Source: Azolla caroliniana
Taxonomy: Eukaryota > Plantae > Polypodiophyta
Reading direction: 5' to 3'
Length of the DNA stretch: 64,000 nucleotides
Assembly (NCBI GenBank): GCA_043228905.1
Contig: JBHGNT010000006.1
Span: 6,820,001 to 6,884,000 of the forward strand
Translations under genes and position numbers: made by a program
In this document: positions 1 to 64,000 of the stretch, piece by piece
Numbering within the stretch: the first letter of the stretch is position 1
Layout: the number at the start of each line of letters is the position of its first letter
The notes under the pieces: generated by a model
What the model saw: the letters and a program-made list of their open reading frames with translations, nothing else
Database searches by the model: none
What the model was told of the DNA's origin: nothing

Positions 1-184
1 CGTATTCTGCGCCCATTTCGTCCACTATTGCACAGAGCTCTCGTCAATCAAGCGTTTGGTCTTGGTGAGCCGTGCCCGGAGGATGCACCGGATCCGTTCG
101 GTTCCCATCCGTGATTTGTTCTCAGCGGCTTGTCGCTCCTCTTTCAATTTCTTGATGATTCTGACCATGTCCGCCTCCTGCTCC

Positions 185-2210
185 CTATAATGCGACAATT
201 GTTTGCAACCTCTGTAACACCATTGTCGCCCTTTCCTTTTCTTCATGGTTCTGCTTGTGGAGCTCCATCCGGTCCCTCGCCGCTTCCTCCAATAGCTTTG
301 TATTCTCAGCTCGTTCGTCGGCGAGTGCCGTTGTGGCCCTATCAACTTCCTGCCGGAGCTCGGCCATCCTTTCCTGTTGTTGCTTATACTCCGTCTCCAA
401 CTGCTTGTAGTCCCGGTGCAGATGATCAAAATCATCGGTCTTCTGCTTTAGCCTCTGTTGACGGAGTTCTTCCTTCAGCCTTTCGATTTCCGTCTCCGCC
501 ATCCGTTGCAACTTGTCCTTCTCCTGCAACAATTTTTCTTTTTCCTCCTTTAGCCGGTCGTAAGCTTGATGCCCTTTCCGCAGATTTTCTTCTGCCCGAC
601 GGAGGTTTTCAACAGTTTTCCTTAACTCCTCTTTTGCTGCTTTCTTCAAATCTCGTTCGCGGCTCCGTAGTGCTTCTTGTGCAGCAAGTTCGTCCCTTAA
701 TTCGGCAAGCTCTTGGGCTTGCGCCACATCTTTCTCCGGAACAATTTCTGTCTCCGAGGTCTTATTCGTATGTACATCCACCGGAGTCACCGGTGCTTGG
801 ATCTGTGTTGCGGTTAAGGCCATTTTGGCCATGTCTTCTATGACCCGATCCAAGTCTTGTTCGAGGCACCGGATCCTTGACCGGGCCGTCTCTAGTTCAT
901 TGGTTGTGACCAACAACCGTTCCATCTACGCTCGTTCTTCCGCCTCTACGTATCCGACTACTCCGGCAATTTGTTCTCCTATCCACCGAAGCCATTGGCT
1001 GCCGGTGCACTATTGGTGCGCTTGCACGGAGGGTTGGCTGATGGGTTCGCTTGTAAGTGGCCAGTCCCGCCTAATTGCGTCGAGCTGCAATTTTGGTTCT
1101 GCCTGCTGACCACTTTGCCGTTCCGGTTCTGGGTGTGTTTCGGCTAGCCGCTCCTTGTCTGCTTGTTCTTGGCTGGTTGAGGAGGTTGGCATTTGTATAA
1201 CCGGCTCTTGAGTTATGGGGCTTGCCGGTGTTGCCTGTTGTGCAGGAACTTCTGTGACCGGTTCCATCTGAACTGGTTTCGGAGCCTCCCTTGGGATGAG
1301 ATTCTCAGTGTGGGTTGCGGGCGTTCCATCCTTCTGTGGGTCCGAATGCTTCCCAACTGATTCTGCGGTCCTCTTCACCAGCTGCCGCCGGAGGTGCTCC
1401 GTAGGCTCTTCCTCCGTTTCCTCCTCTTGAGTCCCGACATTCATTCTTGCCGCCAGGGTGTCCGTTTCTTGCTGCACTGGTCGGTGGAGTGGGCTCTTCA
1501 GGGGCCGTGCCGGTGTCTCCTCGTGCGTGTCCGTCGGCCGCTTCTGGCTGGCGCGCTCCTTTGCCGCCTTCTTTGCGTCGGCCGTCTTCCCCTTACTGGC
1601 CTTGGAGGCCAACAACTGTTTCCGTTTTGAAGCAGGTTTCGGGGTGCCGTCCGTTGCTCTTCCCTGTTTCTTGGTCTGGACGGGCTCGACAGGTGGCGCC
1701 CATAGGGTGAGCCATTGCGTCACGACATGCCATATTTTCTCGCCTTCTTTGCTTTCCTTGCCGTCCTTACCTCTTACGGTATCAATAGCCGCGCTCAATC
1801 CGTCGGCAATCAGCACCGACCAATCCACCTTGACCCTTCGTACGTTGCGATAATCAAGCCTACTCAGTTCTAAGGCATAACGGGGGGTCGAAGGTATACG
1901 TGGCCGAACTCATGGAGCACACAAGCAATTTCACGAAATAACATATCTTCGCCGCCTTGTGTCCTGTAGCCCTTGCTGGCGAGAGAATACTCACCGAAAT
2001 ATTTGATGAGCTGCTCGGAGGTAGGATTGTCGATCGTGTAGATGCCCCCCTCCAAAAGGCTTGTTAACGCACATATCGCCTCCTCCGTGATCACCTCTGT
2101 GTCGATTTCTTTGATAATCTTTTCGGCCTCCTTGTGTGGCGTCACCTCCATGATCGTCAAGAAACCCTCCAGTCCGTGTTGCTATAGCCATTTCTTGGCG
2201 GCTTCAGACA
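185..2210 (-). pseudogene. Extra 3' ORF of element 1, frameshifted into 1870-2160, 1010-1828 and 185-925; N-terminal conserved domain, P/Q/E-rich linker, C-terminal coiled coil
   Basis: Lies on the same strand downstream of integrase. Motifs YFGEYSLASKGYRT and DWSVLI resemble YFGPYSSSAKAYRT and VDWGVI in ORF 20001-20720. The 185-925 part is E/K/R/L-rich with a heptad-like pattern. Confidence 0.65.
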
Positions 2211-2899
2211 GTGTTTGGCAGTCCATCTCTGCGTCCTCCAGGTCGGAGAGCGTTGGCGAGGTTTGACGGTGGAGAGAGTGTGAGAGAGAAAGTTCTGAGT
2301 GAGGGGGTTCTCTGTGCGCGAGCTCTCTTCGATTGAACTTCACGCGTCTGTCTGCGTCTGTTCTCCTTGGTTCGCGAAAGAAGAAGGTCTCGATGAGGGG
2401 GACGTTTTCTCTTTTGCATCCTGGCGCCTTTTTCGAGCTTACGCATGTGTAGGTCGTGTACTATAATAGCATTTCGTGCCATGTAGCGGTGGTTTAATGC
2501 CCTATTCATAGCCTCCTCGTACCTTTTCGAAGTGCCTCTTTACTCCTCGTTTGCATGGCCATTCCCACCACTCCTTTGCATGATTTCTTTGATTCGATTT
2601 TTCTTTTTCTTTTTTTCTTTTTTTTTTCTGAAATTAATTGTGTGGTTAATTTTTCTCCAGTCCTGTTGGACCCTTACCCGAAATGCGCATCTTGCCGGCC
2701 TCTTGATGGTTTGCCATCGTTTTGCTCTCCCCGGTTGCCGGCTCGTGCTCCTCCTTACTGGCTTGGTGGTAGCCGTTTTCCTCACAGGTTGCCGTCTTGG
2801 TTGGCCTGCCGGCGTCCGATTCGGTGTCGGCCCTTTGTTCAAATGGGTTCTTGGGCATAGGTCCTTTGTATGGCTTTAGTCTAAATCCGTTGACCCATT

Positions 2900-4760
2900 T
2901 ACCCAGCACCTCGCCAGCAAGTGTCCCTAACTGGTACGACCCATTGAACCCGCGTGTGATCTAGTACGGTTCGATCGATCTAAACCGTAGTTTTCCTGGC
3001 ATTTTACCCATCCGGGTCTGGAACACTAGTACCGGCTTGCCGATTTCGAACATCTTTTCGTTTCCCTTCTGGTGCCGATCTACAAACGCTTTCCGTTGCC
3101 GTTGTTCCAATTCCAGGTGCATGATGCTCGCAAGTTGGTGTTCTTTTAGTTCACACAGAGCCTTAACCGAATTGCCTCCGATTCCTTTTCATTAAGTCGT
3201 TCTCGAATCTGGATCCGTAAGCTCAGTACCTGGAACTCGACCGGCATGACTGTCTCCAATCCGAATGCTAACCGGAACGGTGTGGTTTGGATGCTTGTTT
3301 TGTAGGCTGTCCGGTAAGCCCAGAGTGCACTGTGTAGCTTTGTGTCCCAATCTGTCCGATTCTCATTGACGATCTTACGTAGGATATTCTGTAGCGTTTT
3401 GTTTGTTGACTCAACTAATCTGTTAGCTTGTGGGTAGTACGGGGTGCTCCGTTTATGTATTACCGCATAGAATGACGTCAAGCTCTCCACTACCTGTCCA
3501 AGAAAGTGCCCTCCTTGGTCGCTTATCAGCTCTATGGGGCATCTGTACCGTCACCAAATGTATTCGTATAAGAATTTTGCTGTTTTTCTTTGGTACGACT
3601 ACTATCGGGCTCAACCATGTAGATTTCTTTACGGGACGGAAAAAGCCAACCCTCAGCAACTTGTCGATTTCCTCCTTGACTTTGGCGGCGTAGTTTGGAT
3701 TCATCCGGTACCGTCGTTGTGCTACCGGTTTGGCGTCTTTGCTCAAATGTATTTGATGCTGATATAGCTGAGGATTGAGCCCTCTCATATCCTCATAGGA
3801 CCAGGCAAACACGTCCCGAAACTCTTTGAGAAGTGTAATCATCGCCGTTTTGTTCTACGTAGTCATTTCCTTGGCTATCTGCACCGGTCTCGTCTCTTCC
3901 GTAGTTCCTAGATTTACTTCCTCTAGTTGGGATGCTTTAACCCGTTGTGATACAGCCATTTCTCTTTCCAGCGCTTTTTGTGCTTGCCGTAGCTCCCTGA
4001 TCACTTCTTTATTTGGTTCTTCGTCCGCTCCGTCCGGTGGGACTATGTATGGTGATACGGCTTCAACTACGTCGATTTCAAACAGAGGTACTATCTTCGG
4101 ATTATCTTGCAAGTATTGATCCACCTCTTCGTCTGCTAATCCGTCCAGCATATTGACACATTCGGCATATAAGGGTGTCAATTCCTTCCCGGTACCCGTC
4201 CGTGGTTGTGTCGGTACCCATACTTTTGCTTTTCCCCGCCGGAAGGTGATTATATGCTTCCTCCAGTTTTGTTTAATGTGCGCCGTTTTTAGCCATGGCC
4301 GCCCCAACAATAGCGGCTAAGCTCCTTGTGCCTGTAATTGTAGCACTACTGTCGAGATGCGAAATGTGTGGCCGCCGATTGTTACTTCCAAATCTCGTAT
4401 CAAGCCGGTCGGTCGCACTGAGCTTGTATCCGCCATCCATAGCCAGAACGGGCATGGTTCCCACTCTTGGATTCCCAAAGTTGTGCATGTTCGGAGGCTA
4501 ATCACATTGACGCCGGATCCTCCATCTATTACTGTTCCGGGTAACTCCTTTCCCTTCACGATGGCTGTGATCGCCGGACTGTTTGTGTCTACCACCGCCG
4601 GTCCCTCCTCTGGATTTGAGAAGAATGTTGGTGCTGGTGGTGTTTCTCCTGCCGTCATGCCTGTCTTGAGTCCTTCTATGAATCTGGGCACTAGTTGCAG
4701 GAGCCGTCCTAACGGTAGCGTGATTTGGCACTCCTGCAATGCCTACCATGTCGCATTTTC
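2900..4760 (-). pseudogene. pol remnant of element 1 (protease, RT N-terminus, integrase C-terminus)
   Basis: ORFs 4317-4739 (DGGSG protease), 3855-4310, 3453-3842 (RT start) and 3146-3490 (integrase). The RT core and RNase H are missing. Confidence 0.85.
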
Positions 4761-4856
4761 GGTCTGACTGCCGCCGGCGAGCTCTTCGGTGTTCTCCTTT
4801 TGCTGCGCAAGTTCTGCTACGTTTTGCTCATTTGCCTTTTTCACCCATTCCGGTGC

Positions 4857-6740
4857 CTACTTCCGGATGGCCTCTTGTGTCTCCCATTCCGTCGCCTTGC
4901 CCTTCGATCTTGTGGTAACCTGCTGCAGGTCTGCGACTTCGGTGACTACCATGTTTACTGCCGGTCGCTTGTCATAGCTCTTTGTCGGACATTGATTACT
5001 ATAATGTCCTTCTTGCCAGCAATAATAGCAATATGCTTTCCGGGTATTGCTGGATTCGGCATTGTTTCCTGTACCCGGTGGAGGACCTGTACGGACCACG
5101 GGGCTTTGGTCCGGTTGGCTGCTTGAGGCGCCTTTTTCCAGTTCACATGGGTGGCTCCCTTTTTTGAAATGCCGTTGTTTATTAAATTTCTTTTTGTTGC
5201 AGTACCCTTGACGGGGTTGGTCATCATATCTCCCGTAATCTTCCCGTCGTTGGTGATACCCGGGGGAGTGATCCCGGTTGTAATGCTCGTACCGTCCATT
5301 GTAATCTCGGTACTTGTCATATCTCTCGTACCGGTCATAGTTGTCTCGCCAATCGCCGTACCGGACATCTTGTGCCGGTCGATATCGCTCCTCTCGCCGC
5401 CAACGTTCGTCTTCTTCGTCTCGACTGCTACGTGGTTCGATTTGCCAGACTGGTGGTGCTTGCCGATTCAATAATTTATATTTGCACCGGTCCATCGTGT
5501 GGCTCGTCGATTGGCAGAGTAAGCAGTGCGTCCACATGGTGCACTCCAGTGCCGAGTGTCCGGAATTCAAGCAGGTCGTGCATTGGATTGCTTGCCGGAA
5601 CCGGAGATCCTCATCGGTTGGTAACGCTCGTTGGAGGGTTCCCATTGTTAGCCAAGAGCTCGTTTTCTCCATTTCTCTAACCCGGTCGATGACTTGGTCG
5701 ACGGTGCTTGTGCGAAAGTCGATGACCGTGCATTCTGTTCGTAGAGGTTCCTGGAGCGCGGCTAAGAATATAGCCCATGTTTCTTCCTCCGGAGGTGTTC
5801 GGGTAAGCTGACTGTGCATCCGTTGAAACCGGATGACAAACTGCGGAATGCTCTCCCCAGGGTCCGGCCGGATGGTATAAAATAGGCCCACCATTTTTCT
5901 CTGGTCCACCTCCTTCTGAAAGAAGTGCAATAATTTATCTTTCAGGTCCGCAAAGGTGGTGATGGTGCTGGGGTCCTGCGTCCCGTGCCATCTGGCAGCC
6001 GGTCCTTCCAATGTCACGCCGAATTCGGCTATCTTAGATCGTTCCTCTTCGACCGCGGTTAACCGTTGTGACACATGGTTCGCCTCCCATGTCTGTTGAA
6101 ACGCGTGAACATGAGCCTCCGCGTCCGGGTCATCCCTATACTTGGAGTACTGGAATGATATGTCGTCGTCCGGTGTTGGTACGCGGGTTGGCGGTGTCAG
6201 TGGTCTTTCCTGCTGTTCTGTCGGCGTCGGAGGTCTTTGCCGGTCTTCCTTTGGTGTTGCCGGCTCGACTTCCGATGTCGGAGGTCTTTCTTTGTCTTCT
6301 TCCATCTCCGGAGGTTGCTCCACGTCTAGTACCAGAGGTTCCCGGTCTGACAATTCTGGTTCCGGTGTCGGTAATGTATCTAACTCCGAGTCCTCCGGTC
6401 CTCCTAGGGTGTCGTTACTGCTGCGATAGTTCGTGTGTGCACTGTAACCCCCTTCTGAATCCGATTCCAGCGCCGAAAATGCTTCGGATTCGCCGTCTCT
6501 TCCGGCCAAGGCCTGGAGAAGGAATTCCGCTTCCCGGAAGCTGCTTAAGCTGCTTCCTTCGTCCGGGTAAGCGTTTTGTTGCAGACGGAGCGAATCCTCC
6601 GCCACTTTCCGGATCACTTTGGAAAATGATCGATCCGATCCGATTTCTTCCGCCGCTTGCTGGAAAGCCTCTCTCCGCCTTTGCCGTTGAGCAAGTCTTC
6701 GTGCTCTCTTTGTAACCGGGTCGTCTGTTGGCCTAGTCAT
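4857..6740 (-). CDS. Gag polyprotein of element 1
   Basis: 627-aa ORF right after the PBS, with a retrotransposon-gag-like core (LEGPAARW, GESIPQFVIRF) and zinc knuckles (CTTCLNSGHSALEC, CYYCWQEGHYSNQC). Confidence 0.85.
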   Translation of the reverse strand: MTRPTDDPVTKRARRLAQRQRRREAFQQAAEEIGSDRSFSKVIRKVAEDSLRLQQNAYPDEGSSLSSFREAEFLLQALAGRDGESEAFSALESDSEGGYSAHTNYRSSNDTLGGPEDSELDTLPTPEPELSDREPLVLDVEQPPEMEEDKERPPTSEVEPATPKEDRQRPPTPTEQQERPLTPPTRVPTPDDDISFQYSKYRDDPDAEAHVHAFQQTWEANHVSQRLTAVEEERSKIAEFGVTLEGPAARWHGTQDPSTITTFADLKDKLLHFFQKEVDQRKMVGLFYTIRPDPGESIPQFVIRFQRMHSQLTRTPPEEETWAIFLAALQEPLRTECTVIDFRTSTVDQVIDRVREMEKTSSWLTMGTLQRALPTDEDLRFRQAIQCTTCLNSGHSALECTMWTHCLLCQSTSHTMDRCKYKLLNRQAPPVWQIEPRSSRDEEDERWRREERYRPAQDVRYGDWRDNYDRYERYDKYRDYNGRYEHYNRDHSPGYHQRREDYGRYDDQPRQGYCNKKKFNKQRHFKKGSHPCELEKGASSSQPDQSPVVRTGPPPGTGNNAESSNTRKAYCYYCWQEGHYSNQCPTKSYDKRPAVNMVVTEVADLQQVTTRSKGKATEWETQEAIRK

Positions 6741-6776
6741 CCATTCCTGCCGTTGTTCACTGCGATTGTGCAGGAA

Positions 6777-6788
6777 TCGTGGTCGCCA
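6777..6788 (-). promoter_or_regulatory. Primer-binding site, probably tRNA-Arg
   Basis: Minus strand reads TGGCGACCACGA a few nt after the LTR end, complementary to a tRNA 3' end ...GUGGUCGCCA. Confidence 0.7.
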
Positions 6789-6795
6789 AAAACTG

Positions 6796-7231
6796 TGTTA
6801 ATCCTAGGGCTGGACAACAGCCTAACATAGGGTGTCCACTTAAGACACTTCACCAAAGGGTGTTACGGCAAGATGACTTACGACACAACGCTTAATTATA
6901 CCTTAATTGGTTACTTAGCAATACGTCATTACACGCGTAAGATATAACAATGAGTACAGAACGGTAATCAATACTGAAAGGTTAAGGCAATAAGTTCTAT
7001 TAATTATCCGTTGTCAATTACATTGTAACCGGGCCTTTATATAGGTCTTCGGTGCGAAGTACAAAACGGTGCCAACCAGCACCTATTCGGAATCGGTCCG
7101 GATCCGGATCAGCATACCGATTCCGGTCCGTCCGTCCATATTAATAAAATAATTACAACAGTTCCCGTATAAACTATTCCTTTCACACTCTGGTCTGGAC
7201 ATCCTTAAGCCTTCTTGCCGGCCGGGTAACA
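6796..7231 (-). repeat. 5' LTR of element 1
   Basis: TGTTA...TAACA inverted termini, a minus-strand TATATAAA near 7036-7043, and the adjacent PBS. Confidence 0.8.
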
Positions 7232-9222
7232 TGAAATGGACCAAAAGAAGACGTGTCTACCTCATCTTAAACGTCTTCCTAAAGATGTCAACGACGATTG
7301 TCTCGTGCAGATGCACTTGGTGGGTTGTTTAGCCTATAATGGAAGTGTGAAGCCTCATGTCTTCGTCACCTACCCAAATGTCCACAATGACCCTAATTTA
7401 ACAGTCACTGTGATTCAAAAAGTATTGATGTCTTGGGGGCAGTCTTTGCCGCCGGTTTTATATATTCAACTAGACAATACTGGTGGAGAAAACAAAAATT
7501 CTACGGTGTTTGGTTATCTAAGTATGCTAGTGAACGAAGGAATTTTTAGGAAAGTGAAAGTTAACTTTCTATTGGTGGGTCACACACATGACCATATCGA
7601 TCAGATGTTCAGTAACTTCTCTAGGCAGTTATCACGATATGATGCTTTTACGTTACCTAAGTTGTTCGACATCATTTGGTATGCATATACACCACACCCA
7701 ATTGTGCAACACTTGAAGGAAATATATGATTTCAAGAGATACATATTAGATGGTGGTGAGCAAAATGCCAAAGTGTTAGTGCCCTTAAATAATATAAGTT
7801 TCAACCACGTATTCTTAATAAATAAAAATGATCATAGTGGTTGTACATTATTATATGCAAAGCAGTATTCATCCTCCCCCCAATGGGAGCTTGAAGGCGG
7901 GTGTCAGTTTCTACTTCATATGCCTTCCACTTTTGTTTATGGTGTAGGACAAATGCCGATTGAGACTAAGAAAGTTGTCACCAATGTACTAGCTGATAAT
8001 CCAAAGGATGTTTGGATGCAAGCGTTGCAAGACAAATGCAAGCACATTGACAATGCGAAGAAGTATGCTGGGGAACAAGACACATCATGGTGGGATGTGT
8101 TCTTTAAAGATCAAGAACAAATTATTGACAATTGTGTCCTTGGTATTTGGACCGTGCAAATACCCTTCACTTGGAATATACAACAATGTCGTAATTCTTA
8201 GACTTCTCCTTTTGCACCTAATGCGATTAATGATAGCTTGCTCCATCCACCACAAAGGGACATATATGTTGGACCCAGGCTGACAAAAACAACAGAAGCA
8301 AGGTGGCAAGGGAACTTGCAAGAATTGAAGATGGGTATGTTAATTGCTACACTTGCTGATGATAATGAGCTGGGACATCAATTTTGGATTGGTAAGGTTT
8401 TAGATGTGGTGATGCATGAGAACCAAAGCCAAATCCAGTCTATAAAGGTGCATTGGTACAACACTAAAAGCAAAAATGCCTTTACCGGCAAGTATGCTTG
8501 TAGATGATGGAATGTCCATGGTCAAGGGGGAATAGAAAGAGGAAAAGAAATATTCGTAGCACTTCATGCCTAGACATTGGTGACGTAGATATTATTGTTT
8601 ACGACTTCACACTAACAAAAGTTGGACGTTTCAGGAAGTCTACAATAGATATTATCAAGGAGAAATTACCTATTCTACAAGGGGTCTCATGTCGAAGGCA
8701 AACAAGATCGTCTATACATAACATGGAATGTCAACATCTAGTTTTAGATGAAGACAATGCCTTAATAGGTACATCCGAAGATGACGAGGAACAATCTGCA
8801 TTGTATATTAGTTATAGTAGCGACTCTGGATCATGATACGAGTGATTTTTGTAAATTTTACACTCCTCAATGATATTTTGGTATCTAATGTAAGAGAGTG
8901 TCGTTTGTAATACTCGAAATATGCGTAAATTATGTTTAGAAATATTATTGCTTTGTACAGACATTGTTTGTTACAAAATACATTACTTCTTGACTTCTTA
9001 GTGATAGTGAACATTGTACCATTTCGATTAGAGCATAATTTTAGCGTTTTTCCAAGTTTAGGAAATGATGATTTTTTGAGGTTTTCCAACGACATTTTGA
9101 GAACATGTGATACTGGTATCATTACGTTTTGTGAATAAAGTATATAAACCCGAAAATTTGAGGGAATATTCCTTATCCTTCCATTTTTGCGCGATCCTTC
9201 CACTTCTGAACGCGAACGTGTT
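7232..9222 (+). mobile_element. DNA transposon 3' remnant encoding a DDE-type transposase (Sola-like, tentative), copy 1
   Basis: ORF 7236-8201 has QLDNTGGENKN and FLLVGHTHDHIDQMFS motifs, with frameshifted continuations 8238-8507 and 8504-8836. Bases 7946-9222 recur at 59512-60788. Confidence 0.65.
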
Positions 9223-9901
9223 ATTCATGTGCTCCGCCATACTTCCGAAATACTGAGACCTGATTCAAAGCATTCTTACTCTCAAGCATGGTACCAACTT
9301 TCTCCTAGAGCACATGAGCCTTACTTTCTTCGTTGAAGTTGTTGTATAGGCTCATGTCGATGAAGCATCTTATGTATGTCGTCGTCTTCATATGCATCAC
9401 CTCCCAGGTCACAACGTCAATCTTGTTTGGTCTTTTGTCTCCAAACTGTATTGGCAGCCAAAGATCTTTAACCACAAACATGTCCCTCATCTTCGACTTC
9501 CACATTGGGTAGTTGGAGCCGGTGAGTTTGAACATGCCGCCAAATGGATTTTCCATGCTCTGATACTAGATTGATGGATATAGTGCTCCGCCACAACCGA
9601 ATCTCAAACACACAATGGAATCACAAACCAAATCTTTGTGTCCCTCTTTGTATAACGATACCAACTCTCAGCCAACTACGCTAATAACAATATTGCCCTA
9701 GTTATATTTGTACTTATATAACTTTGGGGTTATTGACAAATATGACCTCAAATAGTCACATCAAATATATACATATACTAATGTCTGGCCGGATACCAAC
9801 AAAATCCATATGATCCGGTTTCCAGATATCTTCCGGATCCATCTGGTCTGGCTTGTCCGGTTCTCATCTAGATCCCATCTGGAGGGACTAAATTCCCAAC
9901 A
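9223..9901 (-). mobile_element. Ty1/Copia 5' fragment (LTR 9572-9901, degenerate Met-tRNA PBS ~9557-9568, gag start)
   Basis: Minus-strand LTR TGTTGGG...CCATCA, then TAGTATCAGAGC, then gag MENPFGGMFKLTGSNY (9305-9556), homologous to gag at 54232. Confidence 0.8.
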
Positions 9902-9909
9902 CTAGGAAC

Positions 9910-10441
9910 TGTCACGATACAATGACATAAAATATATAGTTGATGAGTATTGAACTTGCAACCTCACATCAACAATACATCATGCTCAACCATCTTGAGA
10001 TGAGCATTGTATAAGATATATTTGATCTACATATCATTGTATAAGATGTACATGATCTAGGTATACTCTCTAGTCATCTAGAAAGTTCTAGAAAGTTCCA
10101 AGGTTCTAGAAGGTTCTAGAATATTCTTCAAAATATTCCAATGCATGTACTTCAACTTAGAGTATAAATACTTGTAACCATCTTGGTTCCTTTCAAGGGA
10201 TTCAATGCCAATCATTGACACATCAATCTAGTATTCTTGTTTGGCCCCATCTTCTCTCCTTGATTTACATCTCTGTCTTTATGCTCTTGTATTGTTCCTA
10301 GCGTCTTAAGTTCCTCATCTCATCGCTCCCAACTTCCCGAGTTTCTATCCTCATCATGTCGAGTTCCACGTTCGTAACCTTATCGATCGTGGCCTCGTCA
10401 TCTATGTTTTGTCGTAGTCTAGGGTTGGTGTGCCCATGATA
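9910..10441 (+). repeat. LTR of family B (heat-shock-element-bearing LTR)
   Basis: TGTCAC...CATGATA termini and TATAAATA at 10163-10170. It is the reverse complement of 10912-11802 once the MITE is removed. Confidence 0.9.
10080..10127 (+). promoter_or_regulatory. Heat shock element array in LTR-B U3
   Basis: aGAAagTTCtaGAAagTTCc and gTTCtaGAAggTTCtaGAAtaTTCt give 4 + 5 alternating nGAAn/nTTCn pentamers just upstream of the TATA box. Confidence 0.75.
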
Positions 10442-10490
10442 GTTTGCAACCTCATATCAACTATATATTTTATGTCATTGTATTGTGACA

Positions 10491-10911
10491 ACTATGACAC
10501 ATGATCAAAAAGAGAAATGGTTTGAGTCCATGATTGATGAGATGAGGTCCAAGCTGCCTAAGGGCAAGAGAGCACTAAAAAACTAATGGGTTTACAAGCT
10601 CAAGACGAAGGAACATTGCTCACAACCTAGATACAAGGCAAGATTGGTTGTGAAGGGGTTCAATAAGAAAAAGGGTGTTGATTTCGAGGAGGTTTTTTCA
10701 CCAATAGTGAAGATGTCCTCGATCAGAGTTGTACTTGCGATTGTAGCCAATGTCAATTTAGAAATTGAACAACTTGATGTAAAGACCACTTTCCTTCATG
10801 GTGATTTGGAAGATAAATTTACATGGAACAACTTGAGAGGTTTAGAATCAACGGAAAAGAAAACCTCCTATGTAGGTTAAAGAAGATCTTGTATGGTCTA
10901 AAACAAGTTCC
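10491..10911 (+). pseudogene. Ty1/Copia RT fragment ('family F')
   Basis: ARLVVKGFNKKKGVDFEEVFSP, QLDVKTTFLHGDL and LYGLKQVP motifs. It continues the frame that ends at 38345. Confidence 0.85.
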
Positions 10912-11424
10912 TGTCATGGGCACACCAACCCTAGACTACGACAAAGCATAGATGACGAGGCCACGATCGATAAGGTTACGAACGTGGAACTCGACATGAT
11001 GAGGATAGAAACTCGGGAAGTTGGGAGTGATGAGATGAGAAACTTAAGTCACTAGGAACAATACAAGAGCATAAAGACAAAGATGTAAATCACGGAGAGA
11101 AGATGGGGTCAAACAAGAATATTAGATTGATGTGTCAATGACTGGCGTTGAATCCCTTGATAGGGACCAAGATGGTTACAAGTATTTATACTCTAAATTG
11201 AAGTACATGCATTGGAATATTTTGAAGAATATTCTAGAACCTTCTAGAACCTTCGAACTTTCTAGAACTTTCTAGATGTCTAGAGAGTATACCTAGATCA
11301 TGTACATTTTATACAATGATATGTAGATCAAATATATCTTATACAATGCTCATATCAAGATGGTTGACCATGATGTATTGTTGATGTGAGGTTGCAAGTT
11401 CATCCTCAACAACTATATATTTTG

Positions 11425-11776
11425 GGGAAAAGTACCAGGATACCCCTGGAAGTTCTTCTATTTACCAAAATGTCCCTAGAAGTTCCAAATTTACCAAACT
11501 ATCCCTATGTCCAAAAAATTATACTTTATAAAGTAATTATACGCTCAAATCTTTGGTAAATAGGGCTAATTCGGGTCCATTTCTTCCATCTTTGGTAAAT
11601 AGGGCTAATTCGGGTCCATTTCTTCCATCTTTGGTAAATAGGGCTTGTAGATTTGAGTGTATAATTACTTTATAAAGTGTAATTCTTTGGACATAGGGCT
11701 AGTTTGGTAAATTTGGAACTTCCAGGGGTATTCTGGTAAATAGACGAACTTCCAAGTGTATTCTAGTACTTTTCCC
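11425..11776. mobile_element. MITE, Mutator-like, inserted in LTR-B
   Basis: About 125-bp TIRs (GGGAAAAGTAC...GTACTTTTCCC) and an 8-9 bp TSD TATATTTT(G/A). It is absent from the other LTR-B copies and has a central 39-bp tandem repeat. Confidence 0.85.
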
Positions 11777-11882
11777 TATATTTTATGTCGTTGTATCGTG
11801 ACATTATCCTCCCCTTTACAACCGCTTTTTCGAAAGCGTGATGTAGGGGTGAGCGGAGACTGGAACACCAAGTTAAGGGCGT

Positions 11883-12285
11883 GAGCAACGATGTGTGGTC
11901 TTCACCGGGAATTGGAACACTAATGGATGTGAACGACCATGTGCGGTCCTCCCTGAGAACTGGAACACCAACAGACTTGAGCGACCATGTACGGTCCTCA
12001 CTAGGAACTAGAACACCAATGGGCATGAGCGACCATGTGTAGTCCTCACCGGAGACACAAACACCAACGGGCATGAGCGACCATGTGCAGTCCTCACCGG
12101 AGACACAAACACCAACGGACGAGAACAACCATGTGTAACGGTCCTCACCAGAAACTAGAACACCAACGGATGTGAACGACCATGTGCGGTCCTTACCAGA
12201 GACACGGACACCAACAAACGTGAGCGACCATGTAAGGTCCTCACCCAGTATTGGAACACCAATGGGCGTGAGCGACCATGCACGG
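11883..12285. repeat. 48-bp tandem repeat array (element B internal, left part)
   Basis: Unit approximately GAGCGACCATGTGCGGTCCTCACCGGAGACACGAACACCAACGGACGT, about 8 copies. Confidence 0.9.
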
Positions 12286-14069
12286 TGTCGCGAAGTTGCG
12301 CGCACGTGTGTTACTTGGGCGGGACAACGGGGGTCTTGGACTAGGGAGTACTCAAGGGATAGAGAAGACCCGAGGTTTTCTTTACGACAATACTCTTCCC
12401 GACCCCTTCCCGAGCAAGGTCTTGTTGCCCTTTGTTTTGTGAGGTTGGTGGTTCTCGTTGATCACGACTCGTCGACCTTCTGAGATCACCACACGAGCCA
12501 AGTGACCAAACGGGTACAAGCAAGATGAGCACGCAACATGAATGCACAAGGGGACGATAACACAAACGCGAATGTCCGTACGTCTTTATGAGGAGGAGAG
12601 GTGCATGGGCACGCCCGAACGCTACCTCGTCACAAGACGTTGAACGTACGAGGAAGACACAAAACACATGCACAAAATGCTCGTACGCCTTTATGAGGAG
12701 CAGAGGTGCATGGGCAAGCCCGAACGGTCCCCTCATCACAAGACAACCGAACGTACAAGGAAGACACAAACACACACACAAATGCTCGTACGCCTTTATG
12801 AGGAGGAGAGGTGCATGGGCAAGCCCGAACGGTCCCCTCATCACAAGACGGACGAACGTACAAGAAAGACCCAAACACACGCACAAAATGCTCGTATGCC
12901 TTTATGAGGAGGAGAGGTGCATGGGCAAGCCCGAACGGTCCCCTCGTCACAAGACGGCGGAACGTACAAGGAAGACACAAACACACACACAAATGCTCGT
13001 ACGCCTTTATGAGGAGGAGAGGTGCATGGGCAAGCCCGAACGGTCCCCTCGTCACAAGACGGACGAACGTACAAGAAAGACCCAAACACACGCACAAAAT
13101 GCTCGTTCGCCTTTATGAGGAGGAGAGGTGCATGGGCAAGCCCGAACGGTCCCCTCGTCTCAAGAAGACCGAACGTACAAGGAAGACACGAATAAAGAAA
13201 GAAGGAGAGAAAGAAACGTGAATGATATCAACCAAAGAGATAAATACATGTTCGATTCTAATGCAAGAGGAACCTTTATAAAACAGGGTTTTGTTTACAA
13301 TGGCAACTTATAGTTAACCACAAGCTCAATCAAAACATAAATATTAAATGCCCTTAGAGACAAAAGCAAATCCTAACACGGCGAAGATGAACACACGAGC
13401 ACCACCAAAATGCCAATCCCAACGAACCACGACCACCCGAACGGCGAGCACACGGGCTCGCAACAACGAACGGGGCAGAGCAACGTCGAACCAACGAAGC
13501 TTGGGCTCACGAGCACTTCGAGTGCTGACGCGAAGAAGACGAGCACGTGGTGATGGGGGATGAAGGGGTATGAGATGAAGAGAAGTGGTGAATAAGGAGA
13601 TGAAGAGCTTCGAAGGAAAATTGACGATAGTCTCCTCCTCCCCAAATGTCCTCCCAAATTAGCCCCCCTCGACCTCCTTTTATAGGAAAAAAAGAAGGGG
13701 GGGTCGCCAAATTTGTCTTCAATGAAAAAGGAATAAAATTCCTTAAATCACGTTGCACTGTAAGTCCAAATTTGAACCATACACCTCTAGCTAGTAGTCA
13801 ATGTGACTATCCACTAGCCCACTAACTCTCTTTTATATAATATATAATTCTATCTCTATAAATTTATAGCCTGTCTCCACTCTACCTTTTATCTCTCCTC
13901 TCTCTTACTTTTTGCATGAGCTTCTGTACCTCCTTTTCACCCTTTCTTTTCCTTTTTATTTTGCATATGCACAATTAATCGCTTTTGTGTGCACACACAT
14001 TGCACATGCACATTTTTGACCCCCCCTTTCGCTGGTTTTTCCCACCCTCGAGCACGCCACATCATGACA
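12286..14069 (-). repeat. 3' LTR of element C
   Basis: TGTC...GACA termini. Bases 13518-14069 are repeated at 24093-24649. Confidence 0.85.
12570..13190. repeat. 105/106-bp tandem repeat inside LTR-C
   Basis: The GTACGCCTTTATGAGGAG anchor (with minor variants) recurs at 12578, 12683, 12788, 12894, 12999 and 13105. Confidence 0.9.
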
Positions 14070-17000
14070 TCTACCCCCACCAAACCGCACATCCTCCGGT
14101 ATGTGCCAAGAATGGCGGGCTGAGGGTGGTCAATAGTTCATTTCCTCCTCCTCATTGACCTCGTGGCTTGTTGTTTGCTTGCCTTTATCTTCGTCAAGGT
14201 CATCGAGGTTTGGCTCCTTGTCGTGTCGTTTTTTGAAGATTTTGACCCACTTCCCGACCATTGGTACTGCGAGCTTAGTCCCATCGAGTTCAGCGAGGTG
14301 GTAGGTAGCATTATCGTTTGCACTCGTTACCACGTACGGCCCAAACCATCGCTTTGCAAATTTCCGCACTGACCTATGTTGATTGTGGAGACTACTATCA
14401 TATACAATCACCCAGTCTCCTTCGATCTTCCGAGGGCGCAGTCGGTGTGTCTTGTCAAATCGGGCTTTGTTACTTAGCCTAGCCACTTCTAACCTCTCCT
14501 TTGCCAACTCCAAGTCTTTGGGTCTTCTCTCAAGTTGCCTTATCCTTGTGGCTAGAAGCTCTTCTCGACTCATCTCGTTTTCCCACGGCATCGCTACCCA
14601 TGAAGCGATCGTGTCTTCAATGGGCATCACCGGCTTTTGTCTGTACATGAGTTCAGCTGGCATGAAACCTGTAACTGAGCTATGAGTTGTTTTGTCGGCC
14701 CCCAAGGCATAAGGTAATAACTGAGGCCAATTCCCGACTCGCCCATCACAAGCTCGTTGTTGTCCGCCGGAATAGTAACCGACGGACAAAAGCGTAGGAA
14801 TAAGAAATGATATAAGAGCATAACGCATGTAACGGTTCACGCAGGAAGCGTGAACGGCTAATTAGACCCTGCATATATAAAGGGCAGAAAACCTCTTATG
14901 GGGGTGCGTGTAATTTTGGGAATGTAAAGAACACCTAATAATAGAATTCTATCTTCTCTGATTTTTTGTATATAGCCGCGGCTAATTCAGTGTCGGTGTC
15001 TCAGATACTTAAGCGTGGTAGTACGTAAGTGTAACCTTTGATAGGGATTCGGTTGTAGCCGTCTTCCCTTATACGCGGAGAGGTTATAGGGGTTCTCCCC
15101 TTACGCATTACGCTTAAACCCCTGTTCGTTGTTCCACACCCACTTTGAGGTCTAGGTCGAAGGACAGACCACGGACCGTGTTCCTAAACGGCAACACTTT
15201 TGGCACGCTTGGTGATCTGTGTTTCCTCATAGACGAGCAACAACGAATGGATGTTTAGCCGCAGACGACCTAGAGAACCAACACGACAAGACCGGCCAAT
15301 AACAAGGTCCGTCACATGCCAGGCAGAAGAACGGCCACGACAAAAGCCGCGCATCAGCGACCTCAGTACTACTTGCCGTGAGTGCAAAGGGGATTCTTCG
15401 CTCCCCAAATACCTCGACGAGACGCGGGGACCACGCTCACCACAACCACCCTGTGACCTTTCCCGATCCGCCGAAGCTCCCACTATGGCCTTTGCCTACC
15501 CCCGCTTTAACGGCGAAATCGACGCCACAACTCATATTCGCATGTTCCTGAATGTCTGGAATGCGAACCACATGGTGCAGAATCTCTCCGAGACGGTGGC
15601 ACACCAGTCGAAAATGACGGAGTTCGGATTAACATTAGATGGGCGTGCGACGTTCAGGCATTCACAGATGGACTTACCAGCCATAATATTCGATCAGTTG
15701 CAGTCCGCTTTCTTGTGATTCTTCCATCGGAGGGTTCCAGAACGCGAAATTCTCGGGCAGTTTTATACAATTAAGCAACTACCGACCGAGACGATAACGG
15801 ACTTTAGCTTACGTTTCCAAAATTTACGATGAAAACTGGAACGAAGCCCTGCAGAGGAGAAGGCTCGGGAGACATTTTTGGCAGCTTTATGCCGGCCCAT
15901 CCGGGCAACGCTCAACAACAATAGCGTGAAACGGGAAACGGCGGATATGGTAATTGAACGAGCGTTACAGCTCGAGTTGGATGACGAGGAGGAAAGGTTT
16001 CGATATCATCCTTACGACAAGTGTTACCTCAGGATGAGGAACGCCAATTTCGTCAAGAAATCCAGTGCACGATTTGCTTGAACTCGGGGTATTCCATGGT
16101 GGAGTGCAATATGCGAATCCACTGCCCAATCTGCCACTCGAAGGTTCACACAGTCGACTAATGCGAGTATAATATGTTAAACAGAGCCACTCCCGCGGTC
16201 CGCAACATGGACACACAACGTCAACCGCACTTGGTTGAACAAAGGAGGCAAGAAGACCGACCCCGGTATAAGGATCGCAACCCGCGGGAGGACCGGTACA
16301 ACCGGAATCGCCGGAATCACAACGAGTCCGAGGAGGACGACCTAGAGGACGAGGATTATTGTGGACATCCGAGTTATGCCAAAGGGGGTCGACGTTACGA
16401 ACATCAACGCTCGAGAAACAAATGGGGCGGCTTCAATGGCTATCGGGGTAAGCCTCGGCAATATCGGGATCACCGGCGTTACGACGAAAGCTCGGGGGAT
16501 GAGCAGCACCAGGAACAACGATGGGACCAACAACAGCCACCGCGTACGTTCTAACAAACGAGGCCGGACCGCGAAGAGCAAGTAGCACCCGGAGAGCGGC
16601 ACACACCACCTAGGGCCGAGAAGGGAGAATCAAGCATCCATTGTTTTATTTGTCAGCAACCCGGACATTATGCCACGCAATGCCCAGCACGCAAGGGAAA
16701 GGGGCCCGCCGTCAATACGATTACGGCGGAGGTGCAACAAGTCACGACACGCCAGCAAACAAAAACGGTGAATTGGGCTGCGCAGGACGAGGTACGACGA
16801 CAAGCCCAAGCCTGGGTGGAAAAAGCAAACGCGACCAATACGGAATGTATGCGGCAGGAGTCCGCGAACACAATGGAGCGAACAGAGAACGAATGATCGG
16901 GGCCGGACCCCGTTTGGCAGGTGTTAGCAGGCTGTGAAATCACGTTAACCATGGAAAAACTGCTAGAGCTAGTTCCACGTTTCCGCCAAACCATGGAAGC

Positions 17001-17757
17001 ACAGGTGGCGGGCATACCCGGGGCGAGCATTGCCACAAACCTGACAAACGTTAGCGATGGACCACCGGTGGTGGATCAACACAACTCGGCTATTACAGTA
17101 ATATTGCACGGACAGTAAGTTCCTAGATGCGTAATCGACGACGGCTCAGGCGTCAATGTAATTAGCGCGAAAACTTGCAAACAGTTAGGCATTTCCGAAT
17201 GGGAGGTGTGTCCATTCTAGCTTCGCATGGCAGATACCCGCTCAGTGCGACCGTTCGGGTTAATTCGCAAAATAGGCATCATCGTGGGCGGACATCGCTT
17301 CGACATATCGGCGGTCGTCCTCGCTTTGGACGCCCCAGGAGCGTACCCAGTGCTTCTGGGCAGACCATGGCTTCGGACAACAAATATCAAGCAGAGCTGG
17401 CAACACGAGTGTATCAGTTTCCGGCATGGACGCACCAAGGTTCGCGTACCTACGGAAGGCAACACGCCACAACCTAAGGGTATAACACCATTATACGCGG
17501 AGGACATAAATATGCTGGCTGGGGTGGAGGATGCCGAATTGGAAGCGTACCTTGATGAACATCCTCGGATTATTCCGCTGTTCGAAATAGATGTCATCGC
17601 AACTGCGGCAGAATATACTACGGCCACTGTTCTGCACGACGAGCCGTACAAACCAAACCCAGAGTCCATATTGGAACTTAGCAGAGCACGGGCGGCATTC
17701 GAAAGGGAAATGGAGATTTCATGACGAGTCACCGCTTCCGCTCTCGAAGAAGTAAAT

Positions 17758-19950
17758 GTGGGTACGGAATTGGAGCCCTGGTTCCTCTCCATCGCAAAGG
17801 AATTAAGGCCGAACCAGAGAATCACAATGATCGCACTACTCACGGAATATAAAGATGTGTTCGCTTGGGCTCACGAGGACATGAAGGGGTTAGATCCCAA
17901 GTTCTATCAGCATAAGATCAATTTAGCAACTGATGCAAAACCTGTCCAACCGCGCCGCTACCGCATGAACCCCAATCAGACGACCCGCGTGAAAGAAGAA
18001 ATTGACAACCTCCTGAGGGCGGGTTTCATACGGCCAGTTAAACAAGCGACATGGCTAAGCCCGATAGTGGTTGTCCCAAAGAAAAACGGCAAAATACAGG
18101 TATGCATAGATTACCGAAAATTAAACGTCGTAACCATTATGGACGCATTTCCCTTACCCTTCACCGATAGCGTGCTGGACGCCGTCGTAGGCCATGAGAT
18201 GTACAGTTTCTTAGATGGCTTGAGTGGCTATAACCAAGTACGCATGCACCCCGAGGACCAGGAGAAGACGGCGTTTGTCACGGACTGGGGAGTATATGTG
18301 GCGGTCGTCATGATGTTTGGGCTAAAGACAGCGTCGGCAACATTTCAACGAACGATTACGGAGATCTTTGGGGAATACATTCTGGCGTTCATGCAAGTCT
18401 TTGTAGACGATTTTGCGGTATATGGGCAAACAAAAGACCATTTTACGCACTTACGTCTGTGCTTGGAACGTTGCCGCACCGCACGCTTAAGCCTGAATCC
18501 CGCGAAATGTGCCTTCGGCGTGACCAGCGGGACTCTCCTAGGCCACATAGTCAGCAAAGAGGGAATAACGGTCAACCCAAACAAGATCTCTGCGATTACG
18601 CAAGCTAAAACTCCGACAAACGCCAAATCACTTAGCCGATTTTTGGGACAAATACGGTGGCATAGTCGGATGATACGGTATTTGGCGAACTTCGCCACGC
18701 CACTACACATTGCCGTACATCGGACTCCTTTCCAATGGACTGCAACAGATGATAAGGCCTATGAGGCACTTAAGATAATGCTCACACAGGCCCCCGTCGT
18801 ACAACCTCTAGTTTGGGCGAAGCCATTCCACGTGTTCGTCGACGCCTCGGACATAGCAATAGGAAGCGCGCTAATGTAGCTCATCGAACCAAACTGGTAC
18901 AGGCCAGTATACTACGCAAGTCGTAAATTGTCAGCAGCAGATCGTAACTATTCCACAATAGAGCGGGAGGCGCTAGGGATGATCTATAGCATCAATAAAT
19001 TCCGACACTATTTATTAGGACGGAAATTCACGTTCCACGTGGATCATTCGGCATTATTGTATTTGGTGGAGAAACAAGCCCTGACAGGGAAATTGGCGCG
19101 GTGGATGTTGCTACTCCAGGAATTCGAGTTCGTAATTCAGCACCAACCAGGGACGCAACACGTAGTGGCGGATTTTTTGAGCAGACTTGAGAATGGAGAA
19201 CCAGTACAGAAAGACGATGACGATTTTCCGGACGCCGACATCTGGCGAGTAGCGGCACTTGCAGAAAAAACGAAATCCACCTTTCCGGACCGATGGCTTA
19301 TGGAAATGACATACTTTTTAACTACAGGACTACCTCCACCACAATTACGCACGGAGGAGAAGAAACGACTAGCCGTCCGAAGCCGTCACTTCTGCCTCGT
19401 CGAAGGAATTTTATATCACAAAGGAAGTGATGGCATTTGGCGACGTGGAGTCCGTCAGGATGAGAAGGAAGTAGTTTTACGGGAGGCACACTGCGGCACA
19501 GCCGGCGGCCATTATGCGGGTGACGTGACAGCCCGCAAAGTATGGTAGGCGGGCTTATGGTGGCCAACAACGCAGAAGGACGCATCCGAGTATTGTAGAA
19601 AGTGTGATTTGTGCCAGCGGATGGGTCAACCCGCGGAAGACGCAAGGATGCCACACCAGCCCGTATTACCGCTAGACCCCTTCCAAAAGTGGGGATTGGA
19701 TTTTGTAGGGCCCTTCACACCAGAGTGCATTATGGGCGTCAATGAAAAATAGAACGGACTGGGATACCAAACTCCAGAGTGCATTATGGGCATACAGAAC
19801 TAGTTACAAAACAAGCATACAGTCAACACCATTCCGACTAGCGTTTGGACTAGAGGCTTGATGCCGGTTGAATTTTGGGTACCTAGTTTGCGCATTCAGG
19901 TACGGAACCGATTATCAGAAGCCAAGTCGGAGAAGATAGCGACTATTAAA
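17758..19950 (+). pseudogene. RT-RNase H-integrase of element D
   Basis: CIDYRKLN, LDGLSGYNQ, FGLKTASATFQR, FVDD, FVDASDIAIG, DHSALLYL and integrase HHCC (EAHCGTAGGH). It has in-frame stops and a deletion in the integrase core. Confidence 0.9.
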
Positions 19951-20000
19951 ACGACTAAAGGCATGCACAAACTCTTAGTTCAAGAACACGGGGCACCACG

Positions 20001-20711
20001 ATGGCTCACCGCCCAATGAACCCTAAGCCACAAAAAGAAGGAAACAGAAGATTTTCTGCACAAAGCAGAAACCCATCTTCTAGCTATCAGCGCTCCCATC
20101 GCTCGTCCTCCTCACCTTCTTCCCCATCCTATCTCAGAGCTCCACCAACCCACCACAACCTCCCGTCTCCTCCCCAGGAACCTACTCTGGCGATGCCGAT
20201 TTTCATCTCTACTGCCCTACGCCGATGGCTCGTAGAGAAACGCCTGGATGGCTACATCCGGGTCGCAGAAGCACCTCCGCACCCGGACGCCATGAACATC
20301 GCCAGGAAGCTTAACATAGACACGGTCACCAACTCTTCCATTCGGAAGAAGTTGGACCTATCCTCAATAGGCGAAAGACATTTCGAAATACCTCCTGTAG
20401 AGGCGCCGCAGCGGTATTTTGGACCATATTCATCCTCCGCCAAGGCCTATAGAACAAAACAGATTCCAGATCCCTTCTTCCGTGAAGTTGCCAAGTTCCT
20501 CCTGGAAGTCGGCTGCGTCCATGTCAACGCATACGGGATGCCTAAGCAGAAGGTGGGCATCATTATCGACACCTTTGAAGGGCGTGCAGTCGACTGGGGG
20601 GTCATCACAAGGCCAGTGTTAAGGGAAGGCTTGCATGCGTACCAAGCAAGCAAAAAGCTCAGGCCAATCATCCAACAATACCTTACGGTACTATTTCCAC
20701 CCCGAGGCCTG
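20001..20711 (+). pseudogene. Extra 3' ORF of element D (truncated)
   Basis: Same position and motifs as the extra ORF of element 1. The last ~40 codons of the listed ORF run into antisense element C sequence. Confidence 0.6.
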
Positions 20712-23700
20712 CTTCCCAGCTATTGGTACTGCGAGCTTAGTCCCATCGAGTTCAGCGAGGTGGTAGGTAGCATTATCGTTTGCACTCGTTACCATGTACG
20801 GCCCAAACCATCACTTTGCAAATTTCCGCATTGACCTATGTTGATTGTTGAGACTACTATCATATACAATCACCCAGTCTCCTTCGATCTTCCGAGGGCG
20901 CAGTCGGTGTGTCTTGTCAAATCGGGCTTTGTTACTTAGCCTAGCCGCTTCTAACCTCTCCTTTGCCAACTCCAAGTCTTCGGGTCTTCTCTCAAGTTGC
21001 CTTATCCTTGTGGCTAGAAGCTCTTCTCGACTCATCTCGTTTTCCCACGGCATCGCTACCCATGAAGCGATCGTGTCTTCAATGGGCATCACCGGCTTTT
21101 GTCCGTACATGAGTTCAGCTAGCATGAAACCTGTAACTGAGCTATGAGTTGTTTTGTCGGCCCCCAAGGCATAAGGTAATAACTGAGGCCAATTCCCGAC
21201 TTGCCCATCACAAGCTCGTACAATGGCTTTTACGATAGGCCCGTGTCCGCATTCTATCTTTCCATTAGCCTCCGAGTTATAAGCGGTCGTGAGAGAGAGC
21301 TTCACTCCAAGTCGTTCAAAGAGCTCTGTGGCTTCGTGAGCGTTCAGCTCTCCTCTGTCGGCCACTATCTTTCCCACACATCCGTACCGACAGATGACAT
21401 CCTCGAGTAAGAATTTACACACCCCCGCCGTCGTTTTGGTTGTTAAGGCTCACCCTTCTACTTGGTTTGTTAGGTCTTCTCTTGCTAGCACCAAATATTT
21501 CATTTGGCCCACTCCCATCGGCATCGAAACCAAATCCACCATCCATTTGAAGTGTATGGTGAGTGGGTAGGTCGGGTGCAACTCGTCCCTATGGCGTATG
21601 TTGGAGTGTATCTGGCAGCTTTCACACATCCCCACGAAATGGGCGACATCCTTGTACATTCCCGGCCACCAATACTTCTCCTTTAACTTCTCGAATGTTG
21701 CCCACGTTCCTCTATGGCCCGCCCAAGGACTCTCGTGGAATTCAGACACCAATGTTGTCTGGTTCTCTTCCTTTATGACCACTCGTTGTGGCGTCCCTGT
21801 CCTTCTCTTCGGGTGCCTCCAGAGGAATCCCCCTCGTAGGAAGTACTTGTACGCTTTCTTTCGGACTCTCTGTGCTTCCTCCTTCGACCATGAACTATCC
21901 ACCGTCATTGAGCTTAAGAACTTGCCAATGTGTAGCCACTCCCCTTCGTATTCACTTTCGTTGAAGGCGTGGAGCACTTGCACATCTCGATCATCTATAG
22001 ACGCTTGGGCAGTCTTAAAGAAGTCAAGAGCGACATCCTCATCTTCAGACATCATGTCGCTTTGGCCCTCGAACCTTGCCCTCGATAGCATATCTGCCAT
22101 GGCATTGTTCTTCCCTGAAATGTGGTGAATCTCCAGGTTCATTGATTTGATGTAAGCAATCCATCTTAGCATAGTTAGGTCGGGTGTTGCACACCCCGAA
22201 ACCATCCCTAGGATAGGAAGGCAATCCGTCTCTATTACCACCTCTGACCCGATTAGGTAATCTTTATCCGCCTTCACTGCGGACACAATACCCCAAAGCC
22301 CACATTTTAATTGGGCGTATTGTTGTTGTCGCTCGCTTAAGACCTTGGCTCCGAACCAGATGGCATAGCGTGTACCATCCTCTTCTTCTTGGTTGATGAC
22401 CCATCCGATCCCTGTTGGACTCGTACCGTCACCTAGATGGGCACCCCTTCCTTGTATACGGCTTTTCGTAAAGCTGCTGCCGCTACCAACATTCCTTTGA
22501 GCCTCTTCATTGCCTCTGTGTGCTCTTCCTCCCACTTGAACTTCCGCCCCTTCTTGAGTAGCCCATACAAGGGCTCGGCTATGTGAGCATAGTGCGGGAT
22601 CCAGATGTGGTAGAATGCACAAGCACCAAGAAATCGCCTCAGCTCTGTTTGTGATTTACATTCTTCCCTCATGTCTGTGATGGCGTCCACCTTTGTCGGG
22701 GATGGCTTCCGTCCGTACGCCCCGCACAAGTGTCCCACCACAAGGATCTCCGGTTGGCCGAATGCCGATTTCTCGCCCGAGAAGGTCAAGCGTGCATCTT
22801 CGAGTCTTTGTAGAACCTTCTCGCAATTGGAGATGTGATATGCCACAAAACGTCTACACCCATTCTCGTCCAAGGTTTCATCTTTCTCCGCTTCAGAGCA
22901 CCCTTTTATGGGGATGTCATCGAGGAATGGCATGGTGATGTCGGGGATGCAATCTCTCAATACCTTGTTCATTGCCTTTACCATGTGGGCTACAGAGTTA
23001 GTGCCTCCTTGTGGCAAGGTACACATCGCACTAGGTCGATAGGAGTCCGCATCGTTGTGATGTCCCTACTCTCCACATCTAGTTGGAATTGATCATACCC
23101 CGAGTATAGATCACCGATCGAATAAATAGACCTTCCAGCGAAGGCCTCGACGAATTCGTCAACGCTCGGTCCGACCCCAGCATTTCAAATTGTCACTTGA
23201 TTAACAGGTTGTAGGTCTTGGATGAAGCGTAATGTGCCGTTCTTCTTTGGCACAGTGAACCACTGATTCGAGTATGGGGCGCTTGATGGGTTGAGGATAC
23301 CCATCTCAATCTTTTCCTTGAGTAGCTCAATCAACTTCGGGATGTGAGCTCTCGGAACGGGGATTGGCTTGATGTTCCACGGTACATGCGGCACCGTAAA
23401 GATCACCATTGGCTCCACGATCTTATGGTTTACACACCCTATCTCACCCGACGAGAAGGCGAAAGCCCTTTCGTGCCTTTCGATCATCCTTCTAAATCTT
23501 TCCTCCTCCCTAGGCAATAGGAAGCCACCCCCACCAATCCGGAGCTTTTATCGCGTCTCGTCGGTGAACTGGTGCCCTATGCCTCGTGGGTCCCACAAGC
23601 TAAGATCAACCGCTACCCCCTTTATCCAATCCCAACTATCGTTAGGCAATGGGGCAGCCACTGGCTTCACCTTCTTGTCCACGGTCTTGTACTTTGTTTG

Positions 23701-24649
23701 CACCTTGACTTTCCTCGCTTCCTCAATCAACCGCCCAAGCTCTTCGATGGCGGTGTACATGTCAACTGAGTTGACTGGAATTACCTTGTTGTCTTCATTG
23801 AGGCCCGAAACGACTACCCTCTCCATCTCTCTGAGAGTGTCTTCGAATGAGACCGCCTCCATGGCGCCACCTATGGTGTCATCTTCCCCCAATAAATTAC
23901 ATTGTTTGAGATACCTTTCGTATCTCTTGGCCCTAGACTTATCTCTATCACTTAAACTAGTAATTTTACAAGCTCCATTTTCGGAGAACCAAAATTGTTT
24001 CCTATTACATTTAATAGTTTTACAAGGGTTTCGGGTCTTAGTTTGCCTCGGGCTATTGCGGCCCCACTCTTTAATAGCCCAAATAAAAAATCCTCGAGTG
24101 CCGACGCGAAGAAGACGAGCACGTGGTGATGGGGGGATGAAGGGGTATGAGATGAAGAGAAGTGGTGAATAAGGAGATGAAGAGCTTCGACGGAAAATTG
24201 GCGATAGTCTCCTCCTCCCAAAACGTCCTCCCGAATGAGCCCCCCTCGACCTCCTTTTATAGGAAAAAAAGAAGGGGGGGTCGCCAAATTTGTCTTCAAT
24301 GAAAAAGGAATAAAATTCCTTAAATCACATTGCACTGTAAGTCCAAATTCGAACCATACACCTTTAGCTAATAGTCAATGTGACTATCCACTAGCCCACT
24401 AACTCTCTTTTATATAATATATATATAATTCTATCTCTATAAATTTATAGCCTGTCTCCACTCTACCTTTTATCTCTCCTCTCTCTTACTTTTTTCATGA
24501 GCTTCTGTACCTCCTTTTCACCCTTTCTTTTCCTTTTTATTTTGCATATGCACAATTAATCGCTTTTGTGTGCACACACATTGCACATGCACATTTTTGA
24601 CCCCCCTTTCGCCGGTTTTTCCCACCCTCGAGCACGCCACATCACGACA

Positions 24650-25045
24650 ACGGTCCTCACCAGAGAAACGAACGCCAACAGACGTGAGCGACCATGTACG
24701 GTCCTCACCGAGACCTGGAACACCAACGGATGTGAGCGACCATGTTGGGTCCTCATCGGACACACGAACACCAACGGGCGTGAGAGACCATGTACAGTCC
24801 TCACCAGAGACACGAACACCAATGGACATGAGCGACCCTGTACGGTCCTCATCGGAGACACGAACACCAACGGATGTAAACAACCATATACGGTCGTCAT
24901 CAAGAACTGGAACACCAACGGGTGTGAGCGACCCTGTGCGGTCCTCACGAGAGACACGAACACCAACTAGCGTGAGCGACCATGTGAGGTCCTCACCGGG
25001 AACATGAACACCAAAGGGCGTGAGCGACCATGTGCGGTCCTCACT
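24650..25045. repeat. 48-bp tandem repeat array (element B internal, right part)
   Basis: Same unit as 11883-12285 and resumes in phase after the ACGG duplication. Confidence 0.9.
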
Positions 25046-25665
25046 GGCAATTTAAATAGTTGACGTTGATGAAGGCTAGGCACAGTAGTTTTGATGACGA
25101 CACCAAGAGGTGCTGAAGATGATGATGTCGAAGACGAAGGCATGAAGACAATGATGTTGAGGAAACTTAGCAATGACTGTGACTATGGCAATGATGGAAA
25201 CAAAGAAATAGATGAAGAGGATAAGAAACACAGAGATCAAGACATTGAGGATAAAAAGAAACACAAAGACAGATATATAGAGGATGATAGAAAACATAGA
25301 CGAAGATTATAAGAAACACATAGATATGGATGATGATGATAAGAAACACATCGATAGAGATGAAAACGGCAGGAAACACAGGGAGAAGGATGACAATGAC
25401 AAAAAATGCAGAGATAGGGATGTGGAAGATGATAAGAAGAGCAAAGATAGGGATGATGATGATAAGAAACCCGGAGATAGATATGTGGAGGATGAGAAGA
25501 AATTAAAAGACAGAGACAATGATGGGAAGAAACTAAGAGATAGACATGTCGATGAAGATACGAAACAAAAGGATGTTGATGACGGTAACTCTAGAAACAA
25601 CAACGGTGACAATGGTAACTCTAAAAGCAAGGGCGATGACAAATACGAGTGATACTTCCAATTGG

Positions 25666-25676
25666 AAGGGATTCAA
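25666..25676 (-). promoter_or_regulatory. Self-priming-type primer-binding site of element B
   Basis: TTGAATCCCTT (minus) starts 2 nt after the 5' LTR end and is the exact complement of AAGGGATTCAA at the predicted transcription start inside the LTR. Confidence 0.75.
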
Positions 25677-25944
25677 ATTGTCACGGGCAGACCAACCCTA
25701 GACTACGACAAAGCATAGATGACGAGGCCATGACCGATAAGGTTACAAACGTGGAACTCGACATGATGAGGATAGAAACTCGGGAAGTTGGGAATGATGA
25801 GATGAGAAACTTAAGACACTAGGAACAATACAAGAGCATGAGACAGAAATGTAAATCAAGCCTGAGAGAAGATGGGGCTAAACAAGAATACTAAATTGAT
25901 GTGTCAATGACTGGCGTTGAATCCCTTGAAAGGAACCAAGATGG

Positions 25945-28546
25945 TGTTGGGAGACAGGTCCCTCCGGATGGGAAGGGAGAAGAACAGTGCCTCCCTTCTG
26001 TACGTGGATGACATGTTGATCGTCGGACTGGACCAAGTCAAAATACGGATGCTGAAGAAGGCCCTCAACCAGACCTTCTCAATGAAAGACTTGGGTCCGG
26101 CAAGACAGATGCTGGGGATGCATATTATCCGGAACCAGTCAGCGAAGCAATTATGGCTGTCACAGGAGAAGTACGTGACAAAGGTGCTTCACCGGTTCAA
26201 CATGTCAGATGCGAAACCGGTCGGATCGACACTTCCGGCAAACTGCAGGTTATCCGGTAAGCAAAGCCCGAAGACGAAAGTAGAGAAGGCGGATATGATT
26301 AAGCAAACTGTGGGTTATCCAGTAAGCAAATGCCTCTGCCGTCGGGAGCTTAATGTACGCAATGGTGTGTACCCGACCATATATAGGATACAAAGTCGGA
26401 GTGGTGAGCCGGTTTATGAGCAATCCCGACAAGGAGCACTGGAACGCAGTCAAATGGATACTCCGGTACTTAAAGGGCACTTCGAACATGTGTCTCCGAT
26501 TCGGCCCCGGTAAACCTCAACTTGACGGGTTTACCGATTCGGACATGTCGGCTTATGTGGATACCATCCGGTCTACATCCGGGTATGTAATGACATATGC
26601 AGGGGGAGCTATTTCGTGGCAGTCGAGGTTGCAGAAGACGGTTGCGTTGTCAACCATGGAGGCGGAGTACATGGCGGTTGTGGAAGCCGGCAAGGAAATA
26701 TTATGGATGAAGGACTTCATAGGAGAGCTCGGTATCTGGCAAGATGAATACTGGCTCTATTGCGACAGTCAAAGTGCCATCCACCTTGCTAAGAATGTGG
26801 CCTACCATTCCCGGATGAAGCATATCCAACGTAGGTATCACTGGATCCGGGAAAGAGTAGATGACCAGGAGTTCGCGCTGACGAAGATCCACACGACCGA
26901 GAACGGGTCAGATATGCTCACCAAAGTACTGACACCTGACAAGCTGGATGCATGTCGGAAGCGGGTCGGACTAGTAAGACATCCCATGCCGGAGTGAAGG
27001 GGGAGTTTTTTAGGAAACAGGTCCGTCGGGATGGGAAGTGAGAAGAATAGTATTGATGAGCAAACTCGTCCGAGGCCGGTAGGCCGAGGCCGAAACCGGA
27101 TGTGGAGTACCCGACAACGGAAGACCCGGTGAGAACCGGATGAGGAGTACCCGGAAACGGAAGACCCGGTGAGAACTGGATGATGAGTTCCCGGCAAGCG
27201 CCGGATGATGCTGACAGGAAGTACACGCTCCCGATGAACAACGCTCGGCCACAACCGAGCCTAGAATAAAACATAGAAAATAGGGAATGAAAGCACAACG
27301 CGATAGAGAGAAAAGTACACAGGATGTTTACGTGGAAAACCCAAACTCGGGAAAAACCACGGCAGCCCACAGACCGCAAACTATTACTATATCAGAATGT
27401 ACAATAAGAAAGCACCGAGGCCACGACCTCGAGCTTGCTATCTTCGCCACAGGCGGCGGTTACAATCAGAGGCAACGACCTCTTTCTCTCTCTCACTCTC
27501 TCGGTACACAGTTGCGCGCTCTAATCTTGCGCCAACAAGAATGACAACCACACTCTCAAAAGTTTGCCCTAAGTCATATTTATAATAATATGACTTTTCG
27601 GCTATTAACAAATATAGCCATGATGGACTCTCATAAACATATTTACGAATATGTCTCTTCATCCGGTGAGCACTCCTCACCGGGCCTGCATCACCCGGCG
27701 CTTGTCGGGTACTCGTCATCCGGTTCTCACCGGGTCTGCAAGATCCGGCTCTCCATAGCCGGGTACTCGTCATCCGGTTCTCACCGGGTCTGCACCATCC
27801 GGCTTTCCGTAGCCGGGTACTCGTCATCCGGTTCTCACGGGGTCTGCACCATCCGTCTCTCCGTAGCCGGGTACTCGTCATCCGGTTCTCCGTAGCCAGG
27901 TCTACACCATCCGGCTCATGCCGGGTACTCTACATCCGGTTTCGGCCTCGGCCTATCGGCCTTGGACGAGTTTGCTCATCAGTACTGTTCTTCTCACTTC
28001 CTATCCGGAGGGACCTGTTTCCTAACAGATGCAGGCCCAGTGAGGAGTGCTCACCGGATGAAGGGACATATTCGTAAATATGTTTTTGAGAGTCCATCGG
28101 AGCTATATTTGTAAATAGCCGAAAAGTCATTCTAGTATAAATATGACTTAGGGCAAACTTAGTTAAAAAAGAGAAAAGTTGTTATTGTCATTATCGCGAT
28201 TGTGAGAGAGCAACCGTGTACAGAGAGAGAGAGAGTGAGAGTGAGCTAGAGATATAGAGAGGTCGTTGCCTCTGTTGTAACCGCCGCTTGTGGCGAAGAT
28301 CGTGAGCACGAGGTCATTGCCTCCATGAGCTCACTGTTGTAATCATTGTGATATAGTGATAGTTTGGAGTCAGATGTGGACTCCCGTGGTTTTTCCCTCT
28401 CAGGGTTTTCCACATTAATATCCTGTGTATTCTCTTTTCTTTCTGTTTGTGCACTTATCTCCATTCTTCATTTCTTCTGTGTTCGACTGTACAAAGTGAT
28501 TCACTCTTCGGTAGGTGCCGGAGACTATTCCGCGTATTCCTTGACA
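25945..28546 (+). mobile_element. Ty1/Copia family A (Tnt1/Tork-like) chimeric remnant: LTR start, RT C-terminus-RNase H, PPT, 3' LTR 27008-28546
   Basis: TGTTGGGAGACAGG LTR start, then YVDDML, CDSQSAIHLAKN and HIQRRYHWIRE. PPT AAGGGGGAG at ~26997-27005; the LTR ends TTGACA. Confidence 0.85.
27212..28027 (-). repeat. Solo LTR of Copia family A inserted in the preceding LTR
   Basis: TG...CA termini with a perfect 5-bp TSD GATGC (27207-27211 and 28028-28032). Confidence 0.9.
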
Positions 28547-31500
28547 GACAACAAGGTGGAACTATCTCTTTCGACGACACCTTGGGGGAATTAAAGAAGG
28601 TGTTCAAAGAAGGCCTCAGCGAAGACCGGACGATTCCGGTTAATTCAGAAAAGATATACGAAGTCATCGCTGACTTCAGGGAGAGGGTCGAGTTGGATCG
28701 AACAACCCATGTGCATATGAAGTACAAGACTGTGAACCGGAAGGTGAGACCAGTCGTGGCACCCTTGCTGGAGGGCAGCAGGTTACAGATGAAGGGGTCG
28801 CGTCGGACCCAAGTCTATGGGATCCGGCCAGCATAGGACACCGATTCACCAACTTAACGCTACAGGAGCTCAAGGTTGGTGGGGGTGGCTTTCTACTACT
28901 AGCAGAGGAGGAACGGTTTCGGAGAATGCTCAGGAGGCACGGGAAGGCCTTCGCATTCTCGCCGGAAGAGATCGGGTGCGTGGACCCGACGGTGGTTGAG
29001 CTGATGGTTATTTTTACAGTACCGCATGTGTCGTGGAATCTCAAACCGATTCCAGTACCCAGAGCTCACATCCCGAAGCTGATGGAGTTGCTGAAACAGA
29101 AGGTGGAGATGGGCATCCTCGAACCATCAAGTGCCCCATGCTTGAATCGGTGGTTTACCGTACCTAAGAAGAACGACACGTTGCGCTTTATTCAGGACCT
29201 GCAACCGGTCAATAAAGTGACCATTCGGAACGCAGGAGTCGAACCAACCATCGACGAGTTTGTAGAGGCCTTCGCCGGGAGGTCGATCTATTCGGTCGGG
29301 GAGCTATACTCAGGGTAGGACCAGTTCCAACAAGCCGAGGAGAGCAGGGATGTAACGACGATGCGGACACCTCTCGGCTTAGTGCGGATGTGTACCCTGA
29401 CGCACAGAGGGACAAACTCAGTGGCGCACATGGTGAATGCGATGAACAAGTGTTGAGGGACTGCATCCCGGACATCACCATGCCATTTCTGGACGATATG
29501 CCTATAAAGGGGTGCCCGATGGAGGATAAGGATGAAACAGTTGGGCCGGATGGATGCCGGAGATTCGTGGCGTACCACATTGACGACTGCGAGAAGGTAC
29601 TGCAAAGACTAGAGGGTGCGCGGCTCACCCTGTCTGGAGAGAAGTCGTCTTTCGGGTAGTCATAGATCCTTGTGGTCGGTCACCTGTGTGGGCCTTACGG
29701 CCGAAAACCGTCTCCGGCAAAGGTAGAGGCCATCTCCGCGATGAAGGAAGAATGCAAGTCGGTTACGGAGGTGCGGAGGTTCCTAGGGGCGTGCACGTTC
29801 TATCACATTTGGATCCCGCACTACGCACACGTCGCGGAACCACTGTACGAGTTGCTGAAGAAAGGGCGAAAATTCGAATGGAGTAACAAACATACGGAAT
29901 CGGTCCGGAGATTAAAAGAGGCGCTTACTGCAGCGCCGGCCCTCCAAAAAGTGGTCTACGGCAAGGAGGTCCCCGTCTATGTAACCGTAGACACAAGCCC
30001 GACCGGGATCGGATGGGTGATCAATCAGGAGGACGAGAGCGGCGTGCGGTTCCCGATCCGGTTCGGGGCGGAGGTATTGAGCGAGCGACAACGAGGATAC
30101 GCCTTCAAGCGCGAACTATGGGGTATCGTTTCGGCAGTCAAGGTTGACAAGGACTATCTAATTGGGACGAAGGTAATAATTGAGACGGACTGCCTACCGA
30201 TTCTTGGTATGGTTTCCGGATGCGCGACTCCGGACCTGGCAATGCTCGGGTGGATCGCGTACATCAAGTCCCTAAATCCGGAGATACAACACATCTCCGG
30301 TAAAGACAACACCATGGCCAATATGCTTTCACGAGCACGGTTCGACGACGAAGACGGCATTGTTTCGGAGAATGAAGAAGTTGGTGAGGACTTCTTCAAG
30401 TCGGCTCGCATAGTGGCGAGGGCTGGGAGCACTCCGGTGCTTAATGAGTTCGACGAGAGCAAGTACGACGAGGAGTGGCTCCAGATTGGTGGGTTCCTGA
30501 AAACGATGACGTCAAGGGCAGCGTGGACAAGGGAAGAGGCTAACTGGATCCGGAAGAAAGCGTATTGATTCTTCCTACGGGACAGAAGCATATGGAAGCA
30601 CCCGAAGAAGCGAGACGGAGTCCCACTCCGGGTGGTAACAACGAAGGAGGAGCAAGAAGCATTCTTAACGGCGTACCACGAGAGTCCTTGGGCCGGACAC
30701 CGAGGGACATGGGCCACGTTCGAGAAGCTGAAGGTGAAGTACTGGTGGCCGGGACTATACCGGGACGTGCATCGGTTCGTAACGACTTGCGAAATTTGTC
30801 AAATGCATTCCATAGTCCGACATCGAGACGAGTTTCACCCGACTTACCCGCCGACCATCCATTTCAAGTGGATGGTGGATCTGGTGACGATGCCGATGGG
30901 AGTAGGGCAGATGCGATACTTGGTGCTAGCACGAGAGGATCTGACGAACCAGATGGAGGGCTGAGCATTACCAAACAAGACGACCACGACCGTGGGCCGG
31001 TTCCTAATCGAGGAAGTGGTATGTCGGTACGGGTGCGTAGGAAAGATCGTAGCAGACCGTGGAGAACTGGATGCACAAGAGGTTGAAGAGCTGTTTGAAC
31101 GGTTAGGGGTTAAACTCTTGTTCACCACGACGTACAATCCGAAGGCAAAAGGGAAGGTGGAACGCGGACACGGGCCAATCGTAAAAGCGTTGGTATGGGC
31201 CTACGGAGGCCAAGTCAGGAATTGGCCGCAACTCCTTCCTTACGCACTATGGGCAGACCGGACAACGCATAGTTCAGTGACCAGGTACATGTCGGCAGAG
31301 CTGATGTATAGGCAGAAACCGGTCATGACGGTGGAACGGACAATTTCCTCGTGGGCAACGATAGATTGGAGGAACGAGATGAGTCGGGAAGAGCTGTTGG
31401 TGGCGCGGACTCGACAGCTCGAGCGAAGACCGGAGGACGTGGAGCAGGCAAAGGCGAAGCTGCAAATGGCGAGGGAGAGGAACAAAGGCCGGTTCGACCG

Positions 31501-32509
31501 AACACACCGGTTGTGGCCAAAGAAGATCGAAGAAGGCGACTGGGTGTTGGTGCATGACAGCAGCCTCGACAACCAACACAAGGTGACGTGCAAATTCGCG
31601 AGGAGGTGATTCGAGCCCTATGACAAAATGAGCACGAACGACAATGGCACCTACCATCTTGCGGAGCTCAACGGGACGCGGTTAATAGTACCAGTGGCCA
31701 GGAAAAGGATCAAGGCATTCAAGAAGCGGCATGAGGACAAACCGAACCTAGAGGGCATGGATGGCGACGATGACCGGTTCGAAGCGCGTGGTGAACCGGA
31801 GAGTGAAAGATAATCTAGGGCCGGTCTTCTCCAACAGAAGTCTATTCTGGCGCATACCGAAGGATGCGCGGTTAGATGGGGGCGGATGTCGTGGAGAAAA
31901 CCGTCCCTAGGAGTAATCAGTGGATAGTGTGCGTGAACCGGCCCTTACACACGGGCACATGTTTTGGTGTATTTACATAGTTAAGTACAGGTCGGCGATG
32001 TAGTTATCCTATGTAGCACGAATTCGTTAGGTAGGGGATCGAAGAGGATCTATGTCCGGAAGGACAGAGAATAAAAATGATGTAACAGTCTGTAATGGCT
32101 CTCTCTCCTTGTGCTATAAGAGGGGAAAAGGGGGTGAGTGGGGATCACGCATTTAGAGGACGAAGTGTTGTCGGACTGGGAACCAAGCTCTCTCATCCAC
32201 TATCGTTGTTGTTTCTGCAGGAATTTTGGGTTAGGTTGGTTGCCTCTACTACGTGAAAGCCCGTGTGCTTCCGGTAGAGGCTCCCTTGCGTATTTCAATA
32301 CGTGTTTTCGCCTGTGTTGAGTCTGTCACCGGCTTTCCGTTTGTAACATTGCAAGTTTGTAATCTATACTGTGATTCGAATTGATTCTTTCGTTTTTTTT
32401 CTCTCTCTGTGTTTCTTCAAATCTCTCTCCCTCTTCTCTCTCATGCTCCTCAGTTTAGGGCCCCCGTGGTCCTGCCTTATTTCATATGCGAGAGCGTAAC
32501 AACACGACA
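28547..32509 (+). mobile_element. Ty3/Gypsy element E pol + 3' LTR (same lineage as C)
   Basis: RT (FIQDLQPVNKV, FLDDMPIKG), RNase H (DTSPTGIGW) and integrase ORFs 28926-31813 with frameshifts. PPT ~31878-31886; LTR 31887-32509 with TGTCGTG...CACGACA ends. Confidence 0.88.
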
Positions 32510-35120
32510 CCGTATCAGCTCCATCCGAACCGATTGAGGAAGAGTTGGCAACCAACTCGGAGGACGACATTTGGCCAAGCTCGATATCAAAGGAAAGTCC
32601 GATCTCAACCATGTTGAGTGGACTACAAGAGCCTCCGAACAACCAAAGCACATTTTGAACAAGTGCCAAATCAGATAGAGGAAAAGCCAAGATGCCCGAA
32701 TATGACGTCCTCCAACAAGAGTGACATGGATGAATCAGCACACTTAGTCGACAGTGTCTTTGGTGTCCCTATCATGAGGACACTTGGAGTGAAGAAAGCC
32801 CTTGCAGCGACAAATAAAAAACTCCATCGTTCGACCAGAGAAAAGAAAGCGGTCACTCGATTCGGCTACAACGATTACATGGCATACCATTATGTTTTTA
32901 TGAAGAATATTGACACCATTTGAGAGCTAGAAAGCTTTGCCAAAATGGTTCGTGATCCATGATAGATAGACGCGATGAAGGAGGAAATGCAAGACTAGTG
33001 CACAACAAGAACAAAACATGGGACCTTGTTCCACACTCACCTCACAAGAAAGCAATAAGTTGTAGATGGCTATACAAGGTGGAGTAGAATGCCGACAACA
33101 TAGTCAATCGGCACAAAGCCCAACTTGTAACAAAAGGCTATACACAAACTCATGGCATCGACATTGAGGAGACCTTTGCCCCCATGCCAAAGATGACCAC
33201 CATTTTGACTGTACTAGCTCTAGATGTGACAAAAGGGTGGCATCTTCATCAGATGCCATGTCAAGAATGCTTTTCTCCAAGGGGAACTTGAAGAAGAAGC
33301 CCACATGGTTCAACCACCCGGATTCAAATCAAAATCACATCCACAAGCAGTGTGTTGACGCAAGAAGCCTCTCTATGGCCTCAAGCAAGCACCAAGAGCA
33401 TGTCACTCAAAGATAACACAATATCTTCATCAAATCGGCTTTAATATGTCCAAATACGACAACTCTCTTTAATAATGTGAGAAGTAACATAGAAAGCCCG
33501 ATCTTTATCATTCGGTACGTGGATGATCTAGTCATTGGTGGTGAGCAATTGGTCGACATCAACAAAGTCAAGTCCCTACTCTCCAGCAAATTCAAGATGA
33601 AAGACATGGAAGCTCTCCACTACTTTTTGGACATTGAAGTAATTTGGACCTCCGAAGGCATTATGATCTTCCAACAGCACTACATCCTAAACTTACTATT
33701 CAAGTTTGGGATGACAAAATGCAAGCCAATAACGACCCCTATTGATCTCAATCTGAAACTGAATGCTGACTCCGGCAGTACAGAGTGCTAAACCAACATG
33801 TTATCGACAACTTATGAAGCCTAATCTATCTCACTATCAACCGACCCAGCCTCAACTATCCAATCGGCCTCCTTAGCCAATTTATGCAGACACCCAACCA
33901 CATACATCTAGATTGTGCAAAGTGAGTATTACGATACATGAGTGACACTATGGATTACGACATTATCTACAAGTCATCAATCGGAAATTGAATGCTGACC
34001 CCGACACTACAGAGTGCTAAACCAACATGTTATTGACAACTTACGAAGCCTAATCTACCTCACTATCACCCGATCCGGCCTCCAATTGGCCTCCTTAGCA
34101 CATTTATGCAGACACCCAACGACATGCATCTAGATTGTGCAAAGTGAGTATTACGATACGTGAGTGACACTATGGATTACGACATTATCTACAAGTCATC
34201 AATGTTGATTCAACTCGAAGGGTACACAAATGTCGATTGCACTGGATACAAAGTCAACTGACACTCAATTTCGGGGTTCGTCTTCTCGCTCAAAAGTGGA
34301 GCTATATCCTAGAGAAGCAAGAAGCAACCGACCATCATATTATTGAGCATAGAGGCTGAATATAGGGGCACGATCGTGGCTACATGTGAAGCTGAATCGC
34401 TCAAAAGGATTTTGAAAGATCGACGTCTCCATCAACAACCCAATCTTGATCTACTGTGATAATCTCAACAATATCCATCTTGCTCAAAACCTGGTCTTCC
34501 ATGCTAAGACAAAGCATATCGAGGTGCACTACCACTTTATCCAGGAACATGTCATTGCGGGGGATATCGACCTTCAACACATCAAGACAGTCTTCAGACA
34601 ACTGAAATGACATTTTCATGAAATCCCTAGGGGCCAACAATCTTTGGCAATTCTCGATGGAGCTTGGACTTTCGACCTTCGACTTGCCGAGCTTGAGGGG
34701 GAGCAAAAGCCAAAAGCCTAAGCCGGACATCACCGAAAAGTCAAAAGTCGATTGTCTAGAGACCGAAAGTTGAGCTTGAAGGGGCATGTTGAGAGTCAAA
34801 CTCAACTTAACCTACTGTGTGAACACACCACCACTCTGTAACATAACTAACGTGACATAGAAGTTATATTCTATGGCACATAGTTAATGAGCTAGTTAAG
34901 GTTTTCCCCTTTCCCGAGAAGGCATTTTAGTGAGAGAATGTAGAGAGAGGGTAACCTTATAAGCACCCTCCTCTCTCCCATTGTAACTTGTTGGTTGTCA
35001 TTCTTGTTCTTGTGAATATACAAGTTTGGTATTTTCAGTTTTTCCTATCTTGTATCTCTCATTTCTCTTCTCAAACACACACACACACACACACATCTCT
35101 AATCTATTTCCACACTACAT
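32510..35120 (+). mobile_element. Old degenerate Ty1/Copia (RT-RNase H, PPT, LTR from ~34787)
   Basis: YVDDLVIGG, LYGLKQAPRA-like and KTKHIEVHYHFI-like motifs with many stops. PPT-like GAGGGGGAG near 34695 and GAAGGGG near 34779, then TGTTGAG. The right boundary is approximate. Confidence 0.7.
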
Positions 35121-35937
35121 AATTATGCACTTAATTATTTACAAAGATGATAGACAAAAACCATGGCTAATGAATTCAACAATGTATAAGAATAGAATCT
35201 TTGCCCTCCACCCAATCATCCATCCCTTGAAGAGAGAACTATTGTTGCGTAAGTCTAAACAAACTAGCATCTAGGTCATAACATGTGCAAAAGGGACCTA
35301 GATACCAAAATGAGTATTGTAAGAATAAACAAGACATAGAGTGCAAAGCATTGCCATTGCACATGAAATAAGAAACTTTGAATCACCCCGTCATCTAACA
35401 AATAACTAACATTATCCTTTTATTATTCTTAAATTTGAATCTATAAGCATGATGGTGTAATGGTTCCATGTCTTGGATTGATTTGGCCCTAATTGTTGTT
35501 TATTGACACTTGAGAAAAGGTTGTTTTGAGTTGTTAAAGTCTGAGATAACGACTACTTAGTGCTCAACTGGAGGTGACTTGCCATTGTTCTAAGGGTTTG
35601 ATAATCATCATTTCATTCAATGGCATTCGAGTGAAAAAAAGATAATAAAACATTTTTTGGGGTGATTTCCCCATGGAAACGAACATATTGGTATCATTAA
35701 TGCCATGGCCCTAGAAAACCTTAACAAATGGGGGGTGGATTGTCACAACTAAATATTGACAATTTGACATTTGCAAGTACATAAATACTAACCAAAAAGC
35801 AAAAAAAGCAATTGAAAGTCGTTAATCCTAGATCTTTACCTTTTTCTCTGTTGTCTAGCCATTGGCATCTAAAATTTCAGAAGAAGCAGTAGTAGGATCA
35901 GAAACGGGTTGCTAGGTAATCATCGTCGCTGGTCGTC

Positions 35938-36143
35938 ATGGATCAGTTCATAGACTTGGCCAAGGATTTCATCACAGAGAAATTGATGGACATGCAGAAA
36001 CCCGAAGCCGATGTGACGGATGTCAGCATAAAACATGGGGATCGTAATGCGCTCTCTCTCGAATCCAATGTCTTTGTCTCGAACCCTTACTCTCAGGACC
36101 TGCCCATCTGCGAGCTCTCCTTCAGGATCACAATCGGCGGCAG
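35938..36143 (+). CDS. LEA14: Late embryogenesis abundant protein LEA14 (LEA_2/WHy domain), exon 1
   Basis: MDQFIDLAKDFITEKL...KPEADVTDV...VSNPYSQDLPICELSF, followed by an AG|GTAAAA donor at 36143/36144. Confidence 0.9.
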
Positions 36144-37049
36144 GTAAAATGTGGTTATGTTATGCTCTTCAACTTTGGAAAAGATAGGAGTAGTTTAGGG
36201 TAAATTAAACCAACAGCAACAGGTTAGGGGTATTCTGATATCATTTAATTTCTGCGGTACTGCAGAAGGGGGGGTTATTTTTTGTTTTTGGGTAACAATC
36301 AGGGAGATTAAAGTTATTCCGGTAACAATTCAGGAACTTTGGGGCATGCACATAAGTTAGGGTTAGTTTTGGTAGTTTTCCAATTAAGTTACTGTCACAT
36401 AAAGGTTATCATGATAGGTTTTGAAATCATAGGGGTATTCTTGTAAGTTGTAAGTTTGGAAAACGGTGATAGATCTATGTAAGTATCAAACAAGTTGTAG
36501 GGATTTTGTTGCTTTGCCCAAATTATGTTATTATATGGCTCTATAGGGCACTCTTGAAGTATAATCATGCCCAATGCCTTGGTCTCTAGCCTTAGACAAA
36601 TTGTGACACGTTATTCATGATAATCAGACCTACATATGGATCTCCAATCTTGATAAATCCAGAGTTTTGTTTCATTAAGTAATAATTCGTAGAAATGTTA
36701 ATGCTTTCCTACTAGATTGCCCACTTAAACTAATGAGCACATGACCCTTCTCATCCCTATAGATCTCCATTGTTGATGTTTATTTTATCGAGGATTTGAT
36801 TGTGCTTTTCGACGTTTGATTGTGTTTCTAGCTTTTTAATATTTAAGTAAAGTTGACCATGCTTTTACCGCTTGTAGTATCTAGCATGATTATATATCAT
36901 TCACATCAATGCATAAATTTGGAATTGAGGGACTTCTATCTTTACATTTTTCTCATTAAATATCTAGTGTTTGGAGGACTTTCTTATTCCAAGTGTTGTA
37001 CATTTCCTCCATCACTTTTTCTCTGATGGTATTTGTATGTGTTTTATAG

Positions 37050-37341
37050 GGAGATTATTTCTGGAAATATCCCCAATCCTGGCTCAATCCGTGCCAATGA
37101 CAAGACTGTTGTCAAGCTCCCAATCATTGTCCCTTATGACTTTGTGATTAGCATTCTTCGAGATATTGCCACCCCTTATGACTTAGTGATTAACGTTCTT
37201 CGAGATATTGGTACCGATTGGGATATTGATTATGAACTCGTTGCCGAACTCATCATCGACCTCCCCATCATTGGCAATTTCACCATTCTCTTGTCTAAGA
37301 AGGGAACAATCAAGCTCCCAACTTTCTCTGGCATGTTCTAA
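37050..37341 (+). CDS. LEA14: LEA14 exon 2
   Basis: Acceptor TTTTATAG at 37049 with matching phase (AG|G = Arg), then SGNIPNPGSI...DWDIDYEL...IDLPIIGNFTI...GTIKLPT. The spliced product is 165 aa. Confidence 0.9.
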
Positions 37342-37479
37342 GTTGTCCTCATTGCTCTTGCTGGAGATAAGATACATGGAACTTAATGTAAAGCTTTGTT
37401 ACTATACAGCTCTAGCACAAGACAATTTTTGTATAACAACAGTTGTGATTGTTTCACCAATTTGATATTTCGTATCGTT

Positions 37480-38345
37480 ACCAAGTGATACACCTTCAAT
37501 ATTTGAGATCTTTAAGAGCTTTCATGCAAATGTTGAAAGAGAAACTAGAAGGAAGTTGAAATATATTCGTGCAGATAATGGTGGTGAATATTGGGGTCAA
37601 TTTGAGAAATATTGTTGTGATCATGGTATTAGGCTTTATAGAAGTGTTCCAAAAACACCTCAACGATGGTGTGGTTGAAAGAATGAATAGAACAATTTGT
37701 GAGCGGATAAGGTGTATGTTATCACACTCAAATTTGGCATAAACGTTTTTGGGGTGAAGCATTCAGGATTGCAGTTGATCTTATAAACTTGTCTCCATTA
37801 GCCCCTTTGGATGGTGATGTTCTTGAGAGGGTTTGAACAAGAAAAGATTTTTCATACAAACATTTTAGAGTGTTTAGCCATAGGGCTTATGTTCACATCC
37901 CAAAAGATGAAAAATCCAAGCTTGATGAGAAGTGCAAACCATGTAATTTATTGGGATACAGTCATGAAGAATTTGGTTATAGATTATATGACCCAACGAA
38001 TAAAAAGGTTATTAGGAGCAGGATGTAGTATTCTTTAAGGATCGAACATTACAAGATTCAAAGTCGAGTGAAATACAAGATTTCACTCCTGAATTTTCAA
38101 TCACCACACATTGAACTCCTGCCCTAGACATCCAAGGTTACAAGGGAGATGTGGAGGAGTATGATGATGCAGGTGATGATGATGAGCAAAATCAGGATCA
38201 TCGTATTCCAAAGATTGATGACATTCCAGCAATTCCATTGCAAGAGGAAAAGGTAAAGACAAAGACAACCTTCTACAAGATACAGTCCACATGAATATGT
38301 GTTGCTCACAAATGGGGGAGACCTAGAAAGCTTTGGAGAAGCTAT
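37480..38345 (+). pseudogene. Ty1/Copia integrase remnant (family F)
   Basis: Degenerate RADNGGEY, VVERMNRTI and GYRLYDP motifs. It ends in ...LESFGEA, which continues at 10491. Confidence 0.8.
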
Positions 38346-38587
38346 TGCCACAATACAATGACATAAAATATATAGTTGATGAGGATTAAACTTGCAACCT
38401 CACATCATGCTCAATCATCTTGATATGAGCATTGTATAAGATGTACATGATCTAGGTATACTCTCTACACATCTAGAAAGTTCTAGAAAGTTCCAAGGTT
38501 CTAGAAGGTTCTAGAAGGTTCTAGAATATTCTTCAAAATATTCCAATGCATGTACTTCAACTTAGAGTATAAATACTTGTAACCATC
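38346..38587 (+). repeat. U3 half of the split 5' LTR of element B (HSE array ~38475-38532, TATA)
   Basis: Matches 9910-10181 and joins 25679-25944 through the GATGG/CCATC duplication. Confidence 0.88.
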
Positions 38588-41500
38588 TGACGGGAACTCA
38601 ACACTCCGTATACGCAACGCTCGGCCACAACCGAGCTTAGAATCATACACAGAAAACAGGAAATGGAAAACACGCGACACAAAGGAGAGAAGAGTACACA
38701 GGATGTTTACGTGGAAAAACCCAAACTAGGGAAAAACCACGGCAGCCCACAGGCTACAAACTATCACTATGCTAGAATGTACAACAGTGAGTTCACGGAG
38801 GCAACGACCTCGTGCTCACGATCTTCGCCACAGGCGGCGGTTACAGCAGAGGCAACGACCTCGTTCTCTCTCTCTCTCTCTGTACACTGTTACGCACTCT
38901 CTCTTCTTGCACCAACAAGAATGACAACAACTATATATCACTATAAGTTTGCCCTAAGTCATATTTATACTAATATGACTTTTCGGCTATTTACAAATAT
39001 AGCCTCGATGGACTCTCAGAAACATATTTACGAACATGTCTCTTCATCCGGTGAGCATTCCTCACCGGGTCTGCACCATCCGGCTCTCTGTAGCCGGGTA
39101 CTCCTCATTCGGTTCTCACCGGGCCTGCACCATCCGACTCTCCGTAGCCAGGCACTCCTCATCCGGTTCTCACCGGGTCTGCACCATCCGGCTCTCCATA
39201 GCCGAGTACTCCTCATCCGGTTCTCACCGGGTCCGCACCATCCGGCTCTCCATAGCCGGGTACTCCTCTTCCAGGATTGTTCATCGACACTGTTCTTTTC
39301 CCTTCCCATCCGGAGGGACCTGTCGATTCTCTTCCGGCATGCATCCAGCTTGTCGGGTATCAGCCCTTTGGTCAGCATATCTGACTCGTTCTCGGCCGTG
39401 TGGATCTTCATCAGCGCGAACTCCTGGTCATCTACTCTTTCCCGGATCCAGTGATATCTTCGTTGGATATGCTTCGTCCGGGAATGGTAGGCCCCATTCT
39501 TAGCAAGGTGGATGGCACTTTGACTGTCGCAATAGAGTTGGTATTCATCTTGCCGGATACCGAGCTCTCCAATGAAGTCCTTCATCCATAATATTTCCTT
39601 GCCGGCTTCTACAGCTGCCATGTACTCCGCCTCCGTGGTTGACAACGCAATCGTCTTCTACAGCCTCGACTGCCACGAAACAGCTCCCCCTGCATATGTC
39701 ATACCATACCCGGATGTAGATCGGCTGGTATCCACATCAGCTGACATGTCTGAATCGGTGAAACCGTCAAGTTGAGGTTTTCCGGAGCCGAATCAGAGAC
39801 ACATATTTGAAGTGCCCTTCAAATACCGGAGTATCCATTTGACTGCGTTCCAGTGCTCCTTGCCGGAATTGCTCATAAACCGGCCCACCACTCCAACTCT
39901 GTATCCTATATCTGGTCGGGTACACACCATTGCGTACATTAAGCTCCCGACGGCAGAGGCATTTGCTTACTGGATAACCCACAGTTTGCTTAATCATATC
40001 CTCCTTCTCTACTTTCGTCTTCGGGCTTTGCTTACCGGATAACCCACAGTTTGTCGGAAGTGTCGATCCGACCGGTTTCGCATCTAACATGTTGAACCGC
40101 TGAAGCACCTTTGTCACGTACTTCTCCTGTGACAACCACAATTGCTTCATTGACCAATTCCAGATAATATGCATCCCCAGCATCTGTCTTGCCGGACCCA
40201 AGTCTTTCATTGAGAAGGTCCTGTTGAGAGCCTTCTTCAACATCCGTATTTTGGCTTGGTCCCGTCCGACGATCAACATGTCGTCCACGTACAGAAGGAG
40301 TATCAGGAAGTCGCCTCCTTCGAACTTCTTCACAAACACGCAGTGATCGGCCTGCATCTTGTGGTACCCTTGATCCGTCATGAAGGAATCGAACTTCCGG
40401 TACCATTGTCGGGGAGCCTGCTTTAGTCCGTACAGGCTCTTCTTCAACCGGCAAACCAGTTGCTCCTTTCCTTTCTCCACGAATCCTTCCAGTTGCTGCA
40501 TGTAGATCTCCTCTTCGAGGTCACCGTGAAGGAATGTCGTCTTCACGTCCAACTACTCTACCCCGAGGTCCATGCTTGCCGCTATATTCAGCACCGTCCG
40601 GATGGAAGTCATCTTTACTACCGGGGCAAATATCTCATCGAAGTCCACGCCCTTCTTTTGCTGGAACCCCTTCACCACTATCCTGGCTTTGTATCTCGGG
40701 GGGTTGCCGGCATCTCCCGGTTTCAACTTGTATAGCCACTTGTTTCGGAGTGCTCGCTTTCCTTTCGGTAACTCCACCAATTCGTACGTTTGGTTCTCAT
40801 GCAGGGAATCCATCTCATCCTGCATGGCACTTAACCATTTTCGGGTGTGGGTGTCATCCTTCGCTTCTTCGAAGCTTTCTGGCTCCCCCTCATCGATTAG
40901 CAGCACATGCTCTGCATCTGGAAATCTCCGGGGGGGCCTTCTCTCTCTGAGAGGATATCTCCGTCTTTGGGCTTCGGTAACCGGCTCCTCCATTGGCTCT
41001 TCATCCGAATCTGATTCGGGGTCTTGGCCGGTTCCGGTTTCAGCTTCCTCTACTTCTTCTTTTGCCGGTTCGGTATCCTCACCGTAACTGGCTGGTTCCT
41101 CAAGTGTTAACCGGTCCCTTGCCGGTCGGGTCTGCTCATCGTAGAATAGATCTTTACCGGTTAACTCGGAGTTCATTATCTTCTTCTCAGACTCCCAGTC
41201 GGCGAGCGTCTTGTCCTCCATGAAGATAATATCTCGACTCCGGAATACCTTCTTGTTGACCAGGTCCCACGCTCGTTAGCCGAACTCATCGTTGTCGTAA
41301 CTGAGGAATATGCATGGCTGGGTGTTCGGATCTAGTTTTCCTCTACGGTCCTTAGCTACATACACATACACAAGACACCCGAATACCTTCAGATGCCGGC
41401 AGGACACTTACTTACCGGTCTAGACTTTCTGTGGCGTGTCTTCGTCCAAGGGTACTGAGTGTGATCTATTTATCACATATGTCGTCGTCAACAGTGCCTC

Positions 41501-44111
41501 AGCCCAAAACTTCTTGGGTAGTTTTGCATGCGCCAGCACACTTCGGACCCTTTCCATTATGGTCCGGTTCATCCTCCCGGCCAGCCCGTTTAGTTCCGGC
41601 GTCTTCGGCACGGTAAAGTCGAGCTGGATTCCCTTCGAGTGACAATACTCCTCGAACTGCCCCCGGTATTCACCTCCGTTATCTGCTCGAACCGCCTTCA
41701 GCTTCCGGCCAGTTTCTCTTTCCCCTCTCGCGTGGAGCTCTTTGAAGACGGATAGCACCTGATCCTTCGTCTTCAACGGTGTGGCCCACAGCTTCCGGCT
41801 GTGATCATCTATGAACGTCACGAAGTACTGCGATACAGCATGTGACTTCGTGTCCACTTGACATACATCAGTATGCACCAACTCCAATGGTGCATTACGT
41901 CTCATCGGTGGCCTCGATCGGAAGGAGGTCCGGTTTTGTTTACTGGCCAGACAATCAGTGCACTTCTCCAAGTGCACGTTCTTCACTGGAATAAGGTTGT
42001 CGTCTGCAAGCCTCTTCATCCCCTTCTCGCTCATGTGACACAGCCTCTTGCGCCACAGCTCACCGGTAGTGTCAGATGCTACGTTCACTTCTTCCGAGCA
42101 TAACCGGGTATTCATCAGGTACAACGTGTTTACCTTCTGCGCCCGAGCCACAATCAGGCTCCCTTTGCTGAACTTCATAACACCGTTCTGGATGCTACCC
42201 GTGTAGCCTTCATCATCTAGCCGACCAGTTGATATCAGGTTCAGTCGAACCTCCGGAACGTGTCAGACATCCTTCAGCAGCAGCTTGCATCCGGTTGGTG
42301 TTGTCAACCACACGTCTCCTATGCCGACAATTCGGCATGTACCTTCATTCCCCATCCGGACACAGCCGTGATCACCGGATGTGTAAGATGAGAAGTATTT
42401 CCGGTCCGGGGTAAGGTGGAACGACGCTCCGGAGTCAACCACCCAGGTCATCTCGTCGCCGGCAAGGTTTAGCTCACTCTCCTCGGTGATGAGCATCAAC
42501 TCTTCTTCACTTGCAGCGATTGTCATCATTCCCTTCCGGTCCGGCCCCCTCTGGTCTTTACCGTTTCAATCCGGTGTCCGCGTCGAATTGGTACCATCAG
42601 TTTCCTTGTCTTTTCGGAAGTGCCGACAGTTCTTCTTGAAGTGTCCCGGCTTGCCGCAATAGAAGCAGGTAGGCCTCCCCCTTGACTTTGACCGTGTCCC
42701 CGACTTCTCCCGGTTCTGGGGACTACGGTTCCTTGGTCTTCCGCGTTCCAATTCGGTAAGGAGCGCTTTGGAGTCGGAGTTCGTATCCTTATCTTTTCGA
42801 CACGCCTTCTCATCTCGCAAGCTCCACTTCACTCTTGCAAGGGATAACCGTTTCCCTTTCGGCCCGGCGTTGCCCAAAGTTACAACCAATGTCTCCCAGC
42901 TATCCGGGAGGGAACCGAGCAGGAGTAGCGCTAGTACCTCATCGGCGAGAGGTACTTCCAATGATGTTGCCTAGTGTATCAGCCCCTGGAAGGCATTCAT
43001 GTGCTCCGCCATGCTAGAGCCATCCTGGTACCGGAGTCTTACTAGCTCCCGGAATACCGAAACCTGGTTAACAGCATTTTTGTTCTAAAACATAATGTCG
43101 ATCTTCTCCCAGAGCTCATGAGCCTTGCTCTCTTCATTGAAGTTGTTGTAAAGGCTCATGTCGATGAAGCACCGTATGTACGCCGTTGTCTTCATGTGCA
43201 TCACCTCCCATATCGTGGTGTCGAATTTGTCCGGTCTCTTGTCCCCGAACTGAACCGGCAACCAAAGATCTTTAACCACGAGCATGTCCCTCATCTTCGA
43301 CTTCCACACGGAATAGTTGGAGCCAGTGAGCTTGAACATGCCTCCCAACGATTCGTCCATTTTCTGTGTGGTTGTGTCGTTTCGCTCTGATACCACTTTG
43401 TCGAGGAATACGCGGAAGAGTCTCCGGCACCTACCGAAGAGTGAATCACTTTGTACAGTCGAACACAAAAGAAATGAAGAATGGAGGTAAGTGCACAAAC
43501 AGAAAGAAAAGAGAATACACAGGATATTAACGTGGAAAACCCTGAGAGGGAAAAACCACGGGAGTCCACAAACTCCAAACTATCACTATATCACAATGAT
43601 TACAACAGTGAGCTCATGGAGGCAACGACCTCGTGCTCACGATCTTCGCCACAATCGGCGGTTACAACAGAGGCAACGACCTCTCTATATCTCGATCTCA
43701 CTCTCACTCTCTCTCTCTGTACACGGTTGCTCTCTCACAATCGCGACAACGACAATAACAACTTTTCTCCTTTTTGACTAAGTTTTCCCTAAGTCATATT
43801 TATACTAGAATGACTTTTCGGCTATTTACAAATATAGCCCCGATGGACTCTCAGAAACATATTTACGAATATGTCCCTTCATCCGGTGAGCACTCCTCAC
43901 CGGGCCTGCATCATCCGGCGCTTGCTGGGAACTCATCATCCGATTCTCACCGGGTCTTCCGTTTTCGGGTACTCCTCATCCGGTTCTCACCGGGTCTTCT
44001 GTTGCCGGGTACTCCACATCCGGTTTTGGCCTCGGCCTATCGGCCTTGGACGAGTTTGCTCATCAATATTGTTCTTCTCACTTCCCATCTGGAGGGACAT
44101 GTTTCCTAACA
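38588..44111 (-). mobile_element. Near full-length Ty1/Copia family A (Tnt1/Tork-like) with non-matching LTRs
   Basis: 5' LTR 43399-44111, PBS TGGTATCAGAG 43385-43395, gag from 43360 (CFYCGKPGHFKKNC), protease DSGAS, integrase, RT, RNase H, 3' LTR 38588-39324. Multiple stops. Confidence 0.92.
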
Positions 44112-44916
44112 CTGTCAAGGATTTGTTCCTCAAGGACCTTCCATAGGTCCGTCATTCTTTCTATCTCGGTGCTCAACCGGTAACTGGCTTTCTTTGCTTT
44201 ATCCGGTGTGCCGGTAGCACCCGCGTCATTCTGCTTCAGCCCGAACCGGGTCTCGTACCACTACGAGGGTCCGGCCTTTCCCGCACACTTGTCTTCTACC
44301 AGAACCTCATAGTTCTGGCACGCAGCTTCCACGAAGCCGGTCTTTTCTTCCACCGGATCGCTCCACCCGATGACCTCCCGGACCCGTCTTTCCGCACGGT
44401 CCGCTTCTTCCCTTCTCAACCGCACACCGGTGAGGCCTTCTACACCACCGGCCAAAACCTGGAGTCTTTCGTCTTTCAGCCTTTGTCACTCCCGACCCGG
44501 ATTCCTGCGGACGCCGAGTAGTTGATGGTCTTCGCGTGGCGCACTGCTGCTTCTTCCATCAACCTCTTCATTCCTCCCCGTCTGATATTCTGCTCCAGGG
44601 CTCTACGGGTCTTGCTAGAGTGCACCCTCCCGTTCCATAGGTACACCATATTACCCCTTATTGCTTCTGCGAAGTCCACGCAGTCCTTCTGGACGTGACG
44701 AACCGCGTCACACTACAAGCACCTATGCCCACCCGGAGGCCTTCGGTCGCGAGGCTGCTCACCGTCGTCCCTCCTCGCTTGTGCAATCTGGAGGTCTCAT
44801 ACCATCTGCGTCAGTTCTTCCAGAGCCGCTCCGCCGGACGGGCCCTTGACCACACCGGACGAGCCTGTGTCAAGCCAATCCCGGGTTTCCTCCTTGCGCA
44901 CAGGTGGGGGTCCCTC
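44112..44916 (-). pseudogene. gag-side fragment of Gypsy element E
   Basis: The minus strand ends ...DLWKVLEEQILD, which reads on into KVELSL at 28547 onward on the plus strand. Confidence 0.7.
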
Positions 44917-45255
44917 TGTTAGGAAATAGGTCCCTCCGGATGGGAAGTGAGAAGAACAGTACTGATGAGCAAACTACTTCATCACCAATTTCTCTAGCTA
45001 CTTGACCACTAATTTCTCTAATTCTAACTACTCCATAACATAACCCTAACCACTAGGCCATTTACTTTCCTTATTATAATAAATTACATAACTATATATC
45101 CGCAATCTATCTCCTTCTCTCTCTTTTCTTTTTCATATGTTTGCATTTAATTCTTTGCATCTCTCCTCTCTCTTACTTTTTCTCCTATGCCTTCACTCCA
45201 TCTCTTATCCATTTTTTACCCATGTTTCCCACCTTCGGCATGCCACATAACGACA
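44917..45255. repeat. Fused LTR fragments (Copia A LTR start 44917-44975, then a C-lineage LTR end)
   Basis: TGTTAGGAAATAGGTCCCTCCGG start; the right end GCCACATAACGACA resembles the LTR-C end GCCACATCATGACA. Confidence 0.6.
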
Positions 45256-46656
45256 AAGTTTAGTTCATTCATGTCAAACCTCGTGATTTTGTGTCCCTCG
45301 AGCATTTTTCTTCTCACCTCGTGTCTCTAACCTTCCTCGTCTTTGATTTACACTAGTCAACCCTTCGACTAGTCAATTCACTCTTGTTATCTCTAGTATC
45401 TTTCTTTCTATCTTTTTCTATCTCTCTCAATGGTACCTTTCTTTCCTTAGTCTCTCTCTTTCTCTCTTTATTTGTTGAAAAATATATACATGATTTCTCT
45501 CTTTCTCTCTCTCTAGTATCGACTCCTAAGCACATTCATGATTGTGCATGTGTTGATGGGTAATCGTGTGTGTGTGTGTGTGTGTGAGTGTATTTCAATG
45601 TGTGGTGGGTATGTGCATTTGTGAGGGCAAAAGGTATACAATAGGAGTTAGGAAAGAAATTATGAACACCAAGTGATATTGTTTGCATTTAAAACAAAGC
45701 TACTACTTTGTATCACATGGATTTTGCTATTCTGTCATAAAATTTTGTGTCTTACAAATTTGCCTACCATCAATTTGCACATGAGAGAACGTCACCATAG
45801 ATGAATATGATTTTTCAACCAACTCTCTCCTAGAAAATTAAGTTTGTTGGTGTTTGTGGCCCTATGTACGCCAAATGAGATCACTTTTGAAAACTCAATG
45901 AGTCAATGTGCAGAGAAAGATTTGAATATTAGAAAGCTATTAGATTAGAAGAATTGGATCATTGACAGCAATGCAATGATGCTCAATAAACATAGATCTT
46001 AAACTGTATGTAGAGATATTATTTTTTTATAATATTATGTCAATTAATGGAGTAATTTTTTTTTGTCGCTTAGGTATGTACATCATCTTTTTGTAAGATT
46101 ATGTGGGTTTTTTTGTTATTTTGTCTTACATGTGTTTTAATTATAATATAGCAAATCTACGGTATTGTGTGGAATTATGAATGTGTTTGATATTTGAGCT
46201 TTTAAACAATTAATAAATTTCTTTAGAGACCAAAATGTAATACCAAAGATAGAGATATACAACATATGGTCTTCTAAAACAGAAGGCAAAACTCATTTTT
46301 ATATGTATAAGATTCATGATGATGAAGGATGATCACACAGTCAAAATTTTAACTCGTGATCTTTTTAGGAAGGAAAGTTCCATGGTTTCGCTGCTAAATC
46401 GTGAACCCCGCCATCGCTGCTGCTGCTTGGCCGCATCTGCATCGCAACTTCTGACACCATTTGCTGATTCTTTCTTGTGCCAAAATCCTAAGATTGGTTG
46501 AGAGATAGAAAACAATTGAACGATAAGAAGAAGAGAAATGATTCACATGTAAATGGAGTAGCTCAGTAGAGCCAATCGCACTTTGTAGTATTTTGCCACT
46601 TTTTGCTTTTTAATAATGCATTTCATAATATTAGCCCATGTGACTCCAAATTGCTA

Positions 46657-46664
46657 CTATATAA
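46657..46664 (+). promoter_or_regulatory. Candidate TATA box of the PAD gene
   Basis: CTATATAA about 80 nt upstream of ATG 46741. AATAAA occurs at 47305-47310 after the stop. Confidence 0.5.
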
Positions 46665-46740
46665 TCACCATTTAGCACTTTGATGTTCTCTACTCTATAT
46701 TTATTATACTATTGTGCTCTTAAGGTATTTTCAAACTAAC

Positions 46741-47286
46741 ATGGATGATCTTAATATTAATCACTCCAAAATGTTTCTAAATGCTAATGTTATCATATCC
46801 TCTGAGATGGATCAAGATGATGAGGCATCAGTGGAGTCCACACTCACGCCTTTGGTTGGGAAGCGCCTCATCTATATGTATGACAATGGATGGGAGTATG
46901 AGGTGTATTACAAGAACAAGAGCACTATGGATTATAAGGTGCTAAAGGGTATGGTGGCTGGGAGATGTGTCCACAACCAGATTATCCACATGCGACGGTT
47001 ATCGGCATTGTCGGAAATGTTTATGGTTAATTGGACGGAGCCTACGGGGACTTGTGTGTGCCAAGTGGTGGACTTGGATAGGAGATCTATGCAAACAGTC
47101 ATTTTCTTCCCAAGTTGGGTGGTGGACAACCCTTCCAAAACTATTTTGTTCCAGAATGATCACCTCCCAATTATTGCCACCTATCGTGATGTCGGGCCTA
47201 CCTACCCGATCCATGTAGTCAATGAGAGTGGATTCATACACACGATTTTGAATAGTGTGCTTGATAATGAGCACCACATTTCATAA
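46741..47286 (+). CDS. padC: Phenolic acid decarboxylase (bacterial PadC family), intronless
   Basis: 181 aa from ATG 46741. Family motifs IYMYDNGWEYE, GMVAGR, WTEPTGT, IFFPSW, QNDH and TYP are present, and the substrate-binding Tyr pair, Arg and catalytic Glu are retained. Confidence 0.93.
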   Translation: MDDLNINHSKMFLNANVIISSEMDQDDEASVESTLTPLVGKRLIYMYDNGWEYEVYYKNKSTMDYKVLKGMVAGRCVHNQIIHMRRLSALSEMFMVNWTEPTGTCVCQVVDLDRRSMQTVIFFPSWVVDNPSKTILFQNDHLPIIATYRDVGPTYPIHVVNESGFIHTILNSVLDNEHHIS

Positions 47287-47920
47287 CTATTTAAGTGAAT
47301 GTGCAATAAATCTATGAATACAGCCCTAAGGATTTATTATAAATAAGTTATGGAGCCATAAATAAAGCCTAGGTTAGATTAGGTCTATTCTTATATAAAT
47401 AAAAAGTTTGTGTGCTTTCACACAACAATATATCACATTTTATGATGTACGCAATTAGAGCGATATAAGAATTAGATCTGCCTTGCCGTTCGGCAAGCTT
47501 GTTGATTTATAATGTCCATAAAAACTTAACTACTTGATTTGATCCCTAGTTTGTTGTTATTGTTTCTTGGTTCTTGTTGGTTCAACTTAGGATCGAACTA
47601 TATTTCTGGTTTGGTCTCAATATCTCCCTTTTAGAAAAATGACATCCTAGGGCTTTTTAATTTTGCACAATGGATGAAGTTACTATGTGGTGATTGTGGA
47701 GGCTTGTTGACGGCTGCATAATGGATGAAGCTATTGTGTGATGATTGTGGAATCATCCGAGTGTGATGATTGGTGCGATGGTTCCATGATGTCTTACCTA
47801 GTGACATTGTCGTGATATGGCGTGTTGAAGGTGGCAAACGCGAGTGAAATTAGATAAGGAATGGAGTGAAGTGTGCATGAAAAGTAAGAGAGAGAGAGAG
47901 AGCAACAAGAAACACAACAT

Positions 47921-49159
47921 TATTGTGATGACGCGGGTGGTGTGCTACTCGAGTAGGACCACAGGGGGTCTTGGACTAGGGAGACAACCGGATGGAGAAC
48001 GTTGAGGGCTCACACTCGCCAAAAACATCTCGAACAAGCTCGTTGAATGGTCTCTAGTCATTTGAAGTGCTCACCGACCTTAGGGCTGGTCGATCTAAGG
48101 GGCTTGTCAACCTTAGGGACTTCGTTGACCCTTGTTGACCCTCGTCGACCTTTCTCATCAACCTCTCCCCCGTCAACTTTAGCTCATGAGTGCACGAGAC
48201 GTGCGACATGCAAGAAAATGATTCGTGCATAAAACAAAGACTAACACGCTACTAACGGCTAACCATGAGTTTAATACGAATGGAGTCGTATTAAGAACAA
48301 AAGTGATGGTTTAACAAAGAAATATTTTAATGGATTAAGGCTTAAGTGTCAAATGCGGGCACATAATGGACGTATTCACATTGTGTGATCTTTATTCCAC
48401 ATCCTAACGTTCGCCTCCCAACATTAAGAGCCATGGTAAGGGATTACAATGGTAGTAGCTTCGAGTAAATCACAAGCTCAAAGACAGATAAGGAAAATAA
48501 GAGGGACAATATAGTGTACGCCCTGGCAAAACAACCAAGGCTCAATGCAAACCCGACGAGGACAACGTAAAAAAATGGAAAAATCTTGTGGAACGAGAAA
48601 AAGATGGTGTCGAGTGAAAAACACCAAGTGTGAGCATACGAGCACCAAACGCAAACACACGAACATCGAACATCGAGCACAGGAACATGCGAATGCCGAG
48701 CACCGAACACATGAACACATGAACCCAAGCACGCAAAAACCGAACAACGAGCACACAAACATGGGAACACCGAACACCGAACACTGAACGATGAAGAGTG
48801 GCAAGGAGAAGAAGTGGAAGGAAAGAACAAAGGAAGAACCCCTCACAAGAAAAGCCCAAGAGAAGGAGAAGTTCCTTCCAAAGAACTTAAGACTCAATGA
48901 ATCCAAGAAAACGAAGAAGAAGCAAATGAGTCCTGCACTCTACACCTCATACAAAAATTGAATGACCCTATCCACTAGGCCATTCAATTTTATTAATTCT
49001 TTAATAGGTTTATATTCTTATACTTACATTTTTTGCTCTCTCTCCTTCCTCTCACGTGCTACACCTTCTTTCTCTTACTTTTCTCCCACTCATTCACTCC
49101 ATCTCTTATACCATTTTCACATGGCATGTTTCCCACTTTCAACATGCTACATCATGACA
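47921..49159 (-). repeat. Solo LTR related to LTR-C
   Basis: Shares GGGGTCTTGGACTAGGGAG and the end ACATCATGACA with LTR-C. It is flanked by ACAT on both sides (47917-47920 and 49160-49163). Confidence 0.75.
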
Positions 49160-49599
49160 ACATAGAGACATAGCAGCAATAGATTCTTTTCTTCTCGTTT
49201 TCTAAAGTAAGGCAAGAGGAAGGAGACGATAGAGACAGACAGACAGGCAAAGACAAAGACAAATTAGCCATGTAAGTAGAAGAAGAAGAAGAAAGAGAGG
49301 AGGAGGAATAAAGAAGAAGATGAAGGAGAAGAAATAACAACAAATTAGCTACATCACCATAACTGGGCGAGTGCTACAACAACATTCTTCTTCTACAAAA
49401 AATTTGAATGTCATCTTGTCTATTCCAAGTTAATTATCCTCCTATTTGTTTTCCTTTTCCTTATAATTGGGGCATAATATCAATGGAAGGGATGGTGGAT
49501 GTATAAATGAGGGACAAATACAGAGACAAGAGGAGAAGGAAAAGACAACATTATATTGAAGAAACAAAATATTGGCATTAATAATATGTATGAGGTGGA

Positions 49600-50530
49600 T
49601 ATAGACATGATGTCAAAACCATCATACACATATTTTATGGGAGAAGGTGAGGAGGAGAGGAATAGTCAATATATGGGAAGTAATGCATGTAGATGCTAGT
49701 GAAGCACCCCATGAGATTTTACCGGACAATATAGATATGGTGGCCAATGTAGAAGAGGATGAGATTGTAGTGGTGGAGATGCGACGTAGAGAAAAATTTA
49801 AGGCATTTTCCATGTTTCATGAGCAAGACATTATTTGCTTCTTTACAAGGAAAAATCCTTTGGTAAATTGGGTGGTGCAATGGCTAAATGCAACAGTAGG
49901 TATGAATTGTGTGGAAGATGTGTATAAAGGCTCATGTTGGTATTTTGAGGTCATTTTTTGAACCGAAGAACAATGAGATAGATTATGATCATGTTTGTTG
50001 GTCTTTTACAATAATAATAATTTAGTCTATATTGTCCCTTAGAGACCCTTGGCCAAGTTTCAAGAAATTTTGAAACAAGAGAGTCCAATATGGGTGGAGA
50101 TAAAGTGTAAATTTTCTTTTTTGTGGCCTTTAATTAAGTGCATAATGAAATGATTGGGAAAGGTGATAGTAGCCCCAAATGCCAAAGCATATAATAGACA
50201 TAGGTTATGTATGTTATGGAATACAACTAAAACGAGACATTTGCAGCTAAACTTAAACACACAGGAGATGATGTCATTCTGTTACCAATTGCATTAGGGA
50301 TCATTTGCCAGTCATTGTTTTTTATGTGATGGTTTGGGCCATTTCATGGAGGAATGTCAACAAACACAGGTAGTGGATGTAATTAATACTTCCCATGGTG
50401 ACATGTTAATGCCCGAGTATGTATTGAATGATAATGAGGTGCTGAAAATTAAGGAGGCAAATGTAGGTAAAGGTAAGGGTGTCATAATTTTGCAACATAA
50501 AGACAAAGATATTGAAGAAAGAAGATAAGA
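49600..50530 (+). pseudogene. Degenerate L1-LINE ORF1-like remnant
   Basis: PIWVEI-like motif near 50105 and a zinc knuckle CFLCDGLGHFMEEC near 50315-50357, with many stops. Confidence 0.5.
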
Positions 50531-50599
50531 TTTATTTATTTATTTTAAGAAAGATACACCTTAGTATATTACTTGAGAAATGTACATTTCAACAGAAGG

Positions 50600-53369
50600 A
50601 GACATGAATGCCTTCTAGGGGCTGATCTACCAGGCAACATCATTAGAAGTACCTCTCGCCGATGAGGTACTAGCACTACTCCTGCTCGGTTCCCTCCTAG
50701 ATAGTTGGGAGACGTTGGTTGTCACTTTGGGCAAAGCCGGGCCGGAAGGAAAATTGTTATCCCTAGCAAGAGTGAACTTGAGCCTGCTAGATGAGGAGGC
50801 GCGTTAGAAAGACAAGGATACGAACTCCAACTCCAAAGCACTCATTACCGTATCGAAACGCGGAAGACAAAGGAACCGTAGCCCCCAGAACCGGGAGAAG
50901 TCGGGGACACAGTCAAAGTCAAGGGGGAGGCCTACCTGCTTCTATTGCGGCAAGCCGGGACACTTCCAAAAGAACTGTTGGCACTTCCAAAAAGACAAGG
51001 AAACCGATGGTACCGATTTGAAGCGGTCACCGGACCGGAACGGTAAAGACCGGAGGGGGACGGACCGGAAGGGAACGACGGCAATCGCGGCAAGTGAAGA
51101 AGAGTTGATGCTCATCACCGAGGAGAGTGAGATAAACCTTGCCAACGACGAGATGACCTGGGTTGTTGATTCCAGAGCGTCGTTCCACCTTACCCCGGAC
51201 AGTAAATACTTCTCATCCTACACAACCGGTGATCAAGGTTGTGTCCGGATGGGGAATGAAGGTACATGCCGAATTGTCAGCATAGGAGACGTGTGGTTGA
51301 CAACACCAACCGGATGCAAGCTGTTGCTGAAGGATGTCCGACACGTTCCGGAGGTTCGACTGAACCTAATATTAGCCGGTCGGCTAGATGATGAAGACTA
51401 CATAGGTAGCATCCGGAACGGAGCAATGAAATTCAGCAAAGGGAGCCTGATAGTGGCTCGGGCCCGGAAGGTCAACACCCTATACCTGATGAATGCTCGG
51501 TTATGTCCGGAGGAAGTGAACGTGGCATCCGAGACTGCCGGTGAGTTGTGGCATAAGAGGTTGTGTCACATGAGCGAGAAGGGGATGAAGAGGCTTTTAG
51601 ACGACAACCTCATTCTAGTGAAGAATGTGCACTTGGAGAAGTGCACTGATTGTCTGGCCGGTAAACAGAACCGGACCTCCTTCCGATCGAGGCCACCGAT
51701 GAGACGTAATGCACCTCTAGAGTTGGTGCATACTGATGTGTGTCAAGTGGACATGAAGTCACATGCCGGATCGCAGTACTTCGTGACGTTCATAGACGAC
51801 CACAACAGGTAGCTGTGGGCCACAGCATTGAAGATGAAGGATCAGGTGCTATCCGTCTTCAAGGAGCTCCACGCAAGAGTGGAAAGAGAAACCGGCTGGA
51901 AGCTGAAGGCGGTTCGAGCAGATAATGGAGGAGAATACCGGGGGCAGTTTGAGGAGTACTGTCGCTCGATGGGAATCTGGCTCGAATTTACCGTGCCGAA
52001 GACGCCGGAACTAAACGGGCTGGCCGAGAGGATGAACCAGACCATAATGGAGAGGGTTCGGAGTATGCTAGCACATGCTAAACTACCCAAGACATTTTGG
52101 GCTGAGGCACTGTTGACAACGACGTATGTGATAAACAGATCACCCTCAGTGCCCTTGGATGGAGACAGGCCGCAAAAGGTGTGGACCGGTAAGGAAGTGT
52201 CCTACCGGCATTTGAAGGTGTTCGGGTGTCTCATGTACGTGCATGTTGCTAAGGACCGGAGAGGAAAGTTGGATCCAAAGACCCGGCCATGCATATTCCT
52301 CGGATACGACGATGATGAGTTCGGCTACCGAGTGTGGGACCCAGTCGACCAGAAAGTATTCCGGAGCCGAGATATTATCTTCATGGAGGACAAGAGTCTT
52401 GCCGACTGGGAGTCAGAGAAGAAGATAATGAACTTCGATGAGATTTGGACCCACCCAGCTAAGAGCCGGTTGACACTCGAGGAACCAGCCGGTTACGGTG
52501 TGGACACCGAACCGACAGAAGAAGAAGTAGAGGAAGTTGAAACCGGAACTGGCCAAGACCCCGAATCGGATTCGGATGAAGAACAAATGGAGGAGACGGT
52601 TACCGAAGCCCAAGGACGAAGATATCCTCTCAGAGAGAGAAGGGCCCCCCGGAGATTTCCAGATGCAGAGCATGTGCTGCTGACTGATGAGGGGGAGCCG
52701 AATAGCTTCGAGGAAGATAAAAGTGACGCCCATAACCGTAAATGGTTAAGTGCCATGCAGGATTCCCTACATGGGAACCATATGTACGAGTTGGTGGAGT
52801 TGCCGAAAGGAAAGCGGGCACTCCGAAACAAGTGGGTGTACAAGTTGAAACCGGTAGATGCCGGCAAACCCCCGAGATACAACGCCAGTATCGTGGTGAA
52901 GGGGTTTCAACAGAAGAAGGGCGTGGAATTCAATGAGATATTTGCCCCGGTAGTAAAGATAACTTCTATCCGGACGGTGCTCAGTATAGCGGCAAGCATG
53001 GATCTCGAGGTAGAGCAGCTAGATGTGAAGACGACATTTCTTCACGGTGACCTCAAAGAGGAGATCTACATGCAGCAACCGGAAGGATTCGTGGAGAAAG
53101 GGAAGGAACACCTGGTTTGCCGATTGAAGAAGAGCCTGTACGGACTGAAGCAGGCTCCCCGATAATGGTACCGGAAGTTCGACTCCTTCATGACCGACCA
53201 AGGGTATCACAAAACGCAAACCGATCACTGCGTGTTTGTGAAGAAGTTTGAAGGAGGCGACTTCCTGATACTCCTTTTGTACGTGGACGACATGTTGATC
53301 GTCGGACGGGACCAAGCCAAAATACGGATGCTGAAGAAGTCTCTCAACCGAACCTCCTCAATGAAAGAC
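50600..53369 (+). mobile_element. Ty1/Copia family A fragment (gag C-terminal part to RT)
   Basis: ORFs 51018-51812, 51828-53165 and 53190-53375 are nearly identical to the other family A copies. It is cut at 53370 by an LTR. Confidence 0.9.
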
Positions 53370-53491
53370 TGTTAGGAAATAGGTCCCTCCAGATGGGATT
53401 GTACGTGGACGACATGTTGATCGTCGGACGGGACCAAGCCAAAATACGGATGCTGAAGAAGTCTCTCAACCGAACCTCCTCAATGAAAGAC

Positions 53492-56400
53492 TGTTAGGAA
53501 ATAGGTCCCTCCGGATGGGAGTACTGATGAGCAAACTCGGCCGAGGCCAACAGGCCGAGTACCCGGATGGTGCAGACCCGGTGACCGGATGACGAGTACC
53601 CGGCGACAGAGAGCCGGGTGGTGCAGACCCGGTGAGAACTGGATTACGAGTACCCGGCTACGGAGAGCCGGATGGTGCAGACCCGGTGAGAACCGGATGA
53701 CGAGTACCCGACTACAGAGAGCCAGATGGTGCAGACCCGGTGAGAACCGGATGAAGAGACATATTTGTCAATATGTTTCTGAGAGTCTATCGTGGCTATA
53801 TTCGTAAATAGCCGAAAAGTCATATTAGTATAAATATGACTTAGGGCAAACTTATCATGAGTGTTGTTGTCATTCTTGTTGGCGCAAGATTAGAGCGCGC
53901 AACTGTGTACAGAGGGAGTGAGAGAGAGGAAGAGGTCGTTGCCTCTGATTGTAACCGCCGCCTGTGACGAAGATAGCAAGCTCGAGGTCGTGGCCTCGGT
54001 GCTTTCTTATTGTACATTCTGACATAGTAATAGTTTGTGGTCTGTGGGCTGCCGTGGTTTTTCCCGAGTTTTGGTTTTCCACGTAAACATCGTGTGTACT
54101 CTTCTCTCTATCGTGTTGTGTTTCATTCCCTGTTTTCTGTGTTTTATTCTAGGCTCGGTTGTGTCCGAGCGTTGTTCAAAGGGAGCGTGTAGTTCCTGTC
54201 AAAGTGGTATCAGAGCGAAACGACACAGAAAATGGACGACTCGTTGGGAGGCATGTTCAAGCTCACCGGCTCCAACTATTCGGTGTGGAAGTCGAAGATG
54301 AGGGGCATGCTCGTGGTTAAAGATGTTTGGTTGCCGGTTCAGTTTGGGGACAAGAGACCGGACAAAATCGACGCCACGATATGGGAGGTGATGCACATGA
54401 AGACAACGGCTTACATACAGTGGTTCATCGACATGAGCCTATACAACAACTTCAATGAAGAGAGAAAGGCTCATGAGCTCTGTGAGAAAATCGGCATTAT
54501 GTTTCAAAACGAAAATGCTGTTAACCAGGTTTCGGTATTCCGGAAGCTAGTAAGACTCCCGTACCATGATGGCTCCAGCATGGCGGAGCACATGAATGCC
54601 TTCCAGGGGCTGATACACCAGGCAACATCATTGGAAGTACCTCTCGCCGATGAGGTACTAGCGCTACTCCTGCTCGGTTCCCTCCCGGATAACTGGGAGA
54701 CGTTGGTTGTCACTTTGGGCAACGCCGGGCCGGAAGGGAAACGGTTATCCCTAGCAAGAGTGAAGTCGAGCTTGATAGATGAGGAGGCGCGTCGGAAAGA
54801 TAAGGATACGAGCTCAGACTCCAAAGCACTCCTTACCGAATCGGAACGTGGAAGAAAAAGGAACCGTAGCCCCCAGAACTAGGAGAAGTCGGGGACACGG
54901 TCAAAGTCAAGGGGGAGGCCTACTTGCTTCTATTGCGGCAAGCCGGGACACTTCCATAAGAATTGTCGGCATTTCCGTAAAGACAAGGAATTGGACGGCA
55001 TCGATTCGAAGCGGACACCAGACTAGTTCGGTAAAGACCGATGGTACTGATTTGAAGCGGTCACCGGACCGGAACGGTAAAGACCGGAGGGGGACGGATC
55101 GGAAGGGAACGACGACAATCGCGGCAAGTGAAGAAGAGTTGATGCTCATCACCGAGGAGAGTGAGATAAACCTTGCCAACGACGAGATGACCTGGGTGGT
55201 CGACTCCGGAGCGTCGTTCCACCTTACCCCGGACCGGAAGTGCTTCTCATCCTACTCAGTAGGTGATCACGGTTGTGTCCAGATGGGGAATGAAGGTAAA
55301 TGCCGAATTGTCGGCATAGGATACGTGTGGTTGACAACACCAACCGGATGCAAGTTGTTGCTGAAGGATGTCTGACACGTTTCGGAGATTCGTCTGAACC
55401 TGATATCAGCCGGTCGGCTAGATGATGAAGGCTACACGGGTAGCATCCGGAACGGTGTTATAAAGTTCAGCAAAGGGAGCCTGATTGTGGCTCGGGCCCG
55501 GAAGGTCAACACGTTGTACCTGATGAATGCCCGGTTATGCCCGGAAGAAGTGAACGTGGCATCCGACACTACCGGTGAGCTGTGGCACAAGAGACTGTGC
55601 CACATGAGCGAGAAGGGGATGAAGAGGCTTGTAGAAGACAACCTCATTCCAGTGAAGAACGTGCACTTGGAGAAGTGCACTGATTGTCTGGTCGGTAAAC
55701 AAAACCGGACCTCCTTCCGATCGAGGCCACCGATGAGACGTAATGCACCACTAGAGTTGGTGCATACTGATATATGTCAAGTGGATACGAACTCACATGC
55801 TGGATCGCAGTACTTCGTGACGTTCATAGATGACCATAGCCGGAAGTTGTGGGCCATAGCGTTGAAGACGAAGGATCAAGTGTTATCCGTCTTCAAAGAG
55901 CTCCACGCGAGAGTGGAAAGAGAAACCGGCCGGAAGCTGAAGGCAGTTTGAGCAGATAACGGAGGTGAATACTGGGGGCAGTTCGAGGAGTACTATCGCT
56001 CGAAGGGAATCCGGCTTGAATTTACCGTGCCGAAGACGCCGGAACTAAACGGGCTGGCCGAGAGGATGAACCGGACCATAATGGAGAGGGTCCAGAGTAT
56101 GATGGCGCATGCAAAACTACCCAAGATGTTTTGGGCTGAGGCACTGTCGACGGCGAGATATGTGATAAACAGATCACCCTCAATACCCTTGGATGGAGAC
56201 ACGCCACAGAGAGTCTGGACCGGTAAGGAAGTGTCCTACCGGCATCTGAAGGTATTCGGGTGTCTCGCGTACGTGCATGTAGCTAAGGACCGGAGAGGAA
56301 AGTTAGATCCAAGGACCCGGCCATGCATATTCCTCGGTTACGGCGACGATGAGTTCGGCTACCGAGTGTGGGACCTGGTCGACAAGAAGGTATTCCGGAG

Positions 56401-59332
56401 TCGAGATATTATCTTCATGGAGGACAAGACACTCGCCGACTAGGAGTCGAAGAAGAAGATAATGAACTCCGAGTCGACCGGTAAGGATCGATTCTATGAT
56501 GAACAGACCCAACCGGCAAGAGACCGGTTAGCACTCGAGGAACTAGCCGGTTACGGTGAGGATACCGAACCGGCAGAGGAAGAAGTAGAGTAAGCCGAAA
56601 CCGAAACCGGCCAAGACCCTGAATGGGATTCGGATGAAGAGCAAATGGAGGAGCCGATTACCGAAGCCCAAAGACGTAGATATCCTCTTACAGAGAGAAG
56701 GGCCCCATGAAGATTTCCGGATGCAGAGCATGTGCTGCTAACCGATGAGGGGGAGCCAGAAAGCTTCGTAGAGGCGAAGGATGACACCCACAACCGCAAA
56801 TGGTTAAGTGCCATGCAGGATGACATGGATTCCCTGCATGAGAACCATACGTATGAATTGGTGGAGTTGCCGAAAGGAAAGCGGGCACTCCGAAATAAGT
56901 GGGTGTACAAGTTGAAACCGGGAGATATCCTCTTACAGAGAGAAGGGCCCCATGAAGATTTCCGGATGCAGAGCATGTGCTGCTAACCGATGAGGGGGAG
57001 CCAGAAAGCTTCGTAGAGGCGAAGGATGACACCCACAACCGCAAATGGTTAAGTGCCATGCAGGATGACATGGATTCCCTGCATGAGAACCATACGTATG
57101 AATTGGTGGAGTTGCCGAAAGGAAAGCGGGCACTCCGAAATAAGTGGGTGTACAAGTTGAAACCGGGAGATGCCGGCACCCCCCCGAGATACAAAGCCAG
57201 GATCGTGGTGAAGGGGTTCCAGCAGAAGAAGGGCGTGGACTTTGACGAGATATTTGCCCCGGTAGTAAAGATGACTTCCATCCGGACGGTGCTGAGTATA
57301 GCGGCAAGCATGGACCTCGAGGTAGAGCAGCTGGACGTGAAGACGGCATTCCTTCACGGCGACCTCGAAGAGGAGATCTACATGTAGCAATCGGAAGGAT
57401 TCGTGGACAAAGGGAAGGAGCACTTGGTTTGCCGGTTGAAGAAGAGCCTCTACGGGTTAAAGCAGCCCCCCCGGCAATGGTATCGGAAGTTTGACTCCTT
57501 CATGACCGATCAAGGGTACCGCAAGACGCAGGCCGATCACTGCGTGTTTGTGAAGAAGTTCGAAGGAGGCGACTTCCTGATACTCCTTCTATACGTGGAC
57601 GACATGTTGATCATTGGACGGGACCAAGCCAAAATACGGATGCTGAAGAAGGCTCTCAACCGGACCTTCTCAATGAAAGACTTAGGTCCGGCAAGACAGA
57701 GGCTGGGGATGCATATTTTCCGGAACCGGTCAGTGAAGTCATTGTGGTTGTCACAAGAGAAGTACGTGACAAAGGTGCTTCACCGGTTCAAAATGACAGA
57801 TGCGAAATCGGTCAAAGGTGCTTCACCAGTTAGTGAAGAAATTGTGGTTGTCACAAGAGAAGTACGTGACAAAGGTGCTTCACCGGTTCAACATGACATA
57901 TGCGAAACCGGTCAGAATGACACTCCCGGCAAACTGCAGATTATCCGGTAAGCAAAGCCCGAAGATGAAAGCAGAGAAGGCTGATATGATGAAGGTTCCA
58001 TATGCCTCTATCGTCGGGAGCTTGATGTACGCAATGGTGTGTACCTGACCGGATATAGGCTACGCAGTCGGAGTGGTGGGCCGGTTTATGAGCAATCCCG
58101 GCAAGGAGCACTGGAACGCGGTCAAATGGATACTCCGGTACTTGAAGGGCACTTCGAATATGTGTCTCCGATTCGGCTCCGGAAAACCTCAACTTGACGG
58201 TTTTACCAATTCAGACATGTCGGCTAATGTGGATACCAGCCGGTCTACATCCGGGTATGTAATGACATATGAAGGGGGAGTTGTTTCGTGGCAGTCGAGG
58301 CTGTAGAAGACGGTTGCGTTGTCAACCACGGAGGCGGAGTACATGGCGATTGTGGAAGCCAGCAAGGAAATATTATGGATGAAGGACTTCATCGGAGAGC
58401 TCGGTATCCGGCAAGATGAATATCGGCTCTCTTGCGACAGTCAAAGTGCCATCCACCTTGTTAAGAACGCAACGTACCATTCCAGGACGAAGCACATCTA
58501 GCGTAGGTATCAATGGATCCGGGAGCGAGTAGAAGATCGAGAGTTCGCGCTGACGAAGATCCACACGGCCGAGAACGGATCAGATATGGTGACCAAAGTA
58601 CTGATACCCGACAAGCTAGATGCATGTCAGAAGCAGATCGGACTAATAAGGCATCCCATGCCGGAGTGAATGGGGAGTTTGTTAGGAAACAGGTCCCTCC
58701 GGATGGGAAGTGAGAAGAACAGTGTTGATGAGCAACTCAACCGAATCCGAATCCGGATGTGGAGTACCCGGCAACGGAAGACCCAGTGAGAACCGGATGC
58801 CGAGTACCCGGCAAGGAAGACCCGGTGAGAACCGGATATTGCAAGCCCGGTGAGAACCTCTCATTGGATGTAAGGGACATATATGTAAATATGTTCCGGA
58901 GAGCCCACTAGGGCTATATTTCTAAATAGCCCGAAAGTCATATTAGTATAAATATGACCTAGGGCAAACTTAATAGTGATGATGATAGAGTTATTGGTGT
59001 AACCTCTGTACAGTGCGTAAGTGAGAAAGAGAGAGAGAGCGACATACAGAGATTGTGTCTCTATTGTAACCGTCGTTAGGCGAAGATTGTGAGCAAGAGG
59101 TCGTTGCCTCTATGCTCCCTGTTGTATTACTTTATAGAGTGATAGTTTGGAGTCTGTGGACTCCCGTGGTTTTTCCCTCTCAGGGTTTTCCACGTTAATA
59201 TCCTGTGTATTCTCTTTCTGTTTTGTCGACTTACCTCCATTCCCATTTAGTCTGTGGTTTCCTTTTTTTTATTGTCATCAAGTGATCCACACTTCGGTTG
59301 TTGCCGGAGATTAATCCGCGTATTCCACGTCA
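53492..59332 (+). mobile_element. Full-length-sized Ty1/Copia family A element with non-matching LTRs
   Basis: 5' LTR 53492-54201, PBS TGGTATCAGAGC 54205-54216, gag-pol 54232-58668 with stops, PPT ~58668-58677, 3' LTR 58680-59332. Confidence 0.92.
56678..57167 (+). repeat. 245-bp tandem duplication inside Copia pol
   Basis: AGATATCCTCTTACAGAG starts at both 56678 and 56923, and the two units look identical. Confidence 0.9.
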
Positions 59333-59511
59333 ATAATGGCACTTCCTCGAACTGAAAGCCTTTACAAAGATTGTAACGGTTGATTCATAACATAGCATCC
59401 CCATGATAGAACATTACCTGCTATTGATGCATCCATAGAAGCCCAATTCAACCGAGGACGGTTACCAAGTAGAAAACCCCTTGAATCTGAAAAGAGAAAG
59501 TTCTACCAAGC

Positions 59512-60790
59512 AGGACAAATGCCAATTGAGACTAAGAAAGTTGTCACCAATGTACTAGCCGATAATCCAAAGGATGTTTGGATGCAAGCGTTGCAAGACA
59601 AACGCAAGCACATTGACAATGCAAAGAAGTACGTTGGGGAACAAGACACATCATGGTGGGATGTGTTCTTTAAAGATCAAGAACAAATTGTTGACAATTG
59701 TGTCCTTGGTACTTGGACCGTGCAAATACCGTTCACCTGGAATATACAATAGTGTCGTAATTCTCAGACTTCTCCTCTTGCACCTAATGTGATTAATGAT
59801 AGCTTGCTCCATCCACCACAAAGGGACATATATGTTGGACCCAGGCTGACAAAAACAGCGGAAGCAAGGTGGCAAGTGAACTTGCAAGAATTGAAGGTGA
59901 GTATGTTAATTGCTACACCTGCTGATGATAATGAGCTAGGACATCAATTTTGGATTGGTAAGGTTTTAGATGTGGTGATGCATGAGAACAAAGCCAAATC
60001 CAGTCTATAAAGGTGCATTGGTACAACACTAAAAGCAAAAATGCCTTTACCGACAAGTATGCTTTAGAGATGATGGAATGTCCACGGTCAAGGGGGAATA
60101 GAAAGAGGAAAAGAAATATTCATAGCACTTCATGCCTAGACATTGGTGACGTAGATATTATTGTTTACAACTTCACACTAACAAAAGCTGGACGTCTCAG
60201 GAAGTCTACAATAGATATTATCAAGGAGAAATTACCTATTCTACAAGGGGTCTCATGTCGAAGGCAAACAAGATCATCTATACATAACATGGAATGTCAA
60301 CATCTAGTTTTAGATGAAGACAATGCCTTAATAAGTACATTCGAAGATGACGAGGAACAATCTGCATTGTATATTAGTTATAGTAGCAACTTTGGATCAT
60401 GATACGAGTGACTTTTGTAAATTTTACACTCCTCAATGAAATTTTGGTATCTAATGTAAGAGAGTGTCGTTTGTAATACTCGAAAGATATAAAAATTATG
60501 TTTAGAAATATTATTGCTTTGTACAGACATTGTTTGTTACAAAATACATTACTTCTTGACTTCTTAGTGATAGTGAACATTGTACCATTTCAATTATAGC
60601 ATAATTTTAGCGTTTTTCCAAGTTTAGGAAATGATGATTTTTTGAGGTTTTCCAACGACATTTTGAGAACATGTGATATTGGTATCATTAAGTTTTGTGA
60701 ATAGAGTATCTAAACCCCAAAATTTGAGGGAATATTCCTTATCCTTCCATTTTTGTGCGATCCTTCCACTTCTGAATGTGAACGTGTTTC
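59512..60790 (+). mobile_element. DDE (Sola-like) transposon 3' remnant, copy 2
   Basis: Highly similar to 7946-9222, including ORFs 59519-59752, 59789-60010 and 60013-60402 and the non-coding tail. Confidence 0.7.
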
Positions 60791-61249
60791 TTAATTATCA
60801 AACTATTATGGATCTTTGTCTTCTATTCCACTAGCGTTATCGTTCGGAGTTTGATCCCATGTTCATCAACTATGGAATAGATTAGATCAACTTTAAGTAC
60901 AAGTATGGAAAGCCTTAATAGGTTTGTTATTTTAATCACATTATCCTAAAGTTCACTATCTTACATTGTCCACAATTATATACATACGAGTATGGGTCAA
61001 AGTATAAATTATAACTCATTTTATTAGTATGGTTACAAGTACACCTCATATTTTTCAAAACTTACCAAAAAAATATAAGTCTTTAACTAAGTGTTTGCCA
61101 TGTCGCACACTAGTGTGATATTTAGCCATTGTTGAACTTTATTATAATGGCATTAACTTATCAACACATCCAAAATTAATTGAATTTCTAATTTTCTCCA
61201 CTCAGAGACCTATCATGTTTTTTTAATTTTGCAAATTCTAATCAAGTTG

Positions 61250-62660
61250 TGGAACATGTGATACTAGTGCATCCAATTTTTGTAGAGAGGGTATATTTGG
61301 ATATTTTCAAGAAGAATCTACAAGTGGAATGCGCAAGCCTTCCACTTGTGAACACGAACGTGTTAAAAATTCCAATTGATGATGTGTTGTTGGATATTCA
61401 AGTGACATTGTCACAAGCTTTACAAGTTCTAGAGGTTTGTAGTTATCAACAATCATGGGTGATGGATATGAAAAATAAAGTACATGATCACAACTGTCAT
61501 TCACATAAGTTTTACCAAGGTTGCATACATCTCATGATAGAATGAATGTGGTATGTGTAGAGATTGATAGAACTTTGAATACAAACCCACAAGTGATTGT
61601 TGATAATTGTGTTAAACATTTCACGAATCTTTTTTGGCAAGCATGTACTCTAAATGATGGCATAACACAAGTGCAATCAATGTTATTTAAATCATTGAAG
61701 GAGATTGGTGGGCAACCTGTCGTGATTGCCTTGGAGAAGGATATAAAGGAGGAGGAGGTGGAATGCGTATTGTCACATTTTTCAGTTGATAAAAGTTCGG
61801 GTTGGGATGACATTGCTGTTAAGAGTCTATTACTAATCAATAGACCAAAGTAATGTAAAAACAAGGTAAATAAATTGGATAGATGGACCCGTTCCACCCA
61901 ACCACCCCCGAGCTATGATCTAGACATAGCCAACCTACCACCAACGTCCCATACTGCTTAGGATGACTAATACCTTGGAAGAGATTAATATGATTGTCGT
62001 GACGAAAGCCTCGCCCTAAGACAACATCCTTCCAACGTAATGTCCTTATGAGGGTAGCTAAGCCTCATATTTATACCTCTTCCTAGGCCCCTTGAATAGA
62101 TATGCCTTTCTAAAAGACTCTCCATTCATTGGTTGTCAAGATCATAATAGTGCATGCAACCATCATTCCTTCTATCCAATCACATTAATCCCTTGCTAAT
62201 ATTCGTGAACATACCCTTCGCTTATGTAAATATTAGTGACCTACCTTCACCAACGTTATGTGTACATAACAATTACGAATAAGTTTTTTAAACCCATTGT
62301 ACAACAACTCAAAGGCCCTCTAACAATGCTATTCCAAGAAGGGTGGAGATTTGGTAAAATGCTTGATTCATGGAAAATTGGTCTTGTTAAACTTATACCA
62401 AAAGTTGCATCTCTTATGTCTTTTGCTCAATGGACTGATATCATTAATGGGTGGGTTGTATAATATTTTTGCCAAAGTAATTGCAAATAGACTTCAAAAC
62501 ATGTTGTTGTTTGTGGTCCATCCAATGCAATATGGGTTTATTAAGGGAAGGGATATCTTGCATAATATTTTGAATGTGCAAATAGCAGTGGATTATGCAA
62601 AGGAATCCAAACAACAAATTGTAATGATACAACTAGATATCGAGGCATATGATCATGCTT
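61250..62660 (+). pseudogene. L1-LINE ORF2 (reverse transcriptase) remnant
   Basis: DKSSGWDDI..N.FFK, GLVKLIPK, AKVIANRL, QYGFIKGRDILHNI and QLDIEAYD motifs of non-LTR RT. Confidence 0.8.
61817..62271. repeat. Solo LTR inserted in the LINE RT
   Basis: TGTTA...TAACA ends with TSD ATTGC/ATTAC. Removing it restores DDITNKFFK. Confidence 0.75.
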
Positions 62661-64000
62661 CCCTTAAGCTAGCCCTCCCTAAATATCTCTACATTCTTAA
62701 TCTCTCTCACTAACTTACCTTGACCTCTCTAAGCCTACCTAGTCTTTCAAACATCTTTTGGGTGGATGTTGGAGGTGGAGGAATAAAAGACTTGGTAATA
62801 TATTTTTTGTGATCTTTTAATATTTTTCAATGGTTATTGATTAAGAATTTTGGTTGAAAGCTCGACAAGTCAACTATTGACTTAAGAACACATAATTTAA
62901 TATTAAGAGGTACACATAGTTAGTACATGTCAAAGGTGGATTGTCACCTCTTGTTCATCGATGTTGTCCCCCAAAAGGGTGCACGTCTACCCAATTCCCA
63001 CCTACTATGTAACATGATGTAAACCGTAAGGTTATATGCTTTGACTATGTGATGCACGGATCCTCTTTGCATATTTTCCTCTGTTAAAGAAAAAAAATGC
63101 AATCTTTGTCCCCATCATTTGAAAAGTCTTTAGAATAGTGCAATGAGAAGTTTCAATGGAATGGGGCCAATGGTTTTTTTTTTACAAACATATGAAGAGT
63201 TTGAGAAAAGAACTCCAAAATGTTTTTGTTAACTCTGTCCCAAGAAATTATTTAGTAACTCCATCCCTTTTCCTCAATTTCTATTTAAAGTGATAATATG
63301 TTCAATCTTTCAAGGAACAAATGAAGCATTTAGGAACATTGCAAAAAACTAAAGAATACTTCACATTCACAGGTTGAGGAATTTTACATTCAATTCATCC
63401 TCAAATATCCAATTATATGCGCAACTTGAGAAATAATATTCCAAGGTAGTCTTAACCTAATAGTCATATAAAGATGGTGCCCCATTCGAGCTTCCTTCCT
63501 TTTTTTAATTTTTCCGACATGACAATACTTAAGTGTTGCATGACTACCTTCTTCTCACGATATGTATGAAAGGCCTTTGGAGAGACAAAGGGAGCATGTA
63601 AACTTCATATCCGATCGAGAGTTTGAGATGGTTGGAGACAAAGATGCCATAATTTGAGATGGGGCGTGTGGCGCGAATAATCAAGTCAAGGAATGAGGTG
63701 TTGAGGATAGACTCCTTTCGGAGACTCTGAGGTTGACAATTCAAATGCGCGCTCATGTAGAGCATGCGTGGTTTAGCTTAGGGGAGGAAGCCATACATAC
63801 ATAATAGATGATAAGGAGGAACAAGTCTAGGGTGTGAATGCCAGGATTTGAACCCATCACCTCTACTTCTCTCACAAGCTAACAAGCTTTTAAATTTTAA
63901 TAATATGTCCATTGCCCAAAACAGAAAAACGAATCTCATCAGAACAGAGAAAGAAAGGCTCCCATGGCGACACGGAGGAGGAGAAGCAGAAAAGCACATG

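What the first reader, a model, noticed from the sequence alone, without database searches (positions are those of the whole stretch)
25655..25944. Non-coding LTR element that appears to prime its own reverse transcription (Tf1-type, 11 nt)
Seen: element B has no tRNA-complementary PBS. Two nt after its 5' LTR the sense strand reads TTGAATCCCTT (25676-25666). This is the exact complement of AAGGGATTCAA inside the LTR (25927-25917; 10195-10205 in the intact copy), which starts 32 nt after TATAAATA at a C|A step, where a Pol II start is expected. A perfect palindrome, CTTCCAATTGGAAG, overlaps the end of the PBS. Established: fission-yeast Tf1 primes with the first 11 nt of its own mRNA, and self-priming is associated with Tf1/Tcn1-type chromoviruses. 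Inference: B is a non-autonomous, tRNA-independent parasite of such a chromovirus, with about 1.5 kb of own internal sequence made largely of repeats.
Basis: partly seen in the sequence, partly recalled or inferred. Interest (0 to 1): 0.85.

Follow-up and report, generated by a model that had tools for sequence, protein, structure and literature searches.

The report
Gene-less retrotransposon likely priming itself
An abundant plant jumping element with no genes has, where such elements normally bind a host tRNA, an exact mirror of the predicted first 11 letters of its own RNA, and a sister version changed both copies in step, so it likely starts its own copying as the yeast element Tf1 does, using enzymes borrowed from a helper not yet found.

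Summary
Observation confirmed. The 11-mer 2 nt after the 5' LTR is the exact complement of an LTR 11-mer 32 nt after the only TATA box; chance is 21 of 20,000 anywhere in the LTR, 0 of 20,000 at that position. Six of 11 metagenome loci are homologues with the same non-coding layout. One contig also holds a second LTR type, not selected by my pattern, in which both 11-mers differ at the same four positions and still pair perfectly; both changed arms are abundant in three DNA runs. A second helix (R with the U5 end) is conserved, as in Tf1's structure; the third Tf1 helix was not shown. The palindrome is not conserved. The helper was not found: LTR ends fit a Sushi-type gypsy motif, but plant copia TAR is also predicted to self-prime, and Tcn1 was not detected in ferns, a possible host. 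No transcription start was mapped. Self-priming is known (Tf1) and predicted for plant Tcn1 and TAR; new are the non-autonomous carrier and the natural compensatory pair. The scan noted self-priming signatures in other genomes, not this element.

The parts
38346..38587 (+). U3 half of element B's 5' LTR, with TATAAATA at 38568-38575; separated from the R-U5 half by a copia insertion (duplication CCATC) and an inferred inversion
25679..25944 (-). End of U3, R and U5 of the 5' LTR, ending GTGACA
25917..25927 (-). Predicted self-primer AAGGGATTCAA (predicted first 11 nt of the RNA, 32 nt after the TATA)
25666..25676 (-). Primer-binding site TTGAATCCCTT, 2 nt after the LTR, exact complement of the self-primer
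25894..25911 (-). 5' arm (in R) of the second, inner helix
25680..25697 (-). 3' arm (U5 end) of the second, inner helix
25655..25668 (.). Perfect 14-bp palindrome; not conserved in homologues, judged incidental
24650..25678 (-). 5' part of the non-coding internal region: 30/33/63-bp repeats then about 8 copies of a 48-bp repeat; interrupted at 24649 by a gypsy element (duplication CCGT)
11804..12285 (-). 3' part of the internal region (48-bp repeats)
11804..11817 (-). Polypurine tract AAAGGGGAGGATAA abutting the 3' LTR
   Evidence: same tract in L002 and L010
10912..11803 (-). 3' LTR, carrying a 353-bp MITE-like insertion at 11424-11776; 11-mer at 11158-11148; followed by flank GGAAC, no PBS
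9910..10441 (+). Uninterrupted B LTR (532 bp), TATA at 10163, 11-mer at 10195; preceded by GGAAC; no PBS follows
10442..10490 (-). 49-bp inverted piece of the LTR start, followed by ACTAT and the continuation of the host copia element

Best explanation
Element B is a gene-less LTR retroelement whose primer site is the exact complement of an 11-mer in its own LTR, and it likely primes its own reverse transcription as Tf1 does, with enzymes likely supplied by an unidentified gypsy-type helper. Shown: LTRs with TG...CA ends, 5-bp target duplications, a polypurine tract, a 1.5-kb repeat-rich interior without a conserved reading frame, many copies, an 11-bp primer/PBS complement that exists in two sequence types, and a conserved inner helix between R and the U5 end. 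Inferred: (1) Pol II starts 32 nt after the TATA at the first A of the 11-mer; (2) the inner helix brings the 5' end next to the PBS and the 11-bp duplex forms; (3) the helper's RNase H cuts after nt 11, as in Tf1; (4) the helper's RT extends that 3' end through U5 and R, and the tract primes the second strand; (5) the helper's integrase inserts the DNA. The helper is most likely a Tf1/sushi-like (Tcn1-type) chromovirus (about 0.6), less likely copia TAR (about 0.15) or an undescribed self-priming lineage (about 0.25). The confidence below is for self-priming of a non-autonomous element, not for the helper's name.
For: Position and rarity of the match. Compensation: L002 holds a second LTR (1113-1525) with AAGGTGAACAA at +32 and TTGTTCACCTT 2 nt after its end; 4 of 11 pairs changed on both sides, 0 broken; own duplexes -14.4 and -14.1 kcal/mol, crossed duplexes -4.0 and -3.9. 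This LTR was not selected by the search pattern. Contigs of three DNA runs from three studies cover both type-2 arms deeply: no other letter at 5% or more at 1356-1366, and at PBS position 1531 the type-1 letter is 1,475 of 32,515, 608 of 11,694 and 1,664 of 9,925 depth units. Predicted pairing probability of the 11-bp helix 0.87-0.95 in 8 of 8 units. Inner helix: 96.5% of cells paired over 16 pairs, 2 pairs with two-sided change; in 6 of 7 units at most 2 of 500 shuffles pair as well. Tf1 uses 11 nt and a three-duplex structure. LTR ends TGTCACG and CGTGACA fit the published Sushi motifs TGTYANR / CNTNACA and not the copia Retrofit or Sire motifs. 5-bp duplications fit Tcn1 and TAR alike.
Against: No RNA 5' end, cDNA or raw RNA reads were available. 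The four compensatory changes are one event in one subfamily, seen on one molecule only in L002; no listed run contig spans both arms, and type-1 contigs are clipped at these places, so the depths are not proportions. The six type-1 homologues were selected for both 11-mers, so their invariance is circular; L010 is identical to L002 type 1 over the aligned part. The third duplex of Tf1 was not found above shuffles (8 to 182 of 200 shuffles as good). The window's own copy has a weak inner helix (63 of 500 shuffles as good) and an unremarkable overall fold (z = -0.03). No autonomous element with this LTR was found. [quoted passage not shown]
Confidence: 0.85

Rival explanations
1. Self-priming is right but the helper is a Ty1/copia element of the TAR type, not a chromovirus.
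For: 89% of 203 TAR elements were predicted to self-prime and 95% have 5-bp duplications. Tcn1 was not amplified from 26 ferns and horsetails, and the host may be a fern (weak).
Against: LTR ends match the Sushi/rGmr1 motifs and not the two plant copia motifs listed (TAR itself is not in that table). The window's copia family with visible PBS uses the tRNA-Met site TGGTATCAGAGC and a different LTR.
Confidence: 0.15
2. The complement is only part of a fold-back structure of the 5' leader (packaging or transcription signal, or an inverted repeat perfected by DNA template switching), and priming uses another RNA.
For: The 11-bp helix continues into a longer R-U5 helix. In type 2 the primer also lies in a perfect 12-bp local hairpin, so template switching could have changed it in one step.
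Against: In both types the match is exactly 11 nt, starts 32 nt after the TATA and ends 2 nt from the LTR, the place of a PBS; no other primer site exists there. The arms are 172-251 nt apart, far for an 11-bp repair event.
Confidence: 0.1
3. The site is a degenerate or unusual tRNA (or half-tRNA) PBS and the LTR match is secondary.
For: 11% of plant PBSs are only partly complementary to tRNAs and 2% use half tRNAs. I did not compare with the host's tRNA set (no genome held).
Against: Neither PBS type starts with TGG; two different PBS sequences each equal the complement of their own LTR; no Rfam match reached its gathering score at 24600-26000.
Confidence: 0.04
4. The R-U5-PBS stretch is a small inverted-repeat DNA element (MITE) with 11-bp ends, not a priming signal.
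For: The two 11-mers flank about 250 bp as inverted repeats.
Against: No duplication flanks the pair (TTTC before, CCAA after), and the 3' and solitary LTR copies carry only the first arm and end at the LTR terminus.
Confidence: 0.01

Closest known systems
Tf1/Tf2 of Schizosaccharomyces pombe and the Tf1/sushi group (PMC7175516 passages; bioRxiv 10.1101/2022.12.06.519325 passages and second part of section 28; PMC4600332 passages)
   Same: 11-nt complement between the predicted RNA 5' end and the PBS; a second duplex between R and the PBS-adjacent U5 end; mosaic U3 regions among subfamilies.
   Different: No gag-pol; plant host; third duplex not shown; nothing tested at the bench; two primer sequence types share one interior.
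Plant Tcn1 chromoviruses (PMC6317226 passages and Additional file 5; PMC2864245 passages and section 7)
   Same: Self-priming predicted for 83% of 1,500 elements; 5-bp duplications; non-seed plant hosts.
   Different: Tcn1 is defined by RT-RH-INT phylogeny and a chromodomain, which B lacks; reported from mosses and Selaginella, not detected in ferns; for SM-Tcn1 the 2010 paper found no sign of self-priming.
Ty1/copia TAR lineage (Houba, Osr-1) (PMC6317226 passages and Additional file 5)
   Same: Self-priming predicted for 89%; 5-bp duplications.
   Different: Coding elements; B's LTR ends do not fit the plant copia motifs of PMC3601003 (passages).
Non-autonomous plant LTR elements: TRIM, LARD, Cassandra (PMC4717578 and PMC13570524, passages; PMC6934838, passages)
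   Same: LTRs, PBS and PPT around a non-coding interior; tandem LTR-interior arrays (L002).
   Different: The 115 sugar-beet families carry six tRNA-derived PBS motifs (that screen detected PBSs from a tRNA list); B is 2.5 kb with 530-bp LTRs and a self-complementary PBS.

Membership tests
Tf1-type self-priming mechanism | PBS next to the 5' LTR complementary to about 11 nt at the start of R, no tRNA site | tested here: met
Tf1-type self-priming mechanism | The 11-mer is the real 5' end of the RNA | not testable with these tools
   Only predicted from the TATA spacing; runs were contigs, which cannot show starts
Tf1-type self-priming mechanism | Second duplex between R and the U5 end next to the PBS | tested here: met
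   weak in the window's own copy
Tf1-type self-priming mechanism | Third duplex between sequence 3' of the PBS and the LTR (pretzel) | tested here: inconclusive
   only 5-6 bp candidates, not better than shuffles
Tf1-type self-priming mechanism | RNase H cleavage after nt 11 releases the primer | not testable with these tools
   needs experiment
Tcn1 / Tf1-sushi chromoviruses | RT-RH-INT phylogeny and chromodomain | tested here: not met
   B encodes none; helper not found, so its lineage is untested
Tcn1 / Tf1-sushi chromoviruses | LTR end motifs TGTYANR ... CNTNACA and 5-bp duplication | tested here: met
   motif is short and shared with rGmr1
Ty1/copia TAR | INT-RT-RH coding region of the TAR lineage | tested here: not met
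   B is non-coding; helper unknown
Non-autonomous LTR retrotransposon | Two LTRs, PBS, PPT, target duplications, no coding capacity, several copies with the same interior | tested here: met

The most novel reading that the evidence does not exclude
The host is a fern, where no Tcn1 element has been detected, and B is the parasite of an undescribed self-priming retrotransposon lineage. Its subfamilies carry different self-matching primer/PBS pairs that cannot prime each other (crossed duplexes about -4 against -14 kcal/mol), kept in step because the PBS is copied from the element's own primer, and in type 2 a perfect U3 hairpin hides the 3' copy of the primer.
Probability: 0.25. Interest if true: 0.65.

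Novelty: new variant of a known kind. Interest (0 to 1): 0.45.

Why it matters
Self-priming has been shown by experiment in fission-yeast Tf1 and, in the papers I read, only predicted or proposed for plant Tcn1 and TAR elements. A natural pair of subfamilies with four compensatory changes is stronger evidence than complementarity alone, and a short gene-less element isolates the cis signals needed for tRNA-free priming. Screens that detect PBSs from tRNA lists can miss such elements. The two primer types give a ready test of how primer and PBS stay matched, and the LTR is a probe for a self-priming helper in a plant group where none is described.

Tried and rejected
No whole genome was held, so the helper could not be sought there. 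Pattern scans for B or its helper found nothing in viral contigs or in one prokaryote-genome scan; the other gave 2 bacterial contigs that share only a 22-23-nt hairpin. 5 of the 11 metagenome loci (L001, L004, L005, L009, L011) had no BLAST match to the window and were dropped as chance hits. A search of viral contigs with a window gypsy RT found no relative. No RNA holder was listed. The window's gypsy elements gave no chromodomain hit among the ORFs scanned (35, 9, partly the same) and have other LTRs. The palindrome was rejected as functional. A covarying U3 hairpin over the primer was considered: it is significant only in type 2 (0 of 1,000 shuffles) and not clearly in 6 type-1 LTRs (30-225 of 1,000), and type-1 U3 folds about as well with the type-2 primer, so it stays a lead. 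A coding interior was rejected: an antisense D/K/R-rich frame recurs but has 12-39 stops per frame in all copies. A LEA-like host exon gave one unnamed hit and did not name the host. The primary Tf1 papers PMC1369541 and PMC1563812 are not held; Additional files 1 and 3 of PMC6317226, which list element-level PBSs and sequences, were too large to read and may hold a matching primer or helper.

Full report
Setting. The window is a nest of plant LTR retrotransposons (self-comparison; Pfam RT, RNase H, integrase and gag hits). No whole genome is held. The host is a plant and probably a non-seed plant: the window's phenolic acid decarboxylase has its nearest named eukaryotic hits in Adiantum ferns at 49-51% identity, no closer than bacterial ones, so 'fern' is a weak inference; earlier scan notes on this genome say fern or moss (unchecked).

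The observation. All coordinates hold. The PBS-position 11-mer is the exact complement of an LTR 11-mer found in all three LTR copies that contain R. The LTR has one TATA-like box, 32 nt upstream. Of 20,000 random 20-mers, 21 have an 11-nt or longer complement anywhere in the LTR and none at 25-40 nt after the TATA. The palindrome is one of six perfect 14-mers in the window and is not kept exactly in any of seven homologous flanks.

Anatomy. Element B runs on the minus strand. Its 5' LTR is split: U3 lies at 38346-38587 (+), R-U5 at 25944-25679 (-), each ending at the duplication CCATC of an inserted copia element; an inversion between inverted copia copies is inferred. The interior (24650-25678 and 11804-12285, about 1.5 kb) is interrupted by a gypsy element with a 4-bp duplication CCGT and consists of 30-63-bp and 48-bp repeats. 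A polypurine tract abuts the 3' LTR (11803-10912), which holds a MITE-like insertion. A further LTR lies at 9910-10441. Two 5-bp duplications (GCTAT/ACTAT and GGAAC) pair crosswise among these LTR ends, which implies two insertions into one copia element and later inversions; LTR distances are 0.045-0.056, so these copies are not recent.

Relatives. A scan of metagenome contigs for both 11-mers 225-255 nt apart gave 11 loci; 6 are homologues at about 75-80% identity with the same PBS flank and, where long enough, the same repeats; 5 have no match to the window. Because they were selected for both 11-mers, their invariance proves nothing. Contigs of four DNA runs from three studies cover the whole interior and LTR (3,874-7,178 records laid per run), so B is a high-copy family. 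No reading frame is conserved among five interiors.

The decisive result. L002 is a tandem array (interior-LTR-interior-LTR). Its upstream LTR (1113-1525), which the pattern did not select, has AAGGTGAACAA 32 nt after its TATA and TTGTTCACCTT 2 nt after its end. Four of eleven positions differ from type 1 on both arms and all eleven pairs are kept. Each primer binds its own PBS at about -14 kcal/mol and the other at about -4. Downstream of the primer the two LTR types are nearly identical in R, while U3 is far more diverged. Laying run contigs on this LTR shows deep cover of both type-2 arms in three DNA runs from three studies, with type-1 contigs clipped at the same places; both types are therefore common, but no listed contig links the two arms, so the linkage rests on L002 alone, and it is one evolutionary event.

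Structure. The 11-bp helix has a mean predicted pairing probability of 0.87-0.95 in 8 of 8 units. Inside it a second helix pairs R nt 17-34 with the U5 end: 16 pairs, 96.5% of cells paired, two pairs with two-sided and five with one-sided change; at most 2 of 500 shuffles pair as well in 6 of 7 units, but 63 of 500 in the window's own decayed copy. Tf1 needs three duplexes, the central primer-PBS one and two beside it; the third was not found above shuffles. A hairpin between the end of U3 and the primer is strong in type 2 only.

Mechanism. Shown: the sequence arrangement, its covariation, the non-coding interior, high copy number, target duplications. Taken from Tf1 (first 11 bases pair with the PBS and RNase H cuts between bases 11 and 12) and inferred for B: start at +32, fold-back, cut after nt 11, extension by a helper RT, PPT priming, integration. 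That the PBS is copied from the retained primer, which would keep the two in step, is my inference from the title of a paper seen only in a reference list.

The helper. Not found. B's ends TGTCACG and CGTGACA fit the Sushi integrase motifs and not the plant copia motifs, which favours a gypsy helper. Against a simple Tcn1 label: TAR copia elements are also predicted to self-prime (89% of 203; Tcn1 83% of 1,500), and Tcn1 was not amplified from ferns. The start of R is covered far more deeply than B's U5 and PBS, which may reflect 3' and solitary LTRs or another family sharing the promoter and primer.

Novelty. Self-priming is established for Tf1 and predicted for plant Tcn1 and TAR. I found no description of a non-autonomous self-priming plant element or of natural compensatory primer-PBS pairs in the listings of my searches (most subscription papers are not covered, and element-level supplements of PMC6317226 could not be read). 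The sugar-beet survey of 115 non-autonomous families lists only tRNA-derived PBSs. The scan has noted self-priming signatures in other genomes (68 findings hold the words) but no look-alike of this sequence. Papers seen: PMC6317226 passages and Additional file 5; PMC2864245 passages and section 7; bioRxiv 2022.12.06.519325 passages and part 2 of section 28; passages of PMC7175516, PMC4600332, PMC3601003, PMC3350952, PMC4717578, PMC8282616, PMC6934838, PMC13570524, PMC5341516.

Verdict. Real feature; self-priming likely (0.85); helper unidentified; a new variant of a known kind; interest 0.45.

Noticed in passing
window 10442-10490: A 49-bp inverted copy of the LTR start, with its internal hairpin loop apparently flipped, abuts the end of the LTR at 9910-10441; it leaves U3 ends at both sides of one target duplication. 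Origin unexplained.
   Followed up: partly
window 12286-14088 and 24094-24649, pol 20811-23703: The gypsy element nested in B has a 4-bp CCGT duplication, matching the NCGN preference reported for Phygy elements; lineage not tested by tree.
   Followed up: partly
window 53372-53399, 53492 and 25945-25993: Short copia LTR starts are joined directly to internal RT sequence at several places, once in a 122-bp tandem duplication; may be aberrant integration or autointegration products.
   Followed up: no
window 46684-47286 (+): Phenolic acid decarboxylase gene (PF05870, E 2e-49); nearest named hits are bacterial and fern proteins at about 50% identity.
   Followed up: partly
window 11424-11776: 353-bp MITE-like element with long terminal inverted repeats and an 8-bp duplication, inserted in B's 3' LTR.
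   Followed up: no
L002 1-3261 and L010: B occurs as tandem LTR-interior arrays that mix type-1 and type-2 LTRs, as Cassandra and other TRIMs do.
   Followed up: partly
L002 1337-1364: In type 2 the primer lies in a perfect 12-bp hairpin with a GGAA loop whose other arm is in U3; it would exist only in the 3' LTR copy of the RNA.
   Followed up: partly
window 25059-25660 (+ strand reading): The antisense strand of B's 30/33-bp repeats reads as a D/K/R-rich peptide in pieces in several copies, but no copy keeps an open frame.
   Followed up: yes
window 7230-8201 and 59512-60788: DUF7869 ORF (E 6e-52) overlapping a 1.28-kb repeat that recurs at 96% identity.
   Followed up: no
window 35938-37342 (+): Two-exon LEA-like host gene (label recalled, from no call); first exon has one unnamed homologue at 66%.
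   Followed up: partly
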